The notes under the pieces were generated by a model, which searched no databases, was not told the origin of the DNA, and worked only from the letters and a program-made list of their open reading frames with translations. A stretch of DNA of 64,000 nt from Geosiphon pyriformis uo1 (Eukaryota; Fungi; Glomeromycota), in the NCBI GenBank assembly GCA_016748015.1, contig JAAOMT010000523.1, positions 310,001-374,000 of the forward strand. The letters run 5' to 3'. This document shows positions 1-64,000 of this stretch, one piece after another. The translations under genes were made by a program, and so were the position numbers. The first letter of the stretch is position 1. Every line of letters starts with the position of its first letter.

Positions 1-2768
1 TTAATTCCCTCGAACAAACAGGAAGCCCTTGATGCATTGAAGGAAATAATGGTTGATAGAGTTTTTGGCTCAGCTGGTAAGATTATATTTAGATGTGAAC
101 AATGATATATGCCGCGCAGCATTCAAGAAATTCACACAACTTATGAAATCTCGTGTAGGTGATGAGGTTGTCATTGAGGAATACCTTGAAGGTCAAGAAC
201 TGAGCGTATTAGCGTTTTCAGATGGATATACAATCGTGACTCTACCGCCAGCTCAAGATCATAAGCGCATTTATGATGGGGATATGGTGTTGTTTTTCAT
301 CGTATTTCCTCCTACACTTACATTATACTTTCAATTGATTATTCCTTTTGGGATATCTAGGGCCCTAATACAGGTGGGATGGGTTGCTATTGTCCAACAC
401 CTATTGCAACCCCAGAGCTTTTATATACAATAAAGCATACAATTCTTCAGCCAACTATTGTTGGAATGAGACGCGAGGGTGAGTTTTTGTTGTTAGAATT
501 ATGATTCCTTGATCAACGAGTAAATCTGAGCCCACTTTTTTTAGGCTTCCCCTTTGTCGGGATGTTGTTTACAGGTCTCATGATAACAGAATCGGGACCC
601 AAAGTTTTAGAATACAATATTCGCTTTGGGGATCCAGAGACAGAGGCGGTCTTGCCACTATTAGATGATAGTTGTGATTTAGCTGAAATCATGCTGGTAA
701 TATACTTTATCGTTTTTGCCAATTATATGACATCTGAATCATGTCTGAAAACATCTCGTCTTAGGCTTGTACTGAAGGAAGACTGGATTCTATATCCATC
801 TCCTTTAAAACAGGATTTGCTGCAACTATAATTGTTGCTGCTGGGGGTTATCCCGATAGTTATTCGAAAGGAAAAGAAATATCTTTTCAAAACATCCCAT
901 CAGGTATAAATCGAACAAGCTTTTCTTTTCAATTTGGAATCTCTGATTGAATTTTGTAAACATGTTTATCTAGAGGCATTGATTTTCCATGGTGGTACAA
1001 GTATGTCAAATGGTAAATTATACTCTTCAGGAGGTCGAGTTGTCGCTGTTTCTGGTGTTGCTGATACACTGAGGGAAGCAGTAGACAAAGCCTACGAAAC
1101 TGTGAAATTAGTCAAATTTGAAGACATGTATTACAGAAAAGATATCGCACATCGGTGAATGTCGAAATGTATCAATTATTTTAATTAAAAATCTTGGGAC
1201 TAAAAAAGATTATTTTTTTTTTAGTGCATTTACTTACCTCGAACACATAACATCTGAAGTGAAAATTATGACTTATGAATCTGCTGGAGTCTCAGTAGAC
1301 TCGGGGAATCAGTTGGTAGAAGAAATTAAACAAATTATAAAAACAACTAAACGTCCTGGGTCAGATTCAGAGATTGGTGGGTTTGGAGGTTTATTCGATT
1401 TGAGCGCAGCTGGGTATCAAAATCCCATTCTTGTTTCAGCAACGGATGGTGTTGGGACTAAACTAAAAATTGCTCAGGCTGTTGGAAAATACGACACTAT
1501 TGGTTTGTACTTTTCTGTGGATATCAAGAATCATCGTGTATCATGTCTCACCTTCCTTTTCAAAAAATTTGACGATCTGCATTGTTTAATAAGAGAGACA
1601 AAAAGTTTGCACGCAAATTGACTTGTCAGGATTTCATTGATCTTTGAACACAAATATTTCTTTATTCGAAGAGGTTAAAGCTCCCCTAGTTCGACCTGCG
1701 AGTTTGAGTGTGAATTAGAAACTCAATTGGTTGATCTGGCGGGTGAGACTGCACACCGTGACAAACAATGCTGGAGATTTCCAGGACTCAAAATGATTTT
1801 AAACTTTTACAGGCATAGATCTCGTAGCAATGAGCGTCAACGATGTTATTGTTCAGGGCGCCGAACCTCTTTTTTTTCTGGATTATTATGCATGTGGTCA
1901 TTTAGAAATCGACGTTGTCAAGGATGTGATAGCTGGTGTTGTCGAGGGGTGTCGTCGATCTGGTTGCGCTTTAATTGGAGGGGAAACTGCAGAAATGCCC
2001 GGTCTTTACAATAAAGGCCAGTATTGTTTTTAAATAGGTTCATTTGGTCTGGAATTTGAAATAAACGAGCTTATAATGCTTCTTTCAGGCGATTTCGATT
2101 TAGCTGGATTTGCTGTAGGGGCTGTTGAACGACATGCTATCCTTCCTCGCATTGGTGATATTAAGGTTGATGATATCATTCTGGGAATTGCCTCCTCAGG
2201 AGTGCACTCTAATGGATTCTCCTTAATCCGCAAGGTCGTCACGGAAAAAAACTTCGAATATTCAGCATCTTGTCCATGGGATTCTGCTATGTCTCTCGGA
2301 GAAGCTTTCCTCACTCCAACTAAAATTTATGTCAAGCAATTGCTACCTTTGATCAAGAAAGGAATTGTTAAAGCAATGGCTCACATAACAGGGGGTGGAC
2401 TCGTTGACAATATTCCACGAGTATTGCCTGAAAATTTGGGTGCCACAATCAATGCCACTGCATGGAAATTACCCCCGGTATTTAGCTGGTTGGCAAAAAA
2501 TGGGAATATTCCTTTTGGTACGTGATTCTTTGATTTAACCGGCTTCAGCGCGTAATTTTTCTAATCCAAAATGAATTTCTTAGAAGAACTATTTCGAACA
2601 TTCAATTGCGGTATTGGTATCATCCTTGTAGTATCGTCAAATAATATTTCAGAGACGAAAAACCTTCTTCAAGTATACAACGAGAATGTCTATACCATTG
2701 GCCGATTGGTGTCGATGCAGGAAAATAATACACGCGTTGTTATTCAGGGTACTATTGAAAACTTGTAA
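1..2768 (+). CDS. ADE5,7: Bifunctional phosphoribosylamine-glycine ligase / phosphoribosylformylglycinamidine cyclo-ligase (GARS-AIRS), 5'-partial. Exons <1-76, 159-286, 361-478, 545-696, 765-903, 974-1154, 1225-1502, 1813-2016, 2089-2517, 2584-2768
   Basis: GARS motifs [53 protein letters not shown], then AIRS motifs [60 protein letters not shown]. Splice junctions traced by hand keep the frame open to TAA at 2766-2768. Confidence 0.96.
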
Positions 2769-2922
2769 AAAGGTGAATTCTTCTAAAACGTATAATTTTG
2801 TTATGATCTTTATGATACGTCTTTGAGAAGTAATCTTTTAAAAGCTGAAGGGTATTATAAATATTATACATATACAAATGAAAAATGACCTATTATTTGA
2901 AGAATTAATCGAATGAGGTTAG

Positions 2923-4666
2923 CTAAAAAAAGAAATGCCCAATCCCTACGACACCAATTGTCCAAACCCAAGATCCAAATAGCCAAATATTTACAGTTAG
3001 TATCATCCTATAAGCAGAAGAGATTTTTTCCCATTCCAACCCCATTGAATTACAAAAACTGGCAGTTTCATTTTTGGCCTTATTTCCGGATTTCATTTCC
3101 GCATAACTAGCATTCAATGTCATTTGCTTTAGCGGGCAATTAAAATTCAAGAAAGGCGGACAAGATTGTACAACCCTGTAACAAAGATCAATACAAGGCA
3201 AGACTTCCTTATAAGGGCCCGGTTTTAGGATCTTGTCAATATCGTGAACACGACTTGAATTTAATGCGACCAAGCGTCCCTCATCAACACCATTTACATC
3301 AGTACAACGTGGCATTGTTACGGCGCAAAGCCAATTATTATAATCCTCCTTACAATCGCCACAGTTGCGCACCAAAGAGTAGGTGGTGTTACAATCAAAT
3401 TGATTAAGAGTAGTGGTGAAGTTGCCCCATAAAGGTTGCACTATTTTATTGTAAGATTCTACGATTTCCTCATATGTATGAGAATTGTTTGCAGGTACAG
3501 CATACGCTACTTTGTTGCAAAATTCAAGATTATAAAGCAATCTACAGTTGTTCGCTAAATAACAACAACGAAGGCCCAAATCAATATTGATTCAAAATTG
3601 AACGACGATAGCGAAACGAAATGACTCACAAATTTTTGTTTTCGCTCTTATTGGTTTCCACATTGTTGTGACTCTTCCTTGAGTTAAAGCTGGATAAATC
3701 ATATACTCCGTGGCATTTTGTAAGTTGCTAAAATATAACAATTGCCCTATCGTATTACTCGGGTGTCGAACAGTCGTTGATGTGAATCCTAATTTCGAAA
3801 AAATTTTGTTCACAGCGCATTTTGAATTTGATAGACCTTGTGTACCATTTTTTGGAACTATGTAAGCTGTATAGTTTTGCATATTATCAGCAGCCTCGAT
3901 TGCCGTGACGAGGGCGGTATTATTATCAGTGTCATCCAAATAAAATATACTCGTGTCATTATAAATATTAAGATACCCTGTAAAAGGTTCATCGTATTAA
4001 AAAAATTTTGAATGTTTCCCCCGAAAAAGAAATCTGCTTACCTTGCAAAGAAGCTCCTAACTCGAAAGTAAAGTCACCTTTTGGTTCATTTGGAGCATAA
4101 ATACTTATATAAACTCCCGTTTGGTCATCTTGAATGGAAAAATTCAGAAATCCATATCCTTCATCCAAAATAACTTTCGACCCATGATTTGGTCCTGGAA
4201 ATTCATTATGAGACACATAAAAAACTAATTGTAGTAATTCAGAAGCCCAACTCGGGCTTGAACACGTTGTTAATGATATGTACAAGACTTTGTTTTCCTT
4301 TTGTTGAATATTTTTTTCAATGCTGGCTGATGATGTTGTTGATGCTTTAAAAGTTAAACTACTCTGGGAAACAGCATCGATAGACGCAGAACTTTGCTTT
4401 GGTATAGAGCCTTTTCCGGGAGTTGCGCGAGCAAATAATGACTTCAAACCACCAGTTTTGTCAGATAGAAGAGGGAAATAAAAAGTTCGAGATGAATTAA
4501 CCCCAGCGGTTATGTTCCCATATTCCACTTTGCCATCTGATAAAGGTATTGTTAATCCAGGCTGGGCGAAAATTCTAGGAATGAACGTACATATTAATAA
4601 TAAAATAATTTTTGTACTGAGTTGCAGTGCCCCCTTTCCCAAAGCTGCTCTTAATGGGGTTTTCAT
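2923..4666 (-). CDS. MID1: Mid1-like stretch-activated Ca2+ channel regulatory subunit. Exons 4666-4042, 3977-3630, 3554-2923 (about 534 aa)
   Basis: N-terminal hydrophobic signal (KIILLLICTFIPRIFA), LYISLTTC, LDDTDNNTAL, NCRLLYNLEFCNKVAYAVP, YSLVRNCGDCKEDYNNWLCAVTMPRC, YKEVLPCIDLCYRVVQSCP and many N-x-S/T sites. GT-AG introns at 4041-3978 and 3629-3555 join in frame. Hydrophobic C-terminus. Confidence 0.9.
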
Positions 4667-5813
4667 TGTTTTTAAACTATAAATTAAAGGTGAAGGCAAG
4701 CTTCGGCTCCGTTTTAAAACACCTTCCCCATCGTTACAGCCACTGTAATACGGAAACAAGCGTGTGACTTGGTTTTCTTGGCATATCATAGATACTTTTT
4801 TTCGGTGTCCCTTTTTGAATTTACAGTTGGAAAGGATGTTCGCGAATGTTTGGTTGTCTGTATATTGCGAAAAGACTAGGATAAAATTTTTATTTAACTG
4901 TTTATTCCCATTACATTTAAAGTTATCATGTGTCGCGTCAGCTTTAAACATGACGCCACAAATGCTGAGAGTGTTTAAAATATTTGAATAATAATTACTA
5001 AATATATTAAAATAATTTGTACAAAAACATTATTTAATAAAAATATTAATATAGTACTAACACTAATTATAATGCTTAATCTTATTCTGGTTGTAAACAA
5101 TAACCTTTTTCTGTTTTGAATAATAGCAACAACACATCTGCCAATTTTAATTTGAATTAGCAATTGGCTTTATTGGTTAATGTAATAAATTTTGGTTAAC
5201 TATTGTCAGTTTTAAAAGCAAAAAAAGTTATATTCTAATATACATTTTTTTTAATCAACTTATTATATTATTTGATTAAAAATATTATTGGTTTTAATAG
5301 TATTTAAAAACAATTATTAATTATTAAGTAAATAATTTTTATTTTGGTTCTTAATATTATTATAAAAATTAAAATAATTTATATTAAAACTGTGTTTTAA
5401 TTTTTGTATGTTTTATTAATATTAAATTAAATATAAAAAACTTTTTTGTATAAATTTGTATTTTAAAATTTTTTAATATTGTTGCTAATATTAAACTTGT
5501 TAATTTTTTTTGCTATTTTTAAAATTATTAAGTTTTTTTATAATTTGTGTTGTAATTTTTATTTTTGCTGTTGTAATTTTTTATTTTATTATTATTTTAA
5601 TGTATAATCTAATTATTATTTAATAAAATATAATTATAAAATATTTTAAATTAAACATAATTTATATGTTTTTTATATATAATTAAATACAAATTTAATT
5701 TAAGCTAAATTATATTAAATCTATAAAAACAAACTTACTTAAAACAATTATTTAATATATAATTATAATTAAATTATTATTATTAAAAACCAAACAAAAG
5801 TTTTATTAATAAT

Positions 5814-6155
5814 ATGCATCACATATTTATGGAAAAAAATGGCCTGATCCCAATAGATAGCTCAATCCTCATCTCAGTGTTTGGTTTGGTTTCGGAATTT
5901 TTGGCTGATGTGATTAAATTGCTTGGTATTGCTGAAGCTTTTGGTGTTCATTTTGGCTTTCACAAGTTTTGTTTGTTTTTTTCAGGTGTTGGTGACCTGG
6001 TTTTTGTCAATATAAGTGCATAGTGTTGTTCTGACTGGCTCGAATGGCTGGTTACGTGTAGAAAATGCATGATTTACACTTAGTTTAGATTATTTTTTTA
6101 ATGTATAGTTCTAAGTAGTGTTTGGATTTCACTTGTTAAATAAATAAATAAAAAA
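5814..6155 (+). mobile_element. 5'-truncated LINE 3'-end fragment (end of ORF2, 3' UTR, A-rich tail)
   Basis: HHIFMEKNGLIP...FGFHKFCLFFSGVGDLVFVNISA* matches the ORF2 C-terminus of the copy at 52098-52451. The family 3' UTR and A-rich tail follow. Confidence 0.85.
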
Positions 6156-6307
6156 ATAATATATTAATATTAAAAATTAAAAGTTCTTAAAATATTATTA
6201 TTTTTGTCAAAATTTTTATATTTACAAAAATATTCAAGTCTTTATTAAACATATTTTTATTATTATTTATATTATATTTTAATTTTAAACTTGTTATTTT
6301 TTGCTTA

Positions 6308-9300
6308 TTTTATTTATTTATTTATTTCAGTTTTAATAAATACAGCCCAATTACTATCTAGTATACAGAATCAAAATTGTGAACTTCAGCTAGATGTAAT
6401 TCATGTGTTTACTACATGTAACTAGTCACTCAAACTAATTAAAGCAATACTACACATCTATATAAACAGATATTATATTAACTGAACCAGAAAAAAACAA
6501 ACAAGACTTATGGAAACCAAAACTCACTCCAAAAGAATCTTCAATACTAATCAATCTAACTATGTCATCCAACAAACCTCATACTGAGCCACAATATACC
6601 AAAGGTAACACTCCCAAATCACTGACCAAATTGTCTCTCTCTATATTAGCTCTAAATCTGGATCTGAACTCCTACAACTCAGAATGATGATGCACACCCA
6701 CATTTTGCACAAAGTCAACTAAAATTCAGACAGCCTCTTTGCGATCTTCAAATATTTACATAGCTTTTTCAAACCACTCTATCAGCACAAAGCTCTTATA
6801 AAGAAGAGCATATAGACCAATATTAGACACACATGAGAGAAGAGATTCTGAGACCACAAAAGGAATTGGAAAACGAGAACTAGTTAAAGACCTCCAAACT
6901 AACACATATTCAAAAAAAATCTTCTTATGGAAGACAGATTTCTTACTATAGGTAAACACATGATCAGAGAATTCAACTTTTTCACAGTGTAAACACAAAA
7001 CACCAGGGTAGTTCTTGTCATAAAGCTTTTTTCTAACTGCAACAGGCAGTTTGTCATACACAGCTTTCATAAAATAGGAGCACAGACCAGCTGAATTTTT
7101 ACTTATAGAACCTGATAACATACCCAAATTTAGATGCCAAACAGCCATAGTCCTAACCCAATCAATATTACAAACTGAAAAACCACCCAGAATCTTAGAA
7201 CCAGGACCAATTTCTTAGCACATGTAATTCACAGATCTAAAAATATCCTGGATAAAATAATAAATGTTACCAGAAATTGACATGCCATTGGCCATCATAA
7301 AGTGCTCATGTACATTAGTTGGCAGCAGCAAAGAGGAGTAAGCAAAAGTACATGCCAACACATCTACACAAACATTATTTAGTACACCAGAGTGTCTCTT
7401 GACCTTTAACCAGCTAACAAAAATGTCTTTTTGAATAATCAAATTCACAATATGTCTCCTCTTCATTCAACAACAATTATGAAAATTAGGGCCACCCGAT
7501 CTTAATTTCAAAACACACACATCTAAAGCAGCTTGGCTGTCCAAGCACATCTCTACTAAACAAGAGAAAGGTACACACTCCAGCATCAAAACAACAGCCT
7601 GCAGCTCAGCCATCATAGAAGACAAAAGACCCACAACTCCAACCCTAATATCCAATCCAATCTTAGAAAAAAACACTGCAGCACTTCCAATCACATCAAC
7701 AAAACCAAACTCTTTCAAAGAGCTATCTGTAAAAACAAAAATAGAATCTGACCAGATCTCAAGCAGACCATTTTTAACAACAAAAAACTGATCCAAAAGC
7801 AAAACATTATTGACATTTACCAAAGAGTTGCTATTGGGCAGTGTTGACAAAAAAATCTTATTATGCAAGAATCTTAATATTAAGATAAACCAAAAAGGTA
7901 CAGGTTCCTTGGAGTCCAGTTTTTTCCAATGTCAGAATGTTTGCCAATCCAGAACCTTATTGCATTTGTCTAAAAGTCTATCACAGAAAGCTACACCAAA
8001 TTTCCTCAAAAAACTAATCTGATCATAGTACAAAAAAAGTCTTAAGACATTAGAGACAAAATATTTGCCAGGACTAAGAAAAGCACTAGGCAAATTGTTC
8101 ACTATAAAAATATTATTGACTAAAAAAATACACACAATCTCAGCCAGAAAATTGTTAGAAAGACCAACATACAGCCTCACAGAATACTGTAGAGGATTAA
8201 GAGGGGCCCAACTCAAAATCTGCAAATCCAGAAAATGGTGCTTAAAAAGCCAACCAACAACCTCAGAAGAATTAGAAAAACTTATGACAGAAGCAAACTT
8301 CCTTTCAGCTTGAACTTGTTTGAATGTTTTTAGACCATAGAGTAAAAGATGATAAAGCACCTCATTTGGAAAATTTCAGAACAAACCAGTTTTTGATTTG
8401 AAGCCCTTCCTAACCAAAGCATTTCAGTATTAACAAACAGCAGAAGAGACAAAACTAAACTGAATATGATAGCTAACAATAGGCTGAAGAACAGCTGATA
8501 CCAAATATATGAATTGCTTGTCTGAAATAGCTTTACACAGCACCATATTGGAAAAAAACTTGACATTAGACTGAGCTTTAGCCAAGCTGGGCTTAAACAA
8601 ATCATTAGTCAACAAGAATATACCTAAGTATCTATGAGACACATCACATTTGGCAATCAAAATAGGCAACTTACTGATCCTGAGAACAGCATTCTGAACT
8701 CTTTGGTTAATAGAAATGGCCACCATTTTGTCATTATTAATCAAAATATCATTAATTACAAAGAACTTATTAGCAACATTCAATATAAATTGTGTAACAG
8801 CCTGACTACTCTCAACCCAGATAGTATCATTGACAAAAGTACCAGCTGTAAAGAAAGAAGTTATTTCACCTACATTGTTTATTCTGCCTAATTTGGCCAC
8901 AAACTTGATGTCAATCTGGTAGTCACATATACTCTCCTGTCTTTTAACCTCACACAATAAAGGGTTATAGAAGATCTGCCAAAGAAAGAGAGAGAACACT
9001 TTACCTTGATCAAGACTATTCAGCACTTGGTAATCATCCAAAAGACCAAAATTTGTCATAACATGGTTCAATCTATTTTTATAAATCCCACCAAAAAACT
9101 TAATAAATCTGTTACACATTTTGATGCACCACAAACTAGTCTCCAAATGGTGCCAGCCAACTAAGTCATATGTTTTGCGCATATTCTATAAAACTAACCA
9201 AACCTCTTTGCCTTTCTCTAAAGCATCTTTTACCACTAAACCAACAGCAAAAATGAGAGATTGTGTAGAGATACCACAAAAAATGGAAAAATTATTCCTA

Positions 9301-12300
9301 TGCAACACCCCAAACTTACTGCAAGTAAGAGAAATTCAATCCAAAAAGATCTTAGAAAGAATCTTGTAAACAGTGTTACTGAAGGTTTTTGGTCTTTTTT
9401 CTTGAATGTTGTAAATGTCTGTTGGTTGCAAATTCACGTTTTCTAGAAGTAGTTGAACCTTCAATAACTGAATTTATCTTCAAATTATTTCCTATAATTT
9501 GAACTGCTGAGCTTGTGAGTAGAATGGCCAATTCTGTGCCAGTTACTTTATGTAGTTACATTGTAGTAAACATCAACTTTTTCCCAGGAATTGCTCATCT
9601 AAAAGCTTATCAAAATGTGTAGTTATTTTGCTGTGAAAGTCAACTCTTCTACAGAAATCTTGTCTGTAGGCTACCCTAATGATTATAGTAAGAAAATAAA
9701 AAAAAATAAAAGAAATGTAAAAGAAATTGAATTTTGTCAAGGGAAATGTTTTCTATCTAGACCTGAAGTCACTAACAGTTTACTGAAATTGGTAGTTAAT
9801 CAATTTCAAAACGTTAGTTGGGTTTTGGGGATTTTCCAAGTGCAATAATTAAAGAATTTGGTTTTTCAAATTATTTGATATTTATTTTTTTTTGTGTGTG
9901 TAGAAATGGTTTTAAGTGATAAATCTAAAGTAAGATATATTTTCTTGAAGAGAAAAGCTCTTCTTTTATACAACTTGTTGTAGTACTAGTCTATGAACTT
10001 GCACTTTTTCTCTTTGCTCAAATTTTGACAAACTAAAGATACATTTTGATGAACTACAAGTTATTTTGCTGAACTATTAATTAATTTGGATGAACTATTC
10101 ATAATTTCGGCGAATTTCTATAAATTTTGGTGAATTTCTTATAAATTTCGGCAAATTTCTGTAAATTTCGGCGAATTTTTGAATGTTACAAAGTTCAGGG
10201 TATTGTGTAATTTGATCATCCTACTTTCTGTTATACTAATTGGATTATTTAATTGAATTGTGATATGTGATAATTGATTAAATAATAAATGATAATTTGA
10301 AATGATATTAATATACTAATTAATTATAGGAATTATAAGAGTAATTTCATGCTAATTAATAGCTAAAATTCTACTGGTAACAACAGTTTTTAGTAGAGCA
10401 ATAGGGCAAGTATTTGTCAAAACACCATTCTAATTATAAGGTTTAGATATTATAGAGACTTATGTCTTTCTCCACAAAACTGGAACTATGCTCATTCTTA
10501 GGCACAAATTTAAGAGATCCAACAACTTCTGAGAATGACTTCATTACAATGCTTCCATAATTTATTAGGAATACCACTAAGACCAGCAGTTTTCCCATCT
10601 GGTAAATGTTTGACAACCTAAAAAAGCTCATTAAAACCAATAACATTCATAACACCAGAGAAAGTATTATTATCTACATATTCTAAAGGAGCATACTGAT
10701 AAGACCAAGAAACAGAAAGGGGTGTAAACACTGACTGTTCTCTGGTCTATTTTTCCATTATCACATTAACTTTGGATTTAACTTCACCAGGATCTAAAAC
10801 AAGTTCATCATCTACCACCAAATAGTCAAAGACCACCTTGTAAAAAGACTTATCCAAAATACTTTTGATCATACAACCTTTGTTTATGCAAAAATTTTCC
10901 ATCTTTTTATCAATGGTATGCCTAATTGCTGTAACTTCAACAGCCTTAAACTTATGCATCTTGGAACAATGGTAACTTTTCTTAAATCTGGACAGACAAA
11001 CAAAAATTTCTATACTGCTGGCACTATTATTTATTATGTTTCAAACTTCAAGAGCCTTATTTTCATTAGCAATTAACCAAGCATTGAGAAGAAAACCAGT
11101 TCTAGAAGCATTACCAAACTGAAGAAACTTCACCAATTTAGTAACCAGTAGTTCCAGTTTAAAAAATTTTAAAGATTGTTTGTTAGAAAAACATTTGATC
11201 TTATGAAACCAATGTCTAAAGAATGTTTTATTAGCTGAATCAACCAACACCTTCACCAACAAGAACCACATAGAATCAAAATTTCTGCCAACACTAGTGA
11301 CCAAAAACTCATTAATTATGGAAGAAAACTTAACTAAAGAACAATCCTTAAAATGAGCTTATTTGAGACTGTCTGCATCTGCAATTTTGAACTTCCATCA
11401 ATTTTTATTAGCTTGCTTGTGCAAACTATTTAAATAAACATCTAAAAGCTCACCCAGACCAACTAACACCACAACAGCCTTGTGATTAGTGTTAAAATAA
11501 TCAGAGACAGAAGCAACAATCTGACCAGCAACTGTCAAAGACAAACTATCACTAACAAAAATGTAATTAATTGTTTTTTCAACACATCTTAAATTGCTCC
11601 ATGTTGGAGCCCTGACCAACTGGTGTGCACCAAATAAGTTGGCCAAACCCAGATCCAAACAGAACCTAAAACTTGCACTTTTCTTAGAATCATTCTCATT
11701 GAAGTTACCATTCAAGACCACAAAAATACTGGAGTTCAGAGCCCTTACAATAAAAGAGTTGATTTTCACAGCCTGACCAAATCTAGTTCTAGAGAATGCA
11801 CCAGCATATAAACCCAAAACTGTAACTAAGAGTTTGTTTTTAAAGAGGAGACACACTGAAATAACCCGACCAGGGACTTCCTTAACCTTAGAAACATGGC
11901 AGACCAAAAAATTGTTCATAATAATGGCCATTCCAGCATCAAGAAATTTTTTGTCCAAACCAGATGAAAAAATTCTGATACCATTAAACTTGTTCATAAT
12001 TCAAGGTCTACAACCAGACTTCAACTTTGTTTCAATAACAATTGAGACCATATTTCTAGATTCTACATGCCAATACACAATGTTCTTCTGCTTTGTAGAA
12101 TTGTTTATGCCTTTGATGTTACATGTTGCAATCTTCTAGGCTAACTCACTTATTGAGAAAGAAATTGGAAGTGCATGCTACCAGCCAGGACCAGACTGTC
12201 AAGATAAGCTGACAAACTCAAAACTGAAGTGGAAAGACTCTCCAACATATTTTCAAATTTAACCATATTAAGGGGGGAAGAAGATTTCAAAAATGCAGCA

Positions 12301-14122
12301 GTCTTATTATTAGTGATTACACTTGAGCCCTCACCCATCACTATATTGCCCATCTGATTCTGTGAAGAGGGAGTTATCAGCAACTAAAATCCAGAGCTAG
12401 ACTGAGAAACTGCTGGCACAAGTGAATCTAATCTCTTAGCCAACTCACTAATCTGTCCCATAAGACTAGTAAGACTGCTTTCCAAAACAGCAAACTTTTT
12501 TTCAATGTCCAATGTAACAGGGAGAGTAGACTTCATTTCTGAAGAGGAGCCAAGATTGACTAAACTATTCTTTACAGAAAGAGAAAGAAACAAAGATCCA
12601 CTAGCTATTTTTGCTCATGAAATCCCACCAAAAGCAACAAGATCAGCAATGGGAGCTGAATGCTTGAAATAAATGGCAGCCAACCTGCTTTTATCTATGT
12701 CTGAAAGTAACATATGAGATGGCTTACCAGAATACAAACTTCCACACACAGAACAGCCTAATGATGTATGTCCTATTTTCTCATACTTGGTGTACTTAGA
12801 AAAATCTAGACAAGACCACCACAAATTAGCTCCTCTCAACACAGATGTGGTTTCTATAACAGCATTCAAAGATTCAGCTAAATTAAAACAAACAATAGCA
12901 CATTTGGTCTGAGCATATGTGATAGAATGTTGGTTGATCATACATGTTTTTTTACTCACAGAACCAATAAAATCCCAAATGTCATGAGCATTTGTTTTCA
13001 CAGGAAAAGTATAGAGCAGTGTTCTATAATTGTCTCTTACATCTCATAATTCCTTGTCCATATCAGACCTAGTAACACACACTGCATTCTTTCCAATTAA
13101 GATAAACCAATTTGCTGCAACCAAATCAGCATGATTAACCTGGTTAAATTCAACTATTGTTTTTTGCCACAGCCTTACTAATTACATCTTGATTGACTTG
13201 ATTGATCCAAATTCAGATAGTGCAGCATGCACAGCCTTAATTGATGTTTCAACTGGAATTTCTTTCAACACCACAGCCCGATCTGAATGCTCAACAGATT
13301 TTTTGAAATCAGCATTAACCAAAATATTTGCACTAGTAGTCTTTTCAGTAGCTTTTATCAAACCCAATTCAGAAGTGAACATTGCTTGGATGATTCCAGA
13401 AAATTTTGAGGGAGTAGAGACGCCCCCAAAACCATTAATACCTGAAAATGGTTTTCTAACCACTAAAAGTTTTTCTTGAAAAGAATTTCCAGACACCTTG
13501 TCCAAGCCAATATCCAAAGCAAATGATTTTCAAACCGGAATGTTAACCAAAGCTTTCAAGAAAGGGAGAAGCATCAAAGAAGTGTTTAACAAAATGTTAT
13601 CACCATTGTTATCTAAGAAGTTGATTTTCTCCAAAAGTTTTCTTAATGCTCTCTTAATCAGAATTTTTGAGCTTTTAGACATTTGTTCTGAGTTCTCTCC
13701 AGCAAAAGCACTACTCTCTTCATAATCAAAACTGGTTTTCTCAACTAAAAATTCCTCCTCCATGTCCACATTATCTGATTCAGTGGTATCACTAGTCTTA
13801 AAACCCCAAGAACAATTATTTAACACTCTAGTAGCAGCAATCTTTCTGTTATCAACACTATCTTCCAAAGCACTATTTCTTCTTTTCTTTTTGGACTCAA
13901 CAGATTTGACATCAACATTAGGACCAGACTCTATGATAGACTTATTCAGAACAGCAATACTAGAGTTAACAATGGCCTTATAATCAAGCAAAAACAGTTT
14001 GGATTTATCATACTAAATGATGAAAAAACTTCTTTTAAAAAACTTCTTTTAAAAAACTTTTTGATTCTTTATTTTAGGGATTTTGGGACAAAGAAGAGAA
14101 AGAAGTTTTTATTTTTTTTAAC
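6308..14122 (-). mobile_element. Full-length degenerate LINE (copy B), interrupted by a solo LTR at 9374-10382
   Basis: ORF1 fragments 13991-12150, APE 12140-11400 (KIATCNIKG, IRIFSSGLD), RT 9360-8430 (FVNDTIW), RNase H 7868-7215 (VFTDSSL, WLKVKRHSG), zinc finger CLHCEKVEFSDHVF, then 3' UTR and tail. 5' UTR matches 59030-59127. Candidate TSD TTTTTGCTTA at 6298-6307 and 14123-14132. Confidence 0.9.
9374..10382 (-). mobile_element. Solo LTR of Gypsy family A (1009 bp)
   Basis: TGTTAC...GTAACA termini and colinear with LTRs 16766-17746 and 35797-36776. TSD ACAG at 9370-9373 and 10383-10386. Removing it restores the host LINE RT frame (PIALLKTVYKILS). Confidence 0.95.
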
Positions 14123-16765
14123 TTTTTGCTTAAATTATTAATAATTTTTTTAAAAATATTAATTTTTTTTAAATTTTAAAAATTTTGTTTTTAAATTAAG
14201 TATTTACAAATATATAATTATTAAAATATATTAAAAGTAATAAATTATAACAACAATAAATTTAATAATAAAATTAATTGATAATTTTAACTTAGTCAAC
14301 TTAAAATTTAATAAAATTAACTTAAAACTAAATACAAAATTAATATATATAACAACAATAACAAAAACCAAAAAAATTATAATCTTAACATAAAATTTTG
14401 TATTAATAAAGCAAAGTACAAAAATCTAAAATTAATTATAAATTTAAATAAAAACTTAAAAAAAAAAAATTTTTTGTAATTAAAAATCAAATAATCTAAA
14501 TTTTAATATTTAAAACAAAATTAATATTTAAAAGTTTTTAGTTTTTTAGTGTATTAACTTTTATAATAGCAATATTTTAATTAACTTTTAATTAAAAGTA
14601 GCAATTATATATTTTAATATTAATCAAATTTAATAACACAAAAAATAAAACAAACTAATTATGTATTTAAAAAATTAAAAAACTAATTTTAAAAGCTATA
14701 CAATTAGTAAAAAAATCAATCAATTTAAATTTAAAAACATTATATAAAGTAATAATTTTTATTTAATTAAACACTATAAAAATAATAATAATATTTTTTT
14801 TTTAATTAAAGATTTTTTTGTATTTTATAATATATTTAAAATTATATTAATTAACTTTTTTTAACTGTATTGCTTTTGAAATTAAAAATATAATTACTTA
14901 AATATAAATTTAAACTTATTTTGTTTTTTAAATTTAATTAAATGTTATAATAATTTTTAAATTAAAAATATTTTTAATATTTTTAATATTGTTATATTTA
15001 AAATTAATATTTTGAAAAAAATTAAAACTTTTAAATATAAAATATTTTTATAAATATTAAAATCTAGTTTATTTTAAATTTTAATTATAAACCAATTTTT
15101 AGGTTTATAAAAGTTTTTATTAAGTTTTTAAATAAATTTTATTTTTAATTATATGTTAAAATTACTGTTTTTTTAATTTTTTTTATAATATTTCTTAATA
15201 TTATTGTTAAATATAAATTAATTTTTGGAATTTTAATTATATAAATTGTTTTAATTAATTAAATTTGTTATTAACTTATTGATTTTTATTATATTTTTAT
15301 TAATTGCAAAAAAAACTTAATTTAATAATAAATATATAATGTTTTTTAAAAATATAAATTAAAAATATTATTAGTATAATAGTTAATATATTTAAAAAAA
15401 ATTGTTTAATTTTTTATATATTAAAAATAAAAAACAAATAATTTAATAAGTTAAAACTTTTTTTATTTATTATTAGTTTTTTTAAACTTTAAATTTTAAT
15501 ATTATAAAAAAACAATTAAATTATAATTATTAAGAATATTAATTAGCAAAATAAAAACACAAAATTTGTTTTTTTGTTTAATTTAATAAATAAAATAATA
15601 TTTTAAAAAAAACATATATATAAAAATATTATATAATATATTCTTAATAATTATATAAAAATTATATAATAAAAATTATTTAATATTAATTATTTAAAAT
15701 ACATAAAATATAAGATTTATATTACATATTTAGATATAAAAAACTTTATAAAAATAATCATTATAATTAAAAATTGTTTAAACTTATAAAATCTATAAAT
15801 TATTTTTTTAATTTATTTTTTTTACCATTTATTAATTTATTATTAATATAAAAAACTTTTTTTTCTTCTATATTCAAAATTTTTCAAAGAACATTTTTTG
15901 AAAAAGAAGTTTTTTGTTTTTTTTGTTGTTATTTTTTAATATTTCACTAACTAATAACTCTTTTGTTATGAATTTGAAAACTGTTTCAAGCAATAGCATA
16001 ACTAAAAAAAAGGGATAAGATCTAATTCTAATAGTAATGTTTATTTAAACATGGGCAGTAAATTTAATAAAAGTAAGAACAATAGTTTTATGACTGGTAT
16101 ACATAATAAATTTTTTCTGAGTTTTGCTGCTACTATTTCTAAGACAAAAAAGATGAATATTAACTTGGTTTGTAACTTGTTTTTCAGTTCTCTGAATTTT
16201 AAAATAAATAATAAAATTGGCTTTTTTCTATCTTTTCTTGGTATTTTTTTGAACAAAAAATATGTTAATTCAAAAATAGTGAAGATCCCAGTGGAAATAT
16301 CAATCAAAAAATTTTTTGTCTTAAATATTAATCTCTCAGCCATAAAAAACAAATTAGCAATAGCAAAAACTCAATACATTAGGAAAAATTTTTTAACTAT
16401 TAATGATTTTAAAAAGACTACTACTCTTTTAAAATTTGAAAGAATCATTAAATTGACATTTATTTTTGAAAAAAACATGAAAAAAATCACATTATTGGCC
16501 AGAAACAATAGTATTATGATAAACAGCAATCTCAAAAAACAAAAAATTTGCTTAGATTAGACTGTAATAATCAAAAAAATTCCCATAAATACACCAAAAA
16601 AAATAATTATTATTACAGTATCTGAATTTGGCCAGATTAAGTTAATTAAAGTACAATTAATTAGGCTGTGGCAAAAGGCTGTAGTAAAATTTACTAAATT
16701 AGATCAAACTAAGCAGTTAGTTTTTAAATAGTCATTTCTGATTAAAAAAAATTCAGTATATGTAG

Positions 16766-17746
16766 TGTTACTGGAGGTTTTTGGTCTCTTTTCTTCAATA
16801 TTATTAATGTTAATTTGCTGTGAATTTATGTTTCCAGGAAGTAGTTGGACCTCCAGTAACTGAATTTATTCTCAAATTATCTTCTATAATTTGAACTTGC
16901 TGGACTTATAAGTGAAATGGCCAATTCCGTGCCAGTTGCTTTGTGTAATTACATTGTAGTAAACGTCAACTCTTTCCCAAGAATTGCTTGTCTGAAAGCT
17001 TATTAAAAATGTGTAGTTACTTTGCTGTAAAAGTCAACTCTTCTACAGGAATCTTGTCTGTAGGCTACCTTAATAATTATAATGAGAAAATAAAAGAAAA
17101 ATAAAAAAAATGTAAAAGAAATTGAATTCTGTCAAGGGAAACGTTTTTTATCTAGGCCTGGAATCACTAACAGTTTACTGAAATTGGTAGCTAATCAATT
17201 TTAAAACATTAGTTGGGTTTTGGGGATTTTCCAAGTGCAATAATTAAAGAATTTGGTTTTTTGAATTTATTTGATATTTATTTTTTTTTGTGTGTGTAGG
17301 AATGGTTCTAAGTGATAAATCTAAAGTAAGATACATTTTCTTGAAGAGAGAAGCTCTTTTTTTATACAACTTGTCATAACATTATTCCATGAACTTGAAC
17401 TTTGCTCTTTTCTACAATTTTGCTGAACTAAAGATACATTTTGGTAAACTACAAGTTATTTCTGCGAACTATTAAATATTTTGGTGAACTATCAATTATT
17501 TCGGTGAATTTCTACAAATTTTGGCAAACTTTTGAATGTTACATATTTCGGGGTATTGTATGATTGATTATTGCAATTAGGTTATATTTGTGTTATGTAC
17601 AATTTGAATTATTAATTAAATGATAATTTTGGACATTTTGCTAATGTAATAAGTAATAATTTAAAATAATAATATATGTTAATTAATGATAGAAATTATA
17701 AAGATAATTTCATGCTAAATAATATCTCTAATTTCATCTGGTAACA
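16766..17746 (-). repeat. 3' LTR of Gypsy A (981 bp)
   Basis: TGTTAC...GTAACA; adjacent PPT; direct repeat of 35797-36776. Confidence 0.95.
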
Positions 17747-18434
17747 TAACCTCTTCCTCAAGACTGAGCTCCGTCAAAGTCCAAGTACTGTCTGTAATTT
17801 CCAGATAGTAATTCAAGATTACTGAAGAAATTTGGTCTGAAAATTTTTGAAATTCCAGTTCTGTGAGCTTTCCAATGTATTAAATTTTCAAGGATTGAAA
17901 AATTGGGTTTTGTAGAACGTTTTCACAGGTGTGAAATAGGTCATAAAGTCTAAGAGCAGCTCTGAGCTTGTAGCAACTGTTTGTTGGTCCAGCTGTTGTC
18001 TTGAATTCATTGTGGAGTTGTTTCTGAATAGCTTCTTTTGTGAGATTTGCTGTTGTAAGTTCTAGTTTTCATTCGTAGAGTGTTTTTCCAATGTGGAAAT
18101 ATCTATAGATTGGAGAGTATTCAGTGCTTTTCTCATTGAGACACAGTTGAAGTCTTTGTTGAATTGTAGCATTTGGTGGAATACTAATTGGAGTGAGCAT
18201 TAAGTTTTCTCTTAAAGCAAGCTTTAAAAGTTCTGGCAGGTGAATTCCAAAATAACTTCTTGTATTCTTTTTATAAGGGTGATACTTCTGTGAATTTGGA
18301 GCTAAATTTGTGACTATTTCTGTTTAAGTATAATTAATATGGTTTCTAGTAACAGTAATGGATAATTCAGATATTGTTTTTAAAGCTAACATTAGTTTTT
18401 GAGATAATTGTTGAATGTTTTGAGGAATAGTCAT
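17715..18434 (-). pseudogene. Extra ORF3 of Gypsy A downstream of integrase (240 codons, 3 internal stops), function unknown
   Basis: Hand translation MTIPQNIQQLSQK...PIYRYFHIGKTLYE*KLEL...YKLRAALRLYDLFHTCENVLQNP...IGKLTELEF...EEVMLPDEIRDII*. Homologous to 26707-27528. Confidence 0.7.
17747..17759 (-). other. Polypurine tract of Gypsy A
   Basis: Minus strand reads GAGGAAGAGGTTA directly before the 3' LTR TGTTAC. Confidence 0.85.
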
Positions 18435-18582
18435 TATAAGAGATTTGAAATAAAAGAAAATTATTTTTTGGTGTGTGGGTTTTTATGTTATTTTTGTTTT
18501 TCAGTGTGCTTTGTTTTGTTTTTGTTGTGAAATTGTTTCTAAATTATAAAGAAATAACTATAGTAAAATTGAAATTAAGTGT

Positions 18583-21500
18583 TCAAGTTGGGGGTTGTTC
18601 AATGACAACTATTGGTTCTAAGTTTCGGGTAATATCTTCGGGATTGATTAAAGGAGAATGTATACCAATTTGTGGAATTAATAGTTCAGGATTGTTTTTG
18701 GAATTATAGTGTTTCAAATGATCTCCATGTGCAACTTTTGCTAGGATTTTGTCATCAAGTCTTAGCTTGTATGATCTGTTGCCTAGAACTTTATGGATAA
18801 AGAATGGTTTATCCCATTTATTTTCAAATTTTCCACTCCATTGTTTTTCAGCTTTAGTTCTGTGTAAGAGAACTTTGTTTCCAATTTTAAGTTCATTGAT
18901 AACTGAAGGCAATTTGTTGTCATGCCATTCTTTTTGTTGAGCTTGAAAGTGTTCAATATGAGTGGCTGCTATTTGTCATTTTTTTTCTAACATGCTAAGC
19001 AGAGTGTAGGCTTTTCATTGAAGCATTTCCTGGAAATTGTCTTCACTGATTGGTTGTGCTGGATATGTTTCTATTGTTAAACTAATTGGTAATGTTGCTG
19101 TCTTTCCATAAATTAAATCAAATGGTGTATGTTTTGTGGTATCTTGTTTTAGTGTCCTATATGTTAGTAACACTGATAGAATAAAGATATCCCATTTTTG
19201 CTCAAAATCAGTTAAAACTTTGGCTAATGATTTACACAGTGTCCTATTGAAATGTTCTACAAGCCCATTTGTTTGTGGATAGTAGGGCAAAGATAATGGT
19301 CTCTTGACATTAAATTGTTCACAAATTTTCTGGATTAAATTGTTCACAAAATGTGTTCCTTGATCAGATAAAAGTTCTATTGGGCATCCATGTCTACAAA
19401 TGATATCTTCATAGATGAAGTTTGCTACTGATTTTGTATCTGCTTGTTGAATAGTTCTGGTTTCAGGCTATTTGGTGAGATAGTCTACAGCTACTGCAAT
19501 ATAATGGTTTCCTTGGTTTGTGATAGATAGTGGTCCGACTAAATTGATACCAATTCGGTCAAAAGGCTGTTCAACTTTGATTGGGTTTAAAAGTTCTGTA
19601 GGGCAAGTTCCTTCTTTTCTTTGACAACTATTACAAGACTTAATGTATTCATAGATGTCTTTTCTCATTTGAGGCCAAAAGTAATATTTTAGTGTTTGCT
19701 GGGTGGTGCTGTCCTTTCCTAAGTGTGCTAATAAAAGGTCTGAGTGCATGTTATATAAAATGGTTTTTTTTTCATGTTCTTGTATTAATCTGAGTGGATT
19801 GTCTGGGTTTCTGAAGTTTCAATAATAAATCATGTTGTTGTGTAAGAAGTATTGTTTGGCTTGTTGTTGTAACTGATGTTTTTCATCTGGAGACCAATTT
19901 GTTGAGATTGATAATGTCTTCAAATATTGTTTAAGATTGTTGTAGTTTTCAGGGTTCATTGTTTGTTGTTTTGTTGCTATTAATTCAAATGAGTGTTGGT
20001 TTTGTGTTCTAATCTTGTCTCATTCTTGAGAGACAATCAACATTGGTGTAGAGTTTTTCTGGTTTATGGTGTACAATGTATCAGTAGTTGGCTAAAAATT
20101 CTGTCCATTGGGTTTGTTTGGTGTTTAGCTAAGTATTTTTGTTCTGAAGCCATTTGAGTTCAATATTATCAGTGATAATATCGAATTCTTTTGGCCAGAA
20201 ATAAAGGTTGAAATAATGTAGGGCCCAAATTACAGCTGTTATTTCCAATTTAGTAGCAGGATAATTTTTTTTGGCTGGTTTTAATGTTCTGCTGGCATAA
20301 GCAATTACTCGCTCATTTCTATGGTCATCTAATTGTGACAAAATCACACTGAAAACAGTGTAAGAAGCATCTGTGGCTAATCAAAATTGGTTACTGAAGT
20401 CTGAATAGGTGAGAATTGGAGCTGTTGTCAGCTTTTCCTTGAGAATTTCAAAAGCTTTTTGGTGTTCAGTAGTCTATTTATATTCAACATTTTTAGTGAT
20501 GAGCTGGTTGAGGGGTTTTGCAATTTCTGAGAATCCTTTGGTAAACTTCTGATAGTAGAATGCTAATCCAATAAATTCTCTTAGTTCTGTGGTATTTCGA
20601 GGAGTTTTGAAATTTTTGACAGTGTTTATTTTTCCTGGATCAGGTTTGATTCTATTTTTACTAACAATGTGACCAAGAAAGGCCAAACTCGTTTTTCCAA
20701 AGTAGTATTTTTCAATGTTCAGTTTCAATCCTGCTTTCCGTAATCATTGAAAAACTTTTTGCAGGTGTTTTAAGTGTAATTCAAAAGATGGTGAATAAAC
20801 ATCAGTATCATTGAAATAGACAACTACTGATTTCCAAAGAAGGCCTTTGTAAACAACATCTATGAGTCTTTGGAATGTTGCTAGTGCATTGCATAATCCA
20901 AAAAGCATTATGTTGAACTCATAATTTCCTTCTTGAATGGTGAATGCTGTTTTGGGGCGATCTTCGGGATCCATGGCAACTTGCCAGTATCTATTCTCTA
21001 AATCTAATGTCAAAAAGTATTTGGACTTTCCAAGAGCATCTAGCATGTCATCAATTTGAGGAAGAGGGTAGGCATCTCCAATAGTGACACTGTTGAGTTG
21101 TCGATAATCAACACAAAATCGTATCTTTCTATTTTTTTTTTAATTAAGACCACAGGTGAGGCCCATGGACTCATTGATGGTTGAATAAGCCCATTGTTGA
21201 GCATCCGTTGTATTTCTTCATGGATAAATTGGTGACTTTCTGGAGTAACTCAGTAGGCTTGTTGTTGCCTAGGTTTGGCATCTCCTGTGTAGATTTAATG
21301 TTGAACCAAATTGGTTCTTCCTAAGTTATTGTTGTTTTTGGCAAAGATATTGGCAAATTCTGCAATTAGCTCTTTGAACTGGTTTTGTTGTTGTGGTTCA
21401 AGTTGTCCCATGTTGATTTGAGATAGTTTTTCCATAACAACATGGTAGTTTTTGGAGCTGGAGTTTGGGTTGATTTTTGGTAGTGAATGTCCAATAATTT

Positions 21501-23700
21501 CAGAGAAATTGGGGACTGTTTGGAGTAATTCTTGTTGAAAGATATTACTGTGAATAACTCCAATTTCTAAGTTATTTAATAAAACTATGGGGTAATTATT
21601 GGGGTTGTAAAAAGTAACTCGGATTTTCTTTGTTCCTTTTGGAATGTAGATATTTGGGATCAAGATATTATGTTCCAAGCAGATTCATTCATTGGACTTA
21701 AAAATTTGTTGGGTGATTGTTGGCTTTGGGCAGGTATAGATTTTGGAGTGTTCTTTAAAAGATGAAATAGTAATTGGTTGGAGAAGGCATAAAATCTGGT
21801 GAGACTCATTCTGTTTATTGAGAGCTATGTTTACTGGAACTGTGAATCGTCTAGTTGAACCAAAACCTTGTGTTCCTCTTTTGCTTTTTCCCAATTGTTC
21901 TCTTTGATTGACTAACTGTAAACCCGAAATGTTGATTAAGGGTAAATAGATAGCTTAAGCAATTTTTTCGGCATGTTCAATTTTGAAAGGTTTATTGGTT
22001 TCATTTTGGAGTATTACTGTTATATTACCAGTATATTCAGCATCGATTATTCCTCCTCTGACATTGATTCTTTTGCTTGCCAGAGAGGACCAGGAGGCAA
22101 TTTGAACTATTGCTCCTGGCGGAATTTCGAGAGCAATTTTGAGGTTGATTTTTGTGAGAGATTTGGGTTTGAGAACAAGAGTATTCTTGTCTGGATTATT
22201 TAGGTCATATCCAGCATCAATTTCATGTGCTTTTTCAGGTTTTATTCCTTGTCCATTGTTGTTGAAGTATTTGAGTTGTAAGGCAGGCTGATTTTTGATG
22301 AAATAGATGAGTGTTGTTTCAATTTCTTCTGTTGCTTCAGGTTCTCCAAATTCAATTTTGTTTTCATTGTTTTCACTAAGCAGAAGAATGCTAAGAGCAT
22401 AGCATTCAGGGCACCATTGTTCATTGCAAGGCATTATGCATTCTTCACACAATTTAATGTTCATTTGCTCTAGCCATTGGGCTTGAGCTTCTTTGGTCGG
22501 GTAAGTGTGACTGGCAATTTGGTAATATATTTTTACTTCATCTTTGTAATTGTATCCAGTGATTTCAAAGGTGCATGCAATATATTCTGATTCTTTTATT
22601 TGACGAACATTTTCTTGAGTGGCTCCATTGATTAAAGTCATTGCTAGATTAAAAATCATTTTGGCATTGTGAGGGTAATGATACAGTTTGTTGAGGGCGC
22701 TATTGTAAGCAGTATTGAAAGAGGTTTCTCTTGTTACTTTTTCTGAAATTAAAAGGGCATATTGACATGTTTGATAACAGACTTCTCCTTTGAATGCAAC
22801 ATCAATCCAGTTACATTCATCAGGTAATTGTTTTTCACAAGTAAACAGGGCATTCTATTCCATTTTTCACTTCTTTTGACTAGGTGTCCTCATCGTTGTC
22901 AGTGGCAGGATTTGCAATAGTAACAGATATGGTTTCTGTATTCTTCCTCGGGTGAAATACAAGCTCTCATTAATGAGAGTTTCTTGTGGCAATCTTTGTA
23001 TTTGAGTGGAATGTAAGGGCATTGTTTTTGTGGTTCTGGTTTTGAATAGGGGACATTCCATCTGGGTATTACTGGTTTTTTTGTTTCAAAAGAATTGTTT
23101 GTTGAAAAATACTGTTGTTCAGTTTCATCAGCCCAATTGGAGGTTGATCCAAGTGCCATAAATGTTTCAATGATGGGTTTTTCTTTTTCTGGTTCGAATT
23201 CAAAAGCCAGGGCTTTTTCGGAATGTTTGTTGAATGTACCACAAGTGGCAGGTACCTGGGCATGTTGTCCTTAGTAAGAGATTGTTAACTCTTATGTCTC
23301 CCAATTCAGATTAGCATTGGCTTTTTAAAGCCAATTGTTTCTGACAAGAGCTTGGTATTAAGAAGCATCCATGACCAGAACTTTAATTAGAATGGTGATT
23401 CCATCAATTGTGAATGGGAAGTTGTCAATTTCTTCTACTGGAGTCTTTTTCATGCCATCAGCAGTGACAATGATTGTCTGAGCTGGTCGGTCAACATTCT
23501 TTTTTAGCTACTGCATTAATTGATATGTGATAATGCTTCTGGCGAATTCACTATCTAAGATTAAGCAAATTGGCTTTCCTTCTGCTTCAGCTTCTGTGTA
23601 CATTGCAGTGATGGCTTTTTGCTTGTTAGCTGCTGCATTGCTAAGCAAAAATGGTGATTTGTTTGCTTCAAATTCGAAAAGGAATATATCTAAAAGGTTG
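18583..23700 (-). pseudogene. Gypsy A pol: protease, Cys-rich domain, dUTPase, RT, RNase H, integrase
   Basis: ORF fragments 23508-23960 (PR), 21955-22659 (dUTPase), 20744-21046 and 20474-20728 (RT), 20129-20347 (RH), 19468-19749 (IN HHCC), 19015-19347 (YYPQTNGLVE), 18583-18912 (GPF-like motif). Confidence 0.92.
21850..22270 (-). pseudogene. dUTPase domain in Gypsy A pol
   Basis: Trimeric dUTPase motifs: AGYDL (I), ASWSSLA (II, RSS), GGIIDAEYTG (III), KIA*AI (IV), RGTQGFGST (V). Confidence 0.93.
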
Positions 23701-23959
23701 GCATTTTCAGCAATTCTGGCTGATGGGATTATGGTAGAAGTATAGAAAAGATTTTGTTGTTGTGCTGCAGCTCTATCTTCTGAGAGTGCAGTATGGCGAA
23801 AATCCTGTTCTTCTGGCATCATAAGATAACTAGGTTGAGTATGATAGTGGTTGGATCTTGGTTGAGCTGAATTTCGGGGAACCAATTGGTTGTTCGAATT
23901 AATTCTATTGTTGTTTACTTGGTATTGGTTTTGTGGTGTAAACTGATTTTGCGGAATCA

Positions 23960-25630
23960 ATCTTCAAGCAGGCACTTGATAATGTTGTGTGGGTGGTTGT
24001 TGGTATTGCTGTTAAATTGGCTGTGGAGTGGGCTGATAATAGTTACTTTGGTATTGGGGTCTTGGTAGATAGTAAGCTGGTGGTGGTGGTTGATAATAAG
24101 ATTGCTGTGGTGGAGGGTAATGTTGATTACTCCTATTTTGTTGGTCTTATTGTAGCTTTCTGCAATCTCTTTTCCAGTGGCCAGGAATTCCACAGTAATA
24201 GCAATTCTGAGGCTGGTTATTAGAAAGTAGTACAAAGTTATTTTGATTTTGTCTTTGGGGTGGTTAATATCTTTGGGATTGTTGTTGTTGTTGTTGGTTG
24301 GTGAAGTAGTTTTCAACTTTCTTGGTTAATTGGTCAATCTTTTCTTCAGCTGCTGAGCTGGTTTCTCCAATAGCCAGATTAACAAGTTTGGTATGGTTGG
24401 CTTTTTCCATGGCCATTTCATAGTTTTTTGCCTGTTGAATAGTAGTGGCTAAATCTTCTGGTGCATGTGGGCAAACTTTCTTGATAAGTTTGTCTTTTAG
24501 TCCAGCAATGAATTGATCCAAGATTTGTGCATTGGAGTAGTATTCATTGGTTTCCAATTGCCGAATTTTTCTAAGCAGTTTGTTGAATTTCCCAAGATAG
24601 GTCATAACTGATTTACTTGGTTCTTGCTTGATATTTCGGAACCAATTTTGAAGAGTAATGGAAGTGTTATTGTCAGTGAACTGTTCTAGAAAAGCAGTTT
24701 TAAATGCTTCCCAGTATTCTGGTAGAGCTTCCAAGTTTTCAAACCATTCATCAGCCATTCCTTGTAGGAAGTATGGAATTGCTTTTAACATTCTGGCAGT
24801 GTTCCAACCATTTGTATCTCCTGTTTTTGAGACTTTGTCAAGCCATTTTTGAGGACTGGTTTTGCTGTCTTCTCCTGTGAACTCAGGAATTTTTGCAATA
24901 TATGTGGAGGCCATTTCTTCTTTGTTTTCTGAGTCTTCTGTTTCTTGTTCTGATTTGGTCTCTTCACTTCGATTTTCTGTTAAGTAGTCAATAAGGTTTG
25001 TGCTGGTTAATATTGGTTTCTGTTGTTGAATAGAGCTTTTGGATGACTGGAAATCTTCTATTCTTGAAAACCGAATAAGTAGTGAACTTGGTGTTTGTGG
25101 TTGAGCAAGTGAAGCTGGAAATGGTGTGATTGAGAGTGGTAATTTAAAGCTGGTTCCTTGTTCTGGAGTTTGTAAATGTTTGGCAGTGGTTTTAGGTGTA
25201 TTGGGAGTAGTTCTGAGTTTTTGTTTTTTTTTTCCTTTTCCTTCTTCTGTTTCCGATTTAAAACTAAGAGAAAATTTCTGTTCTACTGGGTAATTCTCTT
25301 CACAATACTGAATGATATTGAAGTTGAGTTCTTGGAAATATGTTTCAAGTGTTTGACTGTTAAAATCTTGAGTGTTTAGATGAGAGTGATGTACTAAGCT
25401 TTCATATAAGTTGTGTCTAACTTCTGAAATGTTGTAGTCTCCAAAAAGATAATTGTTGATGTGATTTTCAATGTACTGATAAAGTGTTTTTTTGAATGTT
25501 TCAATTCCATTTGGGATGTTAAATCTCTGCTTGCAGTGAATGTAGATTGACTGATAATACTCTAGAGTTCTTGAATCTGTTTGAGTTGCCACTTTTGAAT
25601 TTATTGTTGCTGTGTTATTTCTGTAAGAGA
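23960..25630 (-). pseudogene. Gypsy A gag
   Basis: 456-aa ORF with retrotransposon capsid-like region (IPEFTGED, LQGMADEWF, FIAGL). The CCHC knuckle at about 24160-24205 is in the same frame after one stop. Confidence 0.9.
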
Positions 25631-25634
25631 GCAC

Positions 25635-26706
25635 TGTTACAGGTAAACTTGGTGGGTATGGGAAATGGTAATGTTTGGTGCTCTCAATTATTGATGATGT
25701 ATCTTCCGCGTAATTCTGTTGGCTTAGTCTTGATTATTAATCTCTGAAGGTCTATTCCTGGATGTAAATTTACCTGTCGAGTTCTTTGGTTATAAGGCAC
25801 AAAGTTTGTCTTTTGTCGATTGCAATGTTTTTTGTAAATGTGAGCTCTCTTTTCCGAGCTAACAAGCACAGTTATTAGGATCTGGCATTGTCTTTTTACC
25901 CTTCTGGTAAGTTAACAAGATAAAGTTAATATCCAAAACTTAGAAAGAGCTTCCCTCTTTTACCAGGCTATCACGAAGTCTATTCCTAGACAGTTGATTT
26001 TACTATGTTGCTGCTCCACAAAAATAAAACAGAAAAAAAAAAGGAAAGAAAAAAAAAGAGAAAAAAGATAAATTAGTATTGTCAATTGCCATAATTAAGA
26101 GCGATTAGTCCAAATCGTTAATAGGTTCGAGACGGTTATGCTAAGAGCATCTGTTCTAGAACGGAGGCACGAAACAAGAGTTAATTCACGTAAATTCTAC
26201 AAAGTTCAAGAACATAAATTCGTGATTCTGATTTCTTTAATAATTGGTTTATTTCAGGAGATGAAATAGGGAAGATAATAAAAGATGAAGGGGTATGGAT
26301 ATTTTAGTTCTTGTCTAAAGGTTTGTATCTATCTGTTTGTCTTTTCTCACTTCTATAACTACTTGCTTTTATACATTCTTTTGGTTTTACAGAATTGCTT
26401 TCAATTGTCTTGCTATTGCTAGCTATTGTTTTGTTGTTTCTGTTATTGCTTCGTTTTTCTATGTTATTACTAGTTATTCTATGTTATAACACATTATCTG
26501 ATGTTATTACATGTTATTTTGTGTTATCCTGTATTATAACACATTATTCTATGTTATTGCCACGCTATTCTGTATTATCCTGCATTATAACATGTTATCC
26601 TATGTTATAACGCATTATCCAATGTTATTGCACATTATTCTGTGTTATGTCATGTTTTGGTCACGTTTCTTTATAACTTTGGATTGGTTTTTCTACTCGG
26701 ATAACA
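25635..26706 (-). repeat. 3' LTR of Gypsy B (1072 bp)
   Basis: TGTTAC...ATAACA (mutated GTAACA); direct repeat of 34707-35788; PPT at 26707-26722. Confidence 0.95.
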
Positions 26707-27528
26707 TTATCTCTCTTTTTTTAAAATTAAGCTCCTGCAAAACCATATGTATCTGTTATCATGGCTTTATTTGTGTAATGTTTTGATTGTTGCCTCGAGT
26801 ATTGTCTTTTGTAGGTCTTTGAACTGTTGATTGGTTATTCATTCTATGTTATTAACCATTATGGTTTTCATAAATCCATTCAGTAGTATGTTTGGGCAAT
26901 GTTGGAAGGTGGCATATAGTCGGTATGCTGCTTTGTAATGTAGGGTCAGATTGTTTTTCCCTACAAATTTTTCTACTTGTTGTATTGTTTCTTTGTTGAA
27001 TGTTTTCTGGCTGAGGTCTTCATATGGTGTTTTCAAGTTAAGCTGTTCTCCAATTTTGTAGAACCAATAAGTTGGAAAAAGTCTTTCTTTTCATTCCTGG
27101 GCATTGTCAGATGTCCACTCCTCTGTTTCAGGGAGTTCGGTCCCACAAGCTAAAGCTTTTTTTATTTTTTCGAGCTTAGGGACCAAGTATCTTCTTTTGT
27201 AACCTTTTTCTTGTTCTTTGCCTTCTTCTTTTCCATCTTCTGCCCAAAGGCAATTTTTCTTCCAACATTGTCTTTTGGGTGGTGGATAGAGGAATGTTTA
27301 GTTCTAATTGAACTTTCGTCCTCCTCTCTCCTGCTCTTATCTTTGTACCATATCTCTTTTTTTATTAATTGTTATTTCTATTTGAGATGCTTATTTTTGA
27401 ATTGTTTCAAATAATTGTCTAGATAATTTTAAATTGATCTGAAAGATCCATGTTGAAATTTCTATTGTTTCTTGCTGCTTTTTGGATGTTATATATATTT
27501 GAATTCCCCAATTTAATTTGCTGTCCAT
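26707..27528 (-). pseudogene. Extra ORF3 of Gypsy B downstream of integrase
   Basis: ATG at 27528 just after the integrase stop (27534-27532). Contains PTYWFYKIGEQL...LHYKAAYRLYATFQHCPNILLN...IE*LTNQQF, which aligns with ORF3 of family A. Has stops and a probable frameshift. Confidence 0.65.
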
Positions 27529-27531
27529 TGT

Positions 27532-30500
27532 CTACATTTTGATGATGATAATTGGTTCCAGATCTTGTGGTATATCTTCTGGTCTGATTAATGAAATTTG
27601 TGTTTCTAGTTGAGGTACTGATAATGATAATTCCTGTTTTACATGATAAATTTTTAACCGATTTCCATGCACTACTTTTTTTAAAATTCTGTCTTCCAAT
27701 CATAATTTGTAAGCTCCATTTCCTAATGCTTCGTGTATGTGGAATAGACTGTTCCACTTTGGGTCGAACTTTCCACTCCACTGTTTTTCAGCTTTTGTAT
27801 GATGTAACAGTACTTGGTCTCCAATCTTGAATTCCATTGATTGTTTTGATAGGTGTTTATCATGTCTTTTTTTTTGTCATTTTTGAGCATGACTAATATT
27901 GTCAGCTGTTGTTCTTCGATTGTTTTCCAATGTTTCTATTAGCTGGTATGTTTTTTGGTGTAAAATAGCTTCAAAATTCTCTTCATTGATTGTTTCTGTT
28001 GGATATGATGGTATCACTTGTTCAATTAGTAATGTAGCTTTTCTTCCATAAACTAGTTCAAATGGTGTGAACTGAGTCATATTTTGTTTCAATGTTCAGT
28101 ATGCAAAGAGTACAAAAGGTATAAATAAGTTTCATTCTTGTCTGTTTTCATGACTTATTTTTGCTAATGCTTCGCACAGTGTTTTGTTAAATTGTTCTAT
28201 CAGTCTATTTGTTTGTGGGTGGTATGGTGACGATAAGAGTCTCTTTATTCCAAACCGTTGGCTTAGTTCAGTCAGCGTATTATTAACGAAATGTGTTTTC
28301 TGATCAGATAATAATTTTTTCGGACATCCATGTCAGCAAATTAGGTCTTAATGCACAAATTCGGCTACTGTTTTGGTGTCAGCCACTTGGATTGCTCTGG
28401 CTTCTGGCCATTTTGTAAGATAGTCTACAGCTACAGTGATATAGCAATTTCTTTGGGATATAATTGAAAGAGGTCCAACCAAATTGATCCTAATTCTATC
28501 AAATAGATTTCCAACTGGAATGGGTCGAAGTGGTTCTGTTGATCTTGCTCTTCCTTTTCACTAGCATGTATCACAATTGAGCATGTATTCGAAAATGTTT
28601 TTGTATATTGTTGGCCAATAGTATAAGTTTAATGTTCTTTTGAGGGTAGCATCTTTGTTAAAGTGTTCTGCAGTCAGATCTGAGTGCACGCTATATAGTA
28701 TAGTTTCTCTTTTACTGTTCTTGATTAGTCATTGTAAGTTGGGGTGGTTTCAACATTCTCGTCAATATAGTTGGTTGTCTTGAATAAAATAATTTCAGGC
28801 TTGTTTTTGTATAGTACTCTGTTTCTGTTGAGATAATATCTCCTTGAAATGTAGTGTCGATAGGTACTAATGTAGTCGTTGATAAGTAAGTGTGTTCATG
28901 GGTCTGAAATTAGGTTTGTGGTATTCTTAACAAACTGTTGGCATTGGTGTTCTTGGATTCTTCCTTGTAATAAACTTTGAGTGAAAATTGTTGCAGATAA
29001 GTACTCCATCTTGCATATTTTCCTTCTAGTTGTGAATTGTTGAGTAACCAAATAAGTCTTTTGTGGTCAGTATATAGATTAAATGGTTGACTGAGATAAT
29101 GTTTCCAAGTCTGTATGGCCCAATAAATGATGAGACATTCTAGATCTGTTGTGCTGTAATTCTTTTCTGCTGGACTAGTGCTGTGACTAGCATAGACAAC
29201 TGGGTGTTCTCTATTGTCTGGTCCTATCTGTAATAAGACTGCTTCTAGAGCATTTTTTGAGGTGTCCGTAGCAACAATAATCTGTTTAGTGAAATCTGGG
29301 TAAATCAGAATTGGGGATGTGATCAATCGTTGCTTAAGATAGTCAAATGCTTTCTGTTGATCTTCCTTTCACAAGTATGGTACGTATTTGGACAACAATT
29401 GATGGAGTGGTTTTGTGATGTTCAAGAAACCTTTGACAAATTGATGATAATATCCTGCCAATTCTAGAAATCCTCGTAATTTTTTGAGGTTGATTGGGGC
29501 TAAAAAATCCTTGACTTTTTGTACTTTATCTGGATCGGGTTTAACTCTGTTCTTGCTGATTACATGTTCTAAGAATTTTAATTTGGTTTTTCCAAAGAAG
29601 CACTTCTCGGGATTGAGTTTCAATTCGGCACTACAAAGACATTTGAAGACTTGTTGCAGGTAGAGCAGATGGTTTTCGAATGTTTCAGAGAACACATTTG
29701 TGTCATCTAGGTAGACTACTACTGATTTCCAAAGGATTCCTTTATATACTACATCCATCAAGCATTAAAACATGGCAGGAGCATTACAAAGTCCAAAAGG
29801 CATTACATTAAACTCAAAGTTTCTGTCTCGAGTGGTAAACGCTGTTTTTCTTTTGTCTTTGGGGTCCATTTCAACTTGCCAGTAACCACTTACTAAATCT
29901 AATAACAAGAACTATTTCTTTTTCCCTAGATTGTCCAGAATTTCTTGGATGAAGGGAGTGGGATAACTATCTCCTTGCATGACACTATTTAGTTTTCAAT
30001 AATCTACACAGAATTGCACTTTTCCGTTTTTCTTGGTGACCAAGACTACTGAAAAAGACCAAGAGCTTAACAATTCTTTGATTAGGCCGTTATCAAGCAT
30101 CCATTGCACTTTTTGCTTAATTAGGTTATTGCCAGATGGAAGTATGCAGTAAGTTCGTTGCTTAATTGGTCGAGCGTCTCCTGTATCAATCTAATGCTTC
30201 ACGATGTCAGTGCATCCGAACTCATTTTTGCTGGCAAAGACATCGGCATACTGATTTAGAAGAACTTTAAGTTGCATTTGTTGCAAAGTACTTAAATTTC
30301 CTAAATTCAATTTATTGATCTCTTCTGGTGTGAACAAGTAACTTTCTTTTGGCAAATTCCATACTTGTGAGGTAATGTCACAGAATAAGAATAATTGTGT
30401 GAAATCTGAAATGAACTGGGGTTTTTCAGGATTCTGAATATCTGTGGATATGAAACTGATGAGGGTCTCTTTGGGAATTTCAATGACATCTTCTGTTGGG

Positions 30501-32520
30501 TTGTGGATGGAGATTTTGAAGTGTTTATGGACTTTGGCTGGTAGGTATAGATTAGCAACATTGGCTAGGAAACAGATTTTGGGACTGGCTTCGAATAACA
30601 AAGCTTGATCTTGGATCTTTCAATTCACCTTGAGGATGTATTGTCAGTATGGGGGAATAGAAATGATGGTATTGGTATTGATAAATTCTACCTGGTCACT
30701 GTTTTTCTCCATAAAATTAACTGGTACGTTTTCTCTTCCACTTGATCCAAACCCATTGATTTCTCAGGCAGTGAGACCTAACTCTTCTTGGGTTGTTATT
30801 GGGGTTAATTGTGGTATTTTGACTAGGAGTAGGAAGATAGCTTGGGCAATCTTTTCTTGTGATTCTATTTTGTAGGGTCTGTTCGAATTGTTCTGTAGCA
30901 TCATGATAATGTTTTCCATGTAACCAGCATCAATGATTCCCCCTTTTACGTCGATTTTTTTCTTGGCTAGACTAGATTGAAAGGCAACTTGTACCATTGT
31001 ACTAACAGGAATTTCTAATACTATCTTAAGATCTATTTTTACGAAGAAATGTGGGGCTATAATAATGGGTGATTGTCCGGAGTATCGTAAGTCAAAACTG
31101 GTATTAGTGTCATGCACTCTTTTGGAGCAGATTCCTTCCTTATTGTCACTGTACTATTTTAGTTCTAGTTCTTTAAATAGGTTGGAATACACAAGATACT
31201 GTTCTGTTTCGGTATCCTCAGTTGAATCTTGAAACGACATGTTCTTGGTGATCAATATTTCTTCTTCAGGCTCAGATAGTTTGGTGATTGAAAACAGTAT
31301 TCTTGGAGGCAGATTGAACATAAGATCACATTTGTTACAGTACTGGAAGTGACAGGAGATCAAATAGGAATTACACAGTTTGGTATTCAAATCAGCTAAC
31401 CTTTGCTCCTGTTCTTCACAAGTTGGGGCCAATTCCTGATATTAGTTCTGAAATCATCCTCGAGATAGTCGGGTTTATTATATTCAGGTGTCCAAGGGTT
31501 GTTCTTGATTTCTTGTATTTTTTTGGGTGTGGTGCCTTCAGCCTTGGTGCTTGCCATTCTCCAGATTTCATGGTCATTGTGTAGATAACTGTCCAGCCTG
31601 TTAAGTGCTCGTTTCCAAGCGTCTTCAATAGGGGTTCTCTTTCATACTCAATTGTTGATTAATATGATGTATTGACAAGCCTCGTCACATGTTCTTCTTC
31701 TGCCAGGCACATTATTCCAGAGTCCTTCATCTGACAGGATTTCACCACATGCAAGGCATGGCATGTTGTCCCACTTGTCTTGTTGTTTTGGTCATCCAAA
31801 TCTTTCCAGTAAACAAGGTCTGCAATAATATTTGGTGGCAGTGGGCCATTTTTTGTTGTTCCCAATACATACACTCATAGTGAATAGTTTTTTTCCACAA
31901 TCGACACATATTAGTCTTGGGAGTTGGTAAAATAAGTTTTTTTGGTCTGAGGTTACATATCTTAGTGATGATGATTGGGGTTCTTCTTCGGCTCTGCCTT
32001 TTTCTTTTTTTTCCCAGGTTGGTGGTGGGGGTAGTTTAGTTCGATAATCATCCGTTCATGAAACCTGATAGGTCTCGATGGTTGGTGGCATTGATGTGTC
32101 TTCAAATTCAATAAGGGGTTCTTTGGTACATTGGGTCTTAAAGTGTTTGCACATAGCTGGGACTCAGGCATGCTGTCCGTTAAATGTGAGTTGAAGTTCT
32201 TGGGTGTTCTAGTCAAGAGTAGCATTGGCTTTTGACAACCAATCATTTCCTACTAGAGCTTAATATTGAGTAGCTTCCATGACAAGTACTTTGGTAGGAA
32301 TTTGGATTCTATTAATCTCAAAGGGGAAGTTGTCAATTTCTCCTATCGGGGTTTTTGTGTTTCCATTCGCTGTAATGATTCGGGTGGTAGCAGCATGGTC
32401 TATTCGGTGACCTAGTTGGTCCATGAGCTGCTTCATGATTATGCTACCAGCTGATCTGCTGTCCAGGATTAATTTAATGTCTATTTCTCTGACTCTGACA
32501 TCGGTATATAGGGCCATTAT
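27532..32520 (-). pseudogene. Gypsy B pol: protease, Cys-rich domain, dUTPase, RT, RNase H, integrase
   Basis: ORF fragments 32260-32517 (PR), 30764-31117 (dUTPase), 29369-29761 (RT YLDD), 28910-29326 (RH, ATDTS), 27877-28092 (IN, TPFELVYGR). Confidence 0.92.
30735..31150 (-). pseudogene. dUTPase domain in Gypsy B pol
   Basis: TSFDLRY, AFQSSLA, GGIIDAGYM, KIAQAI, then *EINGFGSSG (motifs I-V). Confidence 0.92.
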
Positions 32521-32529
32521 TGGTTTATC

Positions 32530-34687
32530 CTAATTGATGGCTGCTCCACTAAAAAGGCTATGGGTGTTCAAATTATCAATGTCAAAAGAAAATATGGTGG
32601 CTAAAGTGGTGTCTTCGGTAATAGTGGTTGGTGGGATATTGCTTTTTGTTTGCTTGGAAGGTTGGGAGATTTGTTCTATATTTCTCCCTTCCACAGGTGT
32701 AGATTTATCAAAACCCTGGTCTTTCATAAGACCAAGATAGGAAGCTTGATTCAGGTATCCAGTTGGTATTGATTGAGATGGTCCACTGTTGGTTTGCACC
32801 TGATTGTTATTGAAATTCCTCCATCTCTGATTATAGTCTATAGCTCGAGGTCTGGATGGGCTGTAAAGGGAAGTTTAATAGTGAGGGATTACTTGTGTCA
32901 TTGGTGGTGATTGATAATAATTCTGGGACAGTGGTTGAATGTATGGGACTTGTTGTACATATAGGGGCAGTTAATTCTGAGGTATGGAATATTGGGGTAC
33001 TATGTTTTGCTGATATCTGAGTTGCTGGTATGAGTTTCCTTGATTTTGGTCCATGATCTTCTTTCTGCAGTCATAGGCAATGTGTCCAGATTTCTGGCAG
33101 TAATAACAGTTACAGAGATCAGATCTCCAAGGTTGTTGCTGTTGCTGACAGTTCTGTTGTTGTGGGTATCTGCTGTTGTTGTTATTTTCTCTCCGTTGGG
33201 GTAGTTGGTAAGTTCCTATAGTTCCGGCTAAGAATTTCTCAATTTTCTGAGTTAGTTTTTTACTCAATTGGGTTATCTTTGCATCGATGTCAGAGGTTCC
33301 ATTAATGGCTAAATTAACGGCTTAGATATGGTTTGCTTCTTGTTTTGCAGACTCAAAATTGCGAGCGAGAGTGATAGTGTCTTGTAAACTGGTCGGATGG
33401 TGGGGTCTTACAGATTTTAGAATACTACTCCACAATCCTTTAATGAATTAATTAAGAACTTGCGCTGTGGTGTAGTAGTCCCTTTCAATAGCTAATATTT
33501 GACGCAGAATTTGATTGAATTGTCCGAAATAAGTAGTTACTGCTTTGTGATCTTTTTGTTTAATTATGCTGAATTGATTCTGCAATCGGATTAATGTATT
33601 GGGGTCACAGAAGTATTGCAAAAATGTGAGTTTAAATTCGGTAAAAGAGGTAGACTTCTCTGTCAGGCTTTGGTACCATGAATTGGTAGTTCCAGTCAGA
33701 AAGAACAGCAGTGCCTAAATTGTGTGGTCATTGTTTCAATCATTAGTGGTAATTGCTTTTTCGGTGTCTACGATTCAAGAATATACATTATCTTCTTCAT
33801 TAAAGAATTTTTCCAATTTAGTGATATCCCAGTAAGTCATGATTTGGTTAATGGGTGAGATATTACTGGTTATGTTTAAAGGGATTGGTGTCCATATATT
33901 TGAGTGTTCTCTGGGTGCTAATGCTGGTTGCTTTCCTTTGTTGCTTGAACTAATAGGTTGTAAGATAGCTGTTTCTTCCATCAAGGGAGATGCTAATTCT
34001 ACTAAGTTTTGTGCTGGTGGCTGTTCCCAAGTTGATGGGTTTCTTTTTGTTTGACCAGCTGCTGGGGTAAGATTTCCAAACAGCAATCCGTATTCTCCTA
34101 GTGATTTGGTCCAACTGTGTTGATTCCAAGGGTGTGGATTTCCAGGAGTTCATGGTGTTTCCAACTGGGTTTTTAGGAATGGGTTGAATACAATTCTACT
34201 TTGGGGTGTCTGATGGTATAATGGAGTTGTTGGGGAGAGAACTCTTGGTTTCTTGTTGACTGTAGACTTGGCTTGGGCAGTTACAGGATTGTTGGATTCA
34301 TTTTCATATTCCTCAGGGTCAGATTCCACTGGTTGTTGTACTTGAGAGAATCATTGTGCCACATAATATTTAATGTCTGTATCAATTATGTGCAGAGTTT
34401 CAGTGATTGCTCGGGTAGTCATGGCTGTTGAGTACCCTAGTAAGCTTTGATGGATTTGTTCTCCAAGTTTTTCTGTATCAGTTGCGTGGCCTAACAAGCA
34501 GTTAATTTTTGTGTTAATATAGTTACAAAAATCACTTTCTGCGTAAGTGGTTTTTGCTGGTATTCCTAGGTCTTTTCGAAAGTATTGAAATAGTGCTTTT
34601 CCGTACAAGAAGTGGTCCTTTCCTATTGTTCCAATCGTCACCACTTTTATGTATTTTTGGGGGTGCTCTGTCTCTGTGGATTTATAA
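32530..34687 (-). pseudogene. Gypsy B gag (fragmented)
   Basis: ORF pieces 34351-34644, 33775-34086, 32971-33267 (CCHC knuckle), 32530-32799; homologous to gag of A. Confidence 0.85.
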
Positions 34688-34704
34688 CCTCACAGGGAGC
34701 ACCA
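34688..34704 (-). other. Primer-binding site of Gypsy B (TGGTGCTCCCTGTGAGG)
   Basis: Starts 2 nt after the 5' LTR with TGG. Its complement CCTCACAGGGAGCACCA resembles a tRNA 3' end (elongator Met or Ile-UAU type; not resolved). Confidence 0.85.
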
Positions 34705-34706
34705 AA

Positions 34707-35788
34707 TGTTACAGGTAAACTTGGTGGGTATGAGAAATAGTAACATTTGGTGCTCTTAATTATTGATGATGCATTTTTCGTGTAATTCTGTTGGCTTAGT
34801 CTTGATTATCAGTCTCTGAAGGTCTATTCCTAGATGTGAATTTACCTGTCGAGTTCTTTGGTTATAAGGCACAGAGTTTGTCTTTTGTTAATTGCAACAT
34901 TTTTTGTAAATGTGAGCTCTCTTCTCTGAGCTAACAAGTGCAGTCATTAGGGTCTGGCATTGTTTTTTCGCCTTTCTGGTAAGCTAACAAGATAAAATTA
35001 ATATCTAAAACTTAGGGAGAGCTTTCCTTTTTTACCAGGCTATCATGAAGTCTATTCCCAGACAGTTGATTTTACTATGTTGCTGCTCCACAAAAATAAA
35101 ACAGAAAAAGAAAGAAAAAGAAAAAGGAAAGAAAAGAAAAGAGAGAAAAAATAAATTAGTATCATCAATCACCATGATCAAGAGCAATTGGTCTAAATCA
35201 TTAATAGATTCGAGGCAGTTATGCTAAGAGCATCTGTCCTAGAATGGAGATATGAGACAAAAGTTAATTCATGTAAATTCCATGAAGTTCGAGAACATAA
35301 ATTTGTGATTCTGATTTCTTTAATAATTGGTTTATTTCAGGAGATGAAATAGAGAAGATAATAAAGGATGAAAGGGTATGGATATTTTAGTTCTTGTCTA
35401 GAGATTTATATCTATCTGTCTGTTTTTTCTTACTTCTACAACTACTTGCTTTTATACATTCTTTTGGTTTTACAAGATTGCTTTCAATTGTCTTGCTATC
35501 ACTAGCTATTGCTTTGTTGTTTCTGTTATTGCTTCATTTTTCTATGTTATCACTAGTTATCCTATGTTATAACACGTTATCTGACGTTATTACATGTTAT
35601 TCTGTGTTATTCTGCATTATAATATGTTATTCTACATTATTGTGTGCTATTTTGTGTTATCTTGCATTATAACATGTTATCTTACATTATAATGCATTAT
35701 CCAACATTATTGCACGTTATTCTGTGTTATGTCACATTTTGGTCACGTTTTTTCATAACTTTGGATCAGTTTTTCTACTTAGGTAACA
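34707..35788 (-). repeat. 5' LTR of Gypsy B (1082 bp)
   Basis: TGTTAC...GTAACA; PBS adjacent. Confidence 0.95.
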
Positions 35789-35796
35789 GCACCAAA

Positions 35797-36776
35797 TATT
35801 ATTGGAGGTTTTTGGTCTCTTTTTTTCAATGTTGTTAATGTTGATTTGCTGTGAATTCATGTTTCCAGAAAGTAGTTGGACCTCCAGTAACTGAATTTAT
35901 CCTCAAATTATAGAAGATAATTTGAACTTGCTGGGCTTATAAGTGGAATGGCCAATTCCATGCCAGTTGTTTTGTGTAGTTACGTTGTAGTAAATGTCAA
36001 CTCTTTCCCAAGAATTGTTCATCTAGAAACTCACTAAAAATGTGTAGTTACTTTGCTGTGAAAGTCAACTCTTTTACAGAAATCTTGTCTGTAGGCTACC
36101 TTAATGATTATAATGAGAAAATAAAAGAAATGTAAAAGAAATATAAAAAAAATTGAATTCTGTCAAGGGAAATGTTTTTTATCCAGGCCTGGAGTTACTA
36201 ACAGTTTACTGAAATTGGTAGCTAATCAATTTTAAAACATTAGTTGGGTTTTGGGGATTTTCCAAGTGCAATAATTAAAAAATTTGGTTTTTCAAATTAT
36301 TTGATATTTATTTTTTTTTGTGTGTGTAGGAATAGTTCTAAGTAATAAATCTAAAGTAAGATACATTTTTTTGAAGAAAGAAGCTCTTCTTTTATACAAC
36401 TTGTCATAACACTATTCCATGAATTTGAACTTTGCTCTTTTCTACAATTTCGCTGAACTAAAGATACATTTCGGCAAACTACAAGTTATTTCTGCAAACT
36501 ATTAAATATTTTGGTGAACTATCAATTATTTCGGCAAATTTCTACAAATTTTGGTGAACTTTTGAATGTTACATATTTCGGGATATTGCATGATTGATTA
36601 TTGCAATTAGGTTACATTTGTGTTATGTACAATTTGGGTTATTAATTAAATGATAATTTTGAACATTTTGCTAATATAATAAGTGATAATTTGAAACAAT
36701 AATATATGCTAATTAATGATAGAAATTATAAAAATAATTTCATGCTAAATAATATCTCTAATTTTGTCTGGTAACA
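35797..36776 (-). repeat. 5' LTR of Gypsy A (980 bp)
   Basis: TATTAT (mutated TGTTAC)...GTAACA; followed on the minus strand by TT-TGGTGC, the first part of the PBS. Confidence 0.95.
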
Positions 36777-39700
36777 GTGACTATAACTACAGGAAATCAT
36801 GAGATTTGAGCATCTAAAGATTGATTTAGGGCACTTTTGTTTACATTGCCTGTAAAAATAACAGTTTATAATATAGGCATTCTATTAGATGGGATTGGTA
36901 AAAAAACATGTGTTATCAATCACTCACTTGATATTAGCAACTGGGTTTACTATGCTGTGATTGGTTTTGAATCAGATCAGAAACTGGAATCTGTTTTTTA
37001 TACAAAGCCAATTTTGGGTGGTGTAAGACTTTTATGAACTAGAATAAATTTGGTTTAGTGCAAAAAATGCAGATGTTTTGGGCATTCAGCTTTTAAGTGT
37101 AATATATTAGATGCATCAATCTTGTTTTCCTTAAAATCTTATAAAAGAATTGTCTTAAAAGAAAACTGTTTTTAGTTTGCCAAGTTATATGCAAAGAAAA
37201 GTGTTCTGATTTTTTGTTCTGTTGTCTTTGATAACAAATCTTAAGTACAGATAGTCTTACTTACTTTTTTTTCTGGTAGTTTTTATTTTAGTTTTGGTTT
37301 TGGTTCTGGTTTTCTTTTTTCTGGTATCTCAAATAATAAAGAGAGCACACTAATTGTTCAAGATAGTTCTTTAATTAATAATTGTCTGGTGTTTTTGGAA
37401 CATTTTTTAGAGCTTTTAGCTGATCAAATATTGAGTATTGTAAGAAAACTGAACATAGTTGATTTAGTGTTTCTGGAATCTGTTTTTTGATCTTTTTCTT
37501 TTACTGTAATTGTATTTTTGAGTTTGAATTTGGGTTCAAATATGGTTTTAGATGTTTTGTATATGTTTTTTATGACTCTTTTCTTAGTTGTGATAAAAAC
37601 AACTTCAGCTTTAGGTTTGAGTAGTTTGAAAATTCTGACCACTAAAATGAACAGTTTGAAATCGAAATTGGTGGCTCTTGAGGTCTTTATTAGTTTTGTT
37701 TTGGTAAAGTTAGATTATTTGTGTACTGGTTCAGGTTTTCTAATATATTTTTTGTTCTAATAAATAATTTAGTATAGAAAATTGCTACATGTAATGTTTG
37801 TAATATTAATGTTCTAGTTAAACAAAAAGACATGGTGCACTGATATATAAGTTCTGATAACATGATTTCGATTATTACAGAAATAAAGTTAAAGTCTAAT
37901 ATTAGGCTGTAAATTATAAATAAGTTTGATGAAGTTCAGATTTTTACTTCTGGCTTGAATGAAAGTTTTTGTGGTGCAGATGTTGCAGTAATTATAAATA
38001 ATTCTCTAATTCAGCATGTTTCTAAAGTAGATAAGATTCCTAGTTAATTGATTTCAGTGTATTTTTTTTTTCAAAAACAAGTTTTCTGTTACAATTTTGG
38101 GTCTATATACTGGTGTTTTTTCTGGCTTTAAGTTTGGACAAGCTTTGAAAGTTAATTTGTTTATTGCCAAAGTGATGAACTTCAATAGTTTTGTGGTTTT
38201 GAATGAGAATTTTAATAAATATGGGTCAAAAAAAAGTGCTAGTTACAAAAAGTGTTTGGATATAGGTCTAGTAAATTTACTTTATAAACATTTCTCAATA
38301 ATAACTCTTACTTGGAGCAATTTTAGAGGTGTTAGTAAGATTATTGATTATATTTTTGTTAGCAAGTGTTTGTTTTCAGCAATTGTATATTATGAGATTA
38401 ACTGTGTATTTGAGTTTTTTGATACTGATTATATAGCAATCATGATTTCAGTTAGATTAAGTGGTCTTTTAGATGTTTAGTTAAATAATATTTACAAGCA
38501 TGCTAATAAAAATTGGTGGAAGTTTAGAATTAATTGTGCTAATAGTGTTAAGTGGAATGGCTTTTATGACTTTTTTTCAGCCAAACTTTTTTTAGTGATA
38601 GACAGATTTGTTAATGTGAAAGTAAAAAGAAATCTAAATATAATATAGGAGCTTTTAATAAATGTGGTGGTAAAAATAGCTAATAAAATTTTTCTAAACA
38701 TTGATATAATAAGTTCAAGAATTTATATAACAAACAATCATCAAAATTTTTTAAGTTAGAATTATTAGTTGTCAAAGTTGTAAAGTTGTTTGAATCTGGT
38801 AATAGTTCTGGGACTGATGCTCTCTTTTATATCTGGTTAGCTATTAATAAGAATAGAGCTTTAAAAGTACAGATTATGCTTTATAACAATGCTAAATTAT
38901 CAGATGTTTTAAGCTGTTTGTTTAGTATCAAAAAGTGTTATCACAAATCCAAAGCTGTTGAGACAGCTGCTATAAGGCATGTTATTGAAAAAAGGATAAA
39001 AAATTTTAGTTTAGATAAAAGTTATATGATCAAAAGTATATTAGAGAAACTTTTTTGCAAAGTAGTGCTGAATTATTTAATTATTAATAACAGTCTGATT
39101 TTGTGTTTTGGTAATGTTAAGTTTTATATTAATGTTATTATAGAAGATTGAATTAAAAGACAGATGGTTTCTGCTTCTTTGTTCAGAAATTGGACTAATT
39201 AATATGTTCTTTTAAATTATGTGAATAATAATGTATTCTCAAACATTATGGGTGTTATTTGTTTGAAAAATTTGGTTTAGGTTGTTAAAAATTTGCCAGA
39301 TAAAAAGACTGCAGATTTAAGTGACATTCTAAATAAGTTGTGGAAATATTGTAGTGATAATATTTTTAAGTGTCTTCTGAAGTTTTTAAAGTTTTGTTTG
39401 ATTTTAGGTATGGTTCTGGTTTTGTGAAAAAGAGCATGGGTTTTGATGATACCTAAATCTTATAATTGAAATAGAATTTTAACAAATATTCAGCCTATTG
39501 TTCTGGTAAAAACTGTTAAAAAAATTCTTTCAAAGATTTTTTCAGACCAAATTTTCTTTGCTTGCAGTAAGTTTAATGTTTTTTGTGGAGATAATTTCTC
39601 AGTATTAAAAAGTACTTCTATACAGTTACCTATTTTTGTTGTTGGTTCAGTAGTTAAAAATACTTTAAAAAATAATAGGAAAGTTTAATTGGTTTTGCAA

Positions 39701-42700
39701 GATATGTGCAAAGTGTATGACTTTGTTAAATAATATTATTTGAAGATTAATTTGTGTCATATTAAAATGTGTAAAAAGTTTATTGGGTTTTTTGGCAGCA
39801 TCTATAAGGATAAAATGAACAAAGTTATAACAAATTTTGGTCTTACAGATAAATATTGGGTGTATAATAGACTTGATTAAAGTAAAGTGTTCTCTTTTTT
39901 TTAAAAAAAATCTTTTATAATCCTTTTTTATGTAAAATTAAAAGGCAGGATTATTTGTGTGAACACTGAATTAATACTAAGTTTGTAACTAAAACTGGAA
40001 GAATAGAATTCATAAGAAAAACAACTTTGTTTTTTGTAGCTGGTGTATTTATAGATGATACTATTTGAATTGAGAATAGTCAAGTTTTTACTCAGTATAT
40101 ATTAAAGATTGTTAGTGAATTTTTTTTAATTAATAATATTTTCATTAATAATGACAAAACAATGGCTATTTCTATTAATCAGAAGATTAAGAGTACATTC
40201 TTAATAGTTAACAAATCACTTATTTTAATTACCAAAAGTGGTGTTCTATACAGATATTTGAAAATATTTTTGTCTACTGATGAGATGTCTAGGCCTAGTC
40301 TGGCTAAAGTGCAGTCTGATATTAGATTTTTTTCAAATATGGTTTTGAGGAAAACTATCACAAATAAGCAGTTTTTATATCTGGTTTTAGCAGTTTTACA
40401 ATCTATTATTAGTTATTATTTACAGTTCAGTTTTGTTTTTTTTGGAATCTGTTGTTAATGAGATATGTTAATCAGAAAAAGTTTTAAGTTAAAGGCTGAG
40501 TTGCTCTGTGACTTTCCAAGTGAAACACTGCATCATTTTTTGTTATATAATTTAAAAACATTTGAACATATTTAGACAAAAGAGAAGATGTTTTTAGCTA
40601 TTGTTTTTGCAAATACTTCTGAAATTCTCAATTAGCTTTTTAAACACAAATTTTTGGATCTTCAGGTTTTGGGCTGGGCTTTCTTGAACTCATTGCAACA
40701 TCTGATAAAGTTGTGTATTAGTTCTTTTAACAATTTTTTAATAGGAGTGGTGCACATTTTTTTAGATAATGGCTTTTTATTGAACAATAATTTGTCTTGT
40801 ATATTTTTTAGTTCTGGCAAGTTTTCAATATCAGATAATTTGGGAGCTTTATTGTATTATAAAAAAGTTGGATTCTTGAAAAAATTTGATATGACTTTTT
40901 GTAACAGACTTCTGGATAAACAGAGTAAGATTTTGGATTAAAAAACATTCCACCATTAAAAAAGATTGAATTTCAAGAAGCCTATGCCTTCTTGGTTTGT
41001 TCTGGTCTCAGATTTTTTAAGCAATATTAAACATGCTCTGGTCTTTTTTGGTACAATTTTTGGGTCAGATAGCAGTAATATTGTTCTGTTAAGTTAGTTT
41101 TCAGTTTTGAAAATTATCTCTATAAGGTGTGAGTGAATATAATTACTGTGTATATTGATAGTTTGTTAAAAAGTTTGGGTTCTTCTGCTGTCATTAGTGA
41201 AGCTGCTGCATATTTCTCTGAAATTGACATGAAGATTGGTATAAGAGTCAATGGTTTGCTGTTATTAACAATGACTGAGTTACAAACAGTTGCTCTGGCT
41301 TTGAAATGTGTGTTCTTTTTTTGTACTGTAATTGTGTATTTAAACAGTTAAGCTGCCATAGATGTATGTATCTTGGAATTGGAGATGTTGAATTCTGATT
41401 TTCAAAACTAATGCTGGATGAAAAAGATATACATAGTGAATTTGATTAGTGGCAAAAATCTTTTAGTGGTTTGGTTAAAGATTAAAAATTATTTTAATGT
41501 TTTAGATAATGTTAAAACAGATGCTTTGGCTAGTAAAACTGCTAGTACATTTCTGGTTCTTTTTAGTAATGTGTATAAATGATTCATTAAGACTAATAGT
41601 TTATTAATAGCTAGTAATATTTATCATTTTGTTTAGGATATTTATAGGTCAGTGTGTTATGCTTGTTGAGAGAATAGGTTTGGTTCCAAGATGCTAAATA
41701 GCTCTCTGGTTTGAAAATTGATTGAATTCAGACTGTTACAGTTTAACATCTGAATTTATATATGCTGTCTGGTTTTACAAGTCAGACTACAGCTGGTTTG
41801 CATATGTATTTTATAAAAATAGTTTATAGAAAGTTGCTAATTGTTATTAGAAAAAGACTTTATAATAAAAAGTATCCAAGCATTCTGTATCTACAGTATA
41901 AAGAGATTAAGTTTTCTAATCATGTGTTCACATGTGCTAAAGAGTTTGATGCCCATAAAAAAATTTTGCTTAAGCAGATTGTAATTTGGAGATTTCTGAT
42001 AAGGTTTTGTGTATCTATTTTTATTGTAGTAAAATCTTTTTATTTATGTTTATCAGATATTGATCTGTATGCTTTTCTGTACAAAAGCTTTGTTCTTAAG
42101 AATTGGTATAATGAAACTGTACAAGCATTTAAAGATCATAAAAAGACCACTTGGATTTTGATTGGTTTTATACATGACTTGTATGAATAGTATTGTATCA
42201 ATCTATAGAAGTTTAGATCTAAATACAGAGTGAATATAGAAAAATGTAGTTTAATTAATAATTGTGAAATAATTCCTGATGTTTCTTGTAAATTGGCACC
42301 AATTTTGTTAGATAAAATAGTTAGATTGATTGATGTTAATAAGTCTTTTGGTATTAGCTTTGGTTTTTGCAAGCCTTATTTGTTTTTTTCCAGTCTAAAT
42401 AGTGAGATTATAGTTTATATAGGGACATAATATTTCCTTAATTGGTCTGAATGACCAGTCACATATAATAAAAGTATAAATTGCATCTAGTTAAAGTCTC
42501 TAATTTTGATTTTGTATATTAGATAACAATTAGACTATACTCATTAAATGTTAAAAAAAAAATATTATTTAAATCTGTAATAATATTAATAATTATAAAA
42601 TTATTATTATCAATTAATTTTAATTTAACATTAAAAATTTGTAAATTCAAGATTTATTGATTTAATGTTATTAAATTTTTACAAATTAAAAATTTAAATA

Positions 42701-42789
42701 TAGTTTTTTTAATTGTTTTTCATAAATTTAATTATTAAAATATACATAATTTAAGTTGTTTTCTATAATTAATAAATATTTGGTAAAAA

Positions 42790-43140
42790 CAGATCTATTT
42801 GTTATAAATATTTTTACAAATAGTTTGTTAAAAAATTTAAATTTGTATAAAATAGCCAATAATACTTTGGTATTTTTTGAAAATTCAAATATAAATACAA
42901 ATATTTATGTTTTTAGTCTAATTTTATTAATTTTAATTGAATTATAAGTTATTTTTTTGATATTTAAATGTATATTAGCATTTAATATGATAAAAATTTA
43001 TTTTAATAAATAAGCTATTTTTAATATTTATGTTTTTGAGTTTATTTTAAAGTTGTTTAATCTTTGTAATAATTATTAAATAAAAAAAAACAAATTATTA
43101 ATTTTATTTGTAAAAAAATATTTTAGTTATTTAATCTAAG
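42790..43140 (+). mobile_element. Very decayed LINE RNase H relic
   Basis: NIFTNSLLKNLNLYKIANNTLVFFENSNINTNIYVFSLILLILIEL* aligns with SVYTDGSLSGLGTAAMRAGAAAFFENINLGLGVGVSGLVSFTLTELQ, largely through G>A/C>T changes. Confidence 0.6.
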
Positions 43141-43464
43141 ATTAAAATTCATTAATATTACAACATAAAAGACATTCAAAAACCAAATATTATAAGTCTG
43201 CTATTGAAAAAAATGAAAATCACACCTAAAATACACTTGTAATAGATATGATCTTTTAGAACACAATAATACAAAATGTTAAAATTAGATAAGATTTAAT
43301 CAATTATTTGTTTATTTTTTACTTTACAATAACTAAACATTGTATTTATTTCTAATAAAATTAATAATTCAACTTTAATTTATCCAATAAAAACAAATAA
43401 TACATATTATTATTACATATTATTTTTTTAAAATTTAATAAAATTTCTGATCTTAATTAAAGTT

Positions 43465-46451
43465 CTTTGAAGTGACAATTTTTTGGTGCTGAAGGGTACA
43501 TCCACACAATCTCCAGTGTTTGCTGTCAGTTCGGTGATTGAGGATGCCATGGAGAAGAATAGGGAGTTATGGTTGGTCTTGCAGGATATGCGGAAAGCTT
43601 ACAATTCAGTTGGGTGGCATTATTTAAGGGCTAGTTTGCGGCATGTCAAAATGTGTGAAAGGTTCATAAGATTTTTTGGTGGTATTCATGAGGATAGAGT
43701 TAATAAGGTAATGACTGACTTTGGTTTGTCTGGTGGTTATAAAGTGCATGATGGGCTGGATCAGGATGAAGTTTTTTCGCCACTTCTGTGAAGAATTTTT
43801 TATGATCCACTTTTGTGTAAGGTTAAGAGGCATGAACAATTGTGTGGATACTGAATTGATACTAAATTTGTTTCAAAGTCTGGCAGAATTGAGAGCAGTG
43901 GTGGTTTGACATCATATTTTTCGGCTAGTGCATTTATTGATGATACAATCTGGGTTGGGAATTGTCAGGCTTCTACTCAATATGCTCTGAACATTGCCAG
44001 TGAATTTTTTGTAATCAATAATATTTCTATCAACAGTGAGAAGACAGTAGCTATTCCCATCAATCAGGGTGTTAAAGTTGCTTTACTGAGCATTTACAGT
44101 CAGCCAATTTCTATTGCCAAAAAAGGGAAGGCACATCAGTATCTAGGTATTTTTCTGTCAACCGAGGGGCTCTCCAAGCCAAGTGTTGCTAAGGCTCATG
44201 TGGATATGTGTTTTTTCATCAATGTTGTGCTTAGGAAAGCTATTACAGACAAACAGTTCTCCTATCTGGTGTCGGCTGTTTTGCAGCCTATTGTTAGCTA
44301 TCATATTCAGTTCAGTTTTGTCTCTGCTAATATTTGTTGTAAGTGGGATGTCTTGGTTAGAAAGGGTCTTAGGTCTAAGGCTTGTCTCCTTTGTGATTTT
44401 CCTGATACTGCTTTGCATCATCCCTCATTGTATGGTCTGAAGCTTTTTGAGCAGGTGCAGTCAGAGGGGAAGGTTGCTGCTCTGATAATGTTCTCTAATG
44501 CCTTTGGTATTTTTAGGCATTTGTTTAGACATAGATTTTTGGATCTGCAGGTTCTTGGTTGGGCTTTTTTGGATCCTTTGCAGTTTTTGGTCAGGTTGTG
44601 TGTTAGTCCAGTGAACAATTTCTTGGCTGAGATGGTGAAAATTTTTTTGGGCAATGAGCTTTCTTTGGTGAACAACCTCCCCACTGCATTTCATAGTCCT
44701 GGTCATTTTCCGTTGTCCTCTATTCTTGAGAAGTTTCTGTATTTTGACTCGGTCAAATCTCTTAGACACTTTGATGTCACTTTTGGTGATCGGCTTTTTG
44801 ATAAGAAAGGTGTTTTGTTGGATTGAAAAACTTTTCGTCATTGGAAGAGATTGGATCCGTGTGGCCCTGTGCCTTATTGGTTCTTGGTTTCTTCTGAGTT
44901 TTTGAAGAGTCAGAGTTGTTCATTTTCTGGTTCTATTGGCTCTGCAGAAAAGCTTGGTTTGGACATTTTGGAGTTTGGGGAATTTTCTGTGGTAAAAGAT
45001 GGATTGTATGACATTTGGTCAGGCTTTTTTGAAGTTTTTACAGATGGGTCTTTGAGGAATGCAGGCTCTGCTGAGGTCATCTGTGGTGCTGCTGCATACT
45101 TCCCAGTCTTGGATAAGAGCATTAGTATTGCTGTTAGTGGCCTTTTGTCATCTATTATAGCCGAATTGCAGACTGTCGCTTTGGCTTTAGAGTGTGTTTC
45201 TTCTTCAAGTACTGTGATGTTATGTCTTGACAACCAGGGTGCTATTGACGCATATGTGTCTGAGATGTCTTTGGTTGCCCTTGATTTCCGTAATTAATGC
45301 TGGCTGGAAAGGCGTCATATTTTCAATTTGGTTAGAGATAAGAATCTTAGTGTGAGTTGGATTAAGGTAAAAGACCACTCTGGGATTCCTGGTAATATGG
45401 AAGCTGACTTGGCTGCTGCAGCTGTCTCTGGATCTCCCTTTTCCCTTTGTGCCAATGTGTGTGAACATTTTTTGGTTGTTGAGGGTGTTGCTGTTTCTGG
45501 TAATGCCCGTCATTTTGTCAGGAATATTTTTCAGTTTGTTTGTTGTGTTCATTGGGAAGCTGGGCCTGATTGTGACATGGTTTCGGATGCGATGATTGGT
45601 TGCATAAACTGGGTTGTCACAGCAAAAGTATGGCATCCTGATTCTTATATGCTCACTGGGTTTACTAGCCAGATATCCTTAATGCTTTGCACTTATATTA
45701 TGAAGGCTGTGCACAGAAGATTGCCAGTAGTGGTAAGAAAAAGGTTGTATAATAAGCACTACCCTAATGTATTATGTTTGTTTTGCGGTAGGGTGGAGTT
45801 CTCTGACCATGCTTTTACTTGTGTTCATGAGTCTGGCATTCGTGGCAAGATTTTGGCTAAGGCTTCTGTCTGTTAGTCAGCTTTGGCTAGCAGTTCTCCT
45901 GCTTCTGCCATGTTCCGAGTTTTGTCTCAATGTTCCATTGATGTTGGGTTGTACACTTTGGTTTGCAAAGGGTTTGTGCTGAAGGAATGATATAAGGAAG
46001 CTTGCAGTATTTTTGAGGATAGGAAGGTGGCAGCTACTCAGATCATTGATTATGTCAGGTTTGTGGTTGAGCTATATCATGCTAAAGTGTGGTTAGCTAG
46101 GGCCAGCCACTGGGTGGTAATAGAGAAGGCTGGTCTGGTTTGTGACAGTGGTGTTGTTTCTGGGCTCTTTCGTGGTGTGTCTTCAGTTTTGTCTGATGGT
46201 GTTGTAAGATTGTTTGGTGTGGCCAATTTTTTTGCTGTTAGCTTTGGTTGTCAGAAGCCTTATTGTTTTTTTTCTGGTCTGGGTGGCAGTGTGCGGGTTA
46301 TTATAAGTGTATAGTGTTGCCTTGTCTGGTCTGAATGGCTAGCCACATGTAGAAAGTGCATGAATTGCATTTAGTTTGAGCCTCTTAGTTTGGTTCTATG
46401 TACTAAATAGTGATTGGGCTACACTCATTAAACATATTAATAAAAAAAAAA
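43465..46451 (+). mobile_element. 5'-truncated LINE (copy D): RT, RNase H, zinc finger, 3' UTR, poly(A)
   Basis: LQDMRKAYNSV, FIDDTIW, VFTDGSL, CLFCGRVEFSDHAFTC. TSD TAATTAAAGTT at 43454-43464 and 46452-46462. Confidence 0.93.
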
Positions 46452-46539
46452 TAATTAAAGTTATTTTCAAAGTTGTTTTATGTAACAGATTATTATAATT
46501 AAATTTATCTAAATTATTAATTATTTTATTAAATTATTA

Positions 46540-46741
46540 AATATTTTGAAAGTTATATAGTTTAAAGTATTATATAATTTAATTATTGCAGTTTGTTATT
46601 TTTGTGTATTATACAAATTAGATTAATTAAATAATAATATTTAATAATTTGTTAAAATAATAATATATATTAATTAATAATAAGAATTATAAAAATAATT
46701 TCATGCTAATTAATAATTCAAATAATATTCCAATAGTAATA
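46540..46741 (-). mobile_element. Old degenerate fragment of a family A LTR
   Basis: Colinear with 17530-17746 (...aattataaaaataatttcatgctaa...), ending GTAATA in place of GTAACA. Confidence 0.6.
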
Positions 46742-49431
46742 AATGAATTTTAGATTAATTTAAAAAAAACATAAACATATAATATAATTTAAGAAAATAT
46801 TTATATTGTAATATAAACAAAAATTTTTATTATAATATTAATATTATTATATAATTAAAATTAAAAAATTCACAAAAAACTAATTATAGTTAAATTAAAA
46901 GTATTAATAATTAATATATTAAAAAAAAATTTCGGTAATAATATATTTATTAAATATTTAATAAAAAAAATATGTAAATAATTATTTTAATTTTATAAAA
47001 TTACTTATAAATTGATTTAAAAAATATTTTTTAATAAATAATAACTTAATAACTTAATAATTATTTATAATTTAATTAGAATTGGTTTTTTTATATAAAA
47101 ATTAAAAATTATTACTTGATTTTTTTATTGTTATAAAATATAGTCTAATTATTAATTATTAAATAAAATTTAAAAATTTTAAATTAATTATAATTTATTT
47201 ATTTTTTACATATAATTAGTTATTTAAACCAAATAAAATTATATTATATTAAAAACTATATTATTTAAAACTATTAATTTTTAGTAAAATATTATTAGCA
47301 TATATAATATATAATCTAAAAATTTAAAAATCTCATATTTAATATATATAATATTAATATAATTAATATTAATTATTTTTTTATATTTAATAATTGATAG
47401 CTTACTATAAATAATTTTATAATATAAGTTTTAAAATTAACAATCTTAATATTAATAAAGTCAAAATTAAAATATTAATTAAGATATTAAATAAAAATAG
47501 TTCTGTTTTAATCAATTTTATTAACCAAATTTATACTTAAGTAACTAGTAACAAATTTAATTTTCTATTAAATATAATTAAAATATTACATATTTTATAT
47601 ATAAAATACTAAAAATAATCATATTATTACAGTTATAAAAAAACAATATAAAACTAAATCAAACCAAAAAAACAAGTTTTATTAATCAAATAATCAATTA
47701 TTTTATTATTACATATATTAAAATATTTTTTAATCTTGATTTAATTTACTAAAAGTTATTTATTCTAAATAGTAATATCAATTTTTTATTTATTTAATAT
47801 TTAACTTAAAAGTCTAACAGATATTAATTACAGCTATACTATTTGTAAACATATTATATGATCACAATAAAAATGTATTTTAGAGCCAAAATAATTACTA
47901 TAAATACAGTTAAAATAAATAATAATATATTATAAATTTCAATATTTATATTATAATATATATAATTAAAATATGCAATTATATTACCAGTTATAAACTA
48001 AAATCTAAAGTTGTAAACTAATTTATTAATATAAGTATTAAAAATATTTACATTACAAAAATTTAATTAATCATAAATATTTAATATAATAATAAATAAA
48101 AAATCCAAAAAAATATAAAATATAAAATTTAAATTCAAGATTATTTTATTAATAATAATTAATATATTAAACAAAAAGTTAATACGAAGTTTATATTATA
48201 TAGATATTAACTTTTTGAACTTTAATTATTATTTTTTTAATTAATTATTATATTATCTTTTTTTATTAATTAATTTACAAAAGCAATATATAGTCTTTTA
48301 AAATACTTAACTAATTTATAAAAAAAGAGTTTTTTTAAAACTGTTAAAAAAAAATTTGTATTATTAACAAAAAAATATATATTAATATTATTTATAGTAA
48401 TATTAAATTTTTTAAAAAAACTTATTATATTTATTAAAAAAAATTAAAATGTAATACTTTTTAAATAAATTAACAAATTTCTATTTTAAAATATAAAAAT
48501 TTACAAATTTATAAGCAAAAAACAATTTTAACAAACCATTATTATTAACAAATTTCAACACAAATAAAATTTTATATTTAGTCTAAATTTAAAAAAAAAC
48601 TTAATGTTTTATAATAAAAGATAATAAAAAGTTTTAACAAAAAAATTATCAAATAAATTTGTCTTTAAATAAAAAATTTTATAAATTAACTTGTTTTATT
48701 TATTTAATAATTTGTTATAAATAAAGTTAAATTAAGTATAATAATAAATAATAAAAACTAAAATTATTATAACTAAATAAATAAGCTGTTTATTAATAAT
48801 TGTTTTTTATAAGACCAGATTACAAAAAATATAAATATTTAATTTAGCTTGTTTTAAATTAAAAACACTTAAACTTTTTATAAAAAACATAATACTTAAA
48901 TAATAATATAATTTATTAAATTTAACTATATTAATATATTAATTACAAATAGTTAAGTTTATAGTTTTAACTTTTAGATTAATTAAAATTGTAATTATTT
49001 TTTATAATTAATTAAAATATTATATAAAAAAAAATTTTATTAGTAATATACAAAATTTTTTAAGTTATTACATAATAATTATTTATACATTTAATATTAT
49101 TAACAAAAGTTTTAACTATAAAATATGAAATTATACTTGTAATTTAAATTGGTTTTTTAGTTTTATTAATAAATCAAGTATTCAATTTGTAATTATTTAG
49201 ATTTAATTTTATATAACAAAAAATTATTTATATAAACAGAAAAAAATTTTACTTTAATTTAGATTATTATAAATCTTATAATTTTAAGATAAATCAAATT
49301 TATTGTAATAAAATTAACTCTTTCAAAATAAATATAACCAAAAAACTTTATAAATTGTTTACATATCTTGATATAAAGTAAACTGTATTCTAAATACAAT
49401 TAATTAATCAAATCAAATCATATATATTGTA

Positions 49432-50688
49432 TAGTCATCTTCAAAATTAATGTCTGATTTTGGTGTAACAAAGTACCCAAACATATATTACTTTTTTGGA
49501 CCAAAATTTATTTGTTTACTTCTCCATTACTTACTCAAATATTACACAAAAAAAAATCGGAATAAATATGCCTTGTACTTACTTTTTATTAACTATTAAA
49601 GATAAAGAAAAATTTTCATGTATTTTAAAAAAATGAATGCTGAGCAAATCACAAAAAAAATAAAGTGTAATCTTATAGCAATATAACATTTCATTAACAA
49701 GTATCAAAAAACTGGAAAAATCGAAAATTTACCATGATCTGAACACTTACCAGCTCTCAATAATCAAACAAAAAATGCTCTTTTACGAAAAGTTAAAAAT
49801 GAATAATGTAAACCACTACAAGATATTGTTGATGATTTGAAACTTAATTGCAATTTAATAATAGTCTGTTGAGTATTTTATAACTATGACATTCGAGATT
49901 ATATTGCAGCAAAAAAGCCTTTTATTTCAGAAAAACAAGCAAAAACATGTATTCTTTAATGCAAAATAAAGATTTTTATTTTTGAAAATGAGTAAATTTT
50001 TCAGATGAAACCAGTATAAAAATTAGCAAACAATCTCAACAAGTTAAAATATGGTGTTATATAAAAGAAAGATATAATATTGAATACTTAACACTTAGCT
50101 TTAAAAGTGGTTAACAATCAATAATAGCTTAAGGATGCTTTGTTGAAAAACTTAAAAATCCATTGACATTTTGTGATGAATACAAGAAAAAAACGAAAAA
50201 AATTACAGCAAAAACATATTTTAAGATTATAAAAACCAATCTTTTACTATTTTTTACTGTTATTCATGATTTAATAGCAAGAAATTCAATATTTTAACAA
50301 AACAATGCTCTTATTCATAATGCTAAAATTACAAAAAAATGGTTCAAAAACAAAAACATTGAGATTATAGATTAGCCAGCCAGTTTTTCTAATCTAAATC
50401 TCATAGAAAATATGTGAAAAATAATGAAAAACAATATTTAAAAACATGAAAACTTTTCAAGAACTATAGAGAAACTTAAAAGTGCTTTAAAAAAAAAGGT
50501 CAAGTTTTAATATGTCAGTTTTGAAATGAGTTATTTATTCAATACCACAAAGAATTAAAACAATATTGGAAGCAAATAAAAGGCCAACACACTATTAATT
50601 ATATATATATAAAAAGTAATATGTTTATAAGAATAAATCAAATAAACATTTAAAAAATAAATTTGAGCATTAATTTTGTAGGTAATTG
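49432..50688 (+). mobile_element. Degenerate Tc1-family (DD34E) DNA transposon, about 1.26 kb
   Basis: Transposase relics KKPFISEKQ, FSDET, F*QNNALIH, D*PASFSNLNLIEN, SIPQRIKTILEANKRPTHY*, with 34 residues between the second D position and E. Decayed TIRs share the core CAAAATTAATG. Flanked by TA at 49430-49431 and 50689-50690. Confidence 0.85.
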
Positions 50689-51961
50689 TACATATTTTAA
50701 AACACTAGTTATAGTTTTTAGTTTTTTTTAAAGCATTTTTTATAATAGATTTAACAGTAAAAATAAATATCTAAATAAATGTATTTTTTGGAACCAAAAA
50801 ATTGTTTTTATATAAAATATTACAGACATAATAAACAACCAAAATTTTATTTAACAGAATTTTTAAAAAAATTTTTCTGGTTATTTTAATTAAAACAATT
50901 AATATATATTAGTTAATATATTTTTTTATTTATAAAACTTAAAAATTATAGAAACTTATATAATCTTTTACTTATTTGATATTATTTTTTTATTAAATAA
51001 ATATTTAACAATAATAATAATAAATAGAACAAAACATATTTGTTATAATATTTTCAAAATTTATTAAAAATATTAAACAAGCTAGTTATCTTATTATTTA
51101 AAAGATTATAAATTACTTTGTATAACCTATTTTTAATAATACAATTTATAATCTCAAAAAATATTATCTACAATATATACCAAAAAAACATATTAAGCTG
51201 TTTATATTAAAAAAAAATTATTAAATACTATATAATATTTAATCTAATTTTTTATAATAGTATTAACTTAAACATAATTGATTAGACTTTAAAACTAAAT
51301 TATTATTTGAAATTAAATAGTTTAAACCTATTTTTTTAAAGAGTTTATTTGATATATTCTTAATTATGTATTTTTTATTTACAAAAAAATTGTTTATTTC
51401 TTAATTATAAATTAAATGTTATAGTTTGTTGTAATTTTGGTCTTAGGTATTTTATATTACCAGTATTATTATTTAAAAATAGCCAGTTTTTAAATAATTT
51501 ATTTTAAACAATACTTTTTTAAAATTATATCTCTAATAGCAAAAACAGTTAATATATTTAAATTAAGCCAAAATTTTAACATCATATTAGAATTGTTAAA
51601 ATTACTTAAGTTAAAAATTTTATTTGTAATATTTAATATAATATATTTTAAATTTTTATTTGTTTTTATTAATCTGTTTTTATATAGCATTAAATTTACA
51701 ACTAAATAAACTTTGCTAAATAATTATATTAAAAAATTTACTAATAGATAAAATTTCTTAATTTACAATTAAAAAAAATTAAAGAATTATTAACAAATAA
51801 ATAATCAATAATTTTTTTTACTTCTTATAATTTAGACTATATTAAAGCATTTATTAAAAAACAACTATACAAAAAGTTAAAAAATTCGAATCTAAATACT
51901 ATTTTTATTAAAATTGTTATTTAAAACTATAAATAAGTTATTATTTACAGCTTTGATTATT

Positions 51962-54900
51962 TTTTTTTTTTTTTTTATATTTTAACGAGTGAGGTCCAAA
52001 CGCGACCTAGTGCTATACATCATACAAATGATCTAAACTAGGTGCAAATCATGCACTTTCTACACGTAACCAGCCACTTGGGCCAGTCAGGACTACACTA
52101 TACACTTATATACACAAAAACCAAATCTCCAATACCTGAAAAAAATGGACAAAATTTACGAAACCCAAAACCAACACCAAATGCCTTAGCCACCCCCAGC
52201 AATCTGACCACACCAGCCAAAAGCACCTTAGACAAACCAGAAACCGAAGCAGGAATGGAGCCATCACTTGGAATCAAACCATGCTTCTCCATAAACGCTC
52301 GGTGTCTGGCCCGGACCAACCAAACATCATCCCAAAATGCTAAACAAAACTCATGCACAAAGCTCACAATCCTCTTAGCACCCTCTCTAGAATCTTTAAA
52401 GACCGAGATAGACTCACGAAACCATTCATTGAAAACAAAACCCTTACACAAAGCAACACTAACTCCAACCTCAGAAACACAAGAAGCTAAGGCCTATAAG
52501 ACACATGAAGAAGAGCGAGAAAGGCCAGAAAGAGCCTCCCAAGTTGAAGCATGTGTGTCCAACAAACGAGCACGGCCAACGGCATCCTGAGGACACGAAA
52601 AGACATGATCCGAGGTCTCAACATCACCACAAAACAGATAGACCACACTGGGGTAACTCCTGTCATATAAACGCTTGCGCACAGCAACAGGAAGCCGATG
52701 ATAGAGAGCCTTCATAAAGTAAGTACGACATCCCGCCATGCGCATGCTGGTAAAACTGGATGCCAAGTGAGAATCAGGATGCCATACCATAGAAGACATA
52801 GACCAATTGACATCAGCATGCAAACTATCATCCATAACACGAGAACCCACTCCAATCTCCCAACAAGCTCAGTAAAACGACCGGAAAACATCACGAACAA
52901 AGTGTCTAGAATTACCAGAAACCACCGTGCCACCAGCACATAGAAAACATTCACTGACTAAATGAGGTAGGTGCCAAGCAAAGTGAGCAGCACCCTTGGC
53001 AAGTGCATCAGCATGCTCGTTGCCTGAGACACCTGAATGACCTTTCATCTTAACCCAATTCACATCCAAATTCTTTTGACGAATGATGGTGGCAATGTGA
53101 CGACGCTCAATCCAACAGCAGTTCCTGAAATCCGGACAAACCAGCGAAAACTCCAACCTACATGCATCTAAAGCAGTCTGGCTATCTGAGAACAAGTCAA
53201 TCGAACGAGAAAAAGGAACACACTCAAGGGCCAAAGCTATGGCCTGCAGTTCCGTCAAAGTAAAAGAAACCAAACCAGACACCCCAACACCCAAACCCAA
53301 GTTAATGTTCTCAAAAAAAGCAGCAGCACCTGCTCTCATGGCAGCAGTGCCCAGACCAGAAAGAGACCCATCCGTATATACAGAAAGGCGGGCAGCATCA
53401 ATGGTTGGCAAAATGTCACGAATCACACCAAAATTATGAGAAAGACGAATATCAGACACAGCTTGACCATCTACCAAAGAAGAACTTGAGGAGAGAGGAA
53501 CAATACCACCAAGAAAGCAAATGGAAAAATCAAACCAGAAAGGGACTGGGCCACGAGGGTCTAGCCTTTTCCAGCGTTTGAAGGTACCCCAACTGAAAAC
53601 ATCACCATTACAGTCACGAAGCTGTTCCACGAAAGCAATTCCATAACGCCTAAATGAAGAGATGCACTTGAAAAAACAGGATTCACCAAGAACCAAAGAC
53701 ATAGGAGTACCACACTGACGATGAAAAGCACAATCCAGAGGGCCTCCCAAAGACAAATCACACCCAGAAAAAATGCGAACTACACCCGCCAAAAAATTAT
53801 CCGAAGGACTGATACCAACACAAACCGGAAACAGCAAAGGATGATGAGGACGCCAACTGAAAATCTGGAGGTCATGAGACCTATGAGAAAACAAGCGACC
53901 CAAGACACCAGTAGAATTCGCAAAAGCAACAACGGAAGCCGATTTACTCTTAGTCTGTATCTGTTCGAAAGTTTTTAAATTGTACAAAGAGGGGTGATGA
54001 AGTGTGTCACTGGGAAAATCATGTGGCAACCCAGACTTGGACTTTAAGACCTTGCAAACCAGAGCATCCCNNNNNNNNNNNNNNNNNNNNACCAAGAACC
54101 AAAGACATAGGAGTACCACACTGACGATGAAAAGCACAATCCAGAGGGCCTCCCAAAGACAAATCACACCCAGAAAAAATGCGAACTACACCCGCCAAAA
54201 AATTATCCGAAGGACTGATACCAACACAAACCGGAAACAGCAAAGGATGATGAGGACGCCAACTGAAAATCTGGAGGTCATGAGACCTATGAGAAAACAA
54301 GCGACCCAAGACACCAGTAGAATTCGCAAAAGCAACAACGGAAGCCGATTTACTCTTAGTCTGTATCTGTTCGAAAGTTTTTAAATTGTACAAAGAGGGG
54401 TGATGAAGTGTGTCACTGGGAAAATCATGTGGCAACCCAGACTTGGACTTTAAGACCTTGCAAACCAGAGCATCCCATTTACTACAAACACCAACAGAAA
54501 CAAAACTGAACTGAGTCCTGTAGCTGATAATAGGGAAAAGAACTGCAGACACCAAATATGCACACTGTTTGTCCGAAATTGTCTTTCTTAAAACAAGATT
54601 CGCAAAGAACCGTACATCAGCCTGGGCCTTAGCCAAGCTGGGCTTCGAAAGACCCTCAGAAGACAAAAAAATACCCAAATAGCAATGAGATTTCCCTCTC
54701 TTGGCAATAGAAATAGGTGCACCACTGATAGTCAAATGAGGATCTAGCACCCGGCAATTGATGGGGATGGCCACCATTTTGTCATTGTTTATAGAAATAT
54801 CATTAAACCTAAAAAACTTGCTAGCAACATCAAGGATGCATTGTGTAGCAGCCTGGCTGCTACCAACCCAGATAGTATCATTGACAAAAGTGCTGGCAGC

Positions 54901-57900
54901 AAGAAACGAAGACAGTCCAGCTCGAGGATCCACCCAGCCAGTCCTTGATATGAAATGAGAATTCAACCTGTAGCCATACACACTATCCTGTCTCTTGACC
55001 TCACACAAAAGTGAATCATAAAAAATATGCCAGAGAAGAGGCGAGAAAACTTCCCCTTGATTCAGCCCATTGTGGACACAATACCCATCAGTCAAGCCAA
55101 AGTTGGTTATTACTTTGTTGATGCGACCATTGTGAATACTGCCAAAAAATCTAATAAACCTGTCACACATTTTGATCCTGACTAGACTCCTCCTAAGATG
55201 TTCCCAACCAACCGAGTCATAAGCCTTGCGCATGTCCTGTAAAACCAGCCAAAGTTCATGGTTCTTTTCCAAGGCATCCTCAACCACAGAACCGATAGCA
55301 AAAATGGGAGATTGAGTTGTCATACCCTTCAAAACCGAAAAATTGTCCCCACGAAGAACATTAAAAGTGCTGCAAGCCAGAGAGATCTTATCCAAAAGAA
55401 TTTTGGAGAGAATCTTGCGGGCCGTTTCAATTAAAGCTATAGAATGGGTGTTTATGAGAACTCCCTCCTATTCATATGGTTTAGGAATCATCGAAACCCA
55501 AGCTTCTCTCCAAGGCCCAGGGACCGACTTGCCAACCAAACAGAAATTCAAGAGCACCAAAAGCATATCCAAAACAGATTTGTCACAATGTTTCCATAAT
55601 TCATTGAAGATACCAGAAAGACCAGCCGCTTTTCCATCAGGAAGATCCTTAACAACAGCTAACAACTCATCAAAACTAATCAAACACATGACATCAGAGA
55701 AAGCACCATCAAATACGTAATCCAGAGGCCGATATTGACGGGCCCAATCCTCAGATAAGTCAGACACCACCTCACGTTTTCTGGTCCATCCCTCCATAAT
55801 TTCGTCCACCTTAGACTTAACCAAATCAGGCTCTAAAATCAACTCATCTTCTAAAACCAAATGATCCAGGACCACTTTGTGAAGAGGATGCTCCAAAACA
55901 CTCCTAATGGTATGACCCTTGTTCAGCTCAAAACTCTCCATTCTCTTACCAATAGCTTGCTTGATCGAGGATTCCTCAGTGCGCTTAAATTCCGCTAACT
56001 TGAAGGAGCGGTATGATTTTTTAGCTTTGGCCAGTGCAGAGCAAATAAGATCAAAATTAGAACCTGAAAGAAATAGAGACTTAACCACTGATGCACCAGG
56101 AGAGTCGAGTCTGTGCCACACTTCCAACAAAGAAGCAAAACCATCACTAGAAGCCAAACGTGAAGCCTTAACCAACTTAGAAACCAGCAGCTTCAGCTTG
56201 TGAAACCTAGAAGAAGTCTTGGTGAACATGCCATCAAAATCTTTGAACCATTTTTTCTTAAATGTACCACCCGCCGAAAGAACCATAATCTTGCGAACAA
56301 TGTTCCACATAGCATCCACATCTGAAAATTTTACAGCCATACCGAAAGCATCTAAGAACATAGAGACATTAGCAGCTGAGACATCTCTGAACTTCAACCA
56401 CTTAGCTTCATTGGCACTTTTGACGTCAAACTTCCAATGATCTTTATTCGCTTGCTTGCAAAGAGAATTCAAACGCGTATCCAAGAGCCCACCCAGACCC
56501 AAATCCACTGAAACAGCTTGATGGTCTGTGTCAAAATGCTCATTGACATTCAAAACCTCACGACGCACTATCACATTGACAAGACTTAAGAAGACAAACA
56601 CATAATCAATTGTTTTCTTAACGTCCCTAGAATTTTCTCAAGTGGGCATTTTTGCAGCCAAGCTGCCAACTAAAGAATTGACCAGACCCAAATCAAAGCA
56701 TCTTTTGAAACTTGCACTTTTATGAGAGCCGTCTTCATTAAAATCGCCACCGAGAATGATGAAAGAAGATTTGTTGACAGTCTTTGCAATGAGAGAATTG
56801 ATTTCATCAGCTTGAGAAAACCAAACCATCAAAGAAGCACCAGCATAAAGCCCCAAAATTGACACAGAAAGTTTATTCTTAAAAAGTAATTTAATGGAGA
56901 GGAGCCGACCAGGCACCTCAGAAATCTTGCACATATGACGAGCCAAAGAAACGTCCATAATAATAGCAACACCTGCACCCAAGTGACCAGAGTCTAAACC
57001 AGAAGTGAACACTCGGACACCATCGAACTTGTCTGCAATCCACGGACGAACCCTACTCTTTAATTTCATTTTAGTAATGATAGAGACTAAATTGTTCATT
57101 TCCTTATGCCACCTAATAATGTCTTCTTGCTTAGCAGGATTGTTCATGCCCCTAACATTGCACGTAGCAACTTTCCAGACTAAACTGCTCATTGAGTAAG
57201 AGGTAGAGATACCGAAAGCGCACCTAAACTGTCCACTTTGGCCGAAAGGCCCAGAACTGTTTCTATTAGACACTTCATGCTGTCTTCCAGCTTAGACACT
57301 AATGACATATCAAAAGACACTGCTCCCACGACATTCCCACCACTAGTGAACACACTCGAACCCTCACTTATCACTACATCTGCCCCTTGATCCTGTGATG
57401 AAGGGGTCACCAACAGCTGACATCCAGGGCTAGGCTGGGAAACCGTTGGCCTGAGTGCATCCAACCTCTTAGCCAGCTTACCAACTTGCTCCGCAAGGCT
57501 GGCGAGACTGCGCTCAAGAGCGGCGAACCTATCGTTGACTTCCATCATAACCGGTTGGGACGGCTTCATCTCTGAAGAGGAGCCATTTGTTACCACAACA
57601 TTCTGACTAGAGAGGGGGAGCGAAAAAGACCCGCGAGCAACCTTTGCCCAAGAAAGACCACCAAAAGAGACTGGATGGGCAACTGGAGCCAAGCGTTTGG
57701 CATAGATGGTTGCCAGCCTGCTTTTATCCATATCTGAGAAAACCCTACACAGTGAACTACTAGAAGACAATTTCCCACCAACTGCACAACCCAATGACGT
57801 GTGACCCAATTTCTCACACTTGGTGCATTTAGCAGAAATGAGGCAAGACCAGTGGAGATTGGTGTTCCTGAGTACTGGCGTGGTTCCCACAGTAGCATCC

Positions 57901-59127
57901 AATGATTCAGCAGAGTCGAAACAAACAACAGCACACCTGGCCCGAGCATACGTAACAGAATAACAATCAATGACGCACGTTTTCTCACCCACAGATCTAA
58001 CAAAGTCCCAGATATCATGAGCATTGGTTCCCATCGGCAACGTATAAAGTAGCGCCCTATGTTGGTCCCTAACATCCCATGCTTTCTTGTCTGAATCAGC
58101 CCTAGTCATATGCACAGCATCTTTCCCGATTAAGATGGACTACTCAGCTGCAGCCAAATCAGCCTGATCCGATCATTTAAATTCCACCACCGCCTTCTGC
58201 CACAGCCCGATTAACTACATTTTGATCATCCTAATAACTCCAAACTCGGATAGCACAGCACGCACAGCCTCAGACAATGTTCCAACTGGAATTTCTTTCA
58301 CAACCACAGCCCAATCTGATCACCCAGATGCTTTTTTGAGATTAGCGTTTACTAAGATCTTCGCATTTGCAGCTTTATCAGTAGTTTTCATTAGACTCGA
58401 TTCGGAAGTGAACGTCGCCCTGATGATTCCTGAGAATTTTAAGGGGGTAGATGCCCCCCCAAAACCATTGATTCCAAAAAACAACTTCCTTACCACCACA
58501 AGTTTTTCCTGAGAAGATTTGCTGGCCACTTTATCCAAGCCAATATCCAATGCGAATGATTTTCTGACTGAAACATTGACCAAATTTCTCACAGAAGGAG
58601 GGAGCTCAAGAGAAGCATCTGAGAAAACACTATCATCACTACCATCTTTTAAGAAGTCAATTTTTCTCAATGGCTTGCCCAACGCCTTTTTGGTTTTAAC
58701 CTTCGAACTTGTGAGTATCTGATCATAATCTCCACCAGCCAGAGTTCCACTTTTACCATAATCAAAGCTGGTTTCCTCTACTAGACACTCCTCTTTCATA
58801 TCAACACTTTCAGACTCAGTAGTGTCCCCATTCTCCGAACCCCATGAACAAACACCAGGAACTTCAGCAGCAACCCTTCCGTTATCAACACCCTCTGCCA
58901 ACACACTTCTCTTCCTCTTTTTCCTTGATGCAACCACTTTAAAACCACTCTCAGAACCAGAAACTTTAGCAGTCTTTTTCATAACAGCAATAACAGAGCC
59001 AACAGTGGCCTCATAATTGAAAAACGGTTTTGATTTATCATACTGAATGGTAAAAAACTTCTTTCAAAAAAAACTTTTGACTCTTTTTTGAGAATTTTGG
59101 ACGAAGGAAAGAAAGACGTTTTTTTTT
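51962..59127 (-). mobile_element. Full-length, youngest LINE (copy E): ORF1 about 58982-57189; ORF2 57192-52098 (APE-RT-RNase H-zinc finger)
   Basis: TSD GCTTTGATTATT at 51950-51961 and 59128-59139; poly(A) tail. ORF1 knuckle CTKCEKLGHTSLGC; APE ATCNVRG, GGDFN, TDH; RT LQDMRKAYDSV, FVNDTIW; RNase H VYTDGS, KGHSGVSGNEHAD. Confidence 0.96.
53685..54476. other. Assembly gap (N x20 at 54071-54090) flanked by a duplicated 386-bp contig overlap
   Basis: 53685-54070 appears identical to 54091-54476 and both abut the N run. Confidence 0.93.
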
Positions 59128-59783
59128 GCTTTGATTATTAAAGTATTAATATTATTAATCTAATTTAACTTAATACTTATTACTTTATTTTATTAAAAAA
59201 ACAAATTATTAAAATTACTTATTTTTGGCCAATGTTTTTAGTTAATTCAAAAATTCAATTTTTTTTAATAATTTGAAAAAATATCTTTTAATTAAAATTA
59301 TTTATAAGTTATTAATTTTTTTTATTTTAAAAATATTTATCATTTATATTACAAATAAAAATAATTATTTAAATATTTAAAAATTCAATAAAATATCAAA
59401 AAATATTTATAAGAACCATAAAAAAATATACAATAAAGAATATAAAAATATTTTAGAAAATATTTTTGTTAGACAAACATAATAAAAAACTATTACTAAT
59501 AATTTTAATAAATACAATAAATACAATTATACAAAAAATTAATATTACTTACTAAAGAAATTATTTATTTTTGCTAAAAATTAATAAAATTCATAAAACT
59601 AACTTTTAAATCTTTAGATTTATTATACTTATTAAATATTAAATAAAAAATATGTTTTTTATATTAAAACTTTTATATATATAATTTAATTTAATAATAT
59701 ATTATAATATATTATTTTTGTTATTTTAAAATAGTAATTACTGTTATTAAAAACTAATAATTATTGTTATTATAAGCTAATAA

Positions 59784-59904
59784 ATCCGAGTGACTGGTCA
59801 CATATAGAAAGCACGTAAGTTGCATTTAGTTGGAGTCACTTAATCTGATTCTATATACTAGATAGTGATTGGGCTACACTCATAAAATATTAATAAAAAA
59901 AATA
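59784..59904 (+). mobile_element. Minimal LINE retrocopy containing only the 3' UTR and A tail
   Basis: Matches 46325-46450. Candidate TSD ATAAG(C/T)TAATAA at 59772-59783 and 59905-59916. Confidence 0.8.
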
Positions 59905-62900
59905 ATAAGTTAATAATTATTATATATTTTTTTTTATTTTTAGATTATTATTTTGTTATTTATATAATTTATTATGTTTTAACTTTTATAAATCTGTTAT
60001 TTTTACTTATTAGTACTATCCAAATTCAATTTATATCTCCAATAATCTATTTATTATTTAATATAATTAATTAAATTATATAAAGTTTTGACAAAATATT
60101 AAATATTATTAAAAAAAATTATTTTTTCAAAAACAAAATATTTTTCTAAAATTCTAATTGCAAAATAACATTTGAATCAGTTATTATACCAGCCAAAAAG
60201 TTTCTTTTGAATATTTAAATGGCTTTTAATTTTAACTATCTTATATATAATTTTTTTTTTCATAATAATATTAACTATTTGATATTTTATTTATTTAATA
60301 CTTATTATGAAAATTTGGATTTTGGGGTTTAATTATTAAAGTTTAAAATTTTAATTATTTGTTATTTAATTATTAAAATTACTTTATTATTATTATTAAT
60401 TAGTAATATTAAATAAAATTAACATTAATTTACAAAAAATAATTAATATTATATATAAATTATATTTTAAATTTTTTAAAACAGTAAAAAATTTTGTAAA
60501 TTAAAAGTACTAAAAATTATTTTTGGTATTATATAAATTTGATTTTTAAAATAACTTGTTTATTTAAAAAATATGTAATTTAGACCTTACAATATATTTT
60601 TATAATAATTAAATTAATTAATTTTTTTTAATTGTTTTTACTTTTAAGAAAACATTTTTTGTTGTTTTCTTATTTATGATAGTAAAAATAGGTGTTGATT
60701 TTTTTTTCTTTTTTGCTTTGGTTGTGAACATGAAAAAATTCACATTAGATATAAAAAACAAATAAAAAGATTTGCTTTTATTTAAAAATAGAGTTTATGT
60801 ATTCCATTTTTTAAAATAAAAATAAATAAATTTCAACATAAATTTTATGAAGTTTCAAAATATTCAACGAATATTAATTTTTTGCATCTAAAATATAAAG
60901 TTGGCTAAAGCTTTAAATTTATATTCAATAATTTAATAAATACAAAATATGTAATAAATCATATTGTACAAAAAAAATAGCCAATAGCCAATTAGTTTTT
61001 AGTTCAAAATCAATTACAATAGATTTGCATTTTGTTGTCATTGAAAACCAGAATTCTTTTTATATATAGTTAATGTTTAGTGTCTACAGGCTTAATTTTT
61101 TTCTAAATGTATCGAAACTAGCATTTTCAAAGATTATTGATTGGTTAAAATTATGCAAGAATTGACAATGTAAATTTTTCAATTTTAATAAGGTATGTTT
61201 CAAAGCTTTAAAAAACATCATCTCAGTTAAAAATAATACTAGAAAATATCGGTATATTAAAAAACGAAATGTATTTTTGGATTTCAATAGTATCGATCCT
61301 TCAATATCCATTTTGTAACATGCTGAACTGAATACAACATTTGAGTTGGAAGTTTTCAATAGAGCTACAATCAATTTAGTATGGAATTTAACCTTTTAAT
61401 TATTAGGTTCCGGATGTTCAGTTATCTGATATTTTAGGAACATTTTCATAGATACTTATTCAAATTTGATTTACTCGTCTAAAAGCTCATGATTAAAAAC
61501 AAGATTTAAAATAATTGGGAGAATTCGTGCGCGGTATGCATTTCTTATTTTTAAGAAACTTTCCAGACTTTTGAAGCGACAATAAAGTAGTTGATGAAAT
61601 AATCCACCATCCAATCTATATTCCACATGATAGAGACAGTGAATATGGCGGAGTCAATTATTATGAATGAATTTCATGGAATATTTAAAGAATATTTACA
61701 AAATTGTAAAAAGGAGTTTTCGGCACTATTACGGGCCTATTGCTCGGCCTTGGCAACTAGATGTTGACTGAAACGATAATGGGCTCAGAAAAAGATTTTC
61801 AGAAAAGTCTTTATATAATTTTTTATCTTACGATTCGTCATATCTGACACCTCAAACGGTTGGATGACGATTGAATCAAACTCGCGAGTAAAAAAACAGG
61901 ATCGCTTTTCTGTGGATTTCATTCTGCAAACGCACAATCCTTCGTTGTATGTGCGAGACTCCTTTACCGAGTCGTTGAAATTTTAGGTGATTTAAAATTT
62001 ATAATCGAAAATTAATCCACTAACTGCTAAATAATACCAAAGCTTTTTCCTATTTTCGATGGAGAATAATTTTGAACTTTACTCTTCATGAGAGTTTAAT
62101 TACTTATACTTCCTTTTAGGATGATTAGGCAAGAAGCTTTCGTCAAATCTTATTCTAGATCAAGAACAAGTTGCAATCTAGCTGGTGAACGGATTACCAA
62201 TTGAAATACGTTAAAAATTTTCAAATAATTTTGACACAATTCAAAAGTCTTTTATTTTATTCAGATGAAATTGATATTGATAAGGTTGAAATATCTACTT
62301 CAATGCATCTAAACTCCAAGTTGGAATAGAAGTTGGAGGCTTTATTTTAAGACTATTGGAAAATAAAAACAAAATTTTGATTCATTGTTTATAAGCTATA
62401 TAAAACAGCAAGGAAATATATTGACAACGACAGTGGAATTCATTATAGTAACATAGAAAGTTATAAGTTACCAAATAATATCTATATTATTTGATTATCA
62501 AATTATTTAATAACTTATAATTATTCTCCATATAATTTATATATATATATATATAATTGAATTTTCTCTTAATTAAAAAAGTCAGTAACTTTGATTTGTT
62601 CAAAAATTGGTTTCGATTTTAAAATATGAAAATATTACTTTTTTAAATATTATTATCATATTTAAAAACCACAAAGTATTAAAATATGCCAATTTTCAAA
62701 AACAAACTTTTTGTTGAATAGTTTAAGCCAAAAAAATAAACTTTTCTGAGCTTACCAAATTAAAGTATTAATTTCTGTCTTATTTTTATGTAGTCAAATC
62801 ATTTTAAAAAGTAATAAAGTACAATTTGATAGGATATAATTTTCAGATTGATAATGTAAAAAATTTTTTATAATGCAATTTGCTCATTATTTAGTTTTGA

Positions 62901-63591
62901 AAAAATGCATTGGAAGTTTTCTATAGATTTTAACATTGCAAAAATTAAATTTGTTTCTTAAAGCATTTTAATTAAATATCTAAAAAATTAAGTTTTGCTA
63001 AACTAATTTTAAGAGCTTTTTCAATATCTTGAATCATTGTTTAAAAAGCACTGTTATTTGGAAAAAGCTTTGCAGTTTTAACTAATATTGCTAATCATAG
63101 TAACCAAACTAAAAATCAAATAAGTTCAAATATTATTACAAGTGGAAATAAAAAATAATTTAATTAATAATGCATGTTATAAATTAATTAATATAAGTAA
63201 TGAAATGTTAAAATTAATATTAAAAAACTTATTATAATTAAAATTATTATTAACAAAAAATGAACCAACAAAAATTGATACGTTATTTTTTAATATTTAT
63301 CAATAGTATTGTGTCATTATTGACATTTTTTAACTATTGAAATTTTTTTATTTGGCCGAAAATCTTTTATTTCATTTTTAAATTTTGTTGATAAAAATTC
63401 AAATTTCCAATTTCGTGTGATCAGTAATTTCGAAACATAGTAACTTGCACAACAAAATAATAATAATAATAATACTTACTTTAATACATTAAACATTTTC
63501 TACATGTTATATACATAAGAGTATTTAATATTAACAAAGTTATTATAAAAGTGTTTCTGTAATGTTAAAAAAATTTCTGTTTGATTATAAC

Positions 63592-63703
<112 letters not shown>

Positions 63704-64000
63704 CCAAATATTACTCTAAAGAGTGTTATTCTAATTAATTCTTACTGTATATAATAATAGAATTAACAAATAAATTTGTGATTGAATTTTGTTTTTTTAA
63801 CTGTTATCTTCTTTATTATTTGTAAATAAAAAAATAATGATAATAAAAAAATATTTTTTATATTGTTAATAAATTTATAATTATTCTTAGCAGCTGTTTA
63901 TAAATTAATATATATATTCAAAAAACAATATACTGTAAATTCCTAAAAATATATAATATTCTTCAAAGATTCGGTCTAAAATTGATAATAAATAGTGAAT

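What the first reader, a model, noticed from the sequence alone, without database searches (positions are those of the whole stretch)
16766..36776. Two divergent Gypsy families share an expanded layout: PR, Cys-rich domain, dUTPase, possible pseudo-dUTPase, RT/RH/IN, non-env ORF3
Seen: elements A and B have LTRs that do not visibly align apart from the termini, yet both carry the same extra modules in the same order, plus TGTTAC/GTAACA ends, 4-bp TSDs and a TGGTGCTC PBS. Known: canonical Ty3/Gypsy pol is PR-RT-RH-IN. Inference: retention across divergent families points to a distinct clade of complex, retrovirus-like fungal LTR elements with functional accessory genes. This is the best candidate for an undescribed system in the window.
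Basis: partly seen in the sequence, partly recalled or inferred. Interest (0 to 1): 0.85.

Follow-up and report, generated by a model that had tools for sequence, protein, structure and literature searches.

The report
Fungal retrotransposons: twin dUTPase, separate integrase
Two decayed jumping genes, one nested inside the other in a fungal genome, carry a dUTP-destroying enzyme domain followed by a predicted inactive copy of the same fold, and they encode integrase as its own gene; the separate integrase is shared with most close relatives, while the extra enzyme pair was seen only in this fungus's elements.

Summary
Mostly confirmed, but the reading changes. Element B (10.2 kb) sits inside the primer-binding site of element A. 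Both are decayed Ty3/Gypsy elements; the closest named proteins are from Geosiphon pyriformis. Both carry gag, protease, a Cys-rich module, a five-motif dUTPase, a second domain predicted to have the dUTPase fold (VIA Z 10.6) without its motifs, RT-RNase H, integrase and a non-env ORF3.

Of 44 nearest RT relatives, 39 stop right after RNase H, and the 120 best integrase hits are standalone proteins. The scan noted this split before on other genomes.

The accessory block does not define that wider lineage. Only 1 of 44 has a dUTPase and none matches the Cys-rich or pseudo-dUTPase modules. dUTPase between protease and RT is already published for fungal, rotifer and planarian elements. The pseudo-dUTPase looks like a spacer common in animal-type Gypsy pol (weak profile match).

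Verdict: a new variant of Metaviridae, of moderate interest. Its best parts are the split integrase and the dead dUTPase fold.

The parts
35797..36776 (-). Element A 5' LTR (980 bp; starts TGTTAC, 3' end decayed to ATAATA)
35789..35796 (-). First half of A's PBS (TTTG plus GTGC); GTGC is the left copy of B's target-site duplication
   Evidence: contigs of other copies show A's LTR running straight into the PBS, i.e. the empty site (tables 5c and 7)
34707..35788 (-). Element B 5' LTR (1082 bp; 10-bp-period tandem repeats near its start)
34688..34755 (-). B's PBS (TTTGGTGCTCCCTGTGAGG) and a predicted 16-bp hairpin pairing the LTR end plus PBS with a sequence inside U5
   Evidence: -28.2 kcal/mol, z -5.9, 0 of 200 shuffles fold as well
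28910..34700 (-). B ORF1, decayed: gag (about 33705-33430), zinc knuckle (33111-33061), protease (32502-32185), Cys-rich module (about 31940-31320), dUTPase, pseudo-dUTPase, RT, RNase H; stop TAA at 28912-28910. Start codon not determined.
30740..31174 (-). B dUTPase domain (motifs partly decayed in this copy)
   Evidence: Pfam PF00692 E 1.9e-11
30420..30736 (-). B pseudo-dUTPase domain (homologous to A's)
27531..28899 (-). B integrase as a separate ORF; ATG 10 nt after the RNase H stop, in another frame; H2C2, rve and SH3 domains, no chromodomain
26730..27451 (-). B ORF3 (frameshifted in this copy; 3' end approximate)
25635..26706 (-). Element B 3' LTR, followed by the right TSD copy GTGC (25634-25631)
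20009..25630 (-). A ORF1, decayed: gag (24782-24495), zinc knuckle (24206-24156), protease (23585-23277), Cys-rich module (about 23000-22390), dUTPase, pseudo-dUTPase, RT, RNase H; stop TAG at 20011-20009. Start codon not determined.
21853..22287 (-). A dUTPase domain; the five motifs are the majority state across family copies
   Evidence: Pfam E 2.5e-19
21547..21849 (-). A pseudo-dUTPase: predicted dUTPase beta-fold of about 100 aa with no recognisable catalytic motif
   Evidence: fold depends on alignment A3
18583..19959 (-). A integrase as a separate ORF; ATG 49 nt after the RNase H stop, in another frame
   Evidence: no variant of 8% or more at the stop or the ATG among 495 laid contigs
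17715..18434 (-). A ORF3, 239 codons, running across the polypurine tract into the 3' LTR; non-env, no Pfam family
16766..17746 (-). Element A 3' LTR
9374..10382 (-). Solo LTR of an A-related family (81% to A's LTRs) with exact 4-bp TSD CTGT, inside a LINE

Best explanation
These are two dead, nested Ty3/Gypsy LTR retrotransposons, likely from Geosiphon or a close relative, whose first gene encodes Gag-protease-Cys module-dUTPase-predicted pseudo-dUTPase-RT-RNase H, followed by integrase and ORF3 as separate genes, with integrase likely made by ribosomes that stop after RNase H and restart a few bases downstream. Shown: nesting, module order, stop after RNase H and a new ATG in another frame, the same split in most near relatives, and five dUTPase motifs in the family. 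Predicted: the second domain has the dUTPase fold. Inferred: (1) protease releases the dUTPase, which lowers dUTP in the particle so that reverse transcription incorporates less uracil, as proposed for lentiviral dUTPases in non-dividing cells; (2) the pseudo-dUTPase is an old, non-catalytic spacer domain of Gypsy pol kept for a structural role, and the active dUTPase was added in front of it; (3) free integrase must be packaged through RNA or protein contacts; (4) ORF3 is a soluble accessory protein, most likely nucleic-acid binding, not an envelope.
For: Nesting and TSD. Domains. Split pol: 39 of the 44 non-plant relatives on A/B's side of the tree end within 10 residues of RNase H; 3 more continue without integrase similarity. 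The 120 best integrase hits are all standalone proteins of 392-453 aa; 118 of 120 start with Met and 104 of 120 begin within 10 residues of B's Met. A's stop and ATG show no variant of 8% or more among 495 contigs. Control: in other Gypsy loci, integrase lies in the RT frame in 56 of the 65 loci with an integrase hit, of 83 examined. dUTPase motifs AGYD, RSS, GIIDAGYTG, EKIAQ and RGxQGFGST. Pseudo-dUTPase: pLDDT block means 90-98 over residues 21-100; Foldseek best hit EBV dUTPase E 1.7e-4; VIA ranks 1-22 are dUTPases, dCTP deaminases or herpesviral dUTPase-derived proteins (the last label is recalled), top Z 10.6, rmsd 2.9, 88 residues aligned, and rows from rank 24 down score Z<=5.1. ORF3: 44 hits, including two full-length proteins that align end to end (P0497 from metagenomes, P0499 source not looked up); A's ORF3 matches that profile at probability 99%, 213 columns.
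Against: The integrase search admitted only proteins of 251-800 aa, so it could not show fused forms. Two Rhizophagus clarus gene models (P0190, P0194) join RNase H to integrase, and one animal-type protein (P0218) also ends at RNase H. Some short metagenome proteins may be cut by contig ends. Only 1 of 83 fetched loci (L041) was close to the clade and it had 109 nt downstream, so no relative's junction was read as DNA. The junctions here are spacers of 10 and 49 nt, not stop/start overlaps; restart is untested. The fold model drew 33 of its 48 rows from other Gypsy elements whose link to the domain is weak: hhalign probability 16%, E 0.0016; their HMM does not hit the window at E<2; the alignment was not inspected. 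A Geosiphon-only alignment gave no usable model (pLDDT 39). No reference GyDB or REXdb sequences were in the tree, and the wider group has support of only 87/97.
Confidence: 0.6

Rival explanations
1. Same anatomy, but integrase and ORF3 are translated from spliced or internally initiated subgenomic RNAs rather than by ribosome restart.
For: The spacers are variable (RNase H to integrase 10 and 49 nt; integrase to ORF3 79 and 148 nt; read). PMC5408684 (passages) states that ORF3s are typically expressed from spliced messages. Foamy viruses make Pol from a spliced RNA (recalled).
Against: The integrase ATG sits very close to the stop in B and at a fixed place across 104 of 120 relatives, which suits coupling; no splice evidence was obtained.
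Confidence: 0.25
2. One reading: the full accessory block (Cys-rich, dUTPase, pseudo-dUTPase, ORF3) defines a distinct, widespread clade of complex retrovirus-like fungal elements.
For: A and B share the block and are deeply diverged sisters. A third Geosiphon-type family has the Cys-rich module (P0487, E 4e-21). ORF3 homologues exist outside Geosiphon annotations (P0497). The nearest outside RT, P0159, has a dUTPase (82/77 support).
Against: 43 of 44 near relatives lack the dUTPase; none matches the Cys-rich module (best E 0.36) or the pseudo-dUTPase (best E 0.17). P0159 has protease-dUTPase-short Cys patch-RT, a different order. All 120 listed hits to the accessory block are Geosiphon proteins (120 of 297 hits were shown). 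No env signal.
Confidence: 0.15
3. The pseudo-dUTPase is a recent tandem duplicate of the element's own dUTPase that pairs with it in a single-chain, herpesvirus-like enzyme.
For: The two domains are directly adjacent; the best structural match is the second half of EBV dUTPase (chain 129-218); Pfam Herpes_ORF11 gives a weak hit, but on the first domain (E 1.5e-4).
Against: No profile similarity between the two domains (hhalign probability 0.06%), whereas the match to the animal-type spacer is better (16%). All five motifs lie in the first domain, unlike the split motifs of herpesviral dUTPases (recalled). The top Z scores are tied within 1 with ordinary trimeric dUTPases.
Confidence: 0.12
4. 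The separate integrase ORF is a product of decay in these dead copies.
For: Both copies carry many stops and some frameshifts; differences from other copies are mostly transitions (730 of 832 places).
Against: The break is at the same point in both families, is shared by A's copies, and recurs in 39 of 44 relatives with otherwise open frames.
Confidence: 0.03

Closest known systems
Metaviridae (Ty3/Gypsy), canonical Metavirus layout (ICTV profile PMC7879559, whole text read)
   Same: LTRs, PBS, polypurine tract, capsid and nucleocapsid domains, order PR-RT-RH-IN, fungal host
   Different: Integrase is outside pol as its own ORF; gag and PR-RT-RH appear to be one frame; about 600 aa of extra modules between PR and RT; the third gene is not env
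dUTPase-bearing fungal elements: Postia PosPlaTy3-5, Phanerochaete elements, Tuber Tmt1 (PMC2864245, passages)
   Same: dUTPase between PR and RT (PosPlaTy3-5)
   Different: Those are discussed as chromodomain-containing elements; no chromodomain was found here. The passages read mention no second dUTPase fold, Cys-rich module or split integrase
Bdelloid rotifer Juno, Vesta and TelKA (PMC5408684, abstract and passages); planarian Burro (PMC6431247, passages)
   Same: dUTPase between PR and RT, an extra zinc knuckle beside it in Juno, and non-env ORF3s
   Different: Animal hosts; their ORF3s are GDSL, DEDDy or env types; integrase is drawn as part of pol
Glomeromycota Gypsy elements annotated in Rhizophagus as 'gag-pol fusion protein', 'retroviral-like aspartic protease 1' and 'DDE-type integrase'
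   Same: Nearest RT and integrase relatives (45-54% and 39-45% identity); pol ends at RNase H; standalone integrase; 20 of 44 have 5-10 Cys between PR and RT
   Different: Their PR-RT spacers are 13-319 aa and, apart from P0159, lack a dUTPase; none matches the Geosiphon modules
Vertebrate metavirus related to the PNMA genes (PMC11011659, passages)
   Same: A dUTPase domain was assigned by HMM and structure searches in an animal Gypsy pol; this may be the same spacer domain (not tested)
   Different: The authors did not study it further; no tandem active plus inactive pair is described in the passages read

Membership tests
Metaviridae (Ty3/Gypsy) | Two LTRs flanking an internal region, with PBS and polypurine tract | tested here: met
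   purine run GAGGAAGAGG before A's 3' LTR and AAAAAAAGAGAGA before B's
Metaviridae (Ty3/Gypsy) | Ty3-type capsid and nucleocapsid domains | tested here: met
   Retrotrans_gag and Ty3_capsid above cut-off in both; zf-CCHC above cut-off in A, below in B
Metaviridae (Ty3/Gypsy) | Domain order PR-RT-RH-IN with Gypsy-type RT | tested here: met
Metaviridae (Ty3/Gypsy) | Integrase encoded within the pol gene (ICTV description of the canonical genome) | tested here: not met
   Stop after RNase H and new ATG in another frame in both elements; hence filed as a variant, not a canonical member
Metaviridae (Ty3/Gypsy) | Priming by a host tRNA at the PBS | not testable with these tools
   No host genome held. 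The match of B's PBS to tRNA-Ile(UAU) is recalled, not from a call
Chromoviruses | Chromodomain at the integrase C-terminus | tested here: not met
   No chromo family in Pfam scans of either integrase at E<=1; none among the 120 integrase hits
Errantivirus / env-bearing Gypsy | ORF3 is an envelope glycoprotein with surface and transmembrane parts | tested here: inconclusive
   No env family in Pfam for either ORF3 or 26 homologues; no PDB sequence match; about 235 aa with no long hydrophobic run by eye; the hydropathy script did not run and no fold was predicted
Named non-chromovirus Gypsy clades (GyDB, REXdb) | RT clusters with reference members | not tested
   No reference sequences were in the tree; A and B fall with Glomeromycota-type proteins, apart from animal-type hits (87/97)
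Trimeric dUTPase (first domain) | Five conserved motifs in order | tested here: met
   Majority state in Geosiphon copies and alignment A6; single window copies carry substitutions
Trimeric dUTPase (first domain) | dUTP hydrolysis and trimer formation | not testable with these tools
   needs an assay
dUTPase-like fold (second domain) | Distorted beta-barrel of dUTPases | tested here: met
   predicted model that depends on alignment A3
dUTPase-like fold (second domain) | Catalytic motifs 1-5 | tested here: not met
   No Pfam dUTPase hit on this part; none of the motifs in the majority of copies; hhalign to the first domain 0.06%

The most novel reading that the evidence does not exclude
Glomeromycota harbour an undescribed Metaviridae lineage with three genes (Gag-PR-RT-RH, integrase, ORF3) in which integrase is never part of a polyprotein. 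Its Geosiphon branch keeps an active dUTPase beside a dead one, and the dead one is the same domain that sits unrecognised between protease and RT in many animal Gypsy elements. A dUTPase fold in pol would then be an ancient feature of a large part of the Gypsy tree, not a set of scattered recent captures.
Probability: 0.4. Interest if true: 0.72.

Novelty: new variant of a known kind. Interest (0 to 1): 0.52.

Why it matters
In the textbook layout, LTR elements deliver integrase as part of Pol, which is how it gets into the particle. An abundant lineage that makes integrase separately needs another way to translate and package it, and that can be tested in Rhizophagus, where open copies are annotated. 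It also explains the many standalone 'DDE-type integrase' gene models in these fungi and warns that LTR finders requiring one pol frame will misjudge them. If the common protease-RT spacer of animal-type Gypsy is a dead dUTPase, the view that retrotransposon dUTPases are rare independent captures needs revision. LTR elements cover 41.2% of the G. pyriformis genome (PMC11952901, passage), so these families likely shaped it.

Tried and rejected
No host genome is held, so no genome-wide copy survey or dN/dS was possible. AlphaFold on the whole accessory block with 51 Geosiphon copies failed (mean pLDDT 39; even the true dUTPase did not fold), so the Cys-rich module has no fold assignment; it has no Pfam family either. 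The ESM Atlas gave no answer for any query. No RNA holder was listed, which says nothing about expression. The script machine was lost, so alignment A3 was not inspected and ORF3 hydropathy was not computed. L080 was dropped from A3 because its stretch held a stop. The 24 animal-type spacers were picked from 64 proteins by a sequence pattern, so they are not an unbiased sample. The pseudo-dUTPase HMM reached those spacers only at E 0.67-15. Control profile pairs with the protease domain scored probability <=0.4%. One ORF3 hit (P0494) is an unrelated repeat protein. Matching contig lengths between some RT and integrase hits (for example P0161/P0337, P0180/P0406) hint at shared contigs but were not verified. 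Literature: eight searches listed no paper describing a split-integrase Glomeromycota clade or a pseudo-dUTPase spacer; the library lacks most subscription journals and Repbase Reports, and no supplements were read. No complex prediction was run.
Full report
Layout. Self-comparison shows two LTR pairs on the minus strand: 36776-35797 with 17746-16766 (92.4% identical) and 35788-34707 with 26706-25635 (88.2%). B (10,154 bp) lies inside A, eight bases after A's 5' LTR, within A's primer-binding site, flanked by GTGC on both sides. Contigs of one public DNA run show the empty site, with an A-type LTR running directly into the PBS (21 loose ends at 25634). A's own flanks match at 2 of 4 bases; a solo A-type LTR at 9374-10382 has an exact CTGT duplication. 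A and B LTRs give no blastn hit to each other among the rows kept. Both copies are dead. Of 832 places where other copies differ from the stretch laid, 730 are transitions, which fits cytosine deamination (inferred).

Host. All 120 listed hits to A's accessory block (297 found) are Geosiphon pyriformis hypothetical proteins, at 55-85% identity. None was marked as the window's own, so the host is likely G. pyriformis or a close relative. PMC11952901 (passages) gives 41.2% LTR content for that genome.

Modules. Pfam finds gag, zinc knuckle, protease (below cut-off), dUTPase, RT, RNase H and integrase in the same order in both. Between A and B, RT-RNase H is 51% identical, integrase 49%, the Cys-rich part 33% over 88 residues and ORF3 25-29%, the dUTPase 44% and the second domain with its linker 29%. 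Protein conservation against unalignable LTRs fits past purifying selection; dN/dS was not computed.

dUTPase. The five motifs (names recalled) are the majority state across the Geosiphon copies and align with a metagenome relative. The window copies carry substitutions, for example at the motif 2 arginine. Position between PR and RT is published for Postia PosPlaTy3-5 (PMC2864245, passages), rotifer Juno, Vesta and TelKA (PMC5408684, abstract and passages) and planarian Burro (PMC6431247, passages). PMC2774666 (passages) mentions it for fungal chromoviruses.

Second domain. It has no Pfam hit and no profile similarity to the first domain (0.06%). Its HMM weakly touched the PR-RT spacer of animal-type Gypsy proteins at a consistent position (E 0.67-15). 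Profile comparison gave 78 columns, E 0.0016, probability 16%, against 0.4% or less for protease controls. The reverse HMM search did not hit the window. With a 48-row alignment (2 window, 13 Geosiphon, 33 other Gypsy rows) AlphaFold modelled residues 21-100 at pLDDT 90-98. Foldseek and VIA (top Z 10.6, rmsd 2.9, 88 aligned; ranks 1-22 dUTPase-type, Z<=5.1 from rank 24) match it to dUTPases. So 'pseudo-dUTPase' is supported, with the caveat that the model leans on the borrowed rows, which I could not inspect. It also implies that the common spacer has this fold; 9 of 83 fetched loci carry the spacer at E<1e-3. PMC11011659 (passages) labels a dUTPase in one vertebrate metavirus by structure search, possibly this domain.

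Cys-rich module. It holds several CxxC pairs around a helical part, is conserved across A's copies and occurs in a further Geosiphon-type family (P0487, E 4e-21). No fold was obtained. Twenty of 44 relatives have their own 5-10 Cys in the same spacer but do not align with it. Zinc binding is inferred from the pattern only.

Split integrase. In A, RNase H stops at 20011-20009 and integrase starts at 19959 (49 nt later, other frame). In B the stop is 28912-28910 and the ATG 28899 (10 nt). Among 495 contigs laid on A's junction, no variant of 8% or more touches the stop or the ATG; two small insertions occur in the spacer. A search with A's RT-RNase H among proteins of 659-2000 aa listed 120 of 3503 hits. 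A tree of 72 rows (70 of those hits, chosen by me, plus A and B) puts A and B together (100/94, long-branch warning), next to P0159 (82/77), on a side with 44 non-plant proteins and two long-branched plant rows (87/97). Named members of those clusters are Rhizophagus, Funneliformis and Cetraspora. Of the 44, 39 end within 10 residues of RNase H, 3 continue without integrase similarity, and 2 R. clarus gene models join to integrase. One animal-type protein also ends at RNase H. The 120 best hits to B's integrase (743 found; 251-800 aa admitted) are standalone; 118 start with Met and 104 start within 10 residues of B's Met. In unrelated Gypsy loci integrase shares the RT frame in 56 of 65 with a hit (83 examined). 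I reached this reading before consulting earlier notes; two notes of this scan report the same split on other genomes, with start/stop overlaps that are not present here.

How far the block extends. Among the 44, only P0159 has a dUTPase, in the order protease-dUTPase-short Cys patch-RT. None matches the Cys-rich or pseudo-dUTPase modules. The full block is therefore, on present sampling, a Geosiphon trait of a wider split-integrase lineage.

ORF3. A's ORF3 (18434-17715, 239 codons) runs over the polypurine tract into the LTR. A search with B's ORF3 gave 44 hits; 9 of the 10 looked up are Geosiphon proteins and one (P0497) is from metagenomes. P0497 and P0499 are full length (230, 234 aa) and end in nearly the same residues as A's ORF3, which suggests they too overlap an LTR start (inferred). 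A's ORF3 matches the family profile at 99% over 213 columns. There is no Pfam family consistent across members, no PDB match and no env signal. A basic patch (for example RKPK) and a conserved C-terminal part suggest nucleic-acid binding; this is a guess.

Priming. B's PBS reads TGGTGCTCCCTGTGAGG, which I recall as complementary to tRNA-Ile(UAU); untested. The LTR end and PBS are predicted to pair with a sequence inside U5 in a 16-bp stem (z -5.9). A shows a shorter possible pairing by eye (AAGAGA-CCAAA against TTTGG-TGC-TCTCTT).

Mechanism and verdict. [quoted passage not shown] Translation, packaging and enzyme activity are all inferred. Against the ICTV description (PMC7879559, whole text) this is a Metaviridae variant that fails 'integrase within pol'. 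Eight literature searches listed no description of the split lineage or the pseudo-dUTPase spacer; passages of PMC3248453, PMC13524379 and bioRxiv 10.64898/2026.05.21.726589 did not bear on it. Supplements were not read and Repbase was not searchable.

Noticed in passing
window 34675-34775 (-): B's U5 holds an inverted copy of the LTR end plus PBS, giving a predicted 16-bp hairpin (z -5.9). It could gate tRNA priming or allow Tf1-like self-priming (analogy recalled). A has a shorter version with different paired bases.
   Followed up: partly
window 35789-35796 and 25631-25634: B inserted exactly into A's PBS, a sequence nearly identical to B's own PBS; this may be chance or may reflect a target preference.
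   Followed up: partly
window 5800-14200, 37850-46720, 51950-59900: Several related decayed non-LTR (LINE-type) elements with ORF1, endonuclease-like, RT and RNase H-like parts (RVT_1 E 2.5e-11 at 54019-55323). One holds the solo LTR.
   Followed up: partly
window 53685-54476: A 386-bp exact direct repeat flanks a 20-N gap (54071-54090); probably an assembly artefact.
   Followed up: no
window 50-2525 (+) and 2923-5029 (-): Host genes: a purine-synthesis gene (AIRS_C, E 7e-25) and a Mid1 calcium-channel component (E 3.5e-56), tail to tail.
   Followed up: partly
proteins P0180, P0185, P0227: Clade members whose ORF1 continues 217-392 residues past RNase H with no integrase similarity; P0180's tail is Cys/His-rich.
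   Followed up: no
window 26441-26638 and 35540-35710: Degenerate 10-bp-period tandem array near the start of B's LTRs; A's LTRs have a 20/40-bp array at 17438-17530 and 36468-36560.
   Followed up: no
window 14000-16000, 47000-52000, 59000-61000: Stretches of 8-19% GC between the elements, possibly old repeats depleted of cytosine.
   Followed up: no

Follow-up and report, generated by a model that had tools for sequence, protein, structure and literature searches.

The window, a stretch of 64,000 nt of the Geosiphon pyriformis genome, contains two nested LTR retrotransposons, A and B, both read on the minus strand (Table 1). Domain searches recovered gag, protease, dUTPase, RT, RNase H and integrase in Ty3/gypsy order in both elements, with matches to Retrotrans_gag, Ty3_capsid, RVT_1, RT_RNaseH, Integrase_H2C2 and rve. 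The gag-PR-RT-RH-IN order with a Ty3-type capsid, the paired TG...CA LTRs, the primer-binding site (PBS) and the PPT assign them to Ty3/gypsy (Metaviridae). The 5′ LTR of A terminates in TA where CA is expected. Element B sits inside the PBS of A (35789-35796 / 25631-25634), directly after the 5′ LTR of A, and the start of the PBS is nearly identical in the two elements. Their decay has proceeded by transitions, which outnumber transversions 65 to 6 in the LTR pair of A and 114 to 2 in that of B, and the CpG observed/expected ratio is 0.19 and 0.33 in the two elements versus 0.85 for the host genes (1-5000).

Table 1. Features of the window, with the corresponding junction in the related contig L001.
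Feature	Position	Strand	Remarks
Solo LTR	9374..10382	-	CTGT duplication; inside LINE-like element
LTRs of element A	36776-35797 (5′) and 17746-16766 (3′)	-	from self-comparison
3′ LTR of A	16766..17746	-	ends TGTTAC...GTAACA
5′ LTR of A	35797..36776	-	against 3′ LTR: 908 identical columns, 65 transitions, 6 transversions, 3 gaps
Tandem repeats, 20-bp period, decayed CG core	17417..17557		candidate binding sites in inferred U3, close to 5′ end of LTR of A
Accessory ORF of A	17715..18434	-	ATG to TAG, 239 codons; this copy has 3 internal stops
PPT and DNA motif 5′ of it	17747..17772	-	motif 86% over 42 nt against L001
Predicted all-helical core	17796..18164	-	aa ~91-213; pLDDT ~90 in homologue model; best conserved across families
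Stop TAA, codon 185	17880..17882	-	not fixed in family
Possible helix-turn-helix	17928..18038	-	aa 133-169; G149 in turn, near-invariant N152, then R-L-Y..F
Stop TGA, codon 122	18069..18071	-	mixed, hypermutable codon in family
Predicted N-terminal helix and beta-hairpin	18324..18422	-	aa 5-37; pLDDT ~65 in homologue model
Stop TAA, codon 37	18324..18326	-	not fixed in family
Spacer, integrase stop to accessory ATG	18435..18582	-	148 nt, A/C-rich (4 G)
Integrase of A	18583..19959	-	zinc-binding, rve, weak SH3_Tf2-1; own ATG 49 nt past RNase H stop
RNase H-integrase junctions	A 20011-19959; B ~28910-28897; L001 772-801
gag-protease-Cys-rich region-dUTPase-RT-RNase H of A	20009..25634	-	decayed
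Element B	25635..35788	-	LTRs 35788-34707 and 26706-25635; 4-bp duplication GTGC
10-bp-period repeats	26425..26678		close to 5′ end of LTR of B; differ from those in A
Accessory ORF homologue of B	26721..27451	-	~4 frameshifts, ~4 stops; ends before its PPT

Between protease and dUTPase, both elements carry a Cys-rich, zinc-finger-like region without Pfam match (~23300-22200 in A, 31900-31200 in B), and Gag of A (24264-25634) has an N-terminal extension of ~280 aa ahead of its capsid domain. A LINE-like RT/RNase H element contains a 386-bp exact direct duplication (53685-54070 / 54091-54476), possibly an assembly artefact. The host genes at 1-5029 are one with an AIRS_C domain (+) and one for a Mid1 calcium-channel component (-).

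In the env position of A, after the integrase and before the 3′ LTR, lies a further sense-strand ORF (18434-17715), called here the accessory ORF. The initial annotation had described it as ORF3; the ORF is real and its position was right, while the number undercounts, the integrase of A being already a separate ORF. The integrase ATG lies 49 nt past the RNase H stop in A, 10 nt past it in B and 24 nt past it in L001, the contig that encodes the homologous protein P0184, and the RNase H-integrase spacers of A and L001 are rich in CAA. With a separate integrase gene of this kind, the RNA would be polycistronic and downstream initiation needed. The nearest AG in A is located 76 nt 5′ of the accessory ATG. 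Within 70 nt of this ATG, no AG was found in A or L001, and B has several; thus, splicing is not indicated for A. The accessory ORF may be expressed via re-initiation or a subgenomic RNA.

As previously noted, the frame of A crosses the PPT and ends in the 3′ LTR, 32 nt inside it; the PPT (17759-17750) codes for E-E-E-V and the first LTR bases for M-L-P. The first bases of the solo LTR code for M-L-P-V-E-F-stop, the C-terminus that proteins of the second A subfamily have. The DNA motif located 5′ of the PPT is kept in A (17772-17747), B (26735-26707) and L001 (3091-3116) but read in different frames, and is therefore likely, judging from these alignments, to be a cis signal for reverse transcription. 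Since the frame differs in B, the C-terminal tail does not constitute evidence for the protein.

The homologue in B, previously delimited at 26707-27528, does exist, with its homologous ATG at 27451 instead of 27528 and its end at 26721. The A and B products are 29% identical over 100 aa (BLASTP E 3e-8) and both contain the shared motif quoted in the initial annotation. Their alignment score of 99 was reached by 0 of 1000 shuffles (33.9 ± 5.2), and that of the N-terminal part alone by 16 of 1000. The claim of a conserved ORF had also depended on internal stops that are not fixed in the family consensus. In the homologous gene models, which cannot show stops and thus give biased residue counts, Q occurs at codon 37 in 101 of 103 aligned rows and at codon 185 in 109 of 109, and codon 122 is Q, R or W in 58, 40 and 21 of 120. 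At the DNA level (contigs of run X1), the non-stop base makes up 97% (18326) and 98% (17882) of the summed contig depth, which is not a copy count, and codon 122 is again mixed. The three stops are thus not fixed in the family. Also, 23 of the 120 homologues listed are stop-free and exactly 239 aa long, the accessory proteins ranging from 230 to 244 aa.

All 120 homologues listed for the A ORF are G. pyriformis gene models. Searching 1.84 billion representatives with a profile yielded 70 matches, and the source was established for 33 of these (31 from Geosiphon and 2 metagenome proteins, P0183 and P0184). Grouped by eye, the sequences form about 6 Geosiphon subfamilies and 2 metagenome lineages, with ~20-38% identity to P0184. 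L001 contains RT-RNase H, integrase, a 316-nt spacer and an intact accessory ORF with the same read-through into an LTR-like end. Identity between A and L001 is 54% in RT-RH, 55% in the integrase and 32% in the accessory ORF, and similarity in DNA is confined to pol and the 42-nt PPT junction. Position and intact frame are thus conserved across diverged elements. The L001 integrase has one in-frame TGA (1564-1566) although its accessory ORF is intact.

The dN/dS check suggested earlier was made on two variant tables, in which changes were scored singly. In the first (17786-17977; 40 of 134 variant rows listed), 25 rows stem from a diverged contig and are uncommon in the main family; 17 of the 25 fall at third codon positions (p 4e-4) and, leaving out one stop-codon row, 16 are synonymous and 8 nonsynonymous (p 0.002; 0.35 expected for transitions), for a rough dN/dS of 0.13-0.27 from the rows listed. 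In the second (40 of 41 variant rows listed), 28 rows segregate at 10-75%; without three codon-122 rows, 15 are synonymous and 10 nonsynonymous (p 0.01), and the rough dN/dS from the rows listed is 0.36. Changes near-private to the window copy are synonymous versus nonsynonymous in 8 versus 4 cases (second table) and 3 versus 5 (first table). The accessory ORF family is a real, old gene under purifying selection. About 200 G. pyriformis "hypothetical proteins" are relatives of this one transposon accessory gene.

The initial annotation had seen in the product a conserved soluble accessory protein rather than env. This view is upheld by the low hydropathy, an all-helical model, purifying selection and the position kept in L001. 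The highest 19-residue Kyte-Doolittle mean is 0.44-1.14 in 7 proteins, in agreement with the reported lack of a TM helix; none of the 7 has a furin-type R-x-K/R-R site. Pfam, PDB-sequence, PDB-fold and viral-fold searches gave no significant match. The profile phrog_23683 (function not assigned) weakly matches 12 of 40 family members, including P0064 and P0095. A first structure model (P0003, 16 alignment rows) reached a pLDDT of 47.6, and a second (homologue P0184, 40 rows) a pLDDT of 80.8 and a pTM of 0.66. In the P0184 model, a helix and beta-hairpin are followed by a basic flexible linker, a helix and a helical core (~90 pLDDT), and the order of elements is the same in the P0003 model. The N-terminus, of low hydropathy, is modelled as helix and hairpin, a predicted segment shared by subfamilies B, C and D and those from metagenomes, and the linker carries a basic P-Y-x-R/K-K motif in the family alignment.

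Several hints, none significant alone, weakly suggest that the core contains a helix-turn-helix of the ParB/DUF1016 type. A core shared with PF17762 (ParB/Spo0J/KorB) and PF17761 (DUF1016_N/YhcG) would consist, colinearly, of a Y-F/W-x-I-G helix, a helix, a Gly turn and an R-L/F-Y helix. This likeness stayed below significance in every test run: the best DUF1016_N match scored 14.6 bits, below its cut-off of 32.8; HTH_ParB gave no match; and profile-profile comparison (hhalign) with ParB and DUF1016_N found the same register with scores within the shuffle range. HMM enrichment for ParB/DUF1016-type profiles came mainly from the A subfamilies. Also, the turn of the accessory protein is ~2 residues longer than that of ParB/DUF1016_N, and in place of a ParB CTPase or a PD-(D/E)XK domain the protein has the N-terminal helix-hairpin and a long C-terminal helix. 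DUF1016 is listed among the PD-(D/E)XK families found close to mobile and restriction genes (PMC3424549, accessible part). Of the two functions previously guessed, regulator and silencing suppressor, the former thus gains a little from the possible helix-turn-helix and the latter found no direct support. If the protein does counter silencing, we infer that siRNA binding fits the hints less well than action upon the DNA of its own element.

Short repeats in the LTRs are family-specific, as would be expected of a self-regulator like Tas or VANC (discussed below): their period is 20 bp in A and 10 bp in B, and L001 has a 10-mer present four times (at most 2 mismatches). The residues directly after the near-invariant Asn vary between families too. 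These differences, from three families only, are consistent with a protein-site pair. By analogy with foamy virus Tas and VANC, the reading that we tentatively prefer, and rate somewhat below even, is that of a putative DNA-binding protein that acts on its own LTR and helps to keep the promoter active. The predicted helix-turn-helix would make it likely that the protein binds the DNA of its own element, most plausibly at the phased LTR repeats, and this binding would help to keep the promoter active in a CpG-methylating host. A more specific scenario, in which a lineage of fungal retrotransposons acquired a ParB/DUF1016 helix-turn-helix of bacterial type and made of it a family-specific trans-activator or anti-silencing factor on phased CpG-containing LTR repeats, a Tas/VANC-like circuit with the integrase as a separate gene, is rather unlikely.

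The main rival follows from the polycistronic RNA: the protein may bind element RNA or ribosomes and serve in export, packaging or re-initiation on an RNA that carries pol, integrase and accessory ORF. Caulimovirus TAV and Rev-type proteins are examples of such RNA-level helpers. The separate integrase ATG of A, B and L001, which requires downstream initiation, the basic linker and the spacers of A and L001, devoid of AG within 70 nt of the ATG, argue for this role. However, structure searches returned no RNA-binding fold, the weak hints lead to DNA-binding families, and the protein occurs only in Geosiphon and two metagenome lineages among the 33 of 70 matches with established source; we consider this role fairly unlikely. 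Less probable still is an integration cofactor, which would stand in for a chromodomain by tethering the integrase complex to DNA that contains CpG or is methylated. Domain search gave no chromodomain match at the end of the integrase of A, a helix-turn-helix would suit this role too, and the duplications GTGC and CTGT and the flanks of A (TCAC/CTAC) could each represent a central CG that has decayed, but a 4-bp target preference can come from the integrase alone.

A suppressor of RNA silencing that binds siRNA or Argonaute would be small, soluble and fast-evolving, as is this protein in comparison with the integrase (32% versus 55%), and its element is heavily CpG-depleted. However, PDB and viral-structure searches matched no named suppressor and known anti-silencing by transposable elements is narrow or family-specific (PMC6719617, accessible part), which leaves this function quite improbable. 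For an envelope, fusion or cell-to-cell movement protein, position alone speaks: against it stand the lack of a TM segment and of a furin-type site, the size of only 230-244 aa, the helical model and the absence of viral glycoprotein matches, so that a classical Env is largely excluded and the wider class has very little probability. A passively carried, non-functional captured sequence or chance frame would account for two broken window copies, and the PPT/LTR DNA signal for the C-terminal tail. It is refuted for the family by intact ORFs at ~20-38% identity across lineages without alignable DNA and by the excess of synonymous changes, and thus, with hardly any likelihood left, is true only of the dead copies in the window.

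Genes downstream of pol in place of env, as found here, are a known kind of additional ORF in LTR retrotransposons. According to the accessible parts of these sources, they comprise the ORF3s of bdelloid rotifer Ty3/gypsy elements (PMC5408684), an "additional ORF" of a fungal chromovirus (PMC2864245) and the extra ORFs of Ogre elements (PMC6431247). Likewise, a dUTPase between protease and RT, as in A and B, is reported from some fungal and rotifer elements in the available text of PMC6431247 and PMC2864245. The rotifer ORF3s are described as env-like, small TM proteins, GDSL esterases or DEDDy exonucleases (PMC5408684), and the accessory protein matches none of these in Pfam. Unlike these ORFs, the accessory ORF extends across the PPT into the LTR and lies behind an integrase that has an ORF to itself. 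Foamy virus Tas (Bel1), also a 3′ accessory gene of an LTR element, is a DNA-binding protein that activates its own LTR, the role proposed by analogy for the accessory protein; in the same portion of text, Tas is driven by an internal promoter in env (PMC13220597), and the accessory protein has no sequence or fold link to Tas. The VANC protein of Arabidopsis VANDAL elements offers another analogy, as a transposon accessory protein whose targets, in a host that methylates its DNA, are short tandem motifs specific to the family (PMC6719617, in the text available), but VANDALs are plant DNA transposons and no homology to the accessory protein was found.

A striking LTR expansion is reported in Geosiphonaceae genomes, in an account whose accessible part does not address element anatomy (PMC11952901), and the available text of PMC3248453 has no mention of a dUTPase or ORF3. 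No description of the accessory protein family was found in the open-access article texts searched. Thus, the family appears to be undescribed, within a known kind of extra ORF in lieu of env.

As the protein is small and well modelled and the candidate DNA sites are short, the question is directly testable. If the proposal is true, an element-encoded DNA-binding regulator would be a testable reason for amplification in a methylating host, and G. pyriformis would harbor a fungal Ty3/gypsy lineage with a complex-retrovirus layout, in which a 3′ accessory gene overlaps the PPT and the LTR. Even if the guess of function fails, some 200 of its hypothetical proteins have been recognized as related to a single accessory gene of transposons.

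What the first reader, a model, noticed from the sequence alone, without database searches (positions are those of the whole stretch)
22400..23030. Unassigned multi-zinc-finger-like domain (about 200 aa) between protease and dUTPase (homolog 31330-31920)
Hand translation. B: LICVDCGKKL..YYCRPC..WDNMPCLACGEIL..TCDEACQY..ALNRLDSYLHN..KLCNSYLISCHFQYCNKC. A (with one frameshift): LKYKDCHKKL..YYCKSC..WNRMPCL/TCEKQL..VCYQTCQY..ALNKLYHYPHN..KLCEECIMPCNEQWCPEC. Cys spacing and aromatic residues are conserved while the rest has diverged. I do not recognise this as a standard pol domain; it could bind nucleic acid or chromatin, or counter host defence (inference).
Basis: partly seen in the sequence, partly recalled or inferred. 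Interest (0 to 1): 0.75.

Follow-up and report, generated by a model that had tools for sequence, protein, structure and literature searches.

The report
Three-zinc-site domain in fungal Gypsy Pol
Two dead copies of a fungal jumping gene carry, between their protease and their dUTP-destroying enzyme, a real and selectively conserved 215-residue cysteine-rich domain that matches no catalogued family and likely works as a zinc-held adaptor during the element's own copying.

Summary
Confirmed. Two nested, decayed Ty3/Gypsy elements each encode a ~215-aa domain in frame between protease and dUTPase (A 23006-22402, B 31914-31328, minus strand; tblastx E 4e-29, no blastn match). Homologues are almost all Geosiphon pyriformis retroelement proteins, in at least seven subfamilies, plus two unnamed metagenome proteins; one is an uninterrupted protease-domain-dUTPase-RT frame. 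Thirteen cysteines (4+4+5) persist across groups 33-66% identical; codon positions show coding constraint; distances track protease and dUTPase. No significant Pfam, NCBIfam, PHROGs, PDB or Foldseek match. The model gives a treble-clef-like finger 1, a MYM/TRASH-spaced finger 2, a helical bundle and a C-terminal five-cysteine cluster. The domain is acidic and has no invariant His or Glu, which argues against an enzyme or a nucleocapsid-like chaperone. Best reading (0.4): a non-catalytic zinc scaffold that positions dUTPase or RT inside the particle; binding is untested. The scan earlier noted other Cys/His modules beside Gypsy dUTPases in other genomes; their one stated motif is absent here. 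An undescribed accessory domain in a known element architecture.

The parts
22402..23006 (-). Cys-rich accessory domain, copy A (subfamily A); one frameshift near 22842, two stops
22905..23006 (-). Finger 1, C-x2-C-x24-C-x2-C (first Cys decayed to Tyr here); predicted treble-clef-like
22765..22847 (-). Finger 2, C-x2-C-x19-C-x3-C running into a helix (MYM/TRASH-like spacing); holds the frameshift
22450..22764 (-). Helical bundle and acidic helices (best-predicted part, pLDDT 81-94 over model residues 91-150)
22402..22449 (-). C-terminal cluster C-x2-C-x3-C-x4-C-x2-C
31328..31914 (-). Same domain, copy B (subfamily B); three stops, one frame change
23268..23612 (-). Aspartic protease of element A, same frame as gag and the start of the Cys domain
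21847..22275 (-). dUTPase of element A, same frame as the C-terminal part of the Cys domain
   Evidence: Pfam PF00692 E 9e-15
32176..32520 (-). Aspartic protease of element B
30734..31162 (-). dUTPase of element B
   Evidence: Pfam PF00692 E 1.5e-11
16766..36776 (-). Ty3/Gypsy element A: LTRs 35797-36776 and 16766-17746 (92% identical), gag, PR, Cys domain, dUTPase, RT, RNase H, integrase, 3' ORF; interrupted by element B
25635..35788 (-). Ty3/Gypsy element B: LTRs 34707-35788 and 25635-26706 (88% identical), inserted in the primer-binding site of A with target duplication GTGC

Best explanation
This is a conserved ~215-residue domain of the Gag-Pol polyprotein of a dUTPase-bearing fungal Ty3/Gypsy lineage, with three predicted zinc sites around a helical bundle, that likely acts as a non-catalytic protein-binding scaffold holding the neighbouring dUTPase or reverse transcriptase at the site of cDNA synthesis. 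Shown: it is coding, in frame with gag, protease and dUTPase, under constraint, and inherited with them. Inferred: it is made in equal amounts with Gag and packaged in the particle; the cysteines bind about three zinc ions; short conserved islands in the otherwise unalignable linkers (for example ETY/ETF upstream, QY/IY/VN downstream) are protease sites; it works through protein contacts. Both copies in this window are dead.
For: Position is fixed: 233 of 287 hits have protease upstream and/or dUTPase downstream; 51 of the other 54 are under 400 aa; no hit inspected was a host gene. P0166 (unnamed ENA protein, 1064 aa) reads protease-domain-dUTPase-RT without a break. Domain distances track protease (Spearman 0.80, 152 proteins) and dUTPase (0.81, 92 proteins), permutation maxima 0.11 and 0.19; trees of 28 proteins both join subfamily A with the ENA pair. 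13 Cys kept. No invariant His or Glu; the PHD His is Glu in both ENA proteins. Net acidic. Finger 1 models like half a LIM domain, rmsd 1.7 A over 38 residues; LIM fingers are protein adaptors (recalled). Precedent for a zinc module that positions dUTPase: betaretroviral NC-dUTPase (PMC4531489, section 9 read).
Against: No binding partner was tested. Fold matches are at background level (best Z 6.0 whole domain, 3.9 N-part), and pTM is 0.44. The domain is less conserved (31-47%) than protease (60-63%), dUTPase (47-62%) or RT (65-69%). Adjacency to dUTPase may only reflect a linker that tolerates insertions. Candidate cleavage sites also flank its dUTPase side, which would separate the two. The protease tree is poorly resolved (10 label changes against a minimum of 6), and the groups were defined on the Cys domain.
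Confidence: 0.4

Rival explanations
1. A nucleic-acid-binding module: finger 1 and the first helices bind the element's RNA or cDNA and anchor dUTPase there, like the nucleocapsid part of betaretroviral NC-dUTPase.
For: Finger 1 is basic in P0166 and P0013 (pI 8.9, 8.7) with an invariant KKL; GATA fingers and HTH-like three-helix bundles occur among weak fold rows; same position, directly before dUTPase.
Against: Whole domain acidic (pI 4.7-5.8); finger 1 neutral in P0130; CCHC knuckle pattern in 1 of 287; both elements keep a separate CCHC knuckle in gag; fold rows are not significant.
Confidence: 0.25
2. A host-facing factor released by the protease that binds a host protein (silencing, chromatin or uracil-repair machinery), possibly as an acidic DNA mimic.
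For: Faster evolution than the enzymes around it, acidic C-terminal half; CpG is depleted in both elements (observed/expected 0.19 and 0.33 against 0.85 in the host-gene stretch), so the host likely methylates them; MYM-type spacing occurs in chromatin proteins (recalled).
Against: No PHD, RING or LIM pattern (0 of 287); no sequence or fold link to any host or viral protein; no test of positive selection was possible on decayed copies.
Confidence: 0.17
3. A cryptic zinc-dependent enzyme (nuclease or deaminase).
For: PC-x2-C and P-H-D motifs in 7 of 9 groups; top VIA row is part of a restriction enzyme (Z 6.0, rmsd 6.1 A, 74 residues).
Against: The His is Glu in both ENA proteins, one of them the only uninterrupted frame seen; 0 of 4 His and 0 of 24 Glu columns are invariant; deaminase pattern in 0 of 287; the VIA row is within background.
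Confidence: 0.07
4. A diverged member of an already known family that the searches missed, or a folded spacer with only a structural role in polyprotein processing.
For: 247 of 397 profile hits were not visible; no HHpred-type or AlphaFold-DB search was available; the alignment is shallow and made of decayed gene models.
Against: No significant hit in Pfam, NCBIfam, PHROGs, PDB sequences, PDB folds or BFVD; 13 conserved Cys are more than a spacer needs.
Confidence: 0.11

Closest known systems
dUTPase-bearing fungal Ty3/Gypsy elements: PosPlaTy3-5 of Postia placenta, also Phanerochaete and Tuber elements (PMC2864245; passages read)
   Same: Ty3/Gypsy pol with a dUTPase between protease and RT.
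   Different: The passages read report no zinc-rich domain between protease and dUTPase (supplementary table not read). No chromodomain was seen here; clade membership was not tested.
Betaretroviral NC-dUTPase (MMTV p30, MPMV) (PMC4531489; section 9 and passages read)
   Same: A zinc-finger module directly N-terminal to a dUTPase in a retroelement polyprotein, proposed to place the enzyme where RT works.
   Different: There it is the basic Gag CCHC nucleocapsid (81-95 aa), upstream of protease. Here it is an acidic, all-Cys 215-aa domain downstream of protease, and gag keeps its own knuckle.
Bdelloid Juno LTR elements (PMC5408684; passages read)
   Same: dUTPase between PR and RT with an extra zinc module next to it.
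   Different: A single Zn knuckle after the dUTPase; here a larger three-site domain before it.
Treble-clef fingers: LIM halves, ZZ, GATA, ClpX ZBD; MYM/FCS/TRASH spacing (class names and spacing recalled)
   Same: Finger 1 superposes on LIM halves (7d2t, 2xjy: Z 3.2-3.4, rmsd 1.7 A, 38 residues); finger 2 has C-x2-C-x19-C-x3-C (130 of 287 sequences).
   Different: No significant profile match (best LIM E 0.0038), full LIM pattern in 0 of 287, Z at most 3.9; a common small fold, not homology.
Badnavirus second Cys motif CX2CX11CX2CX4CX2C (PMC4926197; one passage read)
   Same: Extra all-Cys cluster in a reverse-transcribing element's polyprotein, ending in CX4CX2C.
   Different: Motif in 0 of 287 sequences; the paper places it in the coat protein.

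Membership tests
Ty3/Gypsy LTR retrotransposon | LTRs with TG..CA ends, PBS, PPT, target duplication | tested here: met
   both elements; B has TSD GTGC; A's flanks TCAC/CTAC are imperfect and its 5' LTR end has decayed to TAATA
Ty3/Gypsy LTR retrotransposon | Order gag-PR-RT-RNase H-integrase | tested here: met
dUTPase-bearing fungal Gypsy (PosPlaTy3-5 type) | dUTPase between PR and RT | tested here: met
   PF00692 in A, B and P0166
dUTPase-bearing fungal Gypsy (PosPlaTy3-5 type) | Same RT clade or same dUTPase origin | not tested
   no reference RT or dUTPase sequences were fetched
LIM domain | Eight-ligand double-finger pattern (recalled) and Pfam PF00412 above cut-off | tested here: not met
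   0 of 287; best E 0.0038 in 3 of 70 members
LIM domain / treble-clef fold class | Treble-clef fold of finger 1 | tested here: inconclusive
   Z 2.6-3.9, rmsd 1.7-4.6 A to LIM chains; model pLDDT 60.8 overall
MYM/FCS/TRASH finger | C-x2-C-x19-24-C-x3-C spacing (recalled) | tested here: met
   130 of 287, including P0166; the rest are partial or decayed
MYM/FCS/TRASH finger | Profile or fold match | tested here: inconclusive
   not among Pfam rows for 11 members at E<=10 or the 25 of 52 families shown for 70 members; finger 2 modelled at pLDDT 41-62
RING / PHD finger | C3HC4 or C4HC3 ligand pattern (recalled) | tested here: not met
   0 of 287 each; no conserved His among ligands
Retroviral NC-dUTPase | Basic CX2CX4HX4C nucleocapsid fused to dUTPase | tested here: not met
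   1 of 287; acidic; gag knuckle separate
Retroviral NC-dUTPase | Stays joined to dUTPase after processing and binds nucleic acid | not testable with these tools
   needs protein work
Badnavirus second Cys motif | CX2CX11CX2CX4CX2C | tested here: not met
   0 of 287
Zinc-dependent deaminase | HxE followed by PCxxC (recalled) | tested here: not met
   0 of 287
CxH-x12-CxxC module beside dUTPase (earlier scan notes) | CxH-x10-14-CxxC | tested here: not met
   1 of 287, absent from P0166; no look-alike by sequence

The most novel reading that the evidence does not exclude
The slot between protease and dUTPase in fungal Gypsy elements repeatedly recruits unrelated zinc modules for one job, and this acidic three-zinc domain is a retrotransposon-encoded regulator of uracil handling (a dUTPase partner or a DNA-mimic inhibitor of host uracil-DNA glycosylase), the transposon counterpart of Vpr or Ugi.
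Probability: 0.1. Interest if true: 0.78.

Novelty: new variant of a known kind. Interest (0 to 1): 0.42.

Why it matters
Fixed extra domains in LTR retrotransposons are considered rare and can expose host-element interactions (PMC9289625, abstract passage). This one was kept through the radiation of a lineage in a genome that is 41% LTR sequence (PMC11952901, passage) and inflates its 'hypothetical protein' set by hundreds of gene models. An uninterrupted copy (P0166) makes the domain directly testable. If it regulates dUTPase or uracil repair it would explain why fungal Gypsy dUTPases often have zinc modules beside them. As it stands it is one more undescribed accessory domain in a known architecture.

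Tried and rejected
Family searches: Pfam, NCBIfam, PHROGs, PDB sequences: nothing significant for the domain (best: LIM E 0.0038, YhfH 0.0088). Folds: Foldseek PDB and BFVD had 0 matches at E<=0.001; VIA best Z 6.0 and 3.9; absence does not show a new fold. DNA context for relatives: two scans of metagenome contigs and one of viral contigs (70) found none. A search with the P0166 domain among 585-1862-aa proteins returned only itself. No RNA holder listed; no evidence either way. No whole genome, ESM Atlas result or complex model is available for this report, so genome-wide copy counts, language-model look-alikes and dUTPase binding remain open. I first read the region as one compound element with two gag-pol cassettes; one search showed a nested insertion (B has its own LTRs, PPT, PBS and a GTGC duplication), so that was dropped. 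A weak likeness between finger 2 and B's 3' ORF is chance (hhalign probability 1.7). A second degenerate dUTPase after the dUTPase got no support (E 0.15). Literature: 10 searches found no description of this domain; subscription papers, including the Geosiphon genome paper, are largely outside the library, and supplements were not read.

Full report
Observation. Copy A runs 23006-22402 with one frameshift near 22842, two stops and a decayed first Cys. Copy B runs 31914-31328 with three stops and one frame change. The two are homologous as protein (tblastx E 4e-29) and not as DNA (no blastn hit). Codon positions 1/2/3 are 0.54/0.62/0.39 identical over 132 codons, like protease, dUTPase and RT, so the region diverged as coding sequence under constraint.

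Context. Pfam places gag, dUTPase, RT, RNase H, integrase and a Tf2-type SH3 around the region. Self-comparison and end inspection show two complete Ty3/Gypsy elements: A (LTRs 35797-36776 and 16766-17746) and B (LTRs 34707-35788 and 25635-26706), B inserted in A's primer-binding site with a GTGC duplication. In both, gag, protease and the start of the domain share a frame, so the domain is part of one Gag-Pol polyprotein. Both copies are dead; CpG is depleted.

Relatives. The A-type query gave 131 proteins; all 120 listed are Geosiphon pyriformis hypothetical proteins. The B-type query gave 30 of 30 from the same species, one 98% identical to the window, so the window is likely from this fungus. 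A profile of 11 segments found 397 proteins at E<=0.001 among 1.84 billion; I saw the best 150. Of 10 looked up, 8 are Geosiphon and 2 are unnamed ENA proteins; the source of the other new hits was not checked, and 247 weaker hits were not visible. P0166 (1064 aa, 19-kb contig) reads protease 182-272, the domain 337-554, dUTPase 610-737 and RT without a break. The sequences fall into seven subfamilies of three or more members plus the ENA pair, 33-66% identical. Of 287 hits, 233 have protease upstream and/or dUTPase downstream; 54 have neither, 51 of them under 400 aa; the two flagged out of order and the three long ones are retroelement gene models, four of them running across two elements. 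Pairwise distances of the domain track those of protease (0.80) and dUTPase (0.81) (this mostly reflects subfamily structure). Trees of the 28 proteins with both parts join A with the ENA pair in both, though the protease tree is poorly resolved and holds one misaligned row, P0177. The simplest reading is one acquisition before the lineage radiated, then vertical inheritance.

Anatomy. Thirteen Cys are kept as C-x2-C-x24-C-x2-C, C-x2-C-x19-C-x3-C and C-x2-C-x3-C-x4-C-x2-C; 11 are invariant in the group majorities and two read Tyr in one small group. The first finger is not covered in one group and the last in two. Other Cys of subfamily A are not shared. No His or Glu column is invariant, and the His of the YPHD motif is Glu in both ENA proteins. 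The domain is acidic (pI 4.75, 5.78, 4.72); finger 1 is basic in two of three. AlphaFold2 with 96 rows gives pLDDT 72.8, pTM 0.44, with a confident helical core. No fold search gave a significant match. A model of the N-terminal 101 residues (pLDDT 60.8) aligns finger 1 with LIM halves, ZZ, GATA and ClpX fingers at Z up to 3.9, the level expected for a generic small zinc finger; finger 2 was poorly modelled. The linkers on both sides vary in length and give no tblastn hit but keep short islands that look like protease sites (inference).

Mechanism. Shown: coding, constrained, in frame, co-inherited, fixed position. Inferred: zinc binding, packaging with Gag, processing. I commit to a non-catalytic scaffold that positions dUTPase or RT in the particle (0.4); earlier scan note e1-7415948 proposed a similar role for a different module and shaped this wording, and is not independent support. 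Grounds are the lack of catalytic candidates, the net negative charge, the adaptor-type finger fold and the NC-dUTPase precedent (PMC4531489). Rivals are nucleic-acid anchoring (0.25), a host-facing factor (0.17), a missed known family or spacer (0.11) and a cryptic enzyme (0.07). Binding was not tested.

Comparison. dUTPase between protease and RT is known from Postia, Phanerochaete and Tuber elements (PMC2864245, passages) and bdelloid elements, where Juno adds a zinc knuckle after it (PMC5408684, passages). LIM, RING, PHD, Gal4, deaminase and badnavirus patterns match 0 of 287 sequences, and the gag knuckle 1 of 287 (patterns recalled except the badnavirus one, and the knuckle). Ten literature searches found no description of the domain; papers listed there but not cited were seen as listings only. 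The scan holds 13 earlier notes on zinc modules beside Gypsy dUTPases, of which I saw 8, all from other genomes; none matched by sequence look-up and their CxH-x12-CxxC motif is in 1 of 287 sequences here, so this looks like a separate module in a recurring slot. That could not be settled by profile comparison.

Verdict. A real, apparently undescribed accessory domain of a fungal Gypsy lineage, with an uninterrupted representative for bench work. New variant of a known kind; interest 0.42.

Noticed in passing
window 25635-35788 inside 16766-36776: Element B sits exactly in the primer-binding site of element A with a 4-bp duplication GTGC. Gene models P0059, P0050, P0185 and P0255 run from the pol of one subfamily into the gag of another, so such nesting may be common in this genome.
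   Followed up: partly
   Followed up: partly
window about 18200-17800 (A) and 27290-26800 (B), minus strand: Both elements carry a decayed extra ORF between integrase and 3' LTR; no tblastx similarity between them at E<0.99; not identified (my Pfam references for them were in the wrong frame).
   Followed up: partly
P0166 residues 741-880; window about 21850-21420 and 30730-30310: A second unassigned ~140-aa stretch lies between dUTPase and RT; not matched by a dUTPase profile (E 0.15).
   Followed up: partly
window 9374-10382: Solo LTR of the A family (81% identical) with target duplication ACAG, splitting a repeat whose two halves match 42603-39509 and 39517-37859.
   Followed up: partly
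window 53685-54476: A 386-bp 100% duplication around a 20-N gap at 54071-54090 in a LINE-like RT/RNase H element; likely an assembly overlap.
   Followed up: no
window 1-5029: Host genes: purine-synthesis GARS/AIRS exons (+) and a Mid1 calcium-channel component (-).
   Followed up: no
window 22370-23050: In one DNA run, 1832 contigs lie on the domain at 80% or more; 87 of 102 variable places are transitions, fitting methylation-driven decay of a high-copy family.
   Followed up: partly
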